A stretch of 52,039 nt of DNA. It comes from an uncultured Candidatus Saccharibacteria bacterium. Lineage in GTDB: Bacteria > Patescibacteriota > Minisyncoccia > Minisyncoccales > GWA2-38-27. The notes beneath the pieces are model-generated. The model did no database searches and had not been told where the DNA came from. It saw only the letters and a list, made by a program, of their open reading frames with translations. The stretch covers positions 1-52,039 of the forward strand of contig CAZDXV010000003.1 of the NCBI GenBank assembly GCA_964509645.1. The letters are read 5' to 3'. Each line of letters begins with the position of its first letter. Within the stretch, counting starts at the first letter, position 1. Below are positions 1 through 52,039 of this stretch, in pieces. The position numbers were made by a program, and so were the translations under genes.

Positions 1-73
1 AGCTCCTTTTATCTGGCAAGTGTTTTCTTCCATATATTATCTATTCTATAACATCTTTTAAAAAAGAAAAGAG

Positions 74-144
74 TGGACCCAGGTGGAATCGAACCACCAT
101 TTCAGCTATGCGAAAGCTGTGTTTTGCCTTTAAACTATGGGCCC
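74..144 (-). tRNA. tRNA-Ala (anticodon CGC), no encoded CCA
   Basis: Reverse complement folds as a 71-nt cloverleaf: acceptor GGGCCCA/TGGGTCC with G3:U70 (Ala identity), anticodon loop TTCGCAT, T-arm GGTGG-TTCGATT-CCACC, discriminator A. The following bases are CTC, not CCA. Confidence 0.8.
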
Positions 145-151
145 TAGAATA

Positions 152-173
152 CAGCTTTGATTATTTTCAAAGC
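152..173. other. Perfect 7-bp hairpin (AGCTTTG-N8-CAAAGCT) in the tRNA-tRNA spacer
   Basis: Inverted repeat read directly from the sequence between the two minus-strand tRNAs. Possible processing or terminator element. Confidence 0.4.
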
Positions 174-206
174 TCTTGTAAGAATAAAAACAGCTAAAAA
201 CTCTTG

Positions 207-279
207 TCAGGATGAGAGGACTTGCACCTCCGTCCTCCGGTTCCCGAAACCGGCGTCCTTGCTGCTAGACCACATCCTG
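207..279 (-). tRNA. tRNA-Pro-like (anticodon CGG) with atypical T-loop, no encoded CCA
   Basis: Reverse complement gives a 73-nt cloverleaf: acceptor CAGGATG/CATCCTG (C1:G72, discriminator A73, as in bacterial tRNA-Pro), D-arm GTCT/GGAC, anticodon stem CCGGT/ACCGG, loop TTCGGGA (anticodon CGG, G37), T-arm GGAGG-TGCAAGT-CCTCT. The T-loop reads TGC instead of the canonical TTC (U55->G). The gene starts 1 nt after the cca stop codon. Confidence 0.6.
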
Positions 280-1725
280 TTAACTTACCCAGTACTTTTT
301 CTTTGTCATCTTATCTCTTTTCATTTCAAGTTCATTTCTTTCTTTTCTGACCTCTAAAGCTTCTTTTTCTAGTTCTTTATCAGACAATTTTCCAAGACCT
401 TCAATTTTCTCTTTTAAAAACTTCTTATTATTCTTTTTAGGATCTGAGAGCACATATCCCAAAAGAATGTCCAGAATCTGCCCTATCTTAGGCCCCGGCT
501 TTATCCCGATCATCTTCATTACATCTTCTCCTGAAACTTTAAGCTTTGTAACGGATATGGGGTCTCTAGATACTTTTTCAACCAAGTATTTAAGATGCCT
601 TAATTTATAGGGTTCTGCTTTAGGAACCCCAGAGCCGATTCTATCTGCCATCCTCACTTGTATAAGCTCTTCCATATTTTCAAGGCCCACCTTTCTTACC
701 AACCTCCTTACAGAAGATTCTGAAACCTCTCCTACGTTGTAATAGAAAAGGTGGTATCTAACCAGCTTAGCAATTTTCTCTGTGTCTTTTTTAGGGAATC
801 TTAATCTTTCTAGAATTTTATACGCCACTCTAGCTCCTACCACTTCATGATTGTAAAAAGTAGCCTCTTCTCCCCTTCCTTCTTTTACTCTGGGCTTGGC
901 TATATCATGCAAAAGAGAAGCTAATCTTACATATTTGTTAAAACCTCGCTTTGCAGCATAATCTAAAGCTCTAATGGAATGCTCGTAACAGTCGTATATA
1001 TGATGCTTGTTCTGAGAGATTTTATATCCTTCTTCAAGCTCGGGGATAACGTACTTTAAAAGAGAAAGCTTTCTTAAAAGCTCTATTCCTTGAGCCGCTC
1101 TCTCTGACATTATAATCTTCATTAATTCATCTCTGATCCTTTCTTTAGAGATAACCTTAAGCAAGGAAGAGTTTTCTTTTATGGCCTTTTCTGTTTTTTT
1201 CTCTATTTTAAAACCTAAAACTGTAGCAAACCTTACAGCTCTCATCATTCTCAAAGCATCCTCGGAAAACCTTTCTTTTGGATCTCTTACAGCTTTAATA
1301 ATGCCTTTCTCTAAATCTTCTTTTCCAGAAAAGGGATCTATAACTTCTTTTCCTCTCATGGCTATAGCATTTACTGTAAAATCCCTCCTGGCTAAATCAT
1401 CCTCTATCTTTTCTGCCCATCTTATTTTGTCAGGATGTCTTTTGTCTGTGTACTTTTCGTCTATCCTATAAGGCGTAATTTCTATTTCTCTTAAACTGGG
1501 GTCCTTAGAATCTGCCACTACTGTAACTGTTCCAAACTTATTATTAGAAAAGCTTTTAGAAAAAAGTTTTTCTATTTCTTCGGGTTTTGCGTTAGTAGCG
1601 ATATCCCAATCTTTGGGTTTCGCTTTTAGAAAGAGATCTCTAACACAGCCTCCGACTAAGTAGGCTTCATACCCCTTTTTTTTTATTTTTAACAAAACCT
1701 CTTTTATTTCTTTTGGAATCCTCAT
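280..1725 (-). CDS. cca: CCA-adding tRNA nucleotidyltransferase (Pol-beta head domain + HD domain)
   Basis: N-terminal GGCVRDLFL...DWDIAT nucleotidyltransferase motif, RRDFTVNAIAM motif, HD-type region (LLHDIAKP). Length 481 aa. Adjacent to CCA-less tRNA genes. Confidence 0.85.
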   Translation of the reverse strand: MRIPKEIKEVLLKIKKKGYEAYLVGGCVRDLFLKAKPKDWDIATNAKPEEIEKLFSKSFSNNKFGTVTVVADSKDPSLREIEITPYRIDEKYTDKRHPDKIRWAEKIEDDLARRDFTVNAIAMRGKEVIDPFSGKEDLEKGIIKAVRDPKERFSEDALRMMRAVRFATVLGFKIEKKTEKAIKENSSLLKVISKERIRDELMKIIMSERAAQGIELLRKLSLLKYVIPELEEGYKISQNKHHIYDCYEHSIRALDYAAKRGFNKYVRLASLLHDIAKPRVKEGRGEEATFYNHEVVGARVAYKILERLRFPKKDTEKIAKLVRYHLFYYNVGEVSESSVRRLVRKVGLENMEELIQVRMADRIGSGVPKAEPYKLRHLKYLVEKVSRDPISVTKLKVSGEDVMKMIGIKPGPKIGQILDILLGYVLSDPKKNNKKFLKEKIEGLGKLSDKELEKEALEVRKERNELEMKRDKMTKKKYWVS

Positions 1726-1803
1726 TATATTTAACCTTAACCCAAAAACGCTCTTTTATCAATTGATTTTCTCTTTCTTCTGTGATAGATTAAAAGAACT
1801 TTT

Positions 1804-1877
1804 ACCCCCGTAGCTCAACTGGATAGAGCGTGTGGTTTCGGCCCACAAGGTTGCGGGTTCGACTCCTGCCGGGGGTA
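1804..1877 (+). tRNA. tRNA-Arg (anticodon TCG), no encoded CCA
   Basis: 74-nt cloverleaf: acceptor ACCCCCG/CGGGGGT, D-arm GCTC-AACTGGATA-GAGC, anticodon stem TGTGG/CCACA, loop TTTCGGC, T-arm GCGGG-TTCGACT-CCTGC, discriminator A. Followed by CAA. Confidence 0.75.
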
Positions 1878-1965
1878 CAAAACAGCATCCGCCCGCCTCC
1901 ATCAGCTAGGGCGAGCAATCAAAGAGCAGCTCTTCTCCAAGATTTTCTCTTTAAGCGTAAAGCGC

Positions 1966-1994
1966 TTGACAGAAAACTATAAAAAAGTTAAAAT
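1966..1994 (+). promoter_or_regulatory. Near-consensus sigma70-type promoter (TTGACA-17 nt-TAAAAT)
   Basis: TTGACA at 1966-1971, a 17-nt spacer, TAAAAT at 1989-1994. Sits upstream of the small ORF 2022-2117. Confidence 0.5.
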
Positions 1995-2021
1995 GTCTAT
2001 GTTTTAGAACCTTGAAAGGAA

Positions 2022-2117
2022 ATGGAAATGAACCAAAAGAAAAGCTGGAAAAGGTTTTTTTGGGTTTTTGTCATCTTAGTTATTATCGTTTTTGCTGTAT
2101 TGCTCTGTCAAGGATAA
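2022..2117 (+). CDS. Small hydrophobic peptide (31 aa, MEMNQKKSWKRFFWVFVILVIIVFAVLLCQG), single predicted TM
   Basis: ATG preceded by AAAGGAAA (RBS-like), then a 31-codon ORF, bracketed by a consensus promoter upstream and a rho-independent terminator downstream. Not in the supplied ORF track (too short). Confidence 0.45.
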   Translation: MEMNQKKSWKRFFWVFVILVIIVFAVLLCQG

Positions 2118-2124
2118 CAAAAAA

Positions 2125-2150
2125 GGGCAAGGTATACTTGCCCTTTTATT
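2125..2150 (+). terminator. Rho-independent terminator (GGGCAAG-GTATA-CTTGCCC + TTTTATTT)
   Basis: Perfect 7-bp GC-rich stem, 5-nt loop and a T-tract immediately after the small ORF. Confidence 0.6.
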
Positions 2151-2175
2151 TATAGGTATAGTATAATAGAGAAAC

Positions 2176-3045
2176 ATGAAAAAAATACTATTTCTTTTAA
2201 TAATCTTTTCCGCCTTATTCTTGGTAATAGGAGGGGCTTCTGCTGATACAAGAATAGGATGTCCATCCGAAGGTCTTGTTCCCTGCGGGACAGAGGGATG
2301 TCCCTGCACCCTATGCGACCTTTTTGTAATGTTCTCCAGAATAATTAATTATGTTTTATTCGAGATAGTTCCTGTTGTAGCGGTATTAATGATAGCCATA
2401 GGAGGATTCATGTTTATGTTAGCTTACGCAGGAAAAGGAGGTCCGGACACCCTATCTAAGGCTAGAGCGCTATTAAAATCTGTAGCAATAGGCCTTATTC
2501 TTATCTATGCTGCTTGGATTATAATTAATAGTTTCTTTATGGTAATAGGAGTAAATGAATGGACGGGGCTGAGAGAGGGATGGTGGAAAATAGATTGTGA
2601 ATCTTCTGTTCCCTCATCAGGATCAAGTCCGAATTATAATACGCCTTCTTCAAAAAAATCCTCTCCCACCCCCCAGCAAACTACACCATCTAGAGAAAAG
2701 CCAAAAATAGGAGAAGTAATTTCTGTAAAAGATAGGGTGGACGTCGCATTGATAGGAAGTGATGAAATTACGGTAAACACACAAGTGAAAAATACTAGCG
2801 GCGAATCTAAAAAATACAGAGCCATACTCTGGGATGGCATACTCTTGCAGGGGGAGGAAGGGAAGCTTGTCCAAAAGGGAGGTTGGGTTACGATTAAGCC
2901 TGGGAAGACTAAAACAATTAAGGTAAGCACTGACTGGAAGAAGAGCAGTATAGATGACTTTACAAAAGACCACTACACAATTACAGTATCTGAGGAGGGA
3001 GGCGAAACAATTGGAAGGATTGCAAGGCTTATCCCCTCTCATTAA
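2176..3045 (+). CDS. Secreted pilin-like protein: signal peptide, Cys-rich segment, two-helix hydrophobic hairpin (VirB2/TrbC-like), Ser/Pro-rich linker and a C-terminal beta-rich domain
   Basis: N-terminal signal peptide, CPSEGLVPCGTEGCPCTLC motif, then YxxxxxxVxxxAVxxIAIGGFMFMLAYAGKGGPDTLSKARALLKSVAIGLILIYAAWII. This helix-loop-helix module is shared with the three tandem paralogs at 19975-26706. A promoter-like TTGCCC-18-TATAAT lies at 2138-2167. Confidence 0.55.
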   Translation: MKKILFLLIIFSALFLVIGGASADTRIGCPSEGLVPCGTEGCPCTLCDLFVMFSRIINYVLFEIVPVVAVLMIAIGGFMFMLAYAGKGGPDTLSKARALLKSVAIGLILIYAAWIIINSFFMVIGVNEWTGLREGWWKIDCESSVPSSGSSPNYNTPSSKKSSPTPQQTTPSREKPKIGEVISVKDRVDVALIGSDEITVNTQVKNTSGESKKYRAILWDGILLQGEEGKLVQKGGWVTIKPGKTKTIKVSTDWKKSSIDDFTKDHYTITVSEEGGETIGRIARLIPSH

Positions 3046-3049
3046 GCAA

Positions 3050-3122
3050 GCCCCCATAACTCAATCGGAAGAGTAGCTGCCTCTTAAGCAGTTTGTTCTA
3101 GGTTCGAGCCCTAGTGGGGGCA
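3050..3122 (+). tRNA. tRNA-Lys (anticodon CTT), no encoded CCA
   Basis: 73-nt cloverleaf: acceptor GCCCCCA/TGGGGGC, D-arm ACTC/GAGT, anticodon stem GCTGC/GCAGT, loop CTCTTAA, T-arm CTAGG-TTCGAGC-CCTAG, discriminator A. Confidence 0.8.
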
Positions 3123-3166
3123 CTCTTTACCTTTTTGTTTTAAAAATGTAAAATATAAAGTGAAAT

Positions 3167-3433
3167 ATGCTTACACAAGAAGAAAAAACACAAATTATAG
3201 AGAAGTACAAACTTCACGGTACAGATACGGGTTCCGCTGAAGTTCAAATAGCCCTGTTAACAGAAGAAATAAACAGGCTTCTTTCTCATCTAAAAAAACA
3301 TGCTAAAGACCTTCATTCCAAAAGAGGTCTTTTGAAAATGGTTTCCAAAAGAAGAAAGCTTTTGAAGTACCTAAAAGAAGAAGATGAAAAGAAATATAAG
3401 AGCCTGGTCAAAAAAATCGGGCTTAAGAAGTAA
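3167..3433 (+). CDS. rpsO: 30S ribosomal protein S15
   Basis: 88 aa. LTQEEK...[55 protein letters not shown] is a typical S15. Confidence 0.9.
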
Positions 3434-3937
3434 ATGGTAATAAAGCACAGCGGACAAAGAGTAGGCGTTCTGATAGATGTCCAAAACCTGTATCATTCGG
3501 CTAAAAATCTCTACGGAGCCCGGGTCAACTTCAGAGAAATTCTAAAGCTGGCTGTCAGCAAAAGAAATCTCATCCGGGCTTTTGCTTATGTTGTAAGAAC
3601 AAAAACAGGAGAAGAAAAGGCCTTTCACGAAGCCCTATCCAAGCTGGGCATTGAAATGAGAACCAAAGACCTTCAGGAGTTTTACGGAGGAGCTAAAAAA
3701 GCCGACTGGGATGTGGGTTTGGCAGTTGACGCCATAAAACTGGCTTCCAACACAGACGCGCTGGTTTTGGTTTCAGGCGACGGAGACTTTGTTCCTTTAG
3801 TTGAATATCTTAAAAACCAAGGTAAAAGAGTTGAAGTTTTGGCTTTTGGAAGATCTGCTTCCTCCCATTTGAGAGAAGAAGCAGACGAGTTTATAGATTT
3901 AGAAAAATCACATAATAAGTTTTTGTTAAAAAAATGA
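3434..3937 (+). CDS. NYN-domain (LabA-like, PIN-fold) putative ribonuclease
   Basis: 167 aa with GVLIDVQNLY...AFAYV...DWDVGLAVDAIKLA...LVLVSGDGDFVPLVEYLKNQGKRVEV, the NYN/LabA pattern. Start abuts the rpsO stop and the end overlaps the pnp start (ATGA). Confidence 0.7.
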   Translation: MVIKHSGQRVGVLIDVQNLYHSAKNLYGARVNFREILKLAVSKRNLIRAFAYVVRTKTGEEKAFHEALSKLGIEMRTKDLQEFYGGAKKADWDVGLAVDAIKLASNTDALVLVSGDGDFVPLVEYLKNQGKRVEVLAFGRSASSHLREEADEFIDLEKSHNKFLLKK

Positions 3938-6033
3938 AAGAAGAAAAATTTACTTTAAACGCAGGAGGAAAAGAAATAATTGTAGAAAAAAAAGATCTGG
4001 CAGAACAGGCCAACGGAAGTATTTTTGTAAGATGCGGAGATACTTTGGTAATGGTTACCGCTGTCATGGGAGAAACAAAAGAAGATCTCGGTTTTTTCCC
4101 TTTAAAAGTAGAATACGAAGAGAAATATTATGCTGCAGGAAAGATAAAAGGCTCCCGCTTTATAAAAAGAGAAGGAAGACCCTCAGATGAAGCTGTTTGC
4201 AACGCCAGATTAATAGACCGAGCCATTAGGCCTCAGTTTCCAAAAGGATTTAAGGCTGAAACCCAAGTAATAGCAACTATTCTTTCCTGGGATGGAGAAA
4301 ATGATCCTGATGTTTTAGGGTTAATCGGAGCTTCACTAGCTCTTTCTATTTCCGACATTCCCTGGGGAGGACCTTTAAGCTCTGTAAGAATAGCCAAAAA
4401 AGACGGTGAATACATCATCAACCCAGGATACAAAGAGAGAGAAGAAAACGAACTAGACGTAGTGTTTACCGGAACCATGAAAGGCGGTAAGCTCTTGATC
4501 AATATGATAGAGGGAGACTTTGAACAGATTGACGAAAAATCTGTAATGGAAGCTTATTCTAAAGCAGAACAAACCCTAAAGGAAATGATAGAATTTCAAG
4601 AAGAACTTAAAAAGAAAATAGGAAAAGAAAAAGCCGCTTTCGAGGCTCCTTCTTTCCCAGAACTAGAAAAAGAACTTAAAGACCTTTTAGGGGAAAGATT
4701 AGAAAAAGCTGTTTTTCAGGAAGATAAAGCTAAAAGATCAGAAAATTTAAAATCTTTAAAAGAAGAGGTGCTTTCTTTTGTTAAAGAAAAATACCCAGAA
4801 GACAAAGAAAAGCTCACTTATTCTTTGGACTTTCTAGAAGAAGAAACTGATAGATTAATACATAAAAATGTTTTACAATTAGATAAGAGAGCTGATGGAA
4901 GAAAACTTGATCAAGTAAGAGAGATTGAATGCCAGACAGGACTTATTCCCAGAGCCCACGGATCAGGCCTTTTCTGCAGGGGAATTACCAAAGGACTCTC
5001 TATACTCACACTAGGATCTCCCGGAGAAAGCCAGCTCCTAGAAGGGATGGAGATTGTAGGGAAAAAGAGATTTATGCATCATTACAATTTTCCTCCTTAT
5101 TCTGCCGGAGAAGCCAAGCCTCTGCGAGGTCCAGGCAGAAGAGAAATAGGACACGGAACTCTAGTTGAAAGAGCTTTAAGACCTATAATCCCTGAGTTTG
5201 AAACCTTCCCTTATACCATAAGAATAGTAACTGAAATATTGTCTTCCAATGGGTCTACTTCTATGGCTTCTGTCTCCAGTTCTTCTTTGGCCCTGATGGA
5301 CGCCGGAGTGCCGGTAGAAAGCCCTGTTGCCGGAATAGCTATAGGCCTTATACAAGACAACGAAGAAAACTACAAGCTCTTAACAGATATTCAAGGACCT
5401 GAAGACCATCACGGAGATATGGACTTTAAGGTGGCCGGAACTAAAAAGGGGATTACAGCAATCCAAATGGATGTTAAAATAGATGGTATAACGGCGGAAA
5501 TAATAGAAAAGACCCTAGAAGAGGCCAAAAAGGCAAGAATAGGAATACTGGAGAAAATAGAAAAGACTTTGCCCCAATCCAGAGAAAAGCTTTCCCCCTA
5601 CGCGCCGAAGATCCTTACTATTGAAATAAATCCTGAAAAGATAGGCAGCGTTATAGGCCCCGGAGGGAAAACCATCAACGGAATAATAGACGATACTGGA
5701 GCTGAAATAGATATTGAAGATTCTGGAAGAATATTCGTTACAGCAGAGAAAGAAGAGGCGGCGCAAAAAGCTTTGGAAACTATAAAAAACATAACCAGAG
5801 AAGTTGAAAAAGGAGAAACATTTGAGGGAGAAGTTACAAAAATTACAGACTTTGGAGCTTTTGTAAGGATTTTTCCGGGGCAAGAAGGCCTTGTCCACAT
5901 TTCTAAGCTTGCCAAAGGAAGAGTAAACAAGGTTAGGGACGTGGTTAACACGGGAGACAAGGTTTCGGTAAAAGTTCTTTCTGTGGACGACCAAGGAAAA
6001 ATAGACCTCTTGCTACTAAAAAATAATAAATAA
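3934..6033 (+). CDS. pnp: Polyribonucleotide nucleotidyltransferase (PNPase), two RNase PH domains + KH + S1
   Basis: 699 aa with typical N-terminus. KH region (EINPEKIGSVIGPGGKTI) and S1 region (GEVTKITDFGAFVRIFPGQEGLVHISKLA) are present. Confidence 0.9.
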   Translation: MKEEKFTLNAGGKEIIVEKKDLAEQANGSIFVRCGDTLVMVTAVMGETKEDLGFFPLKVEYEEKYYAAGKIKGSRFIKREGRPSDEAVCNARLIDRAIRPQFPKGFKAETQVIATILSWDGENDPDVLGLIGASLALSISDIPWGGPLSSVRIAKKDGEYIINPGYKEREENELDVVFTGTMKGGKLLINMIEGDFEQIDEKSVMEAYSKAEQTLKEMIEFQEELKKKIGKEKAAFEAPSFPELEKELKDLLGERLEKAVFQEDKAKRSENLKSLKEEVLSFVKEKYPEDKEKLTYSLDFLEEETDRLIHKNVLQLDKRADGRKLDQVREIECQTGLIPRAHGSGLFCRGITKGLSILTLGSPGESQLLEGMEIVGKKRFMHHYNFPPYSAGEAKPLRGPGRREIGHGTLVERALRPIIPEFETFPYTIRIVTEILSSNGSTSMASVSSSSLALMDAGVPVESPVAGIAIGLIQDNEENYKLLTDIQGPEDHHGDMDFKVAGTKKGITAIQMDVKIDGITAEIIEKTLEEAKKARIGILEKIEKTLPQSREKLSPYAPKILTIEINPEKIGSVIGPGGKTINGIIDDTGAEIDIEDSGRIFVTAEKEEAAQKALETIKNITREVEKGETFEGEVTKITDFGAFVRIFPGQEGLVHISKLAKGRVNKVRDVVNTGDKVSVKVLSVDDQGKIDLLLLKNNK

Positions 6034-6045
6034 TTTAATAATTTT

Positions 6046-7470
6046 ATGGCCCAAAAAGACAACAAAAATATCCAAACAATGAAAAAGGATATTGAACGGG
6101 CTAAAAAAGGAGGCCTTCCTAAAGAAGAACCAGAAGAAGAGACTCAAGAAGTTCCTAAGAAAGAACCTTATCAGGAAAAAGATCCAGTAAAAGAAAACAA
6201 GGAAAAGCAAGAAGCTGAAGAAGAAAGAAAGAAAGAGGAGGAAGCCAAAAGAAAAGCTGAAGAAGAAAGAAAGGAGGAGGAGGAGGCCAAAAGAAAAGCT
6301 GAAGAAGAAAAGAAGGAAGAGGAAGAAAGAAAGAAAAGAGAGGAAGAGGAAGAAAGAAAGAAAAGAGAGGAAGAAGAGGAAAGAAAGAGAGATCCTAAAT
6401 ATAAAAAACAAATCCTTTTAGAAGAAAAGGAGGTTTTGAAGCAAAAAGAAAACGAACTGAAAAACAAGCTTCAAGAAGTGTTCGATAAAAAAGCCCCTCT
6501 ATCTCAAGAAAAAGAAACTCTTCAAAAAGAAATAGACAACACCGAAGCAAAGTTTACGGTTGTCTCTAAAAGAGAAGAGAAGCTGGAAGAAAGGCTTAAA
6601 GATTTAGAAGAGAAAGAGAAAGAGGCTTCAAATGAAAGAAAAAAGAGAAAAATTGAAAAAGAAAGGTGGAACGTGGAAGAAAAAAGAAGAGAACAAGAAA
6701 AGAAAAGGTGGCCTTGGGATAAAAAAATAAGCGAATTTCAGGCTAAAACAAAAGAGATAGACAGAAAATTGGAAGAGTTTCAGCGCCAAGAAAAAGAAAC
6801 TCAAGAAGAGATGTCTCAAATAGAAGAAAAAAAGAAAGAAATAGATATGGAAATAGAGAAAATGGATCTTAAAATAAAATTAGAAAGAATAGAAAGTGTT
6901 AAGTCTTCTCTTGCAAAGGAAAAAGAGAAAGCCCAGGAGAAATTTAACGAGGTTAAAAGCGCTTTAGAAAAAACAAGAGAAGAAGAAAAGCAAATAGAAG
7001 AAGACAAAAAACTCATAGAAGACGAGGAGGAAATAACAGACGATCTTAAAGAAAAGCAAAAACTGGAAAAAGAAAGATGGGCCATAGAAGATAAAAGGAA
7101 AGAGAAGGAGAAAGAAAGATGGGATCTTGAAAACCAGAAAAAGCAGGCAGAAAATAAGATTGAGGACAGCGAAAAAAGAAGACAGGATATCCTAAGTCAA
7201 GCTGCTAGTATTCTAGATAGAATAAAGGAGATAGACACTGCTATCTCAGGAGAGCCCGAGAAGGCTCCGGAAAGAACTTCAGAGCCCCCCAAAGAGAAAG
7301 AGCTCCAAGAGAAACCTAAAGAAGTTTCAGAAAAACCTGAGGAAAAAGAAAATGAGAAAGCTCCGGAAATAACTTCAGAGCCCCCCGAGGAGAAAGAGCC
7401 CAGAGAGTTAGAAGAAGAAACCCCTAAAAAAGAAAAGCCCGATCTTTCGGACTTAGATTTTAAGATATAA
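6046..7470 (+). CDS. Highly charged K/E/R-rich coiled-coil protein with repeated EKERW...KERW motifs; no TM
   Basis: 474 aa that are almost entirely E/K/R, with predicted coiled coil and a proline-rich acidic C-terminus. Purine-rich coding DNA gives spurious antisense ORFs. Confidence 0.6.
   Translation: MAQKDNKNIQTMKKDIERAKKGGLPKEEPEEETQEVPKKEPYQEKDPVKENKEKQEAEEERKKEEEAKRKAEEERKEEEEAKRKAEEEKKEEEERKKREEEEERKKREEEEERKRDPKYKKQILLEEKEVLKQKENELKNKLQEVFDKKAPLSQEKETLQKEIDNTEAKFTVVSKREEKLEERLKDLEEKEKEASNERKKRKIEKERWNVEEKRREQEKKRWPWDKKISEFQAKTKEIDRKLEEFQRQEKETQEEMSQIEEKKKEIDMEIEKMDLKIKLERIESVKSSLAKEKEKAQEKFNEVKSALEKTREEEKQIEEDKKLIEDEEEITDDLKEKQKLEKERWAIEDKRKEKEKERWDLENQKKQAENKIEDSEKRRQDILSQAASILDRIKEIDTAISGEPEKAPERTSEPPKEKELQEKPKEVSEKPEEKENEKAPEITSEPPEEKEPRELEEETPKKEKPDLSDLDFKI
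6220..6400. repeat. Intragenic tandem purine-rich repeats (~42-nt units encoding EEAKRKAEEERKxE, and ~27-30-nt units encoding EERKKREEE)
   Basis: Direct repeats are visible in the sequence: gaggaagccaaaagaaaagctgaagaagaaa x2, and gaagaaagaaagaaaagagaggaag x2. Confidence 0.6.
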
Positions 7471-7474
7471 AAAT

Positions 7475-9271
7475 ATGGGCATTGAAGATTCAATAAAAAA
7501 AGCTAGAGAAAGAGGCATTGAAGATAAAAAAATACTTGAGGAGATAATAAGCCAAAACCCCTCTAAAAAAGAAAACCTAGAAAAAGCATTGGAAAGAGGG
7601 GCTTCTGCTACTCAAGTTCTCGAAGAGATGATTACACAGAACGAAGAGAAAAGCTCAGCTGAAGAAAGAATCAGCAAAGCAAAGAAAAGATTGGCCTCTT
7701 TTAAAAATAAAGGTAAAAAAAAGATAAGAGGAACAGCTCCTATTCCTCTGGCAAAAGAAGAACTCTCTTTAGAGCCCTCTCTTTCTTTTAGAAGACCTTC
7801 TTCGCCCGCTCAAAAGCCCAAAAAGGAAGATGCTCAAGAAAAAACTCCTTCTTTTGTCGGGCCCCTACCTAAAAAACCTTCATTAAAAGAGAAACTATGG
7901 GTAAGAATAGTTGTTTTCTGCCTTATTCTTGTTGTTTTAGCAGGAGTAGCCAGTTTTTGGTACTGGTATTTTAAGGTAAGACCCGAACCCGTTGTAGGAT
8001 GCGAAACAAACGAAGACTGTCCTGTGGGCTTTATCTGCGGCCCTAATAAAATCTGTAAAGAAGCTCCCTCAACCCAAGAATGCTCCTCTGATTCAGACTG
8101 CCAAGAGGACTTTTACTGCCAGGCAGGAGTTTGTTTAAGGGAAAAAGAGGAAGCTGAAGCGCCAAGAGCTCTTTTCCCTGTTTCCGAAACAAGGACTCTT
8201 GAGATAAATAATTTAAACGAAGTAGAGGGACTTTTAAAGCAGACTCTTCAGGAGTTTGTAGAAATTGGCAGCTTTAAAAGAATAATATTTAAAAACACCT
8301 CAGAAGATAAATATCTAGGCATAAAGAACTTTTTTGACGCTCTTCAGATAAGAGCTCCCCGAAATATTTATGAAACAATAGGAGAGAACTTTAACCTCTT
8401 TATTTATTCTCAGCCCCAAGGAAACAGATTGGGATTTGTTACAGAAGTTAAAAACAGAGAAACTTTAGAAAATATTCTTCTGGCCGAAGAAGCCAAATTA
8501 AAAGAGGACTTTAAACCCTTCTTTACTCTCATAATAGAAGACAGGCCCCCCTTAGTCAGTTATTTCAGAAACGCTAACCAGCTTCCAGGATATGTAGGCC
8601 ACAACTTCAGATACCAAACATTGGCCACAAGCGACGTAGGCATATGTTATCTTGTTTCAAATAATTACTTTGTTCTGGCCAGTTCTTTTGCCAGCATGGA
8701 ACAGATTACGGAGAAACTGGGGATTCCCGGGCCCACCGTAGAAATAACTCAAGATCTTGAGCTTGGAGACAGGGGATATGAAGTAGAGGTTCTCCAGACC
8801 TGGCTGGCTCAAAACACTGCCACCTATCCACGAGGCCTTGTTACCGGATACTACGGCCCCTTAACTGTTCAAGCTATAACTAAGTTCCAGGAAAAATACG
8901 CTTCGGAAATTTTAGCCCCTCAAGGAAAAGTTAAAGGAACAGGAAAGGCGGGGTATTACACAAGGTTAAAGCTGAACGAGCTTTATGGTGAGTCGGGAGC
9001 CATTCCTCCAAGGCCTGAGATAACTATTGATTTAAGATATGGAGACCACGGAGACGAAGTAAGGCTTCTTCAAAAATGGCTGGCTCAAGATCCTAATATA
9101 TATCCCGAAGGGAAAATAAGCGGATGGTTCGGCCCTCTGACCCAAAAAGCTGTCATTAGCTTCCAAAACAAATACGGAGAAGAAATACTCGCTCCCCAGG
9201 GTATAAATACCGGCACAGGCGTTGTCGACGCTCTGACCCGCAAAAAACTAAATGAATTATACGGAAGATGA
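7475..9271 (+). CDS. Membrane-anchored protein with N-terminal cytoplasmic repeats, single TM, two Cys-rich modules and two C-terminal peptidoglycan-binding (PG_binding_1) domains
   Basis: TM LWVRIVVFCLILVVLAGVASFWYWYF. CxxxxDCPxGFICGPNKIC-like modules x2. Two copies of LGDRGYEVEVLQTWLAQ...GYYGPLTVQAITKFQ and YGDHGDEVRLLQKWLAQ...GWFGPLTQKAVISFQ (PF01471-like). Confidence 0.65.
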   Translation: MGIEDSIKKARERGIEDKKILEEIISQNPSKKENLEKALERGASATQVLEEMITQNEEKSSAEERISKAKKRLASFKNKGKKKIRGTAPIPLAKEELSLEPSLSFRRPSSPAQKPKKEDAQEKTPSFVGPLPKKPSLKEKLWVRIVVFCLILVVLAGVASFWYWYFKVRPEPVVGCETNEDCPVGFICGPNKICKEAPSTQECSSDSDCQEDFYCQAGVCLREKEEAEAPRALFPVSETRTLEINNLNEVEGLLKQTLQEFVEIGSFKRIIFKNTSEDKYLGIKNFFDALQIRAPRNIYETIGENFNLFIYSQPQGNRLGFVTEVKNRETLENILLAEEAKLKEDFKPFFTLIIEDRPPLVSYFRNANQLPGYVGHNFRYQTLATSDVGICYLVSNNYFVLASSFASMEQITEKLGIPGPTVEITQDLELGDRGYEVEVLQTWLAQNTATYPRGLVTGYYGPLTVQAITKFQEKYASEILAPQGKVKGTGKAGYYTRLKLNELYGESGAIPPRPEITIDLRYGDHGDEVRLLQKWLAQDPNIYPEGKISGWFGPLTQKAVISFQNKYGEEILAPQGINTGTGVVDALTRKKLNELYGR

Positions 9272-9636
9272 AAAAGAAGCTAGAAAAAGAATTAAAAGAA
9301 AAGCTAGAAAAAGAAAGGGAAGTTCTGGAATCAGACCTTGAAAGCTTTGCCTCAAAAGATAAAAACCTTGAAGGGGACTGGGACACAAAATTTCCTAAGG
9401 TAGCCAGCGGAGTAGGGGGCCAAGCCCTCGAGGACGCGGCAGACCAAGTTGAAGAATATGCCACTCTTCTCCCAATAGAACACAGTTTAGAATCCCGCCT
9501 TTTGAAAATAAACAAAGCCTTAGAGAAAATAAAGAAAGGAGAATACGGAAGGTGCCAAAGTTGCGGGAAAAAGATAGAAGAAAAGAGGCTTAAAGCCTAC
9601 CCCGAAGCCGAACTGTGCGATAAATGCGTGAAATAA
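9268..9636 (+). CDS. DksA/TraR-family C4 zinc-finger protein
   Basis: C-terminal CQSCGKKIEEKRLKAYPEAELCDKCV (CxxC-N17-CxxC) preceded by a coiled coil. ATGA overlap with the upstream gene. Confidence 0.65.
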   Translation: MKKKLEKELKEKLEKEREVLESDLESFASKDKNLEGDWDTKFPKVASGVGGQALEDAADQVEEYATLLPIEHSLESRLLKINKALEKIKKGEYGRCQSCGKKIEEKRLKAYPEAELCDKCVK

Positions 9637-9645
9637 GACCAATTA

Positions 9646-9677
9646 AAAAAGCGCTTCCTTAAAGAGAAGCGCTTTTA
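9646..9677. terminator. Bidirectional hairpin terminator between convergent genes (AAAAAGCGCTTC-loop-GAAGCGCTTTT)
   Basis: 9-bp perfect inverted repeat flanked by A-tract and T-tract. Confidence 0.55.
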
Positions 9678-9685
9678 AGATACTT

Positions 9686-10639
9686 TTATTTAAAAGGGTT
9701 AATTCCTCCTCTGACATCAAAATGGACATGACATCCCGTTGAAATACCCGCTCCCGGCATTCCAGGAGATCCTCCCATTAGAGCTATTCTTTCCCCTTGA
9801 GAGACCTGCTGTCCCGGAACCACTAAAGCTTTCTGAATGTGTCCGTACATGGTAACTACTCCGTTAGGATGAATAATTGTAACATAGTTTCCAGCTCCTC
9901 CGTTCCATCCATATCTTACTCTTTGAACCGTACCGGCAGCCGCAGCTCTGATAGAATCTCCGCAGTTCCCGGCAAAGTCTATGGCATTGTACCAGTGGAG
10001 GCCCTGGCTGATATAGCAGGCGGAATGAGGACAAATAAAATAACTGGAAGCGATGGGCGTAGTTTCAGGCTTTCTGGCATATTGAGTAGTAGTCTTAGAC
10101 ACTTCTCCTCCGGGAACAATAATAATATCTCCTATAAATATATCGTTTTCGTTATTTAACTCATTGAAGACCACTATTTCGTCCGTATTTCCTTTATAGG
10201 TTTCTGCTATCTGGCCTATAGTATCTCCTTTTTTAACATGATATATAATACCCGTAACAGGAGGAATTACAAGCTCGTCTCCCGGCTGTATTACAGAAGA
10301 GCTGTTCATATCATTAGCCCAAAGAATAGTTTTTAAGGAAATATCAAATTTTTCAGCTAAAGAAGAAAGGGTGTCCCCTTCTTCTACAATATACTCTCTT
10401 ATCTCTTTGTTTCTAGAAGAACTGTTAAGAGTACCTAGGACCTGAGGTTTAACTACAGAATGAGGAGCGTATCCTAAAACGCTGTTTTCTTCAGAGAAAA
10501 CAACATCGGGAGAGTCCTTGAGAAAGTTTTTGGCGGGCTCTGCAAAAATATCGCCAGAAGAAATACTCTTTGAAGAGTTGGCTGTTAAAAAAGAAAATTC
10601 CTTAAGAGGAAGGAATTTTAAAGTCGCGGTAGATCCCAA
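9686..10639 (-). CDS. LysM-domain M23 family metallo-endopeptidase (two LysM + C-terminal M23)
   Basis: Two LysM motifs (YIVEEGDTLSSLAEKF...; YHVKKGDTIGQIAETY...). M23 motifs HWYNAIDF (HxxxD) and GCHVHFDV (HxH). The annotated start is a TTG. A hydrophobic in-frame extension upstream (KVFLTITLFAGLVLG) lacks any ATG, so the start is uncertain. Confidence 0.75.
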   Translation of the reverse strand: MGSTATLKFLPLKEFSFLTANSSKSISSGDIFAEPAKNFLKDSPDVVFSEENSVLGYAPHSVVKPQVLGTLNSSSRNKEIREYIVEEGDTLSSLAEKFDISLKTILWANDMNSSSVIQPGDELVIPPVTGIIYHVKKGDTIGQIAETYKGNTDEIVVFNELNNENDIFIGDIIIVPGGEVSKTTTQYARKPETTPIASSYFICPHSACYISQGLHWYNAIDFAGNCGDSIRAAAAGTVQRVRYGWNGGAGNYVTIIHPNGVVTMYGHIQKALVVPGQQVSQGERIALMGGSPGMPGAGISTGCHVHFDVRGGINPFK

Positions 10640-10900
10640 GACAAGACCTGCAAAGAGGGTAATAGTTAAAAAAACTTTTATACAAAAAGAAGAATCTTTT
10701 AATAATTCTTTCTTGGAATAAATGCTCTTAAAGCACTCTCTGGCTTTCCTTATTATTGCTGGTAAAAGTCTAGAAATAATAAATGGTTTAATTTTATTAC
10801 TATTCTACTATGATATACTACTGGCACCGCAGGTCAAGGGTATTTTCCACATGTTTTCCCTGCTCCTTGTTTAACTGAAAAAAAAAGATAAAATAGGGAA

Positions 10901-11701
10901 ATGGACTTAACATCTCCCAAAACAATAAAAGAGCTTCTAAAAGGGAGGCGACCCTCTAAAAGATTAGGCCAAAATTTTTTAATAGATAAAAATATTCTTT
11001 GGAAGATAGTAGAGTCTTCCGATGTTTCAAATGAAAAGGTTTTAGAAATAGGGCCGGGCTTGGGAGCTTTAACTTCAGAGCTTTCCAAAAAAGCTAAAGG
11101 GGTTGTCGCCGTAGAAAAAGATCCTTTAATGTGCAAGATTTTGAGAGAGAGCCTCTCCAAAAAGAATGTTAAGATAATAAAAGGGGATATTTTAAAAAAA
11201 GACCTTTGGCAGTTTACGGGCTTTAAGGTTGTAGCAAACCTGCCCTACTATATTGTTTCTCCTACAATAAGGAAGCTTCTGGAAGAGTCTTCTATCAAGA
11301 AAATGTATTTAATGGTTCAAAAAGAGGTAGCTGAAAGAATAACAGCCAATCCTCCCAAGATGAATCTTCTGGCTATTTCTGTCCAGTTTTACGGAAGCCC
11401 TGAAATACTGTTTAAGGTTTCCAAGAATTCTTTTTGGCCTAAACCTAAGGTAGACAGCAGTTTTTTAAAGATCAGGCCTCATTCAAAACATAAAACAAAC
11501 AAAGACCTTTTTTTTAAAGTCGTAAAGCTTGGATTTTCTCATCCTAGAAAACAACTGTTAAACAACCTTTCAAAAGAAGTTGATAAGAATAAGATTAAAG
11601 AAATTCTTTTAAAAGAAGGGCTTAACCCTAAAGCTAGAGCTGAGACATTAAATGTTGAGGACTGGGTAAAACTAGCTAAATCACTTGCTACTTTCTTTTA
11701 A
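10901..11701 (+). CDS. rsmA: 16S rRNA (adenine1518/1519-N6)-dimethyltransferase
   Basis: LGQNFLIDKNIL...VLEIGPGLGALT SAM-binding motif and NLPYYI motif. 266 aa. Confidence 0.85.
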   Translation: MDLTSPKTIKELLKGRRPSKRLGQNFLIDKNILWKIVESSDVSNEKVLEIGPGLGALTSELSKKAKGVVAVEKDPLMCKILRESLSKKNVKIIKGDILKKDLWQFTGFKVVANLPYYIVSPTIRKLLEESSIKKMYLMVQKEVAERITANPPKMNLLAISVQFYGSPEILFKVSKNSFWPKPKVDSSFLKIRPHSKHKTNKDLFFKVVKLGFSHPRKQLLNNLSKEVDKNKIKEILLKEGLNPKARAETLNVEDWVKLAKSLATFF

Positions 11702-11705
11702 CTTT

Positions 11706-11714
11706 TGGTATAAT
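11706..11714 (+). promoter_or_regulatory. Extended -10 element (TGGTATAAT) positioned 6-7 nt upstream of the ATG at 11721 (possible leaderless start)
   Basis: TG-n-TATAAT read directly. No room for a Shine-Dalgarno between it and the ATG. Confidence 0.35.
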
Positions 11715-11720
11715 ACTGTA

Positions 11721-13970
11721 ATGGGAGATAAACTGAATAAACTAATCGGGTTTTTGAAGAAAAAAGGATTTCTTTTGTTTTTGGTTTTAATAATTTTTCT
11801 TTTCTTTGGCTGTCGAATAACCGCTGCCTCTGTCCCTATAGCAAACCCCAGTGTTTTTACCGCTGTATGGTCAATTTTTACAGGAAACTCTTCTACAGTA
11901 AAGTCTCTTGTTAATATTACAGCAGGAACCTTTCTAATGACTATTAACTTTGTTATTATTTCTTTTGTCCTTACTCTAGCAAATCTTTGGCTCGGCACAT
12001 CAGTATTTGTTCTAGAGTGGGTCATGAGCCCTGATTTTATATCTCTTTCTTATACAAGGTTGGATAACCCTATAATAAAATACGGATGGGACATGACAAG
12101 CGGCCTAGCTAATATGGGCATTGTTTTGGCTTTAATAGTTATAGGGTTGGCCACTATATTAAGAAAAGAAAATTACCAGGCACAAAAAACTCTTCCCGTC
12201 TTAATAATTGTAGCCCTTCTGGTAAATTTCGCTCCCGTATTTTTAGGCGTCATAGTCGATGCCTCCAATATTTTAATGAACTTATTTTTATCGACGGAGG
12301 AGGGAGGAACCCTTGATTTTGCCAAGATTAGCAATTCTTTTAGCGAAGAGATCAAAATGATAGGGACAGACCTAGGAGAGGCTGCTAGTCTACAAGCGCA
12401 AACTGCTCTTCTAGGAAAAATTTTAGTTTCAGTTAGTTTTTCTTTGATAGCCGGTTTTATTTTCTTCTTGTTTGCCGCCCTGTTTGTTTTTCGCTATATC
12501 GCTATCTGGATAGCTGTAATAATGTCTCCTTTAGCTTTTGTAGCTTATATTCTTCCCAAAACAAGAGTTTTTTTTGATATGTGGTGGAAGCAGTTTCTTT
12601 CCTGGTGTTTTATAGGGGTAATAGCTGCTTTTTTCATTTATTTAGGGGCTCACATGATAGCTTCTATAAATATTGAGGACTATGTGCAAAAAACAACCGA
12701 TGCGCGCATTGACTCTAAAATAGGAACAGGAAATGATGACTGGGGCCTTTTAAATGAACTCCTTCCTTATGGAGTAGTTTCTGGTTTTCTAGTAATAGGC
12801 TTTTTCTTATCCGTCTCTGTAAGCGCTATGGGAGCCAGTACTATTGTTAATTTAACTAAAAAAGGAGGAAAGGGAGCAATGTGGGGAGGAAAGGGATTGG
12901 CAAGACAAAGCGTCGGTCGAGCTCTTAATAGTAGCTGGGGCAAAAAAGCTTCAAGGTGGATGGCTAGAAGACAGATTGGCCGCGTTCGAGACGCAAAAAC
13001 CACCTTGGGAAAGGTTGGCATGGCGGCGGGAAAATTACTTACGCCCCTCGGCTATGCTAAGAGAAAAGCAGGAGCGGCTGCTATTAATTATGCAGCGGGA
13101 ATAGGAGATAATATTAATGAGGACAAAGAGAAAATAAAGAAAAGATTTGGCAGCGACCACGAAGCCATGGCAGCTTATGTCTCCTCTCTTTCTGCCACAA
13201 ACTACACAGGGAAAATGGCTGGCGCTCAGGCCTTAGCGGAAATTAAAGGAGGAAAGGGTCTTGATGCCCTCCCTGAAACCGATTTACGCAGCATTATCAG
13301 GCAGACCGACAGATACGATCCTAAAAAGTTAAAGAACCTTATAAAGCACAAACCAGAACTTATAAAAGATGTCCAACTTGGAGAATTAATTCAAAACAAT
13401 CTTGTAAATGAAAAAGATATTATCGAGCAAATGAAGGGAGGCATGGATATGGCGACAGCTAAAGTAAAGGCTACCTATAAAGAAGCAGCTAAAGCCCTTA
13501 AAAGTACTGATATTGAAAATCTTGGAGATAAAACTCTTAACGACAAAGATATCCAAGAGGCTCTCGGTAAATATGCTTCTAATTCTATCCTTAAAGAAAT
13601 AGGAGAAACAAAAGGAGGAAACCACCTTGCTAATATCCAGAAAGCCATTCAAGACAGAGTAGGAATAGAGGAAGCGGCAAGAACTAATCCTTCTTTCTTG
13701 AGGATGGCCTATACCCCCGGAGGCCAGGCATATCTTAATGAGTGGAAAACACCCGGAGGCAAAATAATAAAAACAAAAGAAGAGATGGATGAGTTTATTA
13801 GAAAATCTTCGTTATCTCAAGAAGAAGAAACTAAAAGAGAGACAAACGCTATAAAAAAATATCAAGAAACCTTAAAAAAGGGAGGGGCTCCTCGAGGCAG
13901 GAGGGCGCCAGGATCCTCTCAGGGCAGAAAATCCAATAATGACAATACTCCCCGGGGAAGAAGATCATAA
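11721..13970 (+). CDS. VirB6/TrbL-like polytopic membrane protein with long hydrophilic K/G/A-rich C-terminal tail
   Basis: At least 6 predicted TM helices in the first ~400 aa, then a ~360-aa charged tail, an architecture typical of VirB6/TrbL-family channel proteins. An alternative upstream start at 11685 overlaps rsmA. Confidence 0.45.
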   Translation: MGDKLNKLIGFLKKKGFLLFLVLIIFLFFGCRITAASVPIANPSVFTAVWSIFTGNSSTVKSLVNITAGTFLMTINFVIISFVLTLANLWLGTSVFVLEWVMSPDFISLSYTRLDNPIIKYGWDMTSGLANMGIVLALIVIGLATILRKENYQAQKTLPVLIIVALLVNFAPVFLGVIVDASNILMNLFLSTEEGGTLDFAKISNSFSEEIKMIGTDLGEAASLQAQTALLGKILVSVSFSLIAGFIFFLFAALFVFRYIAIWIAVIMSPLAFVAYILPKTRVFFDMWWKQFLSWCFIGVIAAFFIYLGAHMIASINIEDYVQKTTDARIDSKIGTGNDDWGLLNELLPYGVVSGFLVIGFFLSVSVSAMGASTIVNLTKKGGKGAMWGGKGLARQSVGRALNSSWGKKASRWMARRQIGRVRDAKTTLGKVGMAAGKLLTPLGYAKRKAGAAAINYAAGIGDNINEDKEKIKKRFGSDHEAMAAYVSSLSATNYTGKMAGAQALAEIKGGKGLDALPETDLRSIIRQTDRYDPKKLKNLIKHKPELIKDVQLGELIQNNLVNEKDIIEQMKGGMDMATAKVKATYKEAAKALKSTDIENLGDKTLNDKDIQEALGKYASNSILKEIGETKGGNHLANIQKAIQDRVGIEEAARTNPSFLRMAYTPGGQAYLNEWKTPGGKIIKTKEEMDEFIRKSSLSQEEETKRETNAIKKYQETLKKGGAPRGRRAPGSSQGRKSNNDNTPRGRRS

Positions 13971-13985
13971 AAAATTATAAAAAAT

Positions 13986-14020
13986 AAGGAGGCCTTGTTA
14001 GTAAGACCTCCTTTGTTTTT
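13986..14020. terminator. Hairpin (AAGGAGG..CCTCCTT) + TTTGTTTTT between convergent genes
   Basis: Inverted repeat and T-tract directly downstream of the 11721-13970 gene. Overlaps the stop of the minus-strand gene. Confidence 0.45.
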
Positions 14021-15107
14021 AGGAGTCGTGGGACTCCCCTTGTTCCCCTTGGAAGAGCTTCATAATCTGGGGGGGGAGGGGAAGGAGATATGTCCCCCCA
14101 GACTTTTCCATTGACTCGGCAATCCTTATCATCTTTCCGATTTCGCCTTGTTCCGCTATTGCACCGTAAACGGTTTCAATCCGTGCCGCCTCTCTGCTAG
14201 CGAGATATTCCTGAAGTGAAGCGTTTCGAAGTTCCTCTCCTGGATCAATCTCGCGAACTTCCGTAGCGTTAACCTTAACGCCGTAATCTTCCTCGAAGGT
14301 GCGGAGGATTCCGGCTTCCTCCAGATCTCGATATATTTCATCTGCGAGATCTTTCCCTTCTGTCTTAGTTGCTGAGTCTTTTCTTTTCGGTTCAATCCAT
14401 TCAGAGTAAGGCTTTTCCGTAATTCTGTTTCGGACGGCGGGAGCAATCCGTCCTTGGACAGCCTCCAACCAATTCTGAATCCGGAAAAGGGCCTTATACG
14501 GATTAACTACCCTAATCGATAGAATTAACTTTACGTCAAGGGGAAGCAAGTCTTTGTCTTCCGCCTTTAAAACTTCTGCGTAATAAACGTCCTCTTTGAG
14601 AAGGATGTAATCTAAGGTTTCCTTCTCATGTTTTCGAGGACTCCCTCCGGGATCTATACCCGTCCAGGTAAAATCATAAAGGTAAATATCTTCTATGGGC
14701 CAGAACCCATAGAACTTTAAGCCCCCAAAAAAACTATTAAACCAGCCTTTTTGCGGAGCGTCTCCTTCTACAATATCACCCACGTCTCGTATTTGGCCCA
14801 ATCCTCCTTCAAGATCTTTCCTAATGCTAAATCCTTTCCACTGAATAAGGATTCTCTGGAAGGCGTCCCCCTTAACCACAACCTTTGCCCTGCCCTCAGG
14901 CACAAAGGTAAAAAAAAGATTATTGGGGGCCCACCAAAAGAAAACCATCAAAAACAACAACAAAGCAGCGAGAAGCACTCCAAGAATCAATCCTCCCAAC
15001 AAAAGATTAGGACTGATCAGGAGAAAAACAAGAACAGGAAGAGTCAGAGCCGAAAAAAAGAGACACACTGATAATATCAAAATCCAAAATCTGTTCGCGT
15101 TTTTCAT
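14019..15107 (-). CDS. SPFH/band-7 (stomatin/prohibitin-like) membrane protein; GC-rich, compositionally atypical gene
   Basis: Probable start at the internal MKNANRFWILILSV, with AAGGAG 8 nt upstream. N-terminal TM followed by a band-7-like core (LDVKLILSIRVVNPYKALFRIQNWLEAVQGRIAPAVRNRI resembles the VDAVVYYRV.DP.KAV..V.NY..A...LAQTTLR signature). GC content is visibly higher than in the flanks. Confidence 0.6.
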   Translation of the reverse strand: MKNANRFWILILSVCLFFSALTLPVLVFLLISPNLLLGGLILGVLLAALLLFLMVFFWWAPNNLFFTFVPEGRAKVVVKGDAFQRILIQWKGFSIRKDLEGGLGQIRDVGDIVEGDAPQKGWFNSFFGGLKFYGFWPIEDIYLYDFTWTGIDPGGSPRKHEKETLDYILLKEDVYYAEVLKAEDKDLLPLDVKLILSIRVVNPYKALFRIQNWLEAVQGRIAPAVRNRITEKPYSEWIEPKRKDSATKTEGKDLADEIYRDLEEAGILRTFEEDYGVKVNATEVREIDPGEELRNASLQEYLASREAARIETVYGAIAEQGEIGKMIRIAESMEKSGGTYLLPLPPQIMKLFQGEQGESHDS

Positions 15108-15200
15108 TTTCTTTTCTCCTTTTTTTAATGTGCTGTCTAGCCTGAGAAACCATTTCTCAAGTATTCTTATTATATCATTTAAATTGATTGGTGTCAACAA

Positions 15201-15231
15201 AAAGAGAGCGGTATAGAGCCGCTCTCTTTTT
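15201..15231. terminator. Perfect 11-bp stem hairpin (AAAGAGAGCGG-TATAGAG-CCGCTCTCTTT) with flanking T/A tracts, downstream of dnaN
   Basis: Read directly. Can act bidirectionally. Confidence 0.6.
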
Positions 15232-15248
15232 AAGAAAATTGTTCTTTC

Positions 15249-16376
15249 CTAGTTTGATTTTATAGGCATTACCACATAAACATATCCCTCCTCTCCTACA
15301 GGCTTTAATACGCCAGGTCCTGCATCTTTATTCAGCTCAAAGGAAACCTCTGAACTTTTAATGCTCATTAAGCCATCCATTAAATATCTGTGATTAAAAG
15401 AAACTTCGCAGGCCTTCCCTTTTATTTTAGCTGGGACAGCTGAATTAAATTCACCTATTTCTGTGTTTTGGCTAGAAAGTTCTATTTCTTTCTTTTTAGG
15501 ATCTGCTTTTATTTTAACCTCGTTTACTTTCCCGCTAAAAAGACTGGCGCTTTTTATTTGATTTAGTATTTTCTCTTTTTCCATAATAATCTGAGTATCG
15601 TTTTTAGAGGGTATTATTTCCTGGTAATTAGGATACTCTCCTTCAATCAACCTGGAAACTAATTGTATTTTAGGGTGGGAGGCCTCCTCCATTGGAAGCT
15701 CAAACATTATCTGGTTGGGGGAAAAATATATTTTTATCTCTTGATTTAATTCTCCAAAAATATTTGTTATTTCCTTGGCTGCTTTCTGGGGAATAATCAA
15801 AGAAAGGTTTTTAAGAGAAGGTTTTTTCTTTAAAAATATCTTCTTTTCTCCTAGTCTAAAGCTGTCTGTAGCAGCTAAAGTAATTTGTTTTCCCTCTAAA
15901 GATATAAATATTCCAGATATTTCGGGTTTAGTAGTAGAAGGAACCGCTATATCTGCTATCTGGTTTATCCCTTTACATAGATTTTGGCTGTTTATAATAA
16001 TGCTTTCTCCTTCTTCTATCTTAGGAATAATAGGGAATTCCTCTGCCGAAACCCCTTTAACTTGCGTTTTATATTTTTCACACTCCAAAGAAAGATTATT
16101 ATTTTTAACCTCTAAGTTTATTTTCTTGTTGGGCAATAAACCGACAAAGCTGGATAATAATTTAGCGGGTACTGTTATTTTTCCTTGTTTTTCTATTTTA
16201 GCCAGTCCCCACCAATTAATCCCGACCTCTAAATCAGTAGCAGCTAAATTTAAAAAATTCTTTTCTGAAGAAATTAAAATATTATTTAAAACAGGAAGAG
16301 TAAGAGACTTTGAAGAAATTCTTTCAACTGCATTAATTCCTTCTTTTAATTTTTCTTGGAGGATAGTAAATTTCAT
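15249..16376 (-). CDS. dnaN: DNA polymerase III beta sliding clamp
   Basis: 375 aa with typical N-terminus MKFTILQEKLKEGINAVERISSKSLTLPVLNNILI and three-domain length. Immediately downstream of dnaA. Confidence 0.85.
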   Translation of the reverse strand: MKFTILQEKLKEGINAVERISSKSLTLPVLNNILISSEKNFLNLAATDLEVGINWWGLAKIEKQGKITVPAKLLSSFVGLLPNKKINLEVKNNNLSLECEKYKTQVKGVSAEEFPIIPKIEEGESIIINSQNLCKGINQIADIAVPSTTKPEISGIFISLEGKQITLAATDSFRLGEKKIFLKKKPSLKNLSLIIPQKAAKEITNIFGELNQEIKIYFSPNQIMFELPMEEASHPKIQLVSRLIEGEYPNYQEIIPSKNDTQIIMEKEKILNQIKSASLFSGKVNEVKIKADPKKKEIELSSQNTEIGEFNSAVPAKIKGKACEVSFNHRYLMDGLMSIKSSEVSFELNKDAGPGVLKPVGEEGYVYVVMPIKSN

Positions 16377-16594
16377 AATCTTTTTAATATTTTAAAATTA
16401 TTATTACTATTATTACTGGTGTTAAAAACTTTTAGTTTATTCTTATTTGAACTGGGTAAAAGATAAGGGAAAAAGAGAAAAAGAAATTGTTATAACTTGT
16501 TAACTTTTATAACTTCTCTTTTATTATACTTTTTTACCTTTTCTATTAACAGAAGATTCAACACCTTTTAAACATCTTAAAAACCTGGGGAAAA

Positions 16595-17947
16595 CTAAAC
16601 CGTACTTATTCTGTCTTTAATTAATTCTATTTCTTCTTCTAATTTTTTATCTTTTTTAACCTCTTTAGATATTTTTTTATGGGAGTGTATGGCTGTAGTA
16701 TGATCTTTTCCGTTAAACTTCCTTCCTATAAAAGGAAAAGAATTTTTAAGCTCTTCCCTCAAAAGAAACATAGCTATTTGTCTTGGTTTTACGATTTCTT
16801 TCTTTCTAGAAGAAGTCAACAAATCCCTTTCTCTTAAGTCATAAAACTCTGCTACCATCTGTATTATTTTTTTAGGGGTAATAATCTGTCTTGGAGAAAA
16901 GAGAAGGTTTTTTAATAAGCTCTTGGCGGTATCTACATCTGGCTGCTTATTATTAACTTTTTGATAAATTATTAATCTATTTAAAGCTCCTTCCAACTCT
17001 CGAATATTTCTTTTAATATAAGTAGCTAAGAATTCAAAAATTTCATCGGGAAAATTATAGTTTTTTTCATTGGCTTTGGATTTTAGTATGGCTAGTCTTG
17101 TTTCATAGTCTGGAGAGCTGATGTCTGCTATCATTCCCCCCTCAAACCTGGATCTTAATCTTTCGGCCAAAGAAGAAATTGCTTTTGGGGGCCTGTCTGA
17201 GGAGATGATGATTTGTTTGTTTTTTTCATAAAGCACATTGAAAATATGAAAAAATTCTTCCTGCGTTTTTTCTCTTCCTGCTAAAAATTGGATGTCGTCG
17301 ATAATTAAGAGATCTATTGCCTGGTATTTCTTTTTTAACTCGTCTATATTATGGTTTTGTATGGAACCTACAATCTCCGAAGTGAACTTTTCAGAAGATA
17401 AATATTTGATTTTCTTTTTAGGAAAGTTTTTAATAACTTCATTTCCTACAGCTTGTAATATGTGGGTTTTACCTAAGCCTACTCCGCCATAAACAAAAAG
17501 AGGGTTGTAAACCAAACCCGGGCTCTCAGATACAGCTATTGCCGCAGCGTGAGGGAGTTCATTAAAAGGACCGACTACAAAATTATCAAAAATATATTTA
17601 GGGTTTAAATTAGTATCTTTATCTACTTTAAATTCCTGGAATTCCAACTGGTCTGTTTCTTCTTCTATAGATACAGAAGGTCTTTTAGGAGGTGTTTTAA
17701 CGTTCTTTCCAACAGCGTATTCTACCTCTTTTATCTGGCCGTCTAAGTTGTGAAGTATTTTTATTATAGATTTGTGATACTTATTCTCCAGCCACTCTTT
17801 AACAAAAGAATTAGGTACAGAAACTACTACTTTATGCTCTTTTTGGGCGGCAATATTTGTGTTCTTAAACCAGGTAGCAAAATTAGCTGAAGATATATTA
17901 AGCTGTACTTGGGCAAGAACTGACTGCCAGAGTTCTTCTTTTGACAT
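16595..17947 (-). CDS. dnaA: Chromosomal replication initiator DnaA
   Basis: AAA+ Walker A GGVGLGKTHLLQAVGNE, Walker B LLIIDDIQFL, C-terminal DnaA-box-binding domain (RKKEIVKPRQIAMFLLRE). Confidence 0.9.
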   Translation of the reverse strand: MSKEELWQSVLAQVQLNISSANFATWFKNTNIAAQKEHKVVVSVPNSFVKEWLENKYHKSIIKILHNLDGQIKEVEYAVGKNVKTPPKRPSVSIEEETDQLEFQEFKVDKDTNLNPKYIFDNFVVGPFNELPHAAAIAVSESPGLVYNPLFVYGGVGLGKTHILQAVGNEVIKNFPKKKIKYLSSEKFTSEIVGSIQNHNIDELKKKYQAIDLLIIDDIQFLAGREKTQEEFFHIFNVLYEKNKQIIISSDRPPKAISSLAERLRSRFEGGMIADISSPDYETRLAILKSKANEKNYNFPDEIFEFLATYIKRNIRELEGALNRLIIYQKVNNKQPDVDTAKSLLKNLLFSPRQIITPKKIIQMVAEFYDLRERDLLTSSRKKEIVKPRQIAMFLLREELKNSFPFIGRKFNGKDHTTAIHSHKKISKEVKKDKKLEEEIELIKDRISTV

Positions 17948-18154
17948 TGTTTTTAGAAGTAAAAATATAACTATTTTCTATTCTCTAATATTCAAGTATA
18001 GCATGTCAATCCTAAAAGTAAATGAACTTAAAATTTTCTTTTTTGTTAACAACCTGTTAATTAGCTGTGGATTTTTCAAAGAAACTTTTCAAAAGAATTG
18101 ACCTATTCAGAGTTTAATATTATACTGGAACATTACATCGATAATCTAAAAATT

Positions 18155-18289
18155 ATGTCTTTAACATATAACCCAAAAAAGAAAAAAAGAAAAACAACGC
18201 ACGGATTCAAAGAGAGAAGCAAAACTAAGGCAGGAAAAAAAGTAATTCAAAGAAGAAGGCGAAAGAAAAGGAAAAAACTAGCTGCTTAG
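18155..18289 (+). CDS. rpmH: 50S ribosomal protein L34
   Basis: MSLTYNPKKKKRKTTHGFKERSKTKAGKKVIQRRRRKKRKKL matches the L34 pattern (..TYQPS.RKR...HGFR.RM.T..GR.VL..RR.KGR..L). Followed by rnpA. Confidence 0.85.
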   Translation: MSLTYNPKKKKRKTTHGFKERSKTKAGKKVIQRRRRKKRKKLAA

Positions 18290-18290
18290 A

Positions 18291-18614
18291 ATGCTCCCAA
18301 AAGAAAACAGATTAAAAAAAGAAAAGGACTTTAAAGAAGTTTTTGAAAAAGGAAAGGGGTTTAAAGAGGGAAGCTTTTATTTAAAGGCGAAAAAGGGAGA
18401 TTTGAGGTTCGGCTTTGTTGTCAGCAAGAAAGTTTCAACAAAGGCCTCAGAAAGGAATAAAATAAAAAGGAAAATGAGGGAGGCTGTTAAAAAAGAAATT
18501 CCTTTATTAAAGAAAAAAGCTGAGTGCGTTATAGTGGCTCTGCCCGGGGCCAAAGGAACAGAAAATATTGAAGAGAGCGTAAGAAAACTTTTAGTAAAAG
18601 CAAAATTAAAATGA
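18291..18614 (+). CDS. rnpA: RNase P protein component
   Basis: 107 aa, basic, with the RL+K..+F motif (ENRLKKEKDFKEVF) and position after rpmH. Confidence 0.8.
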   Translation: MLPKENRLKKEKDFKEVFEKGKGFKEGSFYLKAKKGDLRFGFVVSKKVSTKASERNKIKRKMREAVKKEIPLLKKKAECVIVALPGAKGTENIEESVRKLLVKAKLK

Positions 18615-18820
18615 TAAAAAAACTTTTTCTGAAAACCATAGAAGGATATCAAGTTTTTATCTCTCCTCTCTTGGGAAATAAATGCCGGTTTTATCCTTCC
18701 TGTTCCCAATACTGTCTGCTTTCTATTAAAAAACACGGAGCCTTGAGAGGTCTCTTTTTAGGGCTGAAAAGAATTGTTAAGTGCCACCCCTTTAATGAAG
18801 GAGGGGTAGATTTGCCATGA
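18611..18820 (+). CDS. yidD: Membrane protein insertion efficiency factor YidD
   Basis: YQVFISPLLGNKCRFYPSCSQY...HGALRGLFLGLKRIVKCHPFNEGGVD is the YidD signature. Position between rnpA and yidC. Confidence 0.85.
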   Translation: MIKKLFLKTIEGYQVFISPLLGNKCRFYPSCSQYCLLSIKKHGALRGLFLGLKRIVKCHPFNEGGVDLP

Positions 18821-19533
18821 TAGAATTTTTTAGAACAATATTATACCAACCGCTGTTTAATATCCTCATTTTTCTTTATGCTTATATCCCGGGAAACGAC
18901 CTAGGAGTAGCTATTATTCTTCTTACGGTTTTAATAAAGCTTTTATTTTTTCCTTTAAGTTTAAAAGCTGTAAAATCTCAAAAAGCTCTTTCCGGAATTC
19001 AACCGAAAATAAAAGAGATTCAGGAAAAATACAAGGACAACAAAGAAGAACAAAGCAAAAAAATGATGGAGCTTTACAAAGAAGAAAAAATTAACCCTTT
19101 TTCTGGTTGTCTTCCCCTGTTGATCCAGCTTCCTGTTTTAATAGCTTTGTTCTGGGTTTTTAGGGCCTTTGAGGGAGGGATATCAGGAGTAGAGTTTCAA
19201 ATGCTTTATTCTTTTATTCCTAGGCCTGAAACAGTTAACCCTTATTTTTTGGGATTTTTAAATCTTGTAGAACCTTCAATATATATAGCTGTGTTAGCGG
19301 GCATATCTCAGTTTTTACAGACAAGAATGACTCTTCCCAAAACTAAAACAGAAAAAAAAGCAGATTTCTCTTCTATGATGCAAAAACAAATGCAGTATTT
19401 TTTTCCTGTAATAACGGTAGTTATACTTTTAAGGCTACCCTCGGCTATAGGTCTTTACTGGATGACAACTACAATATTTACTATTATTCAACAGTATGTG
19501 GTATTTAAAAAAAAACCTAAGTCCAATGGATAA
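18817..19533 (+). CDS. yidC: Membrane protein insertase YidC (short Oxa1-like form)
   Basis: 238 aa with 5 TM segments and conserved PLxxxQxPVxxALF-like region (GCLPLLIQLPVLIALFWVF). Confidence 0.85.
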   Translation: MIEFFRTILYQPLFNILIFLYAYIPGNDLGVAIILLTVLIKLLFFPLSLKAVKSQKALSGIQPKIKEIQEKYKDNKEEQSKKMMELYKEEKINPFSGCLPLLIQLPVLIALFWVFRAFEGGISGVEFQMLYSFIPRPETVNPYFLGFLNLVEPSIYIAVLAGISQFLQTRMTLPKTKTEKKADFSSMMQKQMQYFFPVITVVILLRLPSAIGLYWMTTTIFTIIQQYVVFKKKPKSNG

Positions 19534-19978
19534 TTTTAGAGATATAAAAAAAGAAACAGAAGAATTTTTTAAAAGAGCAAAGCTCAATATTTCTTTAGAG
19601 GTTAAGAGGTCTAAAGAAGAAAGTATTTCGGTGGAAATCAGGACAGAAGAGCCAAAGCTTCTGGTGGGTCATCAGGGGCAAGCTTTGGCTGATATTCAAA
19701 AACTTCTTAATCTTTTTTTAATGAAGAAATTTCCAGCGCAGAGATTTTTTGTTAATCTCGATGTAAACGGATACAAGGAAAAGAAAGCAGAATATCTAAG
19801 AGAAGCTGCCAGAACAGCAGCAGACGAAGCAGTTATTTCCGGCCAAGAACAAAAGCTCGGCCCTTTACCCGCTTTTGAAAGAAAGGTTATACATATGGAG
19901 TTGTCTGAAAGGAATAATGTTGAAACAGAAAGTGCAGGAAAAGAGCCCGAAAGAAGCGTTGTTATAAGGCCTCTTTAA
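19526..19978 (+). CDS. Jag/KhpB-like RNA-binding protein (KH + R3H)
   Basis: Position after yidC. LLVGHQGQALADIQKLLN (KH-like) and a C-terminal R3H-like segment. The stop overlaps the stop of the convergent gene at 19975. Confidence 0.6.
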   Translation: MDNFRDIKKETEEFFKRAKLNISLEVKRSKEESISVEIRTEEPKLLVGHQGQALADIQKLLNLFLMKKFPAQRFFVNLDVNGYKEKKAEYLREAARTAADEAVISGQEQKLGPLPAFERKVIHMELSERNNVETESAGKEPERSVVIRPL

Positions 19979-21204
19979 TCAGTTTCGGGTTCTAAGCTTG
20001 TTGAGTAAGAAATTATATACATTTTCTTTGCGGCAGCTACAGGCACAAGGCGATCTTTGTTCTCTCCTTCTGGGATAGCATGCTCCCAGGTTATAATAGC
20101 ATCGTCGTTAAGAAGCGAAGGATCGTTTCCTTTTTTTACAGTATAAAAGCCCGGATCTGAAGAAGAAATTCCTTCTTCTTTTATTAAAACCACCATCAGG
20201 TTGCCCTCTATTCTTATAGATTCTGGGCTTTTCCCTCCTAGGCTACTAACACTAAAGTCCGGAACTCCCAAACCAGAGCTTTTAATCCAAGGTATGGTTC
20301 CGGAATCGCAAGGACCAGAATCTCCTCCGTCAGTAGAATATTTCACGGTAGAATATTTCACGCAGGGTCTACCAAGTCCATAGTTGAAGTTTTCTTCGCT
20401 ATAAAGAGTAACACTCCAAGAGGGGTCGGGGTTTAGGTCTAAGGCAAAAGAATACATAGAAGAAACATTGCCAAGGGCTATTGGTTTTTCTGTCGGATTA
20501 TTATCTCTGTTTGGCATAAAAATTTGCAATTTTCCTCCAAAATCCGGTTTTTCAAAAAGTATAGTTCCATATTTCCTTTTTTCTGTAGGGACTAAATATG
20601 CGTACTTAAAATCTCTCCGAAGACCGGTAACAGCTCCTGTCCTGCTAATACAGTATTTTATTACATCTTTCATTATTAGTTCGTAGTCTTTTTTTATTCT
20701 TTCCCTGTTTTCTATATTTTCATCTGAAGCTTCAAGGCCTTTGTATTCTTGTGCCAGGGTCCAAGCGCTCTGCATTCCAACTTGTCTTTCGCATAAAACA
20801 ACCCCCCTGGGAAGATCAGCAATAAAAGGAACATTAGACTTCATTTCCAGAACTGTTAATTTTGGATTTATAGTGTTTGCTATTATCCACGATAAAAAAA
20901 TAATCAAAATCCCGACAAGAGCTTTTGTTATCCAGTCCTTAGCATCTTTTGTTCCCTCAGGGTTTCCGGAAGAGGTCATATAGCGAAAGCCTGCCCATAT
21001 TAAAACTCCTAATCCTATTAATCCGCTTATAGCTATTGCAAAAAAGTATATATATTTAATATAGTTCCCGATTTCAACAGTAGTTTTTGTTATTTCATAA
21101 TTTCCTACCCTTGGATAATCTACCTCTAAAGGCCTTTGAGCTAAACAAGCTCCAGCTAAGGATAAAAAAAGAATTAAAAGAATGAAAATAATTATTTTTC
21201 TCAT
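19975..21204 (-). CDS. Pilin-like paralog 3 of the tandem array: signal peptide, conserved LEVDYP mature N-terminus, two-helix hydrophobic hairpin, unique ~300-aa C-terminal domain
   Basis: N-terminal module YIKYIYFFAIAISGLIGLGVLIWAGFRYMTSSGNPEGTKDAKDWITKALVGILIIFLSWIIANTINPKLT is alignable by eye with the two upstream paralogs and with 2176-3045. ATGA-type overlap with the upstream gene. Confidence 0.55.
   Translation of the reverse strand: MRKIIIFILLILFLSLAGACLAQRPLEVDYPRVGNYEITKTTVEIGNYIKYIYFFAIAISGLIGLGVLIWAGFRYMTSSGNPEGTKDAKDWITKALVGILIIFLSWIIANTINPKLTVLEMKSNVPFIADLPRGVVLCERQVGMQSAWTLAQEYKGLEASDENIENRERIKKDYELIMKDVIKYCISRTGAVTGLRRDFKYAYLVPTEKRKYGTILFEKPDFGGKLQIFMPNRDNNPTEKPIALGNVSSMYSFALDLNPDPSWSVTLYSEENFNYGLGRPCVKYSTVKYSTDGGDSGPCDSGTIPWIKSSGLGVPDFSVSSLGGKSPESIRIEGNLMVVLIKEEGISSSDPGFYTVKKGNDPSLLNDDAIITWEHAIPEGENKDRLVPVAAAKKMYIISYSTSLEPETD
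20332..20361. repeat. Perfect 15-nt in-frame tandem duplication (GTAGAATATTTCACG x2) encoding VKYSTVKYST
   Basis: Read directly from the sequence, inside CDS 19975-21204. Confidence 0.8.
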
Positions 21205-22394
21205 TTTATTATGATTTTTTCTGTTTGTTCTAATATTCTTAAAATTTCATCGCAAACAGCTGTAATTCTATTTCCAAAAGATTTAAGCGTTTGCTTTTCT
21301 TGTATTATCTGAGCCATAGGGCAAGGATTTCCCCCGCTGCAGCTTATGGGGGAGCATTCTAGAGTGTTATGGCATCCGCCGGAGCATTCCCCCTGGCAAA
21401 GATTCCTTACATTATCCAGGCATCCGGGTATGCCAGCTGTCCCGTCAGGAAGCTTGGAAAGCTTGTCGGCCGCCAGAGAAGCCCCTGTTATTGTTTCAGA
21501 GAGCTCCTGGAGTTTCGTTTCTAACTGACTGTAAAGATCTATTCTTAGTTCAGCTTTTTCCAAGCTTTTTTCCAGTTCTCCTTTAAGGTAATCGCTTTTT
21601 TCTACAGACAGTTTTTCTTTGTAAAACTGGATTTCTTTTTCAAGGTCTTTTATATGCAGAAGAAAATCTTTTCTTTCTGCTACAGCTCTTTTTCTATAAT
21701 ATAGCAATTCGGACAAAGAGGCAACGAGATTCTGCTGTTCTTCTTTAATTCCTTCTTCGTCAGGGCAGGGCTGGTTTTCAGAGCCCGCATAACAATAAGC
21801 AGCCTCGCACCCCCCTCCCATGTAGCTTCTGCAAAGACAGAGAGGGTTAGTCAAATTACAGTTGCATTTGCTGGTTAAAGAATGAAGACGGCCTGCTGCA
21901 ATTATCAATCCAGGATCTTGATTTATAATAAGCTTTGTTGTGTCTGCTATTTCGCTTATGCGCCACAAATAATTAGGATAAGCCGGAGGAGCCAGAGGAG
22001 GAGCAGGCTCTGGAGCGGGAAGATTTTTAAACTCTTTTGTTGTTAAATCTATTAGAGTGAGCTGGGGATTAATATTCTGTAAAATCAAGAAAGAGGCCAA
22101 AATGATAATAATTCCCCAAAAAGCCGAAGTTATTCTGTCTTTAGCAATTTGCATTTTAGAAGGATCTCCTGCTGAAGTTAAATATCGGGCTCCTGCGTAA
22201 ACTAAAGACCCTAAAGCTAAAAAGCCGGAAACGGCCACTACAAAGTTAAAAATATACTTTATATACTCTGGAAAAAGGTTTTTAGAGGCGGAAAAGCCAG
22301 GATAGTTCACCTCTAAAGCTCTTTCTTGAGCTAAAGCAAAAGCGAAAAAGAAAAGAGAAAAAAAGATAGCAATTGTTAGTATTTTTTTATTCAT
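21201..22394 (-). CDS. Pilin-like paralog 2: signal peptide, LEVNYP N-terminus, two-helix hairpin, then Cys-rich module / coiled coil / Cys-rich module
   Basis: N-terminal module YIKYIFNFVVAVSGFLALGSLVYAGARYLTSAGDPSKMQIAKDRITSAFWGIIIILASFLILQNINPQLT. Cys-rich blocks CNCNLTNPLCLCRSYMGGGCEAAYCYAG and CLDNVRNLCQGECSGGCHNTLECSPISCSGGNPCP flank a ~100-aa coiled coil. Confidence 0.55.
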   Translation of the reverse strand: MNKKILTIAIFFSLFFFAFALAQERALEVNYPGFSASKNLFPEYIKYIFNFVVAVSGFLALGSLVYAGARYLTSAGDPSKMQIAKDRITSAFWGIIIILASFLILQNINPQLTLIDLTTKEFKNLPAPEPAPPLAPPAYPNYLWRISEIADTTKLIINQDPGLIIAAGRLHSLTSKCNCNLTNPLCLCRSYMGGGCEAAYCYAGSENQPCPDEEGIKEEQQNLVASLSELLYYRKRAVAERKDFLLHIKDLEKEIQFYKEKLSVEKSDYLKGELEKSLEKAELRIDLYSQLETKLQELSETITGASLAADKLSKLPDGTAGIPGCLDNVRNLCQGECSGGCHNTLECSPISCSGGNPCPMAQIIQEKQTLKSFGNRITAVCDEILRILEQTEKIIIK

Positions 22395-25300
22395 TTATTT
22401 GGGCAGAGCAACAGAAAAAGTTTAATCTATGCCTGTAGCCAGGTATTTTTTCAGATCCTTCCAAGCCAGAATAGTTCTGCTCCTGCAAAAGGAGGCATCC
22501 TTGAAGACATAAATTATATTCTTCCATGTTTTCTTTAAGGTAGCATTTTTCCAGGCAGGGTTGAAAGAAGTCTTCTTCTCTTGCGCACCCTTCTATCAGT
22601 CCTTTTTCCGGAGTAGTTTTTCCTATTGAGCGATTGCAGGGGAGAAGGTTTCCTCCGTGCTGAGGCTCGCAGACGAGCATGGGCTGTCTTACTTTAAGTT
22701 GTAAGTCTTTTAGAATAGGAGGGATGATGCTTTCTATAATGCTTCTTAACCCGATTTCTTCTTTAGGAGTTTTTTTCTGCATTCCTTTTTTATCAACGAT
22801 TTTTGGATTATCTATTATAAAATTTATACCGTTTTTTCTTTCTAAAATCTGCTGTATTTTTTTAGCTTGTTCGGATATTTCTCCGTAGGGACAAGCAGAT
22901 CCTTCGCACCACTCGTCACAGCCCACCAAATCTCCGTCATCGAATACCGGGATGCAAACAGAATAGCAGGAAGGAGATTGAGAGGTGCACTTGCTTATTA
23001 AAACATGAAGCTTGTCTACTTCAGAAATTAATTCTCGGTCCAGCTCTATTAGGGTCTGCATTTTTTCTGTCATTAGGCTTCCGGTTCTTAGCGTTCTTTC
23101 TACTATGTCTCCTAAAGGAATTTCATTAAAACAAGCTTCAGCTCCTAAAGTTATTTCTTTGTTTCCTAAGGTTCCTACGGGGTTTTGAGTAGAAAGGATG
23201 TTTCCTCCTATTAAGCAGAGAAAAGAAACCCATTCGGAAACGGTTTCGTTTTGCTTTGTTAGATAAGGAATTATAATATCATCCCAGAAAGGAAATTGTC
23301 TTACTATTCCGCTTTTGTTGGCGATATAGGATTCTTTGACGGGGAAAAAGTGGCTTAAGCTGTTTTTTAAGTTGTAGGGACAGTTATCTGTAAAGTCGGC
23401 AGCTCTCTCTAGTCTGTCTAATGCTTCCTGAAGATCCTCTCTTTCTTTTATGGTTTTTTGTTGTTCCTGTCTTAGGGAGGGAATTAAATTGTCAGTATTC
23501 TCATTTTGAAGCCTTTCTATTTCTCCCCTAGAGCTTGCACAGGTGTCGCAAGTACAAGAACCCGAGGAAAAGGCTCCTATAATAGCTTGAGGCCCTCCAA
23601 ACAGCCCCCCCAAACTAGCTAGCTCTCCTAAAATAGGAGAAAGCTCTGGAGCTATTGCGGCCAAGTCAGAAGCCGCAGCCATTATGTTAGAAAGATCGCC
23701 CGGGTTTTGTATTAAGCCAGCTATACCAGCGTACTCTCCTAAAAACTGGGACAACTTATCTGCTTCAGGGATTATTTGAGAGAGATCATTTAATCCGGCC
23801 TGAATATTGCTTAAGTCTGTGGGGTCTTGAATAACAGCGGCTAGATTTTTAAATTCTCCTAAAAATTGGGATAATTCAGCCGCTTCGGGTATTACTTGGG
23901 AAAGATCGTTCAGGGCTCCCTGAAGTTCCTGAAAGTCAGTCGGGTCTTGGATAAAAGAAGCTATTCCCTGCAGGTTTTCAAAATATTGGGAAACGTCTTC
24001 TAGTTGGGGAATCACAGCAGACAGACTATCTGTTGCCACTTGGAGGTTCTGGAAATCTGTAGGGTCTTCTATTAAAGAGGCTATACCGGCGTACTCTCCT
24101 AAAAACTGGGACATCTCTCTTGCTTCCGGGAAAAATTGGGAGAGATCGGTTAGAGCTGTTTGAATGTTCCTCATGTCCCTTGGGTTTTGAATTACAGCAC
24201 CTATTCCCTGAAAGTCATTTAATACAGAACTTATTCCTCCAAGCTCCGGAACTATCAGAGAAAGATCTTCCATGGCCCGCTGCATATTTCTTAGGTCCTC
24301 CGGCTCTTTGATAGCAGAAGCTACCCCCTGAAAGCTTCTCAAAGCTTCTGTGAAGCCGTGATGGTCTGCTGTGATATAGGTAAGCTCCATAGCTAGTTTT
24401 TCAAGGTTCTCTATTCCGGACATGTCTCTAGCTATAGCTGAAATTTCTCCGAAGTCTTCCAGCAATACAGCGGCTTCCCTAGAGTCTTTTGATAGAAAAG
24501 AAAAGTCCTTTAAAACCCGAGATATGTTTCTTAAGTCAGAAGGATTTTCTACTGCCCTGGAAATGCTGCCTACCCCTTGAAAAACCTCTCCTGCGTAGGG
24601 CGTCATGCTTCTCATCTCAATAGTGATTCTTTTTACTTCGGTTAGGTTCCCTGTTCTCTCAGCTATCTTTTCTATTTCTTCTAAAGTGCTTACCAGATTT
24701 TCGCTCGGAACTACATGAATAAAGTTAAGATCTTCTTCTAAAATTCGGACAAGCTCTTCTGTGTTTTCTGTCTGGTTCCTTTTTTCTTGAGCTATATCCA
24801 GAATCTGCTCTAGGTGGGCTGAATTTTCAAAATTATTAGAAAGTCTGCCCATAGACTCTATTAGTTCGGGGTATTCCTGGTAGCTTTGGGAAAGAGAAAT
24901 CGCTTCATAGGCCTTGTCAAAAGCTATGGGAATATCTTGAGAACTGCTTAATCTTCTAGCTATTCTTTCTGAAGAAGAAAGGACGGTATCCAGATCAGCG
25001 GGGTTTTCTGTGATAGCCCCCAAGTCCCTAATTGTTTTAAAAGCCGGAGTGAGGTAGGCGTTAGCTCCTACGATATTGCCTATGCTTTCCAAAGAGGCAA
25101 AAGTTCTGGAAAGGTTTTCGGGTTCTTCTGCTATGGAAGCTATGTTATAGGCAACGTTGAAAGTTTCTCCTAAATCTCCCGGAGCGTTTAAAATAGTAGC
25201 AATGTTGGAGGCAGCTCCGACCATAGTAGAGTATTCACCCGGATTTTCAGCTATTAAAGCTATATTATAGCCCACATTGAAAACATCCTCTATTCTTTTA

Positions 25301-26706
25301 GATCCTCCGATAGAATCTAAAACTCGAGCAATGTCTTTATTGGAATTTAAAACTGAGACGGCGTTAGTAGGATTTTCAGCTACAGAAGCTATATCGTAAG
25401 CTGTGCTAAAAACCCCGGAAAGATCGCCTGGTACTCCTAGCATGTTCGTTATATTAGCGACAGATCCCACAAGAGAAGAATATTGTGTTGGGTTTTCTAC
25501 GATAGAAGCTATGTTATACCCTATATTGTAAGTATTTCCCAATTCGCTTGTGACGCCTAAAATATTAGTAAGGTTTTCTGTAGAGCTTAAAATGCTTCCC
25601 AGGTTCTCGGGATTCTCAGCTATTAAAGCCACCTGGGTGGCTATAGAAAAGGCCTTGGAAAGATTCGCCGGCACTTCTACTATTTGAGATAGATTATTTA
25701 AAGAGCCAACCATCCCCGTAAGGTTTTGAGGATTTTGAGTTATGCCGGAAATCTCTCCGACAATATCAAAAACTTTAGGAAAGTTCTGAGAAAGTCCTAA
25801 GCTCTGCGAAAGGCCATCTATAGAATTTAAGACTCCAGACAGCTCCCCTATGTTTCCTGTTCCTTGGGCGACAGACTCCGATAATTTTAAAGCAAAACTT
25901 AAATTGTCTGGTCCTAACATATCAGAAAGGCTTTCCATAATACTTGAATAGGCTAATAGGCCCTGAGGGCCTAAAATATTTGTAAGGGGAGTAGCTCCCA
26001 TCGGACTGCAGCTTGGAGGCCATCCGCAAACAGGATCTGCCTGACTACAATCGCACTGCTGGGCTAGGCTGTCTAACTGCTTGCTGTTTTGAGACAGCTT
26101 TTTTGATATGTCCAGAGTTGAAATGGCATTAGTTGATATTCTTGTTATTCTGGGAGTGTTTTCTGGGACGCTGTTGGGGTCTGAAATATATGTTTCAAAA
26201 ATATCGCCTTCAATGATTCTTCCTATGGGAAGCTCTACATGGATTGAGGTATTGGCAGATAAGATTTTGGGGTTTGGGACATCAGGTATTTTTTCAACTT
26301 TTACTTCTTTTACTTCAAAGGGTTCTAAAGAAATAAGATCTGGACTTATCACGCTTAAAACCAGATAAGAGGTTAAGAGAATGAGAATGCCAAAAAAAGC
26401 AGAAGAAATAAGCTCTTTGGCCTTAGAAAGGTTGGTGGGATTTCCGTAAGAAAGAAGATAAAGTACTCCTCCATAAGCTATAACCCCAAAGGCTACAAAC
26501 CCTAGAATCCAGATAGCCAGTCTGAAGAAATAATTAATGTATAAGGGGAAAGCTTGGTTCGGATGAACTCTCTGTAGAAAACTTTGGGGAGGCTCTGCGT
26601 TAGGAAGAGTGGGATAGTTTATCTCTAAAGCCAAAACAAAATCTGCTCCCAAAGAAAATAAAAGGAGCAAAAAACAGAATAAAATTATTTTCTTTCTTTT
26701 TCCCAT
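22387..26706 (-). CDS. Giant (1439 aa) pilin-like paralog 1: signal peptide, LEINYP N-terminus, two-helix hairpin, Cys module, ~800-aa array of ~40-aa repeats, coiled coil and C-terminal Cys-rich modules. Putative fibre or tip adhesin
   Basis: N-terminal module YINYFFRLAIWILGFVAFGVIAYGGVLYLLSYGNPTNLSKAKELISSAFFGILILLTSYLVLSVISP. Two repeat families: ENPxxxxxxLxSxxNIxxxLGxxxxLxxxFxxxYxIAxxA, and (D/N)PxDxxN(I/L)QxxxxDLSxxxPExxxxSQFLGExxxxAxxIx. Cys modules QCDCSQADPVCGWPPSC and CTCDTC...CYSVCIPVFDDGDLVGCDEWCEGSACP. Confidence 0.6.
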   Translation of the reverse strand: MGKRKKIILFCFLLLLFSLGADFVLALEINYPTLPNAEPPQSFLQRVHPNQAFPLYINYFFRLAIWILGFVAFGVIAYGGVLYLLSYGNPTNLSKAKELISSAFFGILILLTSYLVLSVISPDLISLEPFEVKEVKVEKIPDVPNPKILSANTSIHVELPIGRIIEGDIFETYISDPNSVPENTPRITRISTNAISTLDISKKLSQNSKQLDSLAQQCDCSQADPVCGWPPSCSPMGATPLTNILGPQGLLAYSSIMESLSDMLGPDNLSFALKLSESVAQGTGNIGELSGVLNSIDGLSQSLGLSQNFPKVFDIVGEISGITQNPQNLTGMVGSLNNLSQIVEVPANLSKAFSIATQVALIAENPENLGSILSSTENLTNILGVTSELGNTYNIGYNIASIVENPTQYSSLVGSVANITNMLGVPGDLSGVFSTAYDIASVAENPTNAVSVLNSNKDIARVLDSIGGSKRIEDVFNVGYNIALIAENPGEYSTMVGAASNIATILNAPGDLGETFNVAYNIASIAEEPENLSRTFASLESIGNIVGANAYLTPAFKTIRDLGAITENPADLDTVLSSSERIARRLSSSQDIPIAFDKAYEAISLSQSYQEYPELIESMGRLSNNFENSAHLEQILDIAQEKRNQTENTEELVRILEEDLNFIHVVPSENLVSTLEEIEKIAERTGNLTEVKRITIEMRSMTPYAGEVFQGVGSISRAVENPSDLRNISRVLKDFSFLSKDSREAAVLLEDFGEISAIARDMSGIENLEKLAMELTYITADHHGFTEALRSFQGVASAIKEPEDLRNMQRAMEDLSLIVPELGGISSVLNDFQGIGAVIQNPRDMRNIQTALTDLSQFFPEAREMSQFLGEYAGIASLIEDPTDFQNLQVATDSLSAVIPQLEDVSQYFENLQGIASFIQDPTDFQELQGALNDLSQVIPEAAELSQFLGEFKNLAAVIQDPTDLSNIQAGLNDLSQIIPEADKLSQFLGEYAGIAGLIQNPGDLSNIMAAASDLAAIAPELSPILGELASLGGLFGGPQAIIGAFSSGSCTCDTCASSRGEIERLQNENTDNLIPSLRQEQQKTIKEREDLQEALDRLERAADFTDNCPYNLKNSLSHFFPVKESYIANKSGIVRQFPFWDDIIIPYLTKQNETVSEWVSFLCLIGGNILSTQNPVGTLGNKEITLGAEACFNEIPLGDIVERTLRTGSLMTEKMQTLIELDRELISEVDKLHVLISKCTSQSPSCYSVCIPVFDDGDLVGCDEWCEGSACPYGEISEQAKKIQQILERKNGINFIIDNPKIVDKKGMQKKTPKEEIGLRSIIESIIPPILKDLQLKVRQPMLVCEPQHGGNLLPCNRSIGKTTPEKGLIEGCAREEDFFQPCLEKCYLKENMEEYNLCLQGCLLLQEQNYSGLEGSEKIPGYRHRLNFFCCSAQINE
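23590..25990. repeat. Intragenic array of ~114-120-nt (about 38-40-aa) tandem repeats, two sub-families, about 20 units
   Basis: Long near-identical DNA stretches recur, for example ctataccRgcgtactctcctaaaaactgggaca at ~23713 and ~24072, and ctattccctgMaRgt. The periodic protein motifs are listed above. Confidence 0.6.
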
Positions 26707-26709
26707 AAT

Positions 26710-27147
26710 CTAGCTGCCTTTTAGATGGTAATAAACAGCTAAGGTCCAGAAGGGGGCAAAATCTCCCACAAAGGGGATTATTTCTCCTAGAAAAGCGAGG
26801 CCAAGTTTTTTCCCTATCTTTTTAGCTATTTTTTTCGTCAACTTATTTGCTCCCTTAGACAGGACAACTCCTCCAGAGGGGCTTAAGAGCATCAGGCCTC
26901 CTATAAACACTATGCCGATAATATCAAGGATATAGGAAATAGGAATCCCTATTCCAAAAAAACTTAAAACAAAAACAACAAGCCCTACCAAATCCAAGAC
27001 AATAGCCAGTAAAAACAGGATAATCCCGTACAGGCTTAAGAAATTTCCTATCTTTTGTATTTCATGAGCTGTTTCTTCTGCTCTATCCTTTGGTTTTTCT
27101 TCTCGGGTGTTTTCAGAAAGATTTTCTTCTTTTTGATTTTCTGGCAT
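26710..27147 (-). CDS. Small polytopic membrane protein (145 aa, acidic N-terminus, 3 TM, basic amphipathic C-terminal segment), function unknown
   Basis: Hydrophobic segments LSLYGIILFLLAIVLDLVGLVVFVLSFFGIGI and ILDIIGIVFIGGLMLL. Start abuts the VirB4-like gene stop. Confidence 0.5.
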   Translation of the reverse strand: MPENQKEENLSENTREEKPKDRAEETAHEIQKIGNFLSLYGIILFLLAIVLDLVGLVVFVLSFFGIGIPISYILDIIGIVFIGGLMLLSPSGGVVLSKGANKLTKKIAKKIGKKLGLAFLGEIIPFVGDFAPFWTLAVYYHLKGS

Positions 27148-30100
27148 TATCCTTCAAGCTCTTTTTTAGCTTGTTTTATTTTTTGGACTTCTTCTGGAGC
27201 TGTAGTTATTATCTGATCTTCTGCGTAGGAAGCTCTAATCTTCATCAAGATATGTTTGTTTCCGGCAAAAAATATGCCTTCCCCCACGGGAGACTCTAAA
27301 AGAAGCATTTTTTCTTCGTCGGTAAGGCTAAAGGTTTTTTGAACCATGTCTATGGTGGCAGAGCTTTGTTTCATCAAGAGAGTTAAAGATGAGTTTGTTA
27401 TAATCGGCTTTCCGTAGTCAGATTTCATAAAGTCGTTAATGTCCTGAGTTATGGTAGTTACTCCCAGCCAGTATTTTCTAGCTCTTTTAACTGTGCCAAA
27501 AAGAAAGGAGGCGCCGTCTTCGTTATTCATCAGCCACCAGGCCTCATCTATTATTAAAAGCCTTTTTTTCATTTTAGAAGTTACTGTTTTCCAGATATAC
27601 CTTAGAATAATGAAAAGAGCCATAGGCCTTAATTCGTCTTCCATATTTCTTATGCCAAAAACCACCATCCTGTTTTTAACGTTAACGTTAGAAGGGTTGT
27701 TGAAAAACTTCGAGTAAGCTCCCGTGGTAAATCTTTGTATTCTTCTTACTAAAGATTCTCCTCCCTCAATAGTAGATAGTACGCTTTCAAAGTCGCCTAG
27801 AGTGGGGAATGGAAGCTCTTTGCCCCATTGCTTCGGGTTGGATTCTGCTGTAATGTCTTTAGCGGCATACGTTTCTGTTATGGCTTTGTCTATAATAGAG
27901 TCCTCTTCCGGAGAAAGCCCTCCTAGCATGACTCTTATCAATCCCACTAGATTTATTACGTTAGATCTTAAGACATCTTCTGGGCTTTCGTCTTCGCCCG
28001 GAACAGGTAAGTCAAAAGGATTTATATGGCTGTCTGAAGCAAGAGAAATATTAAAGAAAGATCCTCCCACGGCGTCGCACAAGAACTTATATTCGTTTTC
28101 GGGATCTATTACAATGCAATCCGTTCCAAGCATTAAAGATCTTAAAATTTCCAATTTTACTGAATAAGAGTTATGAACAAACATTCCTCCTTGGCCAGCT
28201 AAAAAGACTTCGTTGTCTACGGTTAGATCGTAAACATAATTTTCTTTTTTGTTTTTAACTTTTTCGATTTTAACAATTGGATCCCATAAAAGATTAGAGT
28301 TAGCTAGCACTTTTAGCTGTTCCAGTTTTTCTTCGACCAAGGGCACTTTGTTATTCAGCATTTTTTGGTAGTTTTTCCAGACAAACCGGCTTGCTTCTTG
28401 GATTGTTTCATAGGAACAGTTTTCTTTTTTATTTTGAACTAATATTCTCTGCAGAGCAGGTTTCTTATGGTATTTTATTTGAAGGCCCATTTCTTTAAAT
28501 CCAGAATGAATTCTTTCTTTTAGAGCCACCAGAGAATAATTGTCTCCGTTAATTGTCTTTATAGCTTTGAATGCATTTTTTGAAAGGGGCTTAAATTTTT
28601 GGTTTTTCATTATTCCCCAGCTCCAGCCAAGATTCTCCCATAATCTGCTATTTAATTCTTGGCTGCCTTTTCCGGTTTCAATAATCCAAGCTAAATCAGG
28701 TATTTCTTCTAAAATTTTAAGAGTTGGTTCCAACTTTTTAAACTGCTGAATTCTCTCTTCGATTTTGTCTATTGTTCTTTGAAGCTGTTTTGGGGAGGGG
28801 TTATAGTTTCCCAATTTCAAGGCGGTTACTTCACGGATGCCGTACAGCTGAGGAGAAAATAAATCATATATTTCTTGGAATACTGACTGGAGACCGGGAA
28901 CAATATCAATATTAGTATTGCCCCTTTTTCCTGTAATTTGCTGAAGTTTCCCTCTTTTTTCCTTAGAAAGAAAATTAATGTTTTTAGCAAAACTTTCTAG
29001 GTTTTCTTGTCCTGATATTGTCAGTTTGTAGTAGGTTTTTTTACGCTTCCAATCAGAAGTTTTCTTCTTGGTTGTTGATATTCTGCTAATAATTCCAAAG
29101 CAGTATAAAAGATAAGATATTTCCGAAACTAGCCTTTTTGACTTAGAAGCGGCAGTTACTGAAGATTTTTCTACTCCTCCATCTCCTTCAAAGTAGGCTG
29201 ACAGATAGCCAGCTATCTTTGCTTTCTCCATATTAAAGATAAAAGGACAGACTCTTTTATGTCCCGATTTACCAAAGCCTCCAAGCTTTTTTACTAATTC
29301 TAAATAGATTCGGTCGGAAGAATTAATGCCTTGGTTTCCATAAAAGAAAGGAATATTGAGCTTTTGGAAGCAGTTATCTATTTCCTGCAAAACCTCTTTA
29401 TTTAGGTTGCTTATCATAATTGCTTTTTCTCCCGTAGTTCCTTCTGCTGCGATAAACCCTAAAAGCTTTAAAAAGGGAACTGTTATAGGGAAATTAATTG
29501 GCAAGGAATATTGTTTTCCTCTGTTCTTTGAAGCAATTTTTAAACGTTTTATTTTTTTGCTGTCGGATTTAATTTTTAAAACACCAAGAATTTTCCAGAA
29601 ATACTTGATAGGAACAGGGCGGCCGTCTCTATATTTATAAAGATAACGGTCGTATTTTTGAGATATAACGGTCTTTTTCAAAATATCGTAATTTTTTCTT
29701 ATAAGGTCTCCAGCTTCCCTCACATAAGCTTTTTCTGAATTTTTAAGAATATTCAAGAGGTTGATATATGTTAACTCCCCCTTTTGGACTACCTCTTTAG
29801 GCAAAGGAACGTATTCTCCCTTTTTAATTTCAGAGCTTTTGGCGGCTATAACTTTCCCCTTTTTTAGAGCTAGCATATTGTGATCTCCGGTAGTAGTAAT
29901 TTCCCTGCCGCTTTTTGTCTTAAATTTGTAAAAATATTTGGGGGCGTCTTTTCTTGCGGCAACGCTTACTTTAGACCATTCCCCTTTAAGGTCTTTGTTA
30001 AAACTGAAAACCTCTATTTCTGGATTAACTACCCCTTCTAAATCTTGGTCGATTTTAGTTAGCCCTTTTCTTTTTATTAGGTTTTCGATCAAGGGTCCTA

Positions 30101-30938
30101 TCTTTGACATTTTGGTTTTGCCTTTTTCTTTGAATAATACCGGAGTAGAAGCAACTACGCTTTTCCCGGCTCCCGAGACTGCGAAGACGCATGAGTTCGG
30201 ATTGGGAAGAGTGAACCTGTCAAAGAGGACCAGAGAATTATTATGCTTGTTTATGCCGTAAAGTATTCCTTCATTAGAACTTAAGTCAAAAGAGATAAAA
30301 GGAAAGGTGGAGGAAAGAGGAGAGGTATTCATTAGGGTTGTTACTCCCAGAATATCCAACCCGTAAGGAGAGCTGGAAACAAAACCTTCTTTCTGCTGAT
30401 AAAGGGCCGGTTTAATATATATGAGGCGGGATTCTAAAATAGATCTTAAAGTTGTTTCTGTTTGTCTCAGTTCTTTTTCTGAATCGCCGTATACTGTAAC
30501 ATAAAGAGAAAATCTAAACATTCTTTCTTGGGCTGTCTGGAGCCTGTCTCTTAATTCTTCTAGATTTTGATGGGCAGCTTCCAGGGTTGGATCTCTAATC
30601 AATCCCTTTTCTTCTCTTTCTGCAACTTCCGCCTGGACTTCCGTTACTCTTCTCCTTAACTTCTTGAGAATATCTTCTGTCGGAACAGGGTGCAGGTGAT
30701 AGGAAATATCAAGAGGAACATTCAGGTTAACTAAAGGGGAAAGCCAACCCGTTTGAAGGTACCGGGGGTAAGAAAAAACAAAATATGTTTTAGCCAGCTT
30801 TTCTCCTATTGCAAGATAATTCTGCTTTAATTGTATAAAGGAAGGGGCTACGATATCCGAAATCCTCAGGGGTTCCTCAGATATTATTTCATCTGGTATT
30901 TCTGATCTTTTAAATTTGTCTAAAAAAGGTATTTTCAT
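27147..30938 (-). CDS. VirB4/TrbE-like type IV secretion ATPase (C-terminal ~600-aa portion of the family fold) interrupted by a ~664-aa intein
   Basis: Walker A AVSGAGK|S...(intein)...|SYSVKLEIL. Walker B LLIIDEAWWLM (the DEAW signature of VirB4). GVTTITQ motif. PRYLQTGWLSPL...PLDISYHLHP region typical of VirB4 linker/N-domain. ATGA overlap with the upstream 209-aa ORF. Confidence 0.75.
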   Translation of the reverse strand: MKIPFLDKFKRSEIPDEIISEEPLRISDIVAPSFIQLKQNYLAIGEKLAKTYFVFSYPRYLQTGWLSPLVNLNVPLDISYHLHPVPTEDILKKLRRRVTEVQAEVAEREEKGLIRDPTLEAAHQNLEELRDRLQTAQERMFRFSLYVTVYGDSEKELRQTETTLRSILESRLIYIKPALYQQKEGFVSSSPYGLDILGVTTLMNTSPLSSTFPFISFDLSSNEGILYGINKHNNSLVLFDRFTLPNPNSCVFAVSGAGKSVVASTPVLFKEKGKTKMSKIGPLIENLIKRKGLTKIDQDLEGVVNPEIEVFSFNKDLKGEWSKVSVAARKDAPKYFYKFKTKSGREITTTGDHNMLALKKGKVIAAKSSEIKKGEYVPLPKEVVQKGELTYINLLNILKNSEKAYVREAGDLIRKNYDILKKTVISQKYDRYLYKYRDGRPVPIKYFWKILGVLKIKSDSKKIKRLKIASKNRGKQYSLPINFPITVPFLKLLGFIAAEGTTGEKAIMISNLNKEVLQEIDNCFQKLNIPFFYGNQGINSSDRIYLELVKKLGGFGKSGHKRVCPFIFNMEKAKIAGYLSAYFEGDGGVEKSSVTAASKSKRLVSEISYLLYCFGIISRISTTKKKTSDWKRKKTYYKLTISGQENLESFAKNINFLSKEKRGKLQQITGKRGNTNIDIVPGLQSVFQEIYDLFSPQLYGIREVTALKLGNYNPSPKQLQRTIDKIEERIQQFKKLEPTLKILEEIPDLAWIIETGKGSQELNSRLWENLGWSWGIMKNQKFKPLSKNAFKAIKTINGDNYSLVALKERIHSGFKEMGLQIKYHKKPALQRILVQNKKENCSYETIQEASRFVWKNYQKMLNNKVPLVEEKLEQLKVLANSNLLWDPIVKIEKVKNKKENYVYDLTVDNEVFLAGQGGMFVHNSYSVKLEILRSLMLGTDCIVIDPENEYKFLCDAVGGSFFNISLASDSHINPFDLPVPGEDESPEDVLRSNVINLVGLIRVMLGGLSPEEDSIIDKAITETYAAKDITAESNPKQWGKELPFPTLGDFESVLSTIEGGESLVRRIQRFTTGAYSKFFNNPSNVNVKNRMVVFGIRNMEDELRPMALFIILRYIWKTVTSKMKKRLLIIDEAWWLMNNEDGASFLFGTVKRARKYWLGVTTITQDINDFMKSDYGKPIITNSSLTLLMKQSSATIDMVQKTFSLTDEEKMLLLESPVGEGIFFAGNKHILMKIRASYAEDQIITTAPEEVQKIKQAKKELEG
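28170..30161 (-). mobile_element. Intein (HINT domain + LAGLIDADG homing endonuclease) inserted in the VirB4 P-loop
   Basis: Block A SVVASTPV directly after GAGK. Block B GREITTTGDHNML. LAGLIDADG-like motifs LKLLGFIAAEGTTG and KIAGYLSAYFEGDGGV. Block F YVYDLTVDNEVFLAGQGG. Block G MFVHN followed by +1 Ser. Splicing out restores SGAGKSYSVKLEIL. Confidence 0.75.
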
Positions 30939-31564
30939 GTTAAGTCAGCTGGTATTTCAGGGTAATATCCTCTTTCCGCTTCAAGAGGATGATGAAGGCC
31001 CCAAAAAAGCTCAGCTAGTTCCAAACTTCTTAAGGGAACAGCCTCTATTCCACAAGCTCTGAGCCCTAAAATTACAAACTCTACCCTTTGAAAAAGCTGA
31101 TTTTTAGCTCTTTGAAATTCTACTTCTGTGAGCTCTGTTCCTTTTTGAAATTTTTTAGCAGTTGATATTCCTCTAGTTTCAGCAATAGAGAAGGGAACGG
31201 CGACATAGAAGCTTTTTTGCATTATGGATCCCTCTTGAACAAGATTTTTAATAAATTTGTTGTATTCGGAAATCTGCATCTGGAGAAGCTCCTCTTCCTC
31301 TTTTTTTTCTATTTCTTCAAGCTTTTCAATATATCCTGTAATATTTATCTTTCGGGAGTTGACTATTATTTGGCAAGAAAAGTCTAGGGAATTGAGAAAA
31401 CTTTGGAAGGCGTAAAGAATAGATTCTTGCTCTTCGTCTGATTTTAAAGCAAAGTTTACAGAAGAGGCCATCAAAACCACTCTCAACCCCTTATTTTTGA
31501 GAATCACTACGCCGTCTCTTATTCTGTTGAACTTTAAAAAGTCTTGGGTTGTATTTTTGGCCAT
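30935..31564 (-). CDS. VirB4 N-terminal-domain-like protein (209 aa), apparent split-off N-fragment of the ATPase
   Basis: No TM. VVLMASSVNFALKSDEEQESILYAFQSFLNSLDFSCQIIVNS resembles the conserved N-terminal CagE/TrbE/VirB segment of VirB4 (G.d.e.ls.ee....l..ll..l). 209 + 599 aa (without the intein) is about canonical VirB4 length. Stop overlaps the downstream ATG (ATGA). Confidence 0.45.
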   Translation of the reverse strand: MAKNTTQDFLKFNRIRDGVVILKNKGLRVVLMASSVNFALKSDEEQESILYAFQSFLNSLDFSCQIIVNSRKINITGYIEKLEEIEKKEEEELLQMQISEYNKFIKNLVQEGSIMQKSFYVAVPFSIAETRGISTAKKFQKGTELTEVEFQRAKNQLFQRVEFVILGLRACGIEAVPLRSLELAELFWGLHHPLEAERGYYPEIPADLT

Positions 31565-31566
31565 AT

Positions 31567-31968
31567 TTATTTTATTTTGAGTCTGGTGGAAAGATCTTTA
31601 AGCTTGCTTCTTTCTGCCAGCTTGGGTTCTTTCTTCTCTATTTCTTTTTCAATTGTCTGCTCCCTTCTTCTTTTTATTTTAGGAGGGCTCGTTTTTTTCT
31701 CCCAAAGATAAACTTTAGGCTCTGTTAAGAAAGAGAAAAAGTTTTTGATTACAATAGGCAAAGGAGTCTTCTTTATCTTTACGAAAGCTAAAGAGAAAGC
31801 TATTCCCATGATAAAAGCAGCTGAAACAATAAAGGTTGTAAAAGATACGGTAAAATACAGGAAAAGGCAGAGGCCTCCAGCAACACCTACAAAAACAAAC
31901 TGTTTAAAAGTAAAAGGACCTACTATTTTCGCTTCTCTTTCTATAAATTGTGGAATTGTAAACTGCAT
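31567..31968 (-). CDS. PrgI/VirB3-like small membrane protein (2 TM) preceding VirB4
   Basis: MQFTIPQFIEREAKIVGPFTFKQFVFVGVAGGLCLFLYF has the PrgI-family pattern (IP..I...KI.G.T.RQF......). Two TM helices and a basic C-terminal tail. Position immediately upstream of the VirB4 genes, as in Gram-positive type IV secretion operons. Confidence 0.5.
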   Translation of the reverse strand: MQFTIPQFIEREAKIVGPFTFKQFVFVGVAGGLCLFLYFTVSFTTFIVSAAFIMGIAFSLAFVKIKKTPLPIVIKNFFSFLTEPKVYLWEKKTSPPKIKRRREQTIEKEIEKKEPKLAERSKLKDLSTRLKIK

Positions 31969-31969
31969 A

Positions 31970-32401
31970 TTATTCTGCTGTCACTTCTCTGTATTTATCT
32001 TTTTTGGAAGACTCTTTTTTATTAGGTTTCTTAATTTTTTCTTGGTAAAGCCCTTCTAGCTCTTTCTTAAGAGGCAGAAAAACTAAGGCTTCAATTTCAG
32101 AAGCTATGTTGCCTGAAGTTTTTTTGTCCAAGCCCATTTCTTCTTCTAAAGTTTTTCTGAATTCGGAGGGAGCGAGAAGTCCTGAAAAGACATAACCTAT
32201 GTTTTTTGTAATTTCTGATACTCCTTTTCCTTCTACTTTATTCTTTTTGCAAGCTTCGTTAATGTTATCTGCTACCTTTTCTGAGAAAAGAGCTTCTTGC
32301 AGGGTTTCGGGAAGATCTTTATAAAGCTCTTGAAGTTGTTCTTTTGGATAATTTGGCATGATTGTCTTCGATTTATTATAACATAAAGAAAAAAGCAACA
32401 A
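31970..32401 (-). CDS. Hypothetical soluble protein (about 130-143 aa), first gene after PBP and before the secretion-like operon
   Basis: ORF only. A more likely start is the internal MPNYPKEQLQ (32359). No recognisable motif. Confidence 0.35.
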   Translation of the reverse strand: MLLFSLCYNKSKTIMPNYPKEQLQELYKDLPETLQEALFSEKVADNINEACKKNKVEGKGVSEITKNIGYVFSGLLAPSEFRKTLEEEMGLDKKTSGNIASEIEALVFLPLKKELEGLYQEKIKKPNKKESSKKDKYREVTAE

Positions 32402-32428
32402 AACTCAGTTTTCCCCTGAAAAATACTC

Positions 32429-34360
32429 TTAAGGAGTTTCTTTTGGGGGAGTAAGTTGGGTTGGAAGTACCTGATTCAGGAAGCTCCTCCAGATAGGTCC
32501 TGCCAGCACTACAGAGGGCTGGGGAGACATGGGCTTATTATTATTGTTTCCCACCCAGACGCCTACTGTAATAGAGGGGGTGTATCCTATAATCCAGGCG
32601 TCTTTGTAGTCGTTGGTAGTTCCCGTTTTAGCTGCTACGTCATAATTTGGAAAATGCATCAAAGAGTTAGAGCCGAACATGGGAGACCTGGATTTGTTGT
32701 CAGAAAGTATATCCGTAATCATGCGGGCCGTTTCTGTGCTAATAACTTTTCTGGGTGTTTTATTGTTTTCCTCTATAACCTTTCTTTTAGAGTCTTCTAT
32801 TCTAAGAATTGATATTGGAGGGATTCTTGTCCCTTCTCTGGCAAAAACAGAGTAAGCGGAAGTCATATCAAGTAATTTTACCTCTCCTCCCCCTAAAACA
32901 ATAGAAAGACCGTAAAAGGAGGGGTCTCTGTTTAGGGTGGTAATACCCATTTTTTTAGCGGTTTCTATGCTATCTCTCTGTCCCGCCAAGTAAGCCAAAA
33001 CCTTTACAGAGGGCACGTTTAAAGATTGGGCTAGAGCCTGCCTTAAAGTAACAGGGCCTCTGAATCTCCCATCATAATTTTGAGGAATATAGTGTTTTCC
33101 TCCATAAATTCCAAAATCTGTTTTTTCGTCTATTACAATGTAATCATCCTCATACCCCTTTTCGAAGGCCGTAGCGTAGACAAAAGGCTTAAAAGAAGAG
33201 CCTGGCTGTCTGCCCGTTCCATAGGCTGCCACATTAACCTTAGGATCAAATAAGCAGTTTTTTCCGGAAACGCAACCTTCGGGGTAGGGTTCTCCAAACC
33301 AATCAGCGGATCCTATCATAGAAAGAATTTCTCCTGTTTCAGAGTCTATAGCCACCAAAGCTCCGTTATGAGCATTGGCCCAAGCATTATTCTTTATTCC
33401 TTCCTCAACTGATTTCTGGGCTTTTTGATGTAATTCCCAATCCAAAGAAGTGTAAATCTTAAGCCCCTCTCTTTCTAAATATTCTTTTCCGTATTTTTCG
33501 GATAATTCATTTAAAACATAAAAGACAAAATGAGGAGCTTTTACGGATTGGGATATTTCAGAGAAAACAAGCTCCTCTTCCTGATATCCTTCTTTTTCTT
33601 CTTCTGTTATAACGTGCTCTTGAGCCATTCTTTTTAAAACATAGTTTTTTCTTTTCAAAAGATCTTCTTTGTTCTGCCCATAAGGGGAGTAATAGCTTGG
33701 AGCCTGAATCATAGCAGCCAAGGAAGCAGATTCTGACACAGTAAGGTCTCGGGCTTCTTTATTAAAATAGGCCTTAGAAGCTGCTTGGATTCCGTAGAGG
33801 TTGGGGCCGAAGGGAACCTGGTTTAAATACCACTCTAAAATTTGATCTTTGGAATACTTTCTTTCTAATTCTAAGGTAAGGATAGCTTCTCTAGCCTTTC
33901 TTTTTATTGTTTTTTCTAAAGTTAGAAAAGTAGATCTTATTAACTGTTGAGATATGGTAGATCCTCCATAAACCGGTTCCCCTATTTTTAAATTAATCTT
34001 TATAGCCCTTATAATTCCTTGAAAGTCAATTCCAACATGAGAATAAAAGTTTGCATCTTCTGTAACGATAACAGCTTTTTTAAAGTGGTCAGGCATTTCA
34101 TCTAAAGAAATGATCTCTCTTTTTTCTTCGCCATATAGCTCATAGAGAAGAGTTTCTCCCTTTCGGTCGTAGATTTTGGTGGATTGGGCAAATACTCTTT
34201 CGGTGAACTTCTCCGGTCTGGGAAGGTCTTTTGCGTAGTAGATAAACAAAAAAGCTCCCGCGAACACGGCAAAACATATTAAAGCGAAAAAACTGAAAAC
34301 AAAAGAATAAAGAATTTTCTTTCTTTTATATAATTTTCTCTTATATTTTCTCTTAGCCAT
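32429..34360 (-). CDS. Class A penicillin-binding protein (bifunctional GT51 transglycosylase / transpeptidase)
   Basis: N-terminal TM. GT51 motifs (EDANFYSHVGID; GGSTISQQL). Transpeptidase SSFKPF (SxxK) and KTGTTND (KTG). Confidence 0.85.
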   Translation of the reverse strand: MAKRKYKRKLYKRKKILYSFVFSFFALICFAVFAGAFLFIYYAKDLPRPEKFTERVFAQSTKIYDRKGETLLYELYGEEKREIISLDEMPDHFKKAVIVTEDANFYSHVGIDFQGIIRAIKINLKIGEPVYGGSTISQQLIRSTFLTLEKTIKRKAREAILTLELERKYSKDQILEWYLNQVPFGPNLYGIQAASKAYFNKEARDLTVSESASLAAMIQAPSYYSPYGQNKEDLLKRKNYVLKRMAQEHVITEEEKEGYQEEELVFSEISQSVKAPHFVFYVLNELSEKYGKEYLEREGLKIYTSLDWELHQKAQKSVEEGIKNNAWANAHNGALVAIDSETGEILSMIGSADWFGEPYPEGCVSGKNCLFDPKVNVAAYGTGRQPGSSFKPFVYATAFEKGYEDDYIVIDEKTDFGIYGGKHYIPQNYDGRFRGPVTLRQALAQSLNVPSVKVLAYLAGQRDSIETAKKMGITTLNRDPSFYGLSIVLGGGEVKLLDMTSAYSVFAREGTRIPPISILRIEDSKRKVIEENNKTPRKVISTETARMITDILSDNKSRSPMFGSNSLMHFPNYDVAAKTGTTNDYKDAWIIGYTPSITVGVWVGNNNNKPMSPQPSVVLAGPIWRSFLNQVLPTQLTPPKETP

Positions 34361-34399
34361 AATTTACTTTTTATTTCTTTTATTCTAGAATAAAATTGT

Positions 34400-35575
34400 A
34401 TGGAAATAAAGACAGAGGAAGCTTTATCAAGGTGGGCGGATAAGATCTATCCTTCTAAAAAAGAGTTTCTTAAGGCTTTTAAAGAAAAGAAACTCGTTTT
34501 TTATCACGGCATAGATCCTACGTCTCCCGATCTTCACTTAGGGCATTCAACTAATCTTTTTTTACTCAAAAAGTTTCAGGAAGCAGGCCACAAAATTATA
34601 CTTTTGATCGGAGATTTTACAGCTCAAATAGGAGATCCTACGGGAAAATCTTCTGTTCGAAAATCTTTAACCAAAAAAGAAGTCTTTGAAAATTTTAGAA
34701 CCTATAAGAATCAGGCAGCAAAAATCTTGGATTTTAAATCTAAGAAAAATCCCGTGATCTTGAAATTCAACAGCAAGTGGTATGAAAAAATGGGAATGGA
34801 AAACGCAATAAATCTTTTGGCCAGCTATACTCATGGAAAAATGATAAAGAGAAAAATGTTTCAAGAAAGACTGAAAAAAGATCAAGAGATATATCTTCAT
34901 GAGTTTCTTTATCCTCTTTTGCAGGGATACGATTCTGTAGCTATGGATGTTGACGGAGAGGTAGGGGGAACAGATCAGACCTTTAATATGCTTGTAGGAA
35001 GAGAACTTCTTAAAAGACATAAAAAGAAAGAGAAGTTTGTAGTAACTACATCCTTGCTGGAAAACCCAAAAACAAAGAAAAAGCTGATGTCTAAGAGCGA
35101 AGGAGGTTATATCTCGCTTCAGGACAAGCCCAAAGAAATGTTCGGCAAGGTTATGGCTTTGCCAGACGAGGTTGTAGATTCTGTTTTCAAGTATTGTACA
35201 GAAGTTTCTTTGAAGGAAGTAAAAAAGATATCTAACCCTAAGGATAAAAAAACTAAGCTGGCTGAAGAGCTGGTTGCTTTTTATCATGGAGAAAATAAAG
35301 CTCAAAGAGAAAAAAAAGAATTTGACAGGGTTTTTAGGCAAAAAGAAGCTCCAAAAGATATTCCCGAAATTAAGATAAAAGAAAAGAAACTTTCTATACT
35401 GGATCTTCTGGTAAAAACCGGACTAGCCTCTTCCAAGGCGGAAGCTAAAAGATTAATTGAACAGGGAGGGGTAAGAATTGACGAAAAAACTTTAAAAGAT
35501 TGGAAGGAAAAAGTAGAAATTAAAAAAGGAACCGTAATAAACGTAGGCAAAAGAAAGTTTGTCAAAGTTAAATAA
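34400..35575 (+). CDS. tyrS: Tyrosyl-tRNA synthetase with C-terminal S4 domain
   Basis: HIGH-class motif DLHLGH and KMSKS motif (KKLMSKSEG). C-terminal S4-like (LDLLVKTGLASSKAEAKRLIEQGGVRID). Confidence 0.85.
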   Translation: MEIKTEEALSRWADKIYPSKKEFLKAFKEKKLVFYHGIDPTSPDLHLGHSTNLFLLKKFQEAGHKIILLIGDFTAQIGDPTGKSSVRKSLTKKEVFENFRTYKNQAAKILDFKSKKNPVILKFNSKWYEKMGMENAINLLASYTHGKMIKRKMFQERLKKDQEIYLHEFLYPLLQGYDSVAMDVDGEVGGTDQTFNMLVGRELLKRHKKKEKFVVTTSLLENPKTKKKLMSKSEGGYISLQDKPKEMFGKVMALPDEVVDSVFKYCTEVSLKEVKKISNPKDKKTKLAEELVAFYHGENKAQREKKEFDRVFRQKEAPKDIPEIKIKEKKLSILDLLVKTGLASSKAEAKRLIEQGGVRIDEKTLKDWKEKVEIKKGTVINVGKRKFVKVK

Positions 35576-35577
35576 TC

Positions 35578-35991
35578 ATGGAAGAAGCCGAAGATTTTAT
35601 TAATTTAGGAATAGTTTTAGACGATAAAAACAGAGTTCTTATGATAAAAAGGGCTATAAAAGAAAAAGGCAGAGACAGTTCTGTTCTAGAGTGGGCTTTC
35701 CCCGGAGGAAAACAAAAGCTTAAAGAAAGCAGAGAGGAATGTGTTAAGAGGGAGATATTAGACGAAACGGGATATGATGTTGATTCAATTAAGCAGATTT
35801 CTGTTAGAATGCATCCTCAATTTCCTGTAGCTGTTGTTTACCATTTATGCAGGCTTAATTCTGAGAAACCTTCCGCTGAGCCGAAAGAAGCTCACGAAGT
35901 AGCTGAGATAAAATGGGTTGAAGTTTTCAAGATGCGGGATTTGATAACCACAAACCTTGACCCCGGCGTAGCTAAAGAATTAGAAATTTAA
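35578..35991 (+). CDS. NUDIX hydrolase
   Basis: Nudix box GGKQKLKESREECVKREILDETG (GX5EX7REVXEEXG). Confidence 0.75.
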   Translation: MEEAEDFINLGIVLDDKNRVLMIKRAIKEKGRDSSVLEWAFPGGKQKLKESREECVKREILDETGYDVDSIKQISVRMHPQFPVAVVYHLCRLNSEKPSAEPKEAHEVAEIKWVEVFKMRDLITTNLDPGVAKELEI

Positions 35992-36497
35992 GAGATTCTT
36001 ATATTGCTTTCTGACTTTATAATATAGCAAAGAGCTATTCCTAGAGCGTCAGTAGCATCATCTTTTCTTTTGTTTTTGTCTTTTGGTTTTTCTTCTAAGT
36101 TAAGTATGGTCTGGATCATTTTCTGGACTTGTTTTTTTTCAGCTCTTCCATATCCGGTAATAGTCATTTTTACTTGCAGGGGAGTGAATTCATAAACAGG
36201 GATTTTCTTTTTAGCCGCTGTTAGGAGAACTACCCCCTTTGCCTGAGAAACAGGCATGACGGTTTTAAGATTTTTAAAAAAATAAAGACTTTCTACAGCT
36301 AAAACTTCGGGTTTGTATTTTCTAATAAGGCCGTTTAATTCGTTATTTATTCTTTTTAATCTTTCTGAGTCGGAAAAACAGGGCTCTGTGGTAATACAGC
36401 CGTAAGCTAGAGTTTTAACGTCTCTTGCGTTTTTTCCCTTTTTAATAACCCCGAAACCCATAGTAGCGGTTCCGGGATCTATTCCTATAACAATCAT
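35988..36497 (-). CDS. ruvC: Holliday junction resolvase RuvC
   Basis: MIVIGIDPGTATMGFGVI N-terminus, catalytic acidic residues. Downstream of yebC as in many bacteria. Confidence 0.85.
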   Translation of the reverse strand: MIVIGIDPGTATMGFGVIKKGKNARDVKTLAYGCITTEPCFSDSERLKRINNELNGLIRKYKPEVLAVESLYFFKNLKTVMPVSQAKGVVLLTAAKKKIPVYEFTPLQVKMTITGYGRAEKKQVQKMIQTILNLEEKPKDKNKRKDDATDALGIALCYIIKSESNIRIS

Positions 36498-37207
36498 AGT
36501 TTAAGATTTGAATAAATATCCTGGACGGAGTCATTTTCGTCCAGCTGCTCAAAAAGTTTCTGGCAGGCCTTCTTTTCCTCAACTTCTATTTCTTCTTTCG
36601 GAACCCAATCTAAGGAGGCAGACTTTATTTTAATATTTTTTTTCTCTAAATCGTCTTTTACTTTATCAAGTTCGTCAGGTTTTGTGTAAACATCAAGAAG
36701 GGCGTCTGTTGTGTAAATGTCTTCTGCCCCGGCATCTATGAGAGACAATTCTATTTCTTCTTTGTTTTTTCCTTCGGGATCTATTGTAATTACCCCTTTT
36801 CTGTTGAAAAGCCACTTAACAGAGCCTTCGTCTGCTAATTTTCCTTTGTTTTGGTTTAAAATTTGCTTTATTTCTTCTAGTGTTCTGTTTTTGTTATCTG
36901 TTATCCCCTCTATTATTAAAGCTATTCCTCCGGGACCGTAGGCCTCATAAGTGACATTTTCAAGTTTTCCTCCTTCTATTTCTCCTGTTCCTCTTTTAAT
37001 GGCCCTTTCAACATTGTCTTTGGGCATATTAAAACCCTTGGCTTTGTCCAAAGCTTGTCTTAGTTTAGGGTTTTTTTCAGGATCTCCTCCTCCTTCTCTG
37101 GCAGCTACGGAAATCAGGCGGGAGACTTTAGAGAAAGCCTTGCTTCTCTTGGCGTCTTCTCTCCCTTTTTGGTGTTTAATTGACGACCAGTGACTGTGTC
37201 CGCTCAT
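36494..37207 (-). CDS. YebC/PmpR-family transcriptional regulatory protein
   Basis: MSGHSHWSSIKHQKGREDAKRSKAFSKVSRLISVAAREGGGDPEKNPKLRQALDKAK is the family signature. Confidence 0.85.
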   Translation of the reverse strand: MSGHSHWSSIKHQKGREDAKRSKAFSKVSRLISVAAREGGGDPEKNPKLRQALDKAKGFNMPKDNVERAIKRGTGEIEGGKLENVTYEAYGPGGIALIIEGITDNKNRTLEEIKQILNQNKGKLADEGSVKWLFNRKGVITIDPEGKNKEEIELSLIDAGAEDIYTTDALLDVYTKPDELDKVKDDLEKKNIKIKSASLDWVPKEEIEVEEKKACQKLFEQLDENDSVQDIYSNLKL

Positions 37208-37607
37208 TAATGTATGTCTCCTTTTTGATGCAATTTATAAAAGCTCCTATCTTGTTTTTTTAAATCTTGTAAGCACCTTTTTGTTTAAAGATTTCATTTT
37301 CTTCTTTAAGTCTACTAAAATAAATCTCTTTTGTCTATTTTTTAAGAACCTATTAACAAGTTTTCCACATAGTTTTTGACAGCCCTAAGATAAGGGGTAA
37401 AATAAATTAAGAAATTGCTGAAGCCAATAAAAAACCGTTCTAAAATATTTATTCCCCTCGTTTAGCTTTATCATTCCAGCTACATCAGAGCTCAACAATC
37501 TAAAGAGAGTTCTCTGCTCCTTCAGAAAAAACTCTTAAGAGCCTCTAAAAGAAAATTTCTTTAAGAAGATGTCTAATATTCCACTACAATAACGGAAAAT
37601 GTAGGTA

Positions 37608-38330
37608 ATGTACTTATTCTTAGGGCTTAAAAAAATGATAAACGAAAAAAGGTTTTCTATATTAATACCGGCTTTTAACGAAGAGAAAAACATTCTTCCG
37701 TTGTATAATTCTCTTAAGAAAAATCTTAGCCAGATTGATTACGAAATTATTTTTATTGACGATGGTTCTACGGATGATACTCGCAAATCCTTAAAGGAAA
37801 TTAAAGACAAAAAAGTTAGGGTTATAGGTTTTAAAAAAAACAAAGGAAAGTCCCTCGCTCTTTTTTACGGCATTAAAGAAGCAAGAAGTGAAATCATAGC
37901 CACTATTGATGCGGATTTACAGATTAATCCCAGAGATGTTATTTTTCTTTTTAAAAAGTTAAAGAGAAAAAATTGTGATCTTATTTGCGGTTGGCGCTAC
38001 AAAAGAAAAGATAAGCTTTCTAAGAAGATTTTTTCTTGGGCGGGTAATATCTTGATAAATACGGTTTTTCACCTCAAAATCCACGATAATGATTGTCCTC
38101 TAAAAGTGTTTAAAAAATCTTGTTTTGATGGGTTCGTTTTTTTTGAAAACTTTCATCGGTTTATTCCCCCTTTGCTTAAAAATAAAGGTTATAAAATTTG
38201 CGAGGAAAAAATAGATCACTATCCGCGCCTTTACGGCAAGTCCAAATATGGTATTATAAACAGAGTTATTGGGAACCTGAAGACTCTTATTAAATTAAAG
38301 TATAAAATTGTTTCTGGAAAATGGAGCTAA
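37608..38330 (+). CDS. Family-2 glycosyltransferase (polyprenyl-phosphate mannose/glucose synthase, Dpm1/GtrB-like)
   Basis: FSILIPAFNEEKNI...EIIFIDDGSTDDT...DADLQ motifs of GT2 DPM1-like enzymes. Likely real start at MINEKRF (37635). Confidence 0.75.
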   Translation: MYLFLGLKKMINEKRFSILIPAFNEEKNILPLYNSLKKNLSQIDYEIIFIDDGSTDDTRKSLKEIKDKKVRVIGFKKNKGKSLALFYGIKEARSEIIATIDADLQINPRDVIFLFKKLKRKNCDLICGWRYKRKDKLSKKIFSWAGNILINTVFHLKIHDNDCPLKVFKKSCFDGFVFFENFHRFIPPLLKNKGYKICEEKIDHYPRLYGKSKYGIINRVIGNLKTLIKLKYKIVSGKWS

Positions 38331-38593
38331 ACTTTTGGATTATTTTCGGTTTTGCTGCTCAAGGCTGTTTTTTTATGAGGTTCTTTCTTCAATGGATAGC
38401 CTCTGAAAAAAAGAAAAAAAGCGTAATGCCTGTCTATTTCTGGTATTTTAGCTTGGCCGGAGGAGCAGGTCTTTTTATCTACGCTATTCATATAAAAGAT
38501 ATTGTTTTTATTCTTGGGCAAGGCTTGGGCATATTTTTTTATCTGCGCAATCTAATATTAATCTACAAAGAGAAGAATAAAAACTCTTTTTAA
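38321..38593 (+). CDS. Small 2-3 TM membrane protein, LAB_N (lipid-A-biosynthesis N-terminal domain)-like, partner of the GT2
   Basis: FGFAAQGCFFMRFFLQWIASEKKKKSVMPVYFWYFSLAGGAGLFIYA resembles the PF07578 pattern (..RF..QW..SE...S..P..FW..S..G). Confidence 0.45.
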   Translation: MELNFWIIFGFAAQGCFFMRFFLQWIASEKKKKSVMPVYFWYFSLAGGAGLFIYAIHIKDIVFILGQGLGIFFYLRNLILIYKEKNKNSF

Positions 38594-38607
38594 GGAGATT
38601 TTTAAAA

Positions 38608-39471
38608 ATGGGGGACAAAACAAAAATAGGTATAATTGGAATGGGTTTTGTCGGTAAAATTACCTCAAAAGCTTTTTCAAAAGCATGTGAAGTTTTTCCC
38701 TATGATAAGTATAAAATTCGTTATTCTAAAAAAGAAGATCTTAAGAAGGCAGATATGATTTTTATCTGCGTACCGACCCCCTTAGATGAGAAAAACGGCA
38801 ATGTGATGGATCTGTCTGCTATTTACGAATCAATGGATTTAATAAGTTCTCTTTTTTCAAAAAAAGGCCCCCTAGTAGTAATTCGTTCAACTTTTGTTCC
38901 CGGAACCACAGATTTTCTTGAAAAAAAGTATCCCAACCTTCAATTCGTTGTCAATCCAGAGTTTTTAAGAGAAAAGAGCAGTGTCCAGGATTTTTTAGGC
39001 TCTAGCAGGATTGTTATCGGGGCTAAAAACAAAAGGCAATCTAAGCCCTTGGAATCTCTTTACAGGAAAATTATTCCTAATGCTGAATATATCAAAACTG
39101 ATCCTAAAACAGCTGAGAGCATAAAATGCGCTTCCAATCTTTTTTTAGCAGGACAAATTGCTTTAGCTAACGAGATTTATCAAGTTTGCCAAGTCTTAAA
39201 TGTGAATTATGATTTTTTAAAGAAAACATTGTTGCTTGATAAAAGAATTGCTAGGAATATAGATGTTCCAGGTCCCGATGGCAACTTGGGATTTGGCGGG
39301 AAGTGTTTTCCCAAGGATGTTAGGGCGATGATTTCTTGTTCAGAAAAAAAGGGGTATGACCCGGTTTTACTAAAGAAAATATGGAAATTTAACCAAGAGA
39401 TTCGAGGCAAAAAAGACTGGCGTGATATACCGGGAGCTGTTTCCGAGAATAAAAAGTTTAGGAACAGCTAA
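38608..39471 (+). CDS. UDP-glucose/GDP-mannose dehydrogenase-family protein lacking the C-terminal UDP-binding domain
   Basis: Rossmann GIIGMGFVGK, NPEFLREKSSVQDF, catalytic-Cys motif GFGGKCFPKD. Only 287 aa versus ~400-440 for full-length enzymes. Confidence 0.6.
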   Translation: MGDKTKIGIIGMGFVGKITSKAFSKACEVFPYDKYKIRYSKKEDLKKADMIFICVPTPLDEKNGNVMDLSAIYESMDLISSLFSKKGPLVVIRSTFVPGTTDFLEKKYPNLQFVVNPEFLREKSSVQDFLGSSRIVIGAKNKRQSKPLESLYRKIIPNAEYIKTDPKTAESIKCASNLFLAGQIALANEIYQVCQVLNVNYDFLKKTLLLDKRIARNIDVPGPDGNLGFGGKCFPKDVRAMISCSEKKGYDPVLLKKIWKFNQEIRGKKDWRDIPGAVSENKKFRNS

Positions 39472-39472
39472 A

Positions 39473-40987
39473 ATGCTTATTGGTTTTTTAAGAAAAAATA
39501 AACACCTAATTATTGCTCTTTTTTTGGTGTTATTTTTTTTAACAATAAATATATTTACCTTAAAGAATTATGGCGAAACAATAGACGAAGCTTTTTCTGT
39601 AATGCGGGGAAAGAGAACAATAGAATATATCTCAAAAGTTTTTGAAACAGGCGATTTCAGTTTTGAAATATGGAACAAACAAATAGAATCTCACCCGCCC
39701 TTTTTTGCTACTATTAATCACTTATTTTCAATTTTTGGAAGAAAGTATCTTGGACTAGGCTACATCGATTCTTGCCACCTTCTTATTGTAATAACATACT
39801 CTATAGGTTTGTTTTTCCTTTTTCTTCTTGCCAGATCTATGCTTGGCGATAAAATAGGCCTCTATGCTTTAGTTTTTACAATGCTTTATCCTCGGTTAAT
39901 TGCTCATTCCCACTACAACCAAAAAGATATTCCGGTTATGGTTCTTATGATAATCTCTTTGTATTTTCTTTATTCTTCTTTTAAAAGTAAAAAAAGATAC
40001 CTGCCGATTTTAGCCGGTCTCTTTGCCGGGATGAGTATTGCTTCTAAGATAACAGGAGTTTTTATAGTACCGATTATCTTTTCAGCTTTAATTTTTTACT
40101 GGATATTTAAAAAAAGGCCTCCTTCTAAAAGAATTCTGACAAAGTTAGCTGTTTTTCTGCTCTTTGCGGGAATTTCAATATTTATTTTATGGCCCTATAT
40201 GTGGGGGGATCCTCTTTTTCTGGTAAAGTCTTTGAGTCATTTTTCAGGAGAATTTACCTATACAAAAACCATTTACTTTGGAACAACCTATCTTGCCAGT
40301 GAAGTTCCCTGGCACTATGTTCTTTTTTCTGTCTTTGTTATGACGCCGATAATTGTTTTAGTGTTGTCTCTAGTTGGATTTTACAAGCTTTTAAGAAGAA
40401 ATCTTCTGGAGTTTTTTATTCTTTTTTTCTGGTTTTTCATCCCCATAGTAGTATTTATAGGCTTTGTTGATTTAAGATATAGCATGAACAGGCACCTTTT
40501 CTTTATTGTTCCTTCTTTAACTATTGCTGCCGGGGTTGGCTTAGATCGATTTTTATCTAAAATAAGAGAAAACAGCAAAAAAACAGCCCTAATAGTCCTT
40601 TTTATTATAATTGTTTTTCTATTAAGAGAGGTTGTTATTATTCATCCCTTTGAGCAGACTCATGTTAATGGTTTGGTGAGACTGTTGGTGCCGGACAATC
40701 TCGAGAAGGAATTTCTTCTTGCTCATTGGGGCTCTGTTTACAGAAAAGGCAACGAATGGATAAACGAAAACGCCGAACCAGGTTCTCGCATTTGTTTTTC
40801 TGGGCCGCAACATGTTACTTGGAATCTTCCTAAAAGAGAAGATCTTACTTTTGGATGTGACGAGAAAAGTGATTATTTCCTAATGGCATCCTGCTATGGC
40901 TCAGAATATGATTATCCTATAGTCCACAAAATATCAATTTATGGAAAGACCGATATATTCTATATCAAATCAAACAAAGATAATTAG
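39473..40987 (+). CDS. GT-C fold polytopic membrane glycosyltransferase (ArnT/PMT-like)
   Basis: More than 10 TM helices, a periplasmic-loop acidic residue near TM1 (ETIDEAF), and a C-terminal soluble domain. Starts 1 nt after the upstream stop. Confidence 0.5.
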   Translation: MLIGFLRKNKHLIIALFLVLFFLTINIFTLKNYGETIDEAFSVMRGKRTIEYISKVFETGDFSFEIWNKQIESHPPFFATINHLFSIFGRKYLGLGYIDSCHLLIVITYSIGLFFLFLLARSMLGDKIGLYALVFTMLYPRLIAHSHYNQKDIPVMVLMIISLYFLYSSFKSKKRYLPILAGLFAGMSIASKITGVFIVPIIFSALIFYWIFKKRPPSKRILTKLAVFLLFAGISIFILWPYMWGDPLFLVKSLSHFSGEFTYTKTIYFGTTYLASEVPWHYVLFSVFVMTPIIVLVLSLVGFYKLLRRNLLEFFILFFWFFIPIVVFIGFVDLRYSMNRHLFFIVPSLTIAAGVGLDRFLSKIRENSKKTALIVLFIIIVFLLREVVIIHPFEQTHVNGLVRLLVPDNLEKEFLLAHWGSVYRKGNEWINENAEPGSRICFSGPQHVTWNLPKREDLTFGCDEKSDYFLMASCYGSEYDYPIVHKISIYGKTDIFYIKSNKDN

Positions 40988-42321
40988 CTTAGGAAGCGTA
41001 TTATAGGGCCATATATTTTATCAAGGATATTTTCTCCAAGAGGTAATCCGTAGATTAAGGGAGCGAGTAAAAGGAAAAACAAAACAATAGAGACCAAGAA
41101 CGCTAGAGAAAAGTAAGCAGGTAGACGCTCTTTAATAAATTTCTCGTAAATAATAGAGAGAACGATTATTCCAAAAAGAAGAGATGGCAGATAATGATAA
41201 AGAAAAGTTACTCTGGTTATTGCCAAAAAAGGAATTAGATTTAAGAAGAAGCCAGCCGTAAAAAAATAAACAGAAGAAGGGAGTTTTTCTCTCAGCTTTT
41301 TTTTAAAAAAGAAAACAACAGCTGTTGCTATTCCAGCCAGAATGCTCCACCAGATTAAGGGATTAGCTATAAGATAAATGTTAGCGGTTTTAGAATCCAT
41401 CTTTTTTGACCAGTACCATATAGAGCCTTTTCCTAGGATCCATTGATGCCACCCGCTACCGAAAGGGTGCCCCGCCTCTAGCTCGGCACTATGCCTATGC
41501 ATAGTTTTATTAAGTTCTATAAACTTTTCCAAGTCTCCCATGCTTTCTTTGCCCTCTAAACTTTCTTGGAATCTTGGGCTCATAAAAGCGTCTCCTGTTC
41601 CGGGCTTGTATAAGATTTTAAAATGGACAAAGAAAACGGCAAAATAGGTTATAAGAAAAACTAAAGCCAGAAGCATTAGTTTTAGAACCGCATCTTTATT
41701 TTTAATTGCTTCTAAAAAGGTAAAAATAAAAATTAGCCCAAAAAAGGTGAGTCCGGTCCACTTAATGCTAAAAGAAAGAGTTGCAAAAAAAACAGCCGCC
41801 AGAAGAATGTATAGTTTTCTTTTTTTCTGCCAGTCAAAAAGCAAATATAGAGATAAGAAGCCAAAAAATAAAAGAAAAATATCCACTAAAACAAATTTTG
41901 ATTGAGCTAATAGAGTTGAGCTAAAGAGAGTTAAAAAGCCCGCCAAAAAAGCGGTTTTTTTAGAAAGGTCTATTTTAAGGGCCAGCTTATAAATTAGGAT
42001 TACCAATAAGGTTCCTGTTAGGGCGGGCAAAAATCTTAAAAGGAATATTTCACCGCTGTTTACAGCTTCTCCTATATTAGAAAAAGCAGCTTCGGGACTT
42101 AGACCAAAAATTCTTACAAAACCGGCAATAAGCATTTTCCCCAAAGGAGGGTGAATATCAAAATAGTACTGATTGTTAAAATAATAGCTCACAAATTTCC
42201 CAAAATGAACTTCGTCAAAGACAGCTTCTGAAGGATAAGCTAAAAATATAAAGCGAGTTAAAAAAGCTGACGCTGTCAAAAAGAAGAGAGGCCATCTTTT
42301 TTTAATATATTTAATTATCAT
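40984..42321 (-). CDS. GT39-family protein O-mannosyltransferase (PMT)-like membrane protein
   Basis: Loop-1 signature DEVHFGKFVSYYFNNQYYFDIHPPLGK matches the DE..F......YF.DVHPPL.K motif of Pmt enzymes. Polytopic. Confidence 0.65.
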   Translation of the reverse strand: MIIKYIKKRWPLFFLTASAFLTRFIFLAYPSEAVFDEVHFGKFVSYYFNNQYYFDIHPPLGKMLIAGFVRIFGLSPEAAFSNIGEAVNSGEIFLLRFLPALTGTLLVILIYKLALKIDLSKKTAFLAGFLTLFSSTLLAQSKFVLVDIFLLFFGFLSLYLLFDWQKKRKLYILLAAVFFATLSFSIKWTGLTFFGLIFIFTFLEAIKNKDAVLKLMLLALVFLITYFAVFFVHFKILYKPGTGDAFMSPRFQESLEGKESMGDLEKFIELNKTMHRHSAELEAGHPFGSGWHQWILGKGSIWYWSKKMDSKTANIYLIANPLIWWSILAGIATAVVFFFKKKLREKLPSSVYFFTAGFFLNLIPFLAITRVTFLYHYLPSLLFGIIVLSIIYEKFIKERLPAYFSLAFLVSIVLFFLLLAPLIYGLPLGENILDKIYGPIIRFLS

Positions 42322-44218
42322 TTACTTTAAAAATTTTAGTGCCGTTTATTTTTAAGAAAAAAGAGTAGTTATTCGCGTAGAACTCTTCATTAGCTTTAAA
42401 TTTACTTCTTTCGCTGGGGCCTATTAAAACATAATCCACCCCGTAGTTTTTTAGCAGTTTTTTAGATCTCTCTTCTCCTCGAAACATAATCTCTATTTCT
42501 TTAAATCTCTCTGATATGTCTATGCCATAAGTCCAAAGCCATCCTCCGTAGCCTGCTACTATCTGTCTCCCTGTTAGGCAGGGGAGATAATGATTGTGGT
42601 TGTCTGATGTAAGAAAAACAGAATCAACCTCTGTTTTTTCCCGGATAATTTCAGCTTTTTTAATATCTTCCTGCGAGATAAAAAGGTATCCTTTTTTAGT
42701 CCACAGGCGGGCAACATCCAAAAAGGTAGAAAAGGTCATTGTAAATACAAAGATTATTACCAGAAACTTAAAAGCGATGTCTTTTTTCCAAAACTTTATC
42801 AAAAACACAGAAATAATTATAGTTGTGAGCAGAAACCAGTAGGTGGATATTTTTATGTTGTCGTAGTCGTGGGGCTGAAAAAGAAAGAGATTAGTGATAA
42901 CGAATAAAGAGAAAAAAGAAAGATATATTTTTTTAAGTTCTTTATTAATAAAAAAGAAACTAATAGGGAAAAGAACAAGAAAACCCCCCAGGTTCTTAAA
43001 CCAGAAGTAGAACCAATTTTCTTCTTTGGCCATCCATCCCAATCGGAAAGTTATACCGCTTTCTCCTCCGGGAAAAAGAAGTAATACCTGCCATAAACCG
43101 AGGAGTATTATGGGAAAGAAAAAAGCGGTCAATTTTCTAAAGGTTTTTTTCTGTTGCGAAAGAAAAATTATAAGAAAGAAGGAAGTAATGGATACAGCAA
43201 TCAAAGAGTGGATATGAAGAGCAGGCAGAAAAGAAGCTGCCACCCCGCCCAATGCTAAAAGCTTAAAGCTGTTTTCTTTCAGTCCTTTGTAAACTGAGGA
43301 TAAGATAATTATGGCCAAAGGGAATCCCATTGTGAGAGCTCTCTGAGGCAGTAAAAGCGCTTGCATGAAGTTTGTCCAATGGATTCCTTTATCTGCCAGG
43401 TGGGTGAAAGTTGTATGAGAGTTTTTAAGATACCCCCCAATTTCCAGTAAATTCATTCCATTTACATCCCTTAGAAAGTAAAAAAAACCTAAACCGCTTC
43501 CAAAAAGAAACAGAAAAAGAGACAAGACAGCGACACTTCTTTTTTTAGTTATTCTTAAGATAAAATAAAAGAGGAGAACTATTAAAGAGATTGAATAAAA
43601 GAACCCAGGTAAAATCATAGAAAGGATCCTGCTCTCCCCTAATTTCATTAAAAGAGCTGATTGGAAGTCGGCCATAAAAGTATAAGAAAAGGATTCTCCG
43701 ACAAAAATAGGGTTTTTAAAAGAAAGCTGATTTGAGTGAAAAAAATGGGAAACATAAGTGTTGTGAGCTGCCCAGTCCCCCCAAACGCCTCCGATAGCTA
43801 TAGTAAAGAGACCTTCGTCTGTTTGAAAAAAAACCTTAGGCCAGACAATAGAAAAAAATAGAAAAAATACTATGAGAATAATAAGAAAGGGCAGGGCTTC
43901 TCTGCTGTACAGCCTCTTTTTAAAATCTTTTAAGTCATCCAGAAAGTTTCTTTTTATTCTCTCTTTTCTTTTTAAAAAAAAGAATATGGCTGGAGCAAAA
44001 ATAAAAAGAAAAGAGATTAATATAATTTCTCTATTGAATCCCCCAAAAAAAGAAAAGACGAAAGAGGAGAAAGTTAGAATTACGCTTCCCAAAACCAAAG
44101 CCCAAGCTGTTTTTTCTTCAAAAAGCAAATTTATTCTTAAAAAGTAAAGCAGAGAAAGTCCTATAGCAAGAGAAAATATGAAAAAAATCAGGGCTATCAT
44201 GTTTATAAATAATAGCAA
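42311..44218 (-). CDS. Large polytopic membrane protein with C-terminal soluble domain, probable third GT-C-like glycosyltransferase
   Basis: About 14 hydrophobic segments and a ~130-aa C-terminal hydrophilic domain. Overlaps the PMT-like gene start/stop. Confidence 0.35.
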   Translation of the reverse strand: MLLFINMIALIFFIFSLAIGLSLLYFLRINLLFEEKTAWALVLGSVILTFSSFVFSFFGGFNREIILISFLFIFAPAIFFFLKRKERIKRNFLDDLKDFKKRLYSREALPFLIILIVFFLFFSIVWPKVFFQTDEGLFTIAIGGVWGDWAAHNTYVSHFFHSNQLSFKNPIFVGESFSYTFMADFQSALLMKLGESRILSMILPGFFYSISLIVLLFYFILRITKKRSVAVLSLFLFLFGSGLGFFYFLRDVNGMNLLEIGGYLKNSHTTFTHLADKGIHWTNFMQALLLPQRALTMGFPLAIIILSSVYKGLKENSFKLLALGGVAASFLPALHIHSLIAVSITSFFLIIFLSQQKKTFRKLTAFFFPIILLGLWQVLLLFPGGESGITFRLGWMAKEENWFYFWFKNLGGFLVLFPISFFFINKELKKIYLSFFSLFVITNLFLFQPHDYDNIKISTYWFLLTTIIISVFLIKFWKKDIAFKFLVIIFVFTMTFSTFLDVARLWTKKGYLFISQEDIKKAEIIREKTEVDSVFLTSDNHNHYLPCLTGRQIVAGYGGWLWTYGIDISERFKEIEIMFRGEERSKKLLKNYGVDYVLIGPSERSKFKANEEFYANNYSFFLKINGTKIFKVNDN

Positions 44219-44276
44219 AAATGGGTTTTAGAAACAACGGAAATAAAAAAGGGCGACCGAAATCGCCCATTAAGGA

Positions 44277-45737
44277 TCAGGAGATTCTCTCAAGAATAGT
44301 CCGGGCTTTCTCGGCCCAGAGAGAGTCGTTCTCCTGAATGATTTTTTCAAGGTATTTTCTTGCCCTTTCCTCTTTTCCTGCTCTTAGAAAATTCTTGGCC
44401 ATGTTGAACCAATTTTGGCAGTCCCGCTCTTTTTTCTGGACTTCGAGGATACTTCCGACTACCGGGTCTGTCTTAAGAGAGAAATAATGTTTCTGTACGA
44501 TCGGGTAACGATCCGCCTCCTGAAACCGAATGAGATAATGTTCGTAAATCTTAAAAGCTTTCAAGTAATCTTTTTTTCCTTCAGCTTGCCGTCCCTCTTT
44601 CTCTAGATAGTTTGCTCTGTCGTTAAGTTTTGCTCTGGCAATTATTTTCTGTTTTTCGGGGCTTCTTAAAAGGGGAACCAGGGCTCTGCTGGCTCTCTGT
44701 TCTATTTCTTCGGATCCTCTAAACAGGCTAGAAACCTTTTTTAACGCTTTAATAGCATCTTGGTATCTTTCTTCTTGAGACGCTTTTTCTGCCTCAGAAA
44801 AAAGGTCTTCAGCTTGTTTCTTAAGCTCATCAGCACTTTTTCCGGCTTCTTTTGTTAAGTCATAATCACCGGGAATAGAGGAAGCGTTTTTGAATTTCTC
44901 GTAAGCAATACCTAGATCGCCTTTTTCTTGGTTTTTCTTTGCTTGATCTAGGTTGCTTCTTGCTTCTCTCAAGGGACCGAATTCTTCAAAAAAACGGCTT
45001 ATTGTTTTGGTTTTTGGGTAGCTACCGTGGCCACCTGGATAAGTTTCAAAGATAACAGCCGCACCTTTTTGCTGATAATAACTTGCTGCTTTCTCAGCCC
45101 ACCAGTGATTGGGGTCGCTTTCGCCAGCCCCTATGTAGATGGGCATTCTTTGGAAACCGTTTCTTTTGGGGCTGTTTGGCGCCGCAATGTGAAATCCGCC
45201 GAAAAGATTCTTTGCGCTTAAGCCTGGAACAGAGGGTCTTTCGTGAAGATGCTCATACCGGCCGGCGCCTAGAATCATTAGGCCAGCCCAGAGACTAGGG
45301 TTTTCTTCCATGATGCCGCTGACAAGGAATCCGCCAGCGCTATTACCGGCCAAAAAAACATAGTTCGGATGAAGCGAGAACTTATCCATCATTTTTCCGA
45401 ACAGTTTTTTGGCATTTGCAACATCTTCGTCGATTTTGCTGTTGGTGTCCATGCTGTTCCAGTAATAGTCAGTGCCAATAAGAACAAAATTCTTACTTTC
45501 CACAAAGTTTCTGTAGGGAAGAGTTGTTGGACCTCCTCCTCTTCCGTGGTAGCAAATAACAGTAGGCCACAGCTTTTCTTTGGTGTAGTCGGGGGGGAGG
45601 TAAACCGCGCATCGATCCGCCGGTCCGGCATAGAGGCTCTTGACTGAGAACTCTTTCCCTACGGGAAATTCCTCTGCGACTGCCGGAATCGTTGTCAGGA
45701 TTCCTGCGAGCACTACGATAATCGTTGAATACCGCAT
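44277..45737 (-). CDS. Secreted alpha/beta-hydrolase (esterase/depolymerase-like, GNSAGG nucleophile elbow) fused to C-terminal TPR-like repeats; GC-rich foreign-looking gene
   Basis: Signal peptide MRYSTIIVVLAGILTTIPAVA. HGRGGG oxyanion-like motif, GNSAGG (GxSxG), and a later GGHGS. C-terminal helical repeats. GC content is visibly much higher than in neighbours. Confidence 0.65.
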   Translation of the reverse strand: MRYSTIIVVLAGILTTIPAVAEEFPVGKEFSVKSLYAGPADRCAVYLPPDYTKEKLWPTVICYHGRGGGPTTLPYRNFVESKNFVLIGTDYYWNSMDTNSKIDEDVANAKKLFGKMMDKFSLHPNYVFLAGNSAGGFLVSGIMEENPSLWAGLMILGAGRYEHLHERPSVPGLSAKNLFGGFHIAAPNSPKRNGFQRMPIYIGAGESDPNHWWAEKAASYYQQKGAAVIFETYPGGHGSYPKTKTISRFFEEFGPLREARSNLDQAKKNQEKGDLGIAYEKFKNASSIPGDYDLTKEAGKSADELKKQAEDLFSEAEKASQEERYQDAIKALKKVSSLFRGSEEIEQRASRALVPLLRSPEKQKIIARAKLNDRANYLEKEGRQAEGKKDYLKAFKIYEHYLIRFQEADRYPIVQKHYFSLKTDPVVGSILEVQKKERDCQNWFNMAKNFLRAGKEERARKYLEKIIQENDSLWAEKARTILERIS

Positions 45738-46060
45738 GGTCAGTCTCCTTTCCAGTTCGATTTTCGATTAGGGGATAGGGCTTTTTAAAGAACATACACA
45801 ATACTATCTTTATCTTCCTATTTTTAAAAGATTTTGTCAAGTTTTTATGCTTTGCAAATCGTTATTTATCTTCCAAGTATAAAAGATGTATCTGCTGTCA
45901 GATTCCTTAAATAACTCAATCGCTGCATAAAGATGTTTCTTTGCGGTAAAGAGCTCCATTTTAATTTAAAGAGGAGATTAAGTTGGGGAAAACTTTTTTG
46001 TTATTTTGTTTAGGAGTGTTATAATTTAGGTGTAAGAATAAATTAAAATAAGTTTAAAAA

Positions 46061-49000
46061 ATGAAAAAAATATTCTCAAGAAAAATTATTTTTGCTAGTG
46101 TAATTCTAACGGGCATACTTCTAATGATTAATATTTTAAGCCCTATTTCAGGATATGGGCCCTTAGGATCAGGGATAGCATTAGCTTACTCTAGTTGCGC
46201 TGGGGCTTGTGGAGAGATCCTTGATGATTGTGCGTGTGATGAGGAATGCTTTGATTATTATGATTGCTGTCCTGATGTTTGTACTTATTGTGATCATCCT
46301 CAGTGTGACACCTCACATTCTAGTTGCGAAGGGGCTTGTGGAGAGATCCTTGATGATTGTTCGTGTAGCAACGCGTGCCATTTGAGCGATGATTGCTGTT
46401 TTGATGCTTGTATTCATTGTCCCTTTTTGTACGGGTGCGGGGGCGATGGTATTGATCCTTCACCCTCACCCTCACCTTCACCCTCGCCTACGCCTACGCC
46501 TACGCCTACGCCTACTCCCGAATCAGGAGGTGTTTGCGGCAATAATATTGTAGAATATTCTAATTATGAAGAATGTGATGGCACTAGTGATGATGCCTGT
46601 CCGGAAGGGGTGGGATGTATTCCTCCCGGACAACCCAACGAATGCTTGTGTGAGGTGGTAAAATGTGATGATTGGTGTAAAACCCAGACTTATACAGGAG
46701 ATGATGGTCAATCGCACAATTATTTAAGTGGACAATGTTCTGCGGCCATGCCTGATAGCTGGTGGGAAGAAGGGCGAAATTATGGGATTAATAGAGTAAA
46801 TCTTGCCCAAAAAGAAGACTCTTTGTTTAGTCGCGCTTTGGCTGCTATTGGGTTTTTGGGAAAAGACAATAGTGAAATGGCCAGTAAAGTTAATATTGTT
46901 GATTGTAAAGATAATTTTAAAAGTGGAAGTGTAAAGTTTGAACAGCTTTCGACAAAAAGCCACAAAGTTAAGGCAGGAGAAGAAATAATATTTAAAGGCG
47001 CTTTAAGCAATAAAAACAATTTCCCTGTCGCAGAGGGTTTAGTTTTTGTTAAGGTGCATAGATTGAAAGAAGATGCAATATCCGCAAGTCGCGACTTCTT
47101 GGTTGATGAGTTCGTGGCTTTGAAAGATATAAATCTTTGGCCAAACGAAAGAAAGGATTTCAATTTTTCTTATAAAATTCCAGAAAGTGCTCTTGAAGGA
47201 GAATATTCGATTTCTTTCTACTTTGCCTCTTCCGAACACTTTCAAATAAGCGGTATTACCTTTCTCCCTGGCTTATCTGAAAAATCAATAAGATTAAGCG
47301 TTGAAGGCTCTAAAGACGGGTTTTGGATAGATGGGGATACTATTATTGTAAACGATAAAGAGGTAAAAAGTCCTACTTGGGTTCCAGTTATTCAAAAAGA
47401 AGAAAGAGCTGTTTTTTCTTTTCTCCTTAAGAGTACTCTCGGTTCCGGAACAGCAAAAATTTCAGCTGATATATATAACTTTGATTTGCTCAGTGAAGAC
47501 AATAAAATTGAAAGACATCACAAAGAAAAGACAGTTTCTTTAGAATCTCAAGAGCAGATAGTTGATTTTACTTATACAAGGTTAGCTCCTGGAAGCTATG
47601 TTTTAAAAATAAAAGCTCAAGGGGAAAACCAAGAATCTCTCTTAAGCTTAAGATTTACGGTTCTGGGTAGCACAGCAAGAATAATTAATTCTTCTCTAAG
47701 TAATTTTCCCCTTAAAAAGGGAGAAACTTTCAGTTTAGCTACTTGTTTTTCTAATGCTACAGATGTAGGCATATATTTTGATGATTTTGCGGGAAGGATT
47801 TTATTGGAGCTTAGAGATAAGGACTCAGGGGACTTGCTGGCAGAAATGGCTCATGAAGGAGATATAACTTTGAAACCAACCGGATTAAATCAGCAATTTA
47901 AAGCAAGAGGCTATAGCGATAATGTGATTTTAATTTCCCGGATTTATAATGCTCAAGGTGAATTATTGGATGAAGCGAAAACAGAATATAATGCTGATAA
48001 TTTTTCAGGAGAAAGAGGAAAAGAGCCCATTAATATAATTAAGATTGCTTTGATTGTTTTGGGAATTGTTATAGGAATATCTTTAGTAGTTGTAATTATT
48101 AAAAAAGGAATAAAAGGACAAAGAAAAAAATCCTTGCTAGTAGTTTTAGTTTTGTTTGGCGGTTTGATAGTGTTTTTAGGTGTATATGCTTCTGTCTCAT
48201 TCCCCGCAAACTTTGAATGCATAGGCTCAGATCAGCCTTGTTGCCAATACCTTTATGATTATTGGGGGGACCAAGATTTTGCCTGGGAGGATATTGAGAT
48301 AACTCTTCCTTTGGCTTCTATGTTTAAAACAAGCCCTACCGTTGCGAAGATGTCGAATGATCATACAGTATTAGAAGGAGGCACTGTTACCAATATTTCA
48401 TCTGAAGATAGTATTTATGACATTCATCCTTCTCCCGGCGGTGACTATATAGTAGAAGATCTTTTCTTTGCTACCCCAGCCATTAATTGGGTGGACGATA
48501 TTGGAACCGACGGAAGTCTTGTCTATTATTCTGATCCAAGTAGAACTTGTAAAAACTATGATGACGTTGATGATTTTGATTGTCCGCCTAATACCCCTTG
48601 GTTTGTCGGACAGAATGCAAATGAGTTCTCTGATTGGTGCAACGAGCAACAAAACATTTCCTATCATCCTAAAGAAACAGCTTTTCAGTTACCAGAAGAA
48701 TCAACTCAAACTGTTCCTTATACTTCTTTTGGTTTAATTCCTACAGGTTTCTATGGGTATAATGATTCAGTTTGTGCTGGAACCCAAGTGACCTGCGAAA
48801 GAACAATGAATATCACCGTTTCCGATGATTCTAAAATGGTTTGTGAACTAGAAAACAGCAGTACGGGAGAAAGCTGCAGCACGGATGGAACGGGGTCTTG
48901 CTCTTTGAAAGCTGTAGAAATAAACTCCCACTGTTATCCAAGAGAAGAAGTATCTGACGAAGAAGTCCAGATAACCACAAGGCAATATTTTGATTGCTTC

Positions 49001-50320
49001 GCCTATCTAGACAGAGGGGTTTTTGTTCAAGTAGAAGATGGAGCTTATCATAGGTGGGAAAATAAAAATCATGGGGCTCATTTCTGTCAGCCCTTTGGAG
49101 AATTTGGAGACTGCTACTGTGAATGGCTTGATCTCCAAAAGAAAATTAAAAATCAGGAATGTCACGGAATGTATTATCCAATGAAATTGGACAATTATCC
49201 AATGGAATACGATTATTTAAAGAAAACATATACTATTCATATAGCAGATTCCTCCGTTTCACCAAGCGGCGTTGAACCGGGTAACATTGATGGAAGTACA
49301 GCTGAAATAGAAGCTGGCAAAGAAATTACATATACTCTTGCTTATTCTGATATGTATTCAACTGATCCTGATCATGGACTTCCTTGGATTTGTCACGAAG
49401 GAGAAGATAGGTGTGATTTTGAGAACAGAAAGGATGTTTGTGGCGAAGAAGGAACATATCTTGGAGGCTCATGCGACGAGTCTAGTTGCAATTTTATTTG
49501 TGATTATTCTGATTCAGTTGGCGATTATACAGCTCAGGTAAGAATCGAAAATGAAGAAAAATTTGCAGAGACAGATATTTATGTTACAGTTTCAGATAAT
49601 AATCCTCCTGAGGCAAAAAACCTCACAAGTTCAAAAGGAACAGGATGTTGGGATGATGTTGCTATCTATACCCTAAACTGGCTGTTCTCTGATGAAGATG
49701 ACGGAGATACTCAGAGTGCATATCGTATACAAATAGACAAAGATAACAATTTAGAGGATTGTGATTCTGATGATGATTGTGTAGAAGCACAAGCTGAAAG
49801 CGGTGCAAATTCTATAACATATGAGCTTTTGCCGAATACTACTTATTGGTGGAGAGTCAAGGTTCGGGATGATAATGGTGCTTGGTCTGTCTGGCCTTCA
49901 ATAGCGTCATTTGATACAGCCCCTCTTTATCCTAGACCTGATTTTGAATATCAGTTGGACGATAGAGGGATCGACATAAGATGTAATGACGATAGTTGTA
50001 CTAGAGGTTCTAATATTTGTTATTGCAATGGGGGAGAATATTTAGAAATAGAAGAAGGGGTTAAATTGACCATTACAGATACAGATGTAATTAATTGTCC
50101 TGGGTGTAGCTATGAGTGGGAAACAAAAGAGGATGATTGGACTTTTTCAATCGATGATGAAGAGATTCCAACACCCTCGGACCATGTTTACAATTCACCT
50201 ATTGACGATATTCTTTGGTTTAGAGCTACAAGCAATGGTAATACATGTAGTATTGGTTTGAAGATAGCAGTGGGTGATATCTTGAGGTCTCTGGAATGGA
50301 AGGAGATAATCCCCTTTTAA
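46061..50320 (+). CDS. Giant (1419 aa) surface protein: signal peptide, two somatomedin-B-like Cys modules, PS/PT linker, beta-rich domain, central TM hairpin, Cys-rich domains, C-terminal FN3-like domain
   Basis: SCAGACGEILDDCACDEECFDYYDCCPDVCTYC and SCEGACGEILDDCSCSNACHLSDDCCFDACIHC match C.G.C.E......C.CD..C..Y..CC.D...C. (PS)4(PT)5 linker. TMs IALIVLGIVIGISLVVVII and LLVVLVLFGGLIVFLGVYA. TYWWRVKVRDDNGAWSVW is FN3-like. Confidence 0.6.
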   Translation: MKKIFSRKIIFASVILTGILLMINILSPISGYGPLGSGIALAYSSCAGACGEILDDCACDEECFDYYDCCPDVCTYCDHPQCDTSHSSCEGACGEILDDCSCSNACHLSDDCCFDACIHCPFLYGCGGDGIDPSPSPSPSPSPTPTPTPTPTPESGGVCGNNIVEYSNYEECDGTSDDACPEGVGCIPPGQPNECLCEVVKCDDWCKTQTYTGDDGQSHNYLSGQCSAAMPDSWWEEGRNYGINRVNLAQKEDSLFSRALAAIGFLGKDNSEMASKVNIVDCKDNFKSGSVKFEQLSTKSHKVKAGEEIIFKGALSNKNNFPVAEGLVFVKVHRLKEDAISASRDFLVDEFVALKDINLWPNERKDFNFSYKIPESALEGEYSISFYFASSEHFQISGITFLPGLSEKSIRLSVEGSKDGFWIDGDTIIVNDKEVKSPTWVPVIQKEERAVFSFLLKSTLGSGTAKISADIYNFDLLSEDNKIERHHKEKTVSLESQEQIVDFTYTRLAPGSYVLKIKAQGENQESLLSLRFTVLGSTARIINSSLSNFPLKKGETFSLATCFSNATDVGIYFDDFAGRILLELRDKDSGDLLAEMAHEGDITLKPTGLNQQFKARGYSDNVILISRIYNAQGELLDEAKTEYNADNFSGERGKEPINIIKIALIVLGIVIGISLVVVIIKKGIKGQRKKSLLVVLVLFGGLIVFLGVYASVSFPANFECIGSDQPCCQYLYDYWGDQDFAWEDIEITLPLASMFKTSPTVAKMSNDHTVLEGGTVTNISSEDSIYDIHPSPGGDYIVEDLFFATPAINWVDDIGTDGSLVYYSDPSRTCKNYDDVDDFDCPPNTPWFVGQNANEFSDWCNEQQNISYHPKETAFQLPEESTQTVPYTSFGLIPTGFYGYNDSVCAGTQVTCERTMNITVSDDSKMVCELENSSTGESCSTDGTGSCSLKAVEINSHCYPREEVSDEEVQITTRQYFDCFAYLDRGVFVQVEDGAYHRWENKNHGAHFCQPFGEFGDCYCEWLDLQKKIKNQECHGMYYPMKLDNYPMEYDYLKKTYTIHIADSSVSPSGVEPGNIDGSTAEIEAGKEITYTLAYSDMYSTDPDHGLPWICHEGEDRCDFENRKDVCGEEGTYLGGSCDESSCNFICDYSDSVGDYTAQVRIENEEKFAETDIYVTVSDNNPPEAKNLTSSKGTGCWDDVAIYTLNWLFSDEDDGDTQSAYRIQIDKDNNLEDCDSDDDCVEAQAESGANSITYELLPNTTYWWRVKVRDDNGAWSVWPSIASFDTAPLYPRPDFEYQLDDRGIDIRCNDDSCTRGSNICYCNGGEYLEIEEGVKLTITDTDVINCPGCSYEWETKEDDWTFSIDDEEIPTPSDHVYNSPIDDILWFRATSNGNTCSIGLKIAVGDILRSLEWKEIIPF
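46457..46519. repeat. Microsatellite-like hexanucleotide repeats (CCCTCA/CCTTCA x4, CCTACG x4) encoding the (PS)n(PT)n linker
   Basis: Read directly from the sequence. Confidence 0.7.
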
Positions 50321-50436
50321 GAACCGTTTTAAATTAAAACCCGTTTTTAGAGCGGGTTTTAATTTGACAAATATATTTTAAATAGCTAAAATTATATTAG
50401 TTCTTAACAAGGGTTCCTTTTATAAGGAGAGGGGAA

Positions 50437-51459
50437 ATGAAAAACTCTGCGAAAATCTTTGGATTAGTGTTTGTTTCTCTTTTTTTGGCGGATTCGTCTT
50501 CCGCCCAACTTGACAGTTTTCTTATTTATTCTTCGGGATCGTGTCCCGATGTGGACGGCAATAATGTAATCTGGATTGAACGAGAAGAATCAGGGAACAG
50601 TCTTTATGGTTACAACCTGATTCAGGAGCAGAAGTTTCTTATTTGTGAAAATACAGTAAGGCCCTCTGACATTCCCAAAATTAGCGGAAATACAGTGGTC
50701 TGGACGGACGAAAGAAATCTTGACGACACTGAAGGAGGATATTACGAGGATGTTAACTATGATATTTACGGCTTCGATCTTATTAACGGAACGGAGTTCC
50801 CTATTGCTACCGGAGCAAAAAGAAATGAGCACCCAGATATTAGCGGGAATTTTGTTGCTTGGAGCAACGATACGACAATTTCTCTTTTTAACCTTGTTAC
50901 GCAAGAAGAAACAGTACTCAATCCTGGATGTGGGACGAAGCATTACCCTGTTTTTGGTGGGAATAAGCTTGCTTGGTATCAATATGGAACGGGGGTTTTT
51001 CTTCACGATTTGACTAGCGGGGAAAACATTTTTGTCTCTCAGAATAAAGTTTCTTTTTGGGAAGAGGTAGCTACTAATGGGGAGATTGTTGCTTGGCAAG
51101 ATTGGCGAAATGGAGAAGATTTTAACGGGGAAAAAGACATCTACGGTTATAATTTTTCAACGGGAGAAGAGTTCCCCGTTTGTCTTTCTGAAGGAGAGCA
51201 AGGAGATATTCATATGAGCGGGGATATGATTGTTTGGGCAGATTCCCGCGATGAGGGACCTCGAGGGATTTACGGTTATGACCTGAATACTTCGCAGGAG
51301 TTTCTGATTAGCGAGGGTTATTACCATCATCCTAACACAGACGGAGAGTTAATTGTCTGGGAAGATCATAGTGGCAACATCTACGGAGCCTACATCCCAG
51401 AGCCCACAACCCTTATTCTTCTCTTGGCAGGAGCCTCTATTCTGCTGAGAAAAAGGTAG
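50437..51459 (+). CDS. Secreted repeat (beta-propeller-like) protein with C-terminal PEP-CTERM sorting signal
   Basis: Signal peptide. At least 6 ~45-aa repeats with YG(Y/F)(D/N)L..(T/S)..EF core. C-terminus IPEPTTLILLLAGASILLRKR is PEP + TM + basic tail. Confidence 0.65.
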   Translation: MKNSAKIFGLVFVSLFLADSSSAQLDSFLIYSSGSCPDVDGNNVIWIEREESGNSLYGYNLIQEQKFLICENTVRPSDIPKISGNTVVWTDERNLDDTEGGYYEDVNYDIYGFDLINGTEFPIATGAKRNEHPDISGNFVAWSNDTTISLFNLVTQEETVLNPGCGTKHYPVFGGNKLAWYQYGTGVFLHDLTSGENIFVSQNKVSFWEEVATNGEIVAWQDWRNGEDFNGEKDIYGYNFSTGEEFPVCLSEGEQGDIHMSGDMIVWADSRDEGPRGIYGYDLNTSQEFLISEGYYHHPNTDGELIVWEDHSGNIYGAYIPEPTTLILLLAGASILLRKR

Positions 51460-51501
51460 TTCTTTAAGAGAGCAGGAGCTTATCCTTCTGCTCTTTTTAT
51501 T

Positions 51502-52023
51502 TCACAAAGCAAAGCTTTTCTTTATGTATAAAAAGAGAAAAGCTGAAGTTATAGCTGTAATAAAAGCTATTAAAAAAGCGTTTTTATTATTCTTATCCAA
51601 GCTTTTAACCGCTTGAGCTGTATTATTTCCTGAAAAGGTCTCGCTGATTGTTTTTTCAGGTTTTGAAGAGTCCAATTTTACAGTATTTTTAGATTCCGTA
51701 AGGTTTTTACTCCAGTTCCAAGAATCTCCTTCTTTAATATAGGAGCTTCCTAAAACAGCTTTTGTGTAAGATACAGAATCAATTATCTCTCCTTTTGGGT
51801 TAATTAATTCTAGAGCATCTCCTGAATTATTTAGAGTTATTTTTGTTTGAGGCCTTTTTAAAAGAAGGTATTCTTTTGGAGAGATTATTGTTTCTGGAAA
51901 AGTAAAAGTGGTTATACTTCCTTCTTTGTCTCTTATCTGCCAAAAATTAAGATTTACTTGAAAATCATTATTGTTGTATATTTTAATCCACTCTTCTTCT
52001 GTCCTCACAACCCGCGCTATCAA
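51502..52023 (-). CDS. Lamin-tail-domain (LTD) protein with C-terminal TM anchor; N-terminus may extend beyond window
   Basis: NNSGDALELINPKGEIIDSVSY matches the LTD core (N..GD.V.L.N..G..VD.V.Y). C-terminal hydrophobic AFLIAFITAITSAFLFLYI. Confidence 0.5.
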   Translation of the reverse strand: MIARVVRTEEEWIKIYNNNDFQVNLNFWQIRDKEGSITTFTFPETIISPKEYLLLKRPQTKITLNNSGDALELINPKGEIIDSVSYTKAVLGSSYIKEGDSWNWSKNLTESKNTVKLDSSKPEKTISETFSGNNTAQAVKSLDKNNKNAFLIAFITAITSAFLFLYIKKSFAL

Positions 52024-52039
52024 TTTCTTCTCTCTTTTC

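Follow-up and report, generated by a model that had tools for sequence, protein, structure and literature searches.

An origin-proximal operon of an ultra-small Patescibacteria genome as the likely core of a conjugation-derived type IV secretion system and putative host-contact appendage

Introduction

What does a conjugation-type ATPase do when it is encoded beside the replication origin of an ultra-small bacterium, together with secreted proteins of up to 1439 residues that begin with a pilin-like module? The question is raised by an operon in a genome of the Nealsonbacteria/Paceibacteria type, within the ultra-small Patescibacteria, of which we analysed one stretch of 52,039 nucleotides (the window). 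The cluster is a known one, the chromosomal type IV secretion system (T4SS) that lies near the replication origin in Patescibacteria and that has been the subject of papers from 2020 to 2025. Quinonero-Coronel et al. (2025; PMC12102498) reported the same gene set near dnaA, lacking a relaxase, across the Patescibacteria, and it had been described in part by Wang (2023; PMC10633639) and McLean (2020; PMC7427843). Southlakia epibionticum cannot grow as an epibiont without the homologous cluster and its pilin array (PMC10633639, PMC12857230), and in Paceibacterales parasitising methanogens, genes for proteins with a T4SS-pilin domain rank near the top in expression among those of unknown function (PMC10936435). 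The original prediction, made from the letters of the DNA alone, regarded the linkage to giant adhesins as poorly described; the system itself is no longer so, given the five papers just cited. Two details are less described: an apparently self-splicing intein inside the ATPase, and "pilins" that are here apparently membrane anchors for large surface domains. We consider it likely that the operon is the core of a conjugation-derived, MPF-FATA-like chromosomal T4SS adjacent to oriC, and that it serves a putative host-contact appendage.

Organisation of the operon

Seven closely packed genes occupy positions 19975-31968 of the minus strand, and the predicted co-directional run of seven open reading frames (ORFs) is there in full (Table 1). 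Neighbouring genes are never more than 3 nt apart: prgI and trsD are separated by 2 nt and m145 and pilA by 3 nt, while virB4 and m145 overlap by 1 nt, pilA and pilB by 8 nt, and trsD/virB4 and pilB/pilC each by 4 nt in the form ATGA. Overlaps of the ATGA type had been expected at most junctions; overlap as such holds for four of the six, but the literal ATGA for only two.

An eighth conserved gene, o143, had been overlooked. It stops 1 nt short of the prgI start, and most related loci have a homologue in the position immediately before prgI (53 ORFs in total). It probably starts at the ATG at 32359, the longest ORF extending to 32401 from a TTG, and its product matched no Pfam family. In 43 loci the m145 gene keeps its place, with virB4 on one side and the first pilin-module gene on the other, and its family comprises 212 representative clusters at E <= 1e-3, with no relative in Pfam or the PDB. 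Its candidacy as a relative of the pilin module was rejected (hhalign probability 1.4%).

Table 1. Positions of the features in the window, with the matches or observations that define them (slashes mark the splice junctions of the intein)
Feature	Coordinates	Strand	Basis
LysM + M23 peptidase	9686..10639	-	Pfam LysM, Peptidase_M23
trbL, VirB6/TrbL-like polytopic protein with long hydrophilic C-terminal tail	11685..13970	+	PF04610 E 9e-4, below cut-off
Fourth pilin-module protein, 289 aa	2176..3045	+	PF18895 E 2.2e-6, above cut-off
pilC, class-C pilin-module protein, 409 aa	19975..21204	-	PF18895 E 3.3e-9; NF045849 E 1.1e-7
pilB, class-B pilin-module protein, 397 aa	21201..22394	-	PF18895 E 2.5e-8; NF045849 E 3.2e-8
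pilA, class-A pilin-module protein, 1439 aa	22387..26706	-	PF18895 E 3.2e-4, below cut-off
Class-A repeat region, aa 324-1045	23572..25737	-	40-residue motif spacing
m145 family, small polytopic membrane protein	26710..27147	-	conserved position
virB4, VirB4 ATPase precursor, 1263 aa	27147..30938	-	N-extein 30162-30938, intein 28170-30161, C-extein 27147-28169
Class-1 intein with LAGLIDADG homing endonuclease, 664 aa	28170..30161	-	inserted in Walker A, AVSGAGK/S...HN/SYS
trsD, TrsD-like protein (209 aa), free-standing VirB4 N-terminal-domain homologue	30935..31564	-	NCBIfam matches
prgI, PrgI/VirB3-like protein, two transmembrane helices	31567..31968	-	Pfam PF12666
o143 family, small soluble protein	31970..32359	-	conserved gene immediately upstream of prgI

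A probable conjugation-type machine with no conjugation partners found in the window

The HMM searches gave significant assignments for PrgI, VirB4 and the T4SS pilin family, and a weak one for TrbL, so that both the VirB3 and the VirB4 parts of the predicted machine are backed by family matches. PrgI, predicted as a protein with two transmembrane segments (found at 19-37 and 45-63), exceeds the Pfam cut-off of 27 for PF12666 (28.2 bits, E 2.8e-6) and has orthologues in 75 loci. The gene that follows, trsD, has prgI and virB4 as its neighbours in 75 loci; its product matches positions 101-233 of the 894 of the NCBIfam model VirB4_plasma (E 4.5e-8), positions 2-124 of the 752 of conju_CD1110 (E 2.6e-6) and the TrsD model (E 2.6e-4), each below the full-length cut-off. 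The intein-free VirB4 takes up positions 180-732 of the same 752-position CD1110-type model, which agrees with the predicted split of VirB4 into two proteins. The whole VirB4 ORF matches P-loop_TraG, AAA_10 and TraC_F_IV in Pfam, along with Intein_splicing and LAGLIDADG_3. Its 599-aa extein scores 372.9 bits against conju_CD1110 (cut-off 325) and contains the DEAW and TQ motifs from which an ATPase core had rightly been proposed; VirB4 also matches PDB entry 4ag5 (E 1.7e-40), and profile searches place it closest to the conjugative MPF-FATA ATPases.

With the Gram-positive MPF-FATA systems (pCF10 Prg, pGO1 Trs and CTn2 with its CD1110-type VirB4) the locus thus shares a VirB4 above the CD1110-family cut-off, PrgI and TrsD homologues and a monoderm architecture with no VirB7, VirB9 or VirB10. 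It differs from them in its VirB2-like modules, which Gram-positive systems do not have; the searches, moreover, turned up neither a relaxase or coupling protein nor a PrgB-type adhesin or mobile-element context.

The kinship of VirB4 with conjugative ATPases would also suit a ComB-like T4SS for DNA uptake or DNA exchange, in competence or conjugation, as would weak matches to CedB and CedD, which import DNA in archaea, and the fact that the cluster of the ABY1 class adjoins comF, recG and radA (PMC12102498). We think this improbable. Among the window ORFs of at least 100 aa there is no Pfam match to a relaxase, VirD4 or any of VirB8-11, as predicted, and no competence gene was matched; nor did HMMs identify a homologue of VirB8 or VirB1. 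The mark of a conjugative T4SS, a linked relaxase and VirD4/TcpA in a mobile context, was not found in the 52 kb, and the synteny held in 80 genomes is instead with housekeeping genes. Relaxases are rare in Patescibacteria generally (109 in a whole survey; PMC12102498), and competence in S. epibionticum relies on ComEC together with type IV pili; there, deletion of comEC leaves viability unaffected but the T4SS is essential (PMC10633639, PMC12857230). Since neither relaxase nor coupling protein is found nearby, the machine is probably for host attachment or exchange and not for conjugation; either gene may still lie elsewhere in the genome, beyond the 52 kb covered.

An intein in the Walker A motif of VirB4

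The VirB4 ORF had been taken for a plain ATPase. Its length of 1263 aa is, however, accounted for by a 664-aa intein in Walker A that had escaped notice. The element begins with Ser1, has TGDH at residue 91 and ends in FVHN followed by Ser+1, while its two LAGLIDADG motifs read LLGFIAAEG (at 233) and LSAYFEGDG (at 320); TIGR01445 and TIGR01443 are matched above their cut-offs, and PF14890 and PF14528 are matched too. All splicing motifs are kept in frame, from which we infer that the intein splices itself out, a step that VirB4 must complete first because its Walker A motif is otherwise split. A related VirB4 (93% identical) offers the exact empty site, ungapped GAGK/SYF; Walker A is contiguous, and the intein absent, in all 80 of the closest relatives. 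The GC content is 0.349 in the intein against about 0.39 in the exteins. Related inteins occupy the same site in at least three metagenomic VirB4 genes, and about 20 database clusters hold intein-containing VirB4 proteins of Parcubacteria-type lineages.

Five VirB4 inteins had been catalogued before (Novikova et al. 2016; PMC4760082). Like these and other P-loop inteins, the present one is of class 1, carries a LAGLIDADG endonuclease and sits in the Walker A motif of an ATPase; unlike the catalogued VirB4 inteins, which come from Firmicutes and Proteobacteria, its host is a chromosomal VirB4 of Patescibacteria, and both its nucleophiles (Ser1 and Ser+1) are serine. A P-loop intein in VirB4 also sets the locus apart from the T4SS of other Patescibacteria, for which PMC12102498 and PMC10633639 do not mention one.

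A selfish element that interrupts the ATPase gene, in a locus from which the usual conjugation partners are absent, could be the sign of a decaying, non-functional remnant of an integrated conjugative element. This reading is strongly disfavoured and hardly credible: every ORF is intact and tightly coupled, the intein has lost none of its splicing motifs, the GC content of the operon matches that of its flanks, and gene content and order are kept in 80 species-level genomes in a housekeeping context near oriC.

Pilin modules with large ectodomains

The three tandem genes downstream of m145 all match PF18895 (T4SS_pilin), two above the cut-off and one below, and two of them match NF045849, the model of a mycoplasma ICE pilin-like protein. 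The predicted common N-terminus of these secreted paralogs is real: classes A, B and C share a module of about 120-150 aa at 28-40% identity (E 1e-17 to 1e-23), and the motif LE[VI][DN]YP is conserved among orthologues. According to hydropathy, the module consists of a signal peptide and, after it, a hydrophobic helix-loop-helix hairpin, which AlphaFold models as helices 41-73 and 78-108 (pLDDT about 75-79); with the match to the T4SS_pilin family this speaks against an unrelated fold or an ordinary signal-anchor. A predicted fourth paralog exists as well, outside the operon. The signal peptide, the two hydrophobic helices, the short polar loop and the matches to PF18895 and NF045849 are shared with VirB2, TrbC and TraA pilins and with the mycoplasma ICE protein Mbov_0395, but the mature proteins are here 3 to 15 times longer and carry large C-terminal extracellular domains. 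The mature VirB2/TraA subunit has roughly 70-120 aa, a size that none of the window proteins (289, 397, 409 and 1439 aa) approaches. An extracellular position of the C-terminal domain follows from the order of signal peptide and two hydrophobic helices.

In class A, whose orthologues are between 440 and 1477 aa long, there come after the hairpin a Cys-rich segment, helical repeats of 40 residues and a Cys-rich C-terminal domain. The giant adhesin had been credited with Cys-rich repeats; the fourteen motif-defined units, which begin with [EQK][NDE]P and are interspersed with two longer, less regular stretches, are in fact Cys-free, and the cysteines lie in the flanking parts. No tandem repeat was detected at the DNA level, so the copies must be old and diverged. 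In class B a Pro-rich linker leads from the hairpin to a helical-bundle ectodomain with 14 Cys and a His (His342) invariant in an alignment of 19 sequences, modelled with a mean pLDDT of 80.9 and mostly above 90 in the ectodomain; the 14 invariant cysteines fit an extracellular domain held by predicted disulfide bonds. Class C, which has orthologues in related genomes, has a mostly beta ectodomain, and its model is confident for the hairpin only. The C-terminal domains have thus diverged fully among A, B and C, as predicted, but not arbitrarily, for the proteins form three orthologous classes and each domain is conserved across genomes.

The N-terminal signals of these proteins have suggested another role for such arrays. 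McLean et al. (PMC7427843), by analogy with ptx/ptl, interpreted the TM7x array of proteins with Sec signals in terms of a Ptl-like exporter, in which the T4SS would secrete the downstream proteins as effectors or toxin subunits, and these would not be structural parts. For the present locus this seems very improbable, as two long hydrophobic helices with pilin HMM matches remain after the signal peptide, so that integral-membrane or filament subunits fit better than soluble toxins, and the ectodomains match no toxin family.

A rather unlikely account, though one with more in its favour, takes the same proteins for Sec-exported adhesins in which the hairpin is a mere anchor, with no need for polymerisation or a T4SS ATPase and linked to the machinery by co-regulation only. 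In size the proteins indeed far exceed ordinary pilins: the 130 homologues from related loci have a median length of 487 aa, and all but 4 reach at least 200 aa. Each also has a signal peptide that can be cleaved off and two hydrophobic helices, enough to hold it in the membrane, and PMC10936435 treats such proteins as candidates for membrane-anchored adhesion. Against it, the hairpin matches a pilin family rather than a generic anchor, the genes still adjoin virB4 or trbL in 80 genomes in spite of rearrangements, and in S. epibionticum both the T4SS and the pilin array are essential (PMC10633639).

Genomic context

The window also contains dnaA, dnaN, rnpA, yidC and ksgA, and the order o143-prgI-trsD-virB4-m145-pilins-jag-yidC-rnpA-dnaA is held across 80 species-level genomes. 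The survey of gene order that had been proposed as a check thus favours the T4SS reading. Pilin-module genes that are not downstream of virB4 usually adjoin trbL in these genomes, and in relatives the fourth such gene lies between ksgA and trbL.

A VirB6/TrbL-like gene at a distance from the operon had been predicted and is present, though its family match is weak. Its start is probably at 11721, and the protein has seven hydrophobic segments and no PDB relative that could be found; among its orthologues, 5 of 26 match TrbL (best E 1.4e-6). In many related loci trbL stands directly upstream of o143-prgI, a synteny that favours the VirB6 assignment; the trbL block is parted from the VirB4 operon here by an inversion spanning oriC, which had been overlooked. 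The LysM/M23 peptidase gene stays beside ksgA-trbL in related loci, and VirB1-like matches with M23/LysM domains have been reported (PMC12102498). We tentatively regard the peptidase as a cell-wall-remodelling partner of the machine, a possible VirB1 analogue.

Compared with the Patescibacteria T4SS described before (PMC12102498; S. epibionticum SEML1_0006-0019, PMC10633639), the locus has the same VirB4 with adjacent TrsD, PrgI/VirB3 and array of PF18895 VirB2-like proteins, a candidate for their VirB6, the same chromosomal site near dnaA, dnaN, rnpA and ksgA, and likewise no relaxase or coupling protein nearby. It differs in the separation of the VirB6 and VirB4 blocks by the inversion and in its pilin-module proteins, which have 289-1439 aa and conserved ectodomains; arrays have been described as consisting of small proteins (PMC7427843, PMC12102498).

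A possible role in host contact

In the T4SS that we favour, VirB3, VirB4/TrsD and VirB6 would form a membrane platform, and VirB4 might pull the hairpin modules out of the membrane, as for VirB2 in conjugative systems, and build from them a short pilus or another appendage on the cell surface. The ectodomains would face outward and touch the host cell, that of class A as a repeat-rich rod, that of class B as a disulfide-stapled helical bundle and that of class C as a beta-rich domain. Compared with the nearest relative, the pilin-module proteins are 63-72% identical, against 93% for VirB4, 88% for TrsD and 81% for PrgI; such faster divergence than in the machinery is as expected of a host-contact surface. 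Ectodomains of 270-1300 aa on each subunit would crowd a helical filament of the VirB2 type; hence it may be that the proteins serve as minor subunits or at the tip, or that they do not polymerise at all.

We speculate further, although we doubt that it will prove so, that the Nealsonbacteria/Paceibacteria clade has no classical thin pilus at all, and that it has instead a heteromeric organelle in which three classes of VirB2 hairpin make up a short stalk assembled by VirB4, with fast-evolving ectodomains as a built-in host-binding head. Such an organelle would be a bacterial T4SS-derived device aimed at archaeal hosts, since cultivated relatives of the clade attach to methanogenic archaea (PMC10936435; bioRxiv preprint).

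Operon organisation and secretion machinery

Seven co-directional genes on the minus strand fill the operon interval exactly in the ORF list, as had been claimed, with at most 3 nt of intergenic space at every junction. The tight coupling claimed for them stands, and the ATGA overlaps placed at most junctions, which was a loose description, occur at trsD/virB4 and pilB/pilC. Simple scans for internal promoters or terminators gave nothing convincing above shuffled expectation.

Features of the window and, for operon genes, the junction with the next gene and the identity of the product to its counterpart in L001, the nearest of the related loci
Feature	Position	Strand	Junction with next gene	Identity to L001
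Seven-gene operon	19975-31968	-		
prgI		-	2-nt gap	81%
trsD		-	4-nt ATGA overlap	88%
virB4	27147-30938	-	1-nt overlap	93%
VirB4 intein	28170-30161	-		
m145 (145-aa membrane protein)	26710-27147	-	3-nt gap	
pilA (class A)		-	8-nt overlap	67%
pilB (class B)		-	4-nt ATGA overlap	72%
pilC (class C)		-		63%
o143 (small protein)	31970-32359	-		
pilD (fourth pilin-module gene)	2176-3045	+		
trbL (VirB6/TrbL-like)	11685-13970	+		
Region of the o143...dnaN inversion	11685-32401			
474-aa coiled-coil protein	6046-7470	+		
DUF7107/PG_binding_1 protein	7475-9271	+		
LysM+M23 peptidase	9686-10639	-		
Sugar-nucleotide dehydrogenase	38608-39471	+		
1419-aa Ig-like protein	46061-50320	+		
340-aa secreted protein	50437-51459	+		
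Lamin-tail-domain protein	51502-52023	-		

The PrgI/VirB3 assignment is borne out by HMM search: the 133-aa protein, which has two hydrophobic segments, matches PF12666 above the Pfam cut-off. The 1263-aa VirB4 ORF matches P-loop_TraG, AAA_10, TraC_F_IV, Intein_splicing and LAGLIDADG_3 in Pfam; freed of its intein, the remaining 599 aa contain both the DEAW and the TQ motif originally noted, exceed the cut-off of 325 bits for the CD1110-type conjugative VirB4 model with a score of 372.9 over positions 180-732, and align unbroken to the structure of the Thermoanaerobacter VirB4 C-terminal domain (4ag5, E 1.7e-40). The 209-aa protein matches VirB4_plasma (positions 101-233 of 894, E 4.5e-8), conju_CD1110 (positions 2-124 of 752, E 2.6e-6) and the TrsD model (E 2.6e-4), so that on the CD1110 model it and the extein tile a full-length VirB4, in agreement with the split that had been proposed. 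It is the TrsD-like protein that Quinonero-Coronel et al. found to be the most abundant of the components associated with VirB4 in Patescibacteria (PMC12102498). The VirB6-like gene has a weak TrbL match (E 9e-4); TrbL also matches 5 of its 26 orthologues, with a best E-value of 1.4e-6.

Two further genes are candidate system-specific subunits. The o143 gene, left out of the original prediction, lies immediately upstream of prgI and has 53 homologues; a family search gave none. The membrane protein m145 is represented by 212 clusters among 1.8 billion proteins and has no relative in Pfam or the PDB. That it might be a divergent pilin was rejected on these grounds and on an hhalign probability of 1.4%.

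An intein in the VirB4 ATPase

The VirB4 ORF had been read as a plain ATPase core, a reading that overlooked a 664-aa intein at residues 260-923. It begins with Ser1 (SVVASTPV), carries a block B TGDH, two LAGLIDADG motifs (LLGFIAAEG and LSAYFEGDG) and a block F VYDLTVDN, and ends in FVHN followed by Ser+1; the NCBIfam models for the N- and C-terminal parts of inteins both score above cut-off. Its insertion point lies inside Walker A (AVSGAGK|...|SYS). Since the P-loop is split, VirB4 would be active solely after splicing, which we infer from these motifs, and removal of the intein before ATP binding could serve as a conditional switch for the ATPase.

Walker A is uninterrupted in VirB4 of all 80 closest genomic relatives (62-93% identity; ORFs of 525-662 aa), and virB4 of L001 is colinear over the junction at the DNA level. 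The GC content of the intein is 0.349, against about 0.39 for the exteins. The same site is occupied in three metagenomic VirB4 genes, with inteins that are 50-58% identical, and about twenty database clusters pair VirB4 P-loop domains with an intein of this type, among them proteins of Harrisonbacteria, Portnoybacteria, Yanofskybacteria and Pacebacteria. Because VirB4 inteins have already been catalogued in Firmicutes and Proteobacteria (PMC4760082) and copies at this site are scattered among VirB4 genes of Parcubacteria type, the element is a sporadic homing element of known kind, and it marks gene flow among these bacteria.

Pilin-module proteins and their ectodomains

The first 120 or so residues of the three downstream proteins match the T4SS_pilin family PF18895 (class A, 1439 aa, E 3.2e-4; class B, 397 aa, E 2.5e-8; class C, 409 aa, E 3.3e-9), and two of the three also match NF045849, the pilin-like family of mycoplasma ICEs. 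This region is 28-40% identical between the paralogues (E 1e-17 to 1e-23). Its architecture agrees with the earlier description: a signal peptide is followed by the conserved LE(V/I)xYP motif and by a pair of hydrophobic helices, linked by a short loop that contains G-x-P. In fold and family the proteins thus resemble VirB2-like pilins; in size they do not. The pilin-module ORFs of the 80 related loci (n=130) have a median length of 487 aa and only 4 are shorter than 200 aa, which makes the hairpin an N-terminal module of large proteins in this clade. From their sequences the operon proteins would behave like pilin anchors, and the name "pilins" is provisional. In two homologues from other Parcubacteria, P0053 and P0054, beta/gamma-crystallin domains (PF00030) follow the T4SS_pilin hairpin; the module is therefore joined to differing ectodomains by lineage.

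Each class keeps its own ectodomain over genomes, the C-terminal regions of A, B and C retrieving their positional orthologues; the genes are thus not arbitrary paralogues but represent three conserved ectodomain classes. The claim that their C-terminal domains diverge completely holds in the main and is slightly overstated, as A and B are weakly alike just past the hairpin, where they share a CxC-x6-C motif. Sequence and profile searches found no significant PDB relative of the ectodomains.

Over aa 324-1045, class A has fourteen Cys-free units, defined by motif spacing, at 40-residue intervals. Two stretches among them are longer and less regular, and Cys-rich segments lie on both flanks of the region; orthologues of class A are 440 to 1477 aa long. 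A BLAST self-comparison of class A gave no off-diagonal alignments. Recent expansion was rejected, and the repeats must be old, because no tandem repeat is detected at the DNA level. In class B, 14 Cys and one His are invariant in the alignment of orthologues. Its model (mean pLDDT 80.9, above 90 over most of the ectodomain) places the hairpin helices at 41-73 and 78-108, from where a Pro-rich, disordered linker leads to a long helical bundle bearing two Cys-rich beta-hairpins; fold searches returned generic helical bundles only, so that no specific functional analogy is justified. The class C model (mean pLDDT 48) is usable for the hairpin only.

Compared with L001, the surface proteins outpace the machinery in divergence. 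Long, of three classes and rapidly diverging, these "pilins" point to host recognition and are targets for imaging and binding studies.

Synteny and an inversion at oriC

In the related loci, which are from MAGs of Nealsonbacteria, Paceibacterota and Parcubacteria, the order o143-prgI-trsD-virB4-m145-pilin genes-jag-yidC-rnpA-dnaA-dnaN recurs. Directly upstream of o143, many have ksgA-(pilD)-trbL, often preceded by genes for an M23 peptidase and a peptidoglycan-binding protein. In the window the order is trbL+, SPFH-, dnaN-, dnaA-, rnpA+, yidC+, jag+, pilC- ... prgI-, o143-, PBP1-, the o143...dnaN block being inverted relative to L027, L032, L037 and others. This is precisely the expected product of such an inversion, and trbL was therefore ancestrally adjacent to o143-prgI. 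The distance of about 15 kb reported for VirB6 is real, but the gene is not truly separate, having been moved by an inversion that spans oriC; the ancestral adjacency strengthens its link to the operon despite the weak TrbL match. A decaying mobile element is extremely improbable and was rejected, with synteny, intact ORFs and composition all against it.

The rest of the window includes housekeeping genes (CCA-adding enzyme, PNPase, KsgA, DnaN, DnaA, RnpA, YidC, Jag, PBP1, TyrRS, RuvC and YebC). Beside ksgA-trbL, as in related loci, lie two genes, one for a LysM+M23 peptidase and one for a membrane protein that combines a Cys-rich DUF7107 with a pair of PG_binding_1 domains. HMM searches gave no match for a VirB1-like role in the system; these two proteins are candidates for VirB1-like cell-wall remodelling.

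Function of the system

The identities of the components, a topology that puts the hairpin in the membrane and the C-terminal domain outside, the conserved linkage of the genes and the need for intein removal can all be read from sequence. In the most likely mechanism, VirB3, VirB4/TrsD and VirB6 would form a membrane platform of monoderm type, and VirB4 would dislocate the hairpin modules from the membrane and build from them an appendage on the cell surface, its ectodomains turned to the host. In Agrobacterium, VirB4 dislocates VirB2 from the membrane. F pili display C-terminal fusions to F-pilin, which makes C-terminal display on a VirB2-type filament geometrically plausible. Domains of 270-1300 aa on each subunit nevertheless speak for a structure that is short or heteromeric, or for proteins that sit at its tip or are minor components. 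A Ptl-like exporter of the downstream-encoded proteins is a poor candidate, as those proteins carry the pilin-family hairpin.

In S. epibionticum a homologous cluster and pilin array are essential and a comEC deletion is viable (PMC10633639, PMC12857230), making the Patescibacteria T4SS the first proved essential to its own bacterium. A DNA uptake or transfer machine is improbable, if slightly less so than an exporter: VirB4 resembles conjugative ATPases, and, as originally stated, relaxase, VirD4 and VirB8-11 families find no match by HMM search among window ORFs of at least 100 aa. Within the window the locus lacks what defines a conjugative element, and it has those features of the Patescibacteria-clade T4SS that can be tested on sequence, with weak support for VirB6. 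In methanogen-parasitising Paceibacterales, genes for proteins with a T4SS-pilin domain rank among the unknown genes of highest expression, and a role in adhesion has been proposed for these proteins (PMC10936435). Anchored adhesins acting independently of the T4SS are the strongest rival, though still an unlikely one, to an appendage built by the linked machinery.

In the form originally described, the system is already published (PMC7427843, 2020; PMC10633639, 2023; PMC12102498, 2025; review PMC12857230). The publications consulted do not describe the VirB4 intein in this lineage, the three conserved, rapidly diverging ectodomain classes, the conserved o143 and m145 genes or the oriC inversion. 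These are refinements that leave the accepted picture unchanged; for the system as it occurs in Paceibacteria, the locus and its 80 relatives offer three concrete points of access, namely the long surface "pilins", the o143 and m145 genes and the VirB4 intein.

Other genes of the window

The 474-aa protein is almost wholly a Glu/Lys-rich predicted coiled coil without a Pfam family, and its gene is the cause of the extreme AT skew, 0.486, between 6 and 8 kb. The UDP-glucose/GDP-mannose dehydrogenase ORF, which neighbours glycosyltransferase and PMT-type mannosyltransferase genes, is only 287 aa long; its match begins at position 66 of the N-domain profile, the C-terminal domain of the family is not among the matches listed, and the ORF may reflect a truncation, a frameshift or a wrongly called start. 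The lamin-tail-domain protein and the 1419-aa protein, which has Ig-like (Rha78A_N) and Y_Y_Y matches, add to the large surface proteins of the window but have no relation to the pilin module. Between them is encoded a secreted, beta-rich repeat protein whose C-terminal end, ...IPEPTTLILLLAGASILLRKR, resembles a sorting signal of PEP-CTERM type; such a signal would be unexpected in a monoderm Patescibacterium.

What the first reader, a model, noticed from the sequence alone, without database searches (positions are those of the whole stretch)
37608..44218. Protein O-mannosylation-like glycosylation island (Dpm1-like GT2 + GT39 PMT-like + two further GT-C membrane proteins)
The GT2 has the DPM1-type motifs, and the 445-aa membrane protein carries the GT39 loop-1 signature DEVHFGK...YFDIHPPLGK. 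Pairing a polyprenyl-phosphate-mannose synthase with a PMT is the actinobacterial Ppm1/Pmt protein-O-mannosylation system. The many Ser/Thr/Pro-rich surface proteins here (PS/PT linkers) would be plausible substrates. The system looks uncommon outside Actinobacteria.
Basis: partly seen in the sequence, partly recalled or inferred. Interest (0 to 1): 0.6.

Follow-up and report, generated by a model that had tools for sequence, protein, structure and literature searches.

The report
Two adjacent membrane glycosylation gene modules
An uncultured ultra-small (Patescibacteria) bacterium carries a genuine relative of the eukaryotic and mycobacterial protein O-mannosyltransferase next to a separate, widespread three-gene sugar-transfer cassette; the two look like independent systems rather than one dedicated protein-mannosylation island, and the finding is fairly ordinary.

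Summary
The genes are real, but 37608-44218 holds six genes, not four. The 445-aa protein is a true GT39 PMT without MIR domains: Pfam PMT 5.6e-42 plus PMT_4TMC 1.5e-31. Its family profile matches only eukaryotic Pmt structures (E 4e-84), with no ArnT or OST match. The residues shown essential in M. tuberculosis PMT are conserved. The "island" splits into two units. (A) The + strand carries a GT2 without TM helices, a 90-aa LAB_N membrane protein, a short NDP-sugar dehydrogenase and a PMT_2-type GT-C. GT2, LAB_N and a large membrane protein recur together in Fusobacteriota, Alphaproteobacteria and other metagenomic contigs. This block is missing from the two closest syntenic relatives. (B) The - strand carries a GT-C with no Pfam family (fold nearest ALG12/AftA/STT3/DPY19) that overlaps the PMT start. 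This pair is kept in the relatives. The GT2 is not specifically Dpm1-like, and the GT2 type fused or adjacent to PMTs in these bacteria is a different one. At least 505 species genomes carry this PMT, nearly all of the best 80 being Patescibacteria, so it is not rare. The window has only one PS/PT-linker protein. Sugars and acceptors are untested. Verdict: new members of known kinds, moderate-to-low interest.

The parts
37376..37403 (+). Promoter-like site (TTGACA-16-TAAAAT) in the 400-nt gap upstream of the GT2. It is a possible promoter of the + strand cassette.
   Evidence: 11 of 12 consensus matches, the best in the region. This is a consensus match only.
37608..38330 (+). GT2 (240 aa) with no TM helix. 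Predicted polyprenyl-phosphate sugar synthase of the ArnC/GtrB/DPMS superfamily, in the LAB_N-linked subtype.
   Evidence: PF00535 at 1.6e-33. PDB: ArnC 6.7e-19, DPMS 1.5e-18, GtrB 3.7e-17, covering residues 14-221. NCBIfam best hits are PgfS 2.3e-27 and ArnC 7.5e-25. No hydrophobic segment. 31-38% identity and 124-160 bits to GT2s that precede LAB_N in other phyla. 56% identity to the GT2 in L081/L082.
38321..38593 (+). LAB_N protein (90 aa, three predicted helices). Its start overlaps the GT2 stop by 10 nt. Candidate third component: a polyprenyl-P-sugar flippase, or a membrane partner of the TM-less GT2.
   Evidence: PF07578 at 5.8e-29, with a weak MtN3_slv hit at 0.0032. Three helices in the AF2 model. 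73-78% identical copy beside the GT2 and GT-C orthologues in L081/L082. 41-56% identical homologues directly after a GT2 in Cetobacterium, Ilyobacter, Azospirillum, Thalassospira, Pelagovum and Paenibacillus.
38608..39471 (+). Short (287 aa) nucleotide-sugar dehydrogenase. It has the NAD-binding and central domains and the catalytic-Cys motif GFGGKCFPKD, but lacks the C-terminal UDP-binding domain.
   Evidence: PF03721 at 4e-25 and PF00984 at 7.8e-21, with no PF03720. TIGR03026 scores 191.7 bits against a cut-off of 189.8. The short form is a populated family: most of the best 150 cluster representatives are 260-300 aa. Fusions to NTP_transferase and to Epimerase exist.
39422..40987 (+). GT-C glycosyltransferase (521 aa, PMT_2 type). 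An EL1 motif GETIDEAF follows TM1. Predicted acceptor-specific transferase of the + strand cassette.
   Evidence: PF13231 at 3.2e-12. About 8 hydrophobic segments. Only 9 homologues found. The 58% identical orthologue keeps GETIDEVY and lies between the GT2 and LAB_N orthologues. Only distantly related to the neighbouring PMT (26% over 185 aa).
40984..42321 (-). MIR-less GT39 protein O-mannosyltransferase homologue (445 aa). Its stop overlaps the convergent GT-C 521 stop by 4 nt.
   Evidence: PF02366 at 5.6e-42 and PF16192 at 1.5e-31. C. thermophilum Pmt4 6.2e-43 and ScPmt1 3.1e-39. Family profile 4e-84, matching only PMTs. D36-E37 aligns with ScPmt1 D77-E78, K142-x4-D147 with R184-x4-D189, and R370-x2-F373 with R649-x2-F652; these are invariant or nearly so in 35 homologues. 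The matching MtPMT residues are essential (PMC12331936). The alignment skips the roughly 215-residue MIR segment.
42311..44218 (-). U635: a GT-C-fold membrane protein (635 aa; 629 aa from the start NCBI uses) with no family assignment. Its stop overlaps the PMT start by 11 nt. It has a C-terminal soluble alpha/beta domain.
44251..44268 (-). Terminator-like hairpin with a T-run, between the esterase/TPR gene and U635. It suggests U635-PMT is transcribed separately from the upstream gene.
   Evidence: 7-bp stem with 5 GC pairs, followed by TTTTTTATTT. This is a consensus match only.
44277..45737 (-). Secreted alpha/beta-hydrolase (esterase-like) plus TPR protein. It is syntenic with U635-PMT in the closest relative. 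Membership of the system is doubtful.
   Evidence: Weak esterase and TPR hits. N-terminal hydrophobic segment. 60% identical orthologue upstream of U635-PMT in L001.
46061..50320 (+). 1419-aa Cys-rich surface protein with the only PS/PT linker in the window (residues 131-153, nt 46457-46516). Candidate O-glycosylation substrate.
   Evidence: Orthologues with long PT repeats lie next to U635-PMT in L001 and L003. There is no general enrichment of such proteins near PMTs: 2/303 versus 7/880.

Best explanation
The interval holds two neighbouring but separable systems that add sugars to cell-envelope molecules on the outer face of the membrane. Both would use polyprenyl-phosphate-linked sugars as donors. 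The organism is a Patescibacteria (CPR) bacterium.

Module A (+ strand, 37608-40987) is a three-component cassette with one accessory enzyme.
- The short dehydrogenase oxidises a nucleotide sugar, probably to a uronic acid (inferred).
- The GT2, which has no TM helix, transfers a sugar from a nucleotide sugar to polyprenyl phosphate at the inner face. Homology to ArnC/GtrB/DPMS is shown; the sugar is unknown.
- The 3-helix LAB_N protein either helps the lipid-linked sugar cross the membrane or anchors the GT2 (inferred from conserved gene linkage only).
- The PMT_2-type GT-C transfers the sugar to an unknown envelope acceptor (inferred).
This cassette is an accessory, variable insertion at this locus.

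Module B (- strand, 40984-44218) is U635 plus a MIR-less GT39 PMT.
- The PMT most likely transfers a hexose, by analogy mannose, from polyprenyl-P-sugar to Ser/Thr of secreted or surface proteins. Family membership and catalytic residues are shown; the activity, sugar and acceptors are inferred.
- The neighbouring PS/PT-linker surface protein is a plausible substrate.
- U635 is a second, independent GT-C enzyme with its own conserved loop Asp. It may act on the same or related acceptors (inferred).

The donor synthase for module B is not identified. It could be the module A GT2, the only GT2-like sequence in this 52-kb contig, or a GT2 encoded elsewhere in the genome.
For: PMT identity:
- Pfam PMT plus PMT_4TMC.
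- Eukaryotic Pmt structures at 6e-43 for the single sequence and 4e-84 for the profile; nothing else matches.
- DE, K/R-x4-D and R-x2-F motifs are conserved and match residues essential in MtPMT.

Two units rather than one:
- L001 (PMT 70% identical) and L003 (51%) keep surface protein / U635 / PMT / YebC / RuvC / Nudix (L001 also EstTPR, TyrRS and PBP1a) but lack GT2, LAB_N, the dehydrogenase and GT-C 521.
- That slot holds a PT-rich secreted protein in L001 and a sulfatase-family membrane protein in L003.

Module A as a conserved cassette:
- GT2 (56%), GT-C (58%) and LAB_N (73-78%) lie together in L081/L082.
- A short GT2, LAB_N and a large membrane protein occur together in 6 of 7 annotated plasmid contexts. 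That protein is annotated 'GT39 family' in Cetobacterium, Ilyobacter, Azospirillum, Thalassospira and Paracoccus, and 'hypothetical' with no Pfam match in Pelagovum.
- In the unannotated Paenibacillus record, dehydrogenase-like, GT2 and LAB_N matches lie together.
- The Cetobacterium order is GT2 - LAB_N - dehydratase-family - UDP-Glc/GDP-Man dehydrogenase - GT-C.
- The window GT2 scores 124-160 bits against these GT2s, versus 45-99 bits against PMT-linked GT2s.

Dehydrogenase: the short form is a real family and occurs fused to sugar-nucleotide enzymes.

U635: confident GT-C fold. It overlaps the PMT start by 11 nt. It is adjacent to the PMT in 12 of 80 PMT loci from labelled groups as different as Wildermuth-, Yanofsky- and Moraniibacteria, and a true PMT lies directly downstream in 5 of 80 U635 loci.

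The general model of GT2 synthase, flippase and GT-C is established in PMC11127046. Ser/Thr-rich-region protein glycosylation by GtrB or PgfS with GT-C enzymes in streptococci is shown in PMC12041528.
Against: - There is no biochemical or glycoproteomic evidence. Neither the sugars nor the acceptors can be read from sequence.
- The window GT2 is the only GT2-like sequence found on the 52-kb contig (tblastn of both GT2 types against the whole window; Pfam on most larger ORFs). One synthase feeding all three GT-Cs cannot be excluded.
- The relatives that lack module A at this locus might carry it elsewhere.
- The U635-PMT linkage is lineage-restricted: 12 of 80 from the PMT side; 5 clear and 4 weak of 80 from the U635 side; 0 of 4 distant homologues.
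- LAB_N has no demonstrated function. Its single-sequence model was weak (pLDDT 69) and the fold search gave nothing significant.
- The dehydrogenase lacks the UDP-binding domain and is absent from the L081/L082 version of the cassette.
- PT-linker proteins are not generally enriched near PMTs.
Confidence: 0.65

Rival explanations
1. This is one integrated protein O-mannosylation island: the GT2 makes polyprenyl-P-mannose, LAB_N flips it, and the PMT, GT-C 521 and U635 all use it to mannosylate or extend O-mannose on Ser/Thr/Pro-rich surface proteins.
For: - All six genes are contiguous with overlapping or near-touching ends.
- The GT2 is the only GT2-like sequence on the contig.
- It is as similar to the archaeal DPM synthase (1.5e-18) as to ArnC.
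- GT2-PMT fusions and adjacencies exist in Patescibacteria (P0062; L005, L010, L075), so the synthase and the PMT can be linked.
- A PIG-V-like protein (a family that uses Dol-P-Man) sits beside the orthologous GT2 in L081.
- A PS/PT-linker protein lies nearby.
Against: - The cassette is absent from the closest syntenic relatives, which keep U635-PMT.
- The PMT-linked GT2s are a different subtype (motif DTQCGFK; 45-99 bits to the window GT2), whereas the LAB_N-linked GT2s score 124-160 bits.
- The same cassette occurs in Gram-negative and Gram-positive bacteria with its own large membrane protein and no PMT-type (PF02366) gene annotated alongside.
- The adjacent dehydrogenase points to an oxidised sugar rather than mannose.
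Confidence: 0.2
2. Neither module glycosylates proteins. All three GT-Cs, including the PMT homologue, decorate cell-wall polymers or membrane lipids such as teichoic-acid-like polymers or lipoglycans. This would resemble ArnT, YfhO or the Rgt enzymes in other bacteria.
For: - In the other phyla the LAB_N cassette often sits beside two-component regulators and NDP-sugar-modifying enzymes, as lipid A and LPS modification loci do.
- L003 has an LtaS/EptA-like sulfatase-family gene in the same slot.
- PT-linker proteins are not enriched near PMTs.
- In most Patescibacteria the PMT sits among housekeeping genes.
Against: - For the PMT itself, every characterised PF02366 and PF16192 enzyme I know of modifies protein Ser/Thr (background knowledge).
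- The peptide-facing EL4 C-terminal Trp and the R-x2-F motif are conserved.
- The three genomes of this lineage all place a PT/PS-rich surface protein within one or two genes of the PMT.
Confidence: 0.1
3. U635 is not an independent enzyme. It is a structural partner of the PMT, analogous to the Pmt1-Pmt2 heterodimer, or a peptide-presenting subunit that replaces the missing MIR domain.
For: - 11-nt overlap suggests translational coupling.
- Recurrent adjacency, always on the same strand in the close clade.
- The C-terminal soluble domain resembles the AglB C-terminal domain.
Against: - U635 keeps an invariant Asp and His in its first large outside loop, as active GT-Cs do.
- Most family members are not next to a PMT.
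- Most PMT loci lack it.
Confidence: 0.05

Closest known systems
Protein O-mannosyltransferases, CAZy GT39: eukaryotic Pmt1/2/4 and POMT1/2, and actinobacterial Pmt such as M. tuberculosis Rv1002c
   Same: - Same Pfam architecture (PMT plus PMT_4TMC).
- DE motif in loop 1, second Asp, and R-x2-F/Y in loop 5.
- Like the bacterial enzymes, it lacks the MIR domains.
   Different: - At 445 aa it is more compact than the actinobacterial model (530 positions).
- It scores only 40.6 bits, over residues 49-161, against the NCBIfam actinobacterial Pmt equivalog (cut-off 800). It scores 151 bits against a single fungal Pmt4 sequence, so it is not an orthologue of the actinobacterial enzyme.
- K replaces R in the R-x4-D motif.
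- Activity, sugar and acceptors are untested.
Three-component extracytoplasmic glycosylation systems: GtrA/GtrB/Gtr* in Shigella and Salmonella, CsbB/GtcA/YfhO in Bacillus and Listeria, ArnC/ArnEF/ArnT (PMC11127046, PMC8035078)
   Same: - A GT2 polyprenyl-P-sugar synthase, a small membrane protein and a GT-C transferase are encoded together.
- The GT2 is homologous to GtrB and ArnC.
- The GT-C is the divergent, acceptor-specific part.
   Different: - The small membrane protein is LAB_N (PF07578), not GtrA, an SMR-type ArnE/F or a MATE protein.
- The GT2 lacks the two C-terminal TM helices of GtrB and ArnC.
- A short dehydrogenase is inserted in the cassette.
- The host is presumably a monoderm-like Patescibacteria cell without LPS (background knowledge), so the acceptor must differ.
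Rhizobial Rgt system: RgtE bactoprenyl-P-GalA synthase plus RgtD/RgtF GT-C GalA transferases (PMC7663294, citing Brown et al. 2013)
   Same: A GT2 lipid-P-uronic-acid synthase feeds ArnT-like GT-Cs. A nucleotide-sugar dehydrogenase step is needed upstream, which parallels the dehydrogenase in module A and in the Cetobacterium cassette.
   Different: No homology or orthology to the Rgt proteins was tested here. The acceptor there is lipid A or LPS core. The use of a uronic acid here is only inferred from the neighbouring dehydrogenase.
Streptococcal protein O-glycosylation of Ser/Thr-rich disordered regions: GtrB/PgtC2 and PgfS/PgfM1 (PMC12041528)
   Same: - A GT2 and a GT-C glycosylate Ser/Thr-rich extracytoplasmic regions of surface proteins outside Actinobacteria.
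- PgfS is the best NCBIfam hit of the window GT2 (2.3e-27).
   Different: The score is far below the PgfS equivalog cut-off (96 versus 500 bits). The GT-Cs there are YfhO-type, not PMT or PMT_2. The sugars there are Glc and GalNAc.
STT3/AglB/PglB oligosaccharyltransferases and the DPY19 C-mannosyltransferase (closest folds to U635)
   Different: - No sequence-level match to the STT3 profile, and a Dpy19 hit in only 1 of 27 members at 0.0062.
- No WWDYG motif, only GY-x-GWLW-x-x-G.

Membership tests
GT39 / PMT family (445-aa protein) | Pfam PMT (PF02366) and PMT_4TMC (PF16192) above the gathering scores | tested here: met
   144.4 bits (cut-off 22.7) and 109.9 bits (cut-off 32.4). The profile of 35 homologues hits only PMT structures at 4e-84 to 8e-67, with no ArnT or OST at E <= 10.
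GT39 / PMT family (445-aa protein) | Catalytic DE motif in the first external loop (ScPmt1 D77-E78, MtPMT D74) | tested here: met
   D36-E37 aligns with ScPmt1 D77-E78 and is invariant in 35 homologues. Its essentiality in MtPMT is reported in PMC12331936.
GT39 / PMT family (445-aa protein) | Second loop Asp (MtPMT D176, R-x4-6-D) and the R-x2-Y/F motif in loop 5 (MtPMT R441/Y444, ScPmt1 R649/F652) | tested here: met
   K142-x4-D147 aligns with ScPmt1 R184-x4-D189. D147 is invariant and K142 is nearly so, with K in place of R. R370-x2-F373 aligns with R649-x2-F652 and both are invariant.
GT39 / PMT family (445-aa protein) | MIR domains in external loop 4 (eukaryotic PMTs only) | tested here: not met
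   The alignment jumps from ScPmt1 residue 317 to 534 while the query runs 258 to 264. There is no MIR Pfam hit. Bacterial PMTs also lack MIR (PMC12331936), so this does not exclude membership.
GT39 / PMT family (445-aa protein) | Orthology to actinobacterial Pmt (NCBIfam equivalog NF058602) | tested here: not met
   40.6 bits against a cut-off of 800, over query residues 49-161 only.
GT39 / PMT family (445-aa protein) | Transfer of mannose from polyprenyl-P-Man to protein Ser/Thr | not testable with these tools
   This needs an enzyme assay, complementation or glycoproteomics.
Dpm1/Ppm1-type polyprenyl-P-mannose synthase (GT2) | Specific clustering with DPM synthases rather than with other polyprenyl-P-sugar synthases | tested here: inconclusive
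   ArnC 71.6 bits, PfDPMS 70.5 bits and GtrB 65.9 bits are essentially equal. The best NCBIfam hits are PgfS and ArnC. The closest real relatives are LAB_N-linked GT2s at 124-160 bits. The sugar-specificity determinants are not known to me.
Ppm1/Pmt-like coupled system | Conserved association of this GT2 with the PMT | tested here: not met
   A GT2 is adjacent in 4 of 80 PMT loci. Three of those and the P0062 fusion are the DTQCGFK subtype, and the fourth (L059) matches neither type well. The cassette is absent from syntenic L001 and L003.
Three-component extracytoplasmic glycosylation system (module A) | GT2 homologous to polyprenyl-P-sugar synthases | tested here: met
Three-component extracytoplasmic glycosylation system (module A) | GT-C-type transferase encoded with it | tested here: met
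   PF13231 at 3.2e-12. The loop-1 DE motif is kept in the orthologue. No structure was predicted for this protein.
Three-component extracytoplasmic glycosylation system (module A) | Small membrane protein acting as the lipid-linked-sugar flippase | tested here: inconclusive
   LAB_N is not GtrA, SMR or MATE. The case rests on gene linkage, a weak MtN3_slv hit (0.0032) and tandem-duplicated LAB_N in Hymenobacter. The fold test failed.
Three-component extracytoplasmic glycosylation system (module A) | The components co-occur in unrelated genomes | tested here: met
   L081/L082. In 6 of 7 annotated plasmid contexts, GT2 and LAB_N lie with a large membrane protein, annotated 'GT39 family' in 5. 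Paenibacillus has dehydrogenase, GT2 and LAB_N matches together.
UDP-glucose/GDP-mannose dehydrogenase family (287-aa protein) | NAD-binding and central domains with the catalytic Cys | tested here: met
   PF03721 and PF00984. TIGR03026 at 191.7 bits, above 189.8. GFGGKCFPKD is read directly from the sequence.
UDP-glucose/GDP-mannose dehydrogenase family (287-aa protein) | C-terminal UDP-binding domain (PF03720) | tested here: not met
   It is absent. The protein ends 20-25 residues after the central domain. The short form is conserved in hundreds of cluster representatives, so it is a variant and not a truncation.
STT3/AglB/PglB oligosaccharyltransferase (U635) | GT-C core plus a C-terminal globular domain | tested here: met
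STT3/AglB/PglB oligosaccharyltransferase (U635) | WWDYG motif and a match to the STT3 profile (PF02516) | tested here: not met
   No PF02516 hit in any of the 27 members. The conserved C-terminal motif is GY-x-GWLW-x-x-GI, with no Asp.

The most novel reading that the evidence does not exclude
Three readings remain open, and they are independent of each other.
(1) U635 founds an unrecognised GT-C family with an STT3/DPY19-like core and an AglB-like C-terminal domain. In part of the Patescibacteria it works with a MIR-less PMT as a two-enzyme protein-glycosylation unit for surface proteins.
(2) These compact Patescibacteria PMTs are the closest prokaryotic relatives of eukaryotic PMTs. They score far better against fungal Pmt sequences than against the actinobacterial Pmt model. 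This bears on the unresolved origin of eukaryotic O-mannosylation (PMC4973528).
(3) LAB_N is the missing lipid-linked-sugar translocator, possibly SemiSWEET or PQ-loop-like, of a widespread GT2/LAB_N/GT-C cassette.
Probability: 0.2. Interest if true: 0.6.

Novelty: new member of a known kind. Interest (0 to 1): 0.35.

Why it matters
Patescibacteria live attached to host cells, and their surface proteins are thought to mediate that contact. A conserved PMT would mean their surface proteins are O-glycosylated, which affects how their adhesins, pili and enzymes should be modelled and expressed. The result also shows that GT39-type PMTs are common outside Actinobacteria, in at least 505 species genomes. 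It flags two uncharacterised components that could be tested in cultivable bacteria. LAB_N is tightly linked to a TM-less GT2 and a large membrane protein in several phyla. U635 is a GT-C family with no Pfam model. As it stands, this is an annotation refinement and not a new mechanism.

Tried and rejected
- The single-protein genome scan for the PMT found nothing. It needed the alignment.
- A literature search for LAB_N, PF07578 and LgmD was swamped by unrelated 'LGMD' and 'labneh' papers. I could confirm only that lgmD exists in the Bordetella lgm cluster and is not essential, not that it is a LAB_N protein, so I dropped that lead.
- My recollection that rhizobial RgtF is a LAB_N-type protein was wrong. 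It is a GT-C GalA transferase.
- The LAB_N structure from a single sequence was weak (pLDDT 69, pTM 0.41), and Foldseek against the PDB gave no hit below E = 3.7. A PDB sequence search gave nothing. The SemiSWEET/PQ-loop idea rests only on a weak Pfam hit.
- The afdb50 fold library was not available for U635.
- Sequence-profile searches of U635 against the PDB and Pfam gave only noise, plus weak DUF6798 hits in 11 of 27 members.
- The idea that PT-linker proteins generally accompany PMTs was rejected: 2/303 versus 7/880, p = 1.
- The idea that the 287-aa dehydrogenase is a truncated pseudogene was rejected, because the short form is a large family.
- The idea that U635 always travels with a PMT was rejected.

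Full report
**What is there.** The interval 37608-44218 contains six genes, not four.

On the + strand:
- A 240-aa GT2 (37608-38330; PF00535 at 1.6e-33).
- A 90-aa LAB_N membrane protein (38321-38593; PF07578 at 5.8e-29). Its start overlaps the GT2 stop by 10 nt.
- A 287-aa nucleotide-sugar dehydrogenase (38608-39471; PF03721 and PF00984; TIGR03026 just above its cut-off).
- A 521-aa GT-C of the PMT_2 type (39422-40987; PF13231 at 3.2e-12).

On the - strand, convergent with these:
- A 445-aa PMT (40984-42321; PF02366 at 5.6e-42 and PF16192 at 1.5e-31).
- A 635-aa polytopic protein, "U635" (42311-44218), whose stop overlaps the PMT start by 11 nt. It has no Pfam, NCBIfam or PDB sequence match.

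The flanks are housekeeping genes: PBP1a, TyrRS, Nudix, RuvC and YebC on one side, and an esterase/TPR protein and a 1419-aa Cys-rich surface protein on the other. The contig also carries dnaA/dnaN/yidC and a type IV secretion cluster. The closest relatives are metagenome-assembled Patescibacteria.

**The PMT is genuine GT39.**
- As a single sequence it matches C. thermophilum Pmt4 (6.2e-43), yeast Pmt1 (3.1e-39), Pmt4 and Pmt2, and nothing else in the PDB.
- A profile of 35 homologues (A1) matches the same four proteins at 4e-84 to 8e-67. No ArnT, OST or other GT-C chain appears even at E <= 10.
- In the residue-by-residue alignment, D36-E37 aligns with ScPmt1 D77-E78, K142-x4-D147 with R184-x4-D189, and R370-x2-F373 with R649-x2-F652.
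- D36, E37, D147, R370 and F373 are invariant, and K142 nearly so, among the 35 homologues.
- These positions correspond to D74, D176 and R441/Y444 of M. tuberculosis PMT, which mutagenesis showed to be essential (PMC12331936).
- The alignment skips the roughly 215-residue MIR segment of loop 4, as in other bacterial PMTs.
- The protein is not an orthologue of the actinobacterial enzyme. It scores 40.6 bits, over residues 49-161 only, against the NCBIfam Pmt equivalog, whose cut-off is 800.

**It is common in this lineage.** More than 900 proteins match at E <= 1e-10, typically 440-490 aa. The few named ones come from Parcubacteria, Paceibacterota or Nealsonbacteria. A scan of one genome per species found 505 genomes with a relative. 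Of the best 80, nearly all are Patescibacteria and one record is titled Nitrospirae. "Uncommon outside Actinobacteria" does not hold here. I found no paper in the searchable library that links GT39 or PMT to this group.

**The island is two units.** I compared all window proteins with the 80 PMT loci by tblastn.
- LAB_N, the dehydrogenase and GT-C 521 never accompany the PMT.
- A GT2 is adjacent in 4 loci.
- U635 relatives are adjacent in 12 loci, mostly immediately upstream on the same strand.
- The usual PMT neighbours look like redox and pentose-phosphate housekeeping genes, judged by eye from the representative sequences.
- The two closest relatives keep the local synteny: L001 (PMT 70%, PBP1a 86%, YebC 89% identical) and L003 (PMT 51%). 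Both retain surface protein, U635, PMT, YebC, RuvC and Nudix, and L001 also the esterase/TPR gene, TyrRS and PBP1a.
- Both lack the whole GT2/LAB_N/dehydrogenase/GT-C block. L001 has a PT-rich secreted protein in that slot. L003 has a sulfatase-family (LtaS/EptA-like) membrane protein between U635 and the PMT.
- The + strand block is therefore a variable insertion at a locus that tends to collect envelope-related genes.

**Module A is a member of a widespread cassette.**
- GT-C 521 is rare, with 9 homologues.
- Its 58% identical orthologue lies on two metagenomic contigs (L081, L082) together with orthologues of the GT2 (56%) and LAB_N (73-78%). The gene order differs, there is no dehydrogenase, and a PIG-V-like GT-C lies upstream.
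- Searching LAB_N against annotated plasmids and chromids found 18 records at 41-56% identity.
- In 6 of the 7 annotated contexts I inspected, LAB_N lies with a short GT2 (231-270 aa) and a large membrane protein. That protein is annotated "glycosyltransferase family 39 protein", NCBI's name for PMT_2-type GT-Cs, in Cetobacterium, Ilyobacter, Azospirillum, Thalassospira and Paracoccus. In Pelagovum it is a 525-aa hypothetical protein with no Pfam match. The seventh context, Hymenobacter, has LAB_N near a GT39-family gene and an epimerase but no GT2 in view.
- In the unannotated Paenibacillus record, tblastn finds dehydrogenase-like, GT2 and LAB_N matches together.
- The Cetobacterium order is GT2 - LAB_N - dehydratase-family - UDP-Glc/GDP-Man dehydrogenase - GT-C, which closely mirrors the window.
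- Several of these loci sit next to two-component regulators.
- The window GT2 scores 124-160 bits (31-38% identity) against these LAB_N-linked GT2s. That is well above its score against ArnC, DPMS or GtrB structures (66-72 bits).
- It is also above its score against the GT2s fused to a PMT (P0062) or adjacent to one (L005, L010, L075, L059), which is 45-99 bits. Three of those four adjacent GT2s, and the P0062 fusion, carry a distinct DTQCGFK motif.
- The GT2 has no hydrophobic segment, whereas ArnC and GtrB continue for about 100 more residues (that this extension forms two TM helices is background knowledge).
- The GT-Cs of the different cassettes are not detectably similar to GT-C 521 by tblastn. 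This fits the rule that the GT-C is the acceptor-specific, fast-diverging component (PMC11127046).

**The dehydrogenase.**
- It has the Rossmann start and the catalytic-Cys motif GFGGKCFPKD, but it ends shortly after the central domain, with no UDP-binding domain.
- This is not a truncation. In an exhaustive search, 530 cluster representatives match at E <= 1e-30, and most of the best 150 are 260-300 aa long.
- Some relatives are fused to a sugar nucleotidyltransferase (P0169) or to an NDP-sugar epimerase/dehydratase (P0182), which supports a role in nucleotide-sugar metabolism.
- Its presence suggests, but does not show, that the module A sugar is an oxidised sugar such as a uronic acid. The rhizobial RgtE/RgtD/RgtF galacturonosyl system is a functional analogue (PMC7663294).

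**U635.**
- With an alignment of 27 homologues, AlphaFold gave pLDDT 91.9 and pTM 0.93.
- Foldseek ranks the DPY19 C-mannosyltransferase (2.3e-8), then yeast and human STT3, AglB, PglB and AftA.
- U635 is therefore a GT-C enzyme of an undescribed family. Its only sequence-level hints are weak DUF6798 hits in 11 of 27 members.
- D142 and H146 (motif WGDWAAH) are invariant. They lie in the first large loop after a Lys/Arg-rich cytoplasmic segment, where GT-C catalytic residues sit.
- It lacks the WWDYG motif of oligosaccharyltransferases. The close clade conserves GY-x-GWLW-x-x-GI instead.
- Its tie to the PMT is real but lineage-restricted. It is adjacent in 12 of 80 PMT loci from differently labelled Patescibacteria groups. 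From the U635 side, a true PMT lies directly downstream in 5 of 80 loci, with weaker PMT-like hits in 4 more. None of four distant homologues has one.

**Substrates.** The window has one PS/PT tract in all six frames, in the 1419-aa surface protein two genes from U635. Its orthologues in L001 and L003 carry much longer PT repeats and also lie next to U635-PMT. MtPMT prefers proline-rich acceptor sequences (PMC12331936). This is suggestive for this lineage only. Across the 80 loci, such proteins are not enriched near PMTs: 2/303 versus 7/880.

**Mechanism proposed.**
- Module A: dehydrogenase (nucleotide-sugar oxidation, inferred), then GT2 (polyprenyl-P-sugar synthesis; homology shown, sugar unknown), then LAB_N (translocation of the lipid-linked sugar or anchoring of the TM-less GT2; inferred from linkage), then GT-C 521 (transfer to an unknown envelope acceptor).
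- Evidence on LAB_N beyond linkage is thin. There is a weak MtN3_slv Pfam hit (0.0032) and a tandem LAB_N duplication in a single Hymenobacter protein, which would fit a unit that works as a dimer. The direct fold test failed.
- Module B: the PMT transfers a hexose, by analogy mannose, from a polyprenyl-P-sugar to Ser/Thr of exported proteins. U635 is a second GT-C acting on the same or related targets.
- The donor synthase for module B is not identified. The module A GT2 is the only GT2-like sequence on the contig, so sharing cannot be excluded. The synteny and subtype evidence argue that it is not a dedicated PMT partner.

**Verdict.** These are new members of known kinds: a bacterial MIR-less GT39 and a three-component-type cassette. 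There are two uncharacterised parts, LAB_N and the U635 GT-C family. Interest is moderate to low, at 0.35.

Noticed in passing
window 27147-30938 (-): The 1263-aa VirB4/TraC/TraG-like T4SS ATPase carries an intein with a LAGLIDADG homing-endonuclease domain (Intein_splicing 2.4e-19, LAGLIDADG_3 6.4e-20). It lies in a cluster with PrgI, TrbL/VirB6-like and several T4SS-pilin genes (2176-3045, 11685-13970, 19975-26706, 31567-31968). A bioRxiv title (10.1101/2025.01.22.634366, listed, not read) indicates such a T4SS is described in Patescibacteria.
   Followed up: no
P0161, P0167, P0195, P0197 (relatives of window 38608-39471): Four of the best 150 relatives of the short dehydrogenase are 650-730 aa because an intein with a LAGLIDADG domain interrupts the central domain near the catalytic-Cys region.
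   Followed up: partly
L091 4108-4776 (Hymenobacter radiodurans plasmid); also H16 and H18: In Bacteroidota the LAB_N unit is tandemly duplicated within one 222-aa protein, giving two matches in one CDS. This recalls the SemiSWEET-to-SWEET duplication and suggests that LAB_N works as a dimer.
   Followed up: partly
L081 4239-4322 and L082 2790-2873: A 28-residue stretch similar to residues 45-72 of the GT2 (43-46% identity, E 2e-4 to 7e-4) lies just upstream of LAB_N, although the intact GT2 is 2 kb away. It may be a remnant of a rearranged GT2-LAB_N pair.
   Followed up: no
window 40984-40987: The convergent genes GT-C 521 and PMT overlap by 4 nt at their stop codons, which leaves no room for a terminator between the two modules.
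   Followed up: no
L003 6247-7992: In the syntenic relative, a 581-aa sulfatase-family membrane protein (LtaS/EptA-like, PF00884 at 4.4e-24) is inserted between U635 and the PMT. The slot seems to collect envelope-modifying genes.
   Followed up: partly
window 15249-19978: dnaN, dnaA, yidC and a jag-like (KH/R3H) gene mark the probable chromosomal origin region. A roughly 870-nt stretch between dnaA and yidC (17948-18816) contains no ORF of 120 aa or more.
   Followed up: no
L075 (JAJYJJ010000010.1): This record is titled 'Nitrospirae bacterium', but it carries a Patescibacteria-type PMT (39% identity) with U635 and a DTQCGFK-type GT2 adjacent. The bin is probably mislabelled or contaminated.
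   Followed up: no
window 44277-45737 (-): A secreted esterase-like alpha/beta hydrolase fused to TPR repeats is conserved upstream of U635-PMT in L001 (60% identity). In the window a terminator-like hairpin at 44251-44268 separates it from U635. Its function is unknown.
   Followed up: partly
L087 8527-12019: A distant U635 homologue (P0139) sits near another GT2, a PMT_2+TPR GT-C and a PIG-V-like GT-C. U635-family genes can therefore cluster with other lipid-linked-sugar glycosylation genes even when no PMT is present.
   Followed up: no
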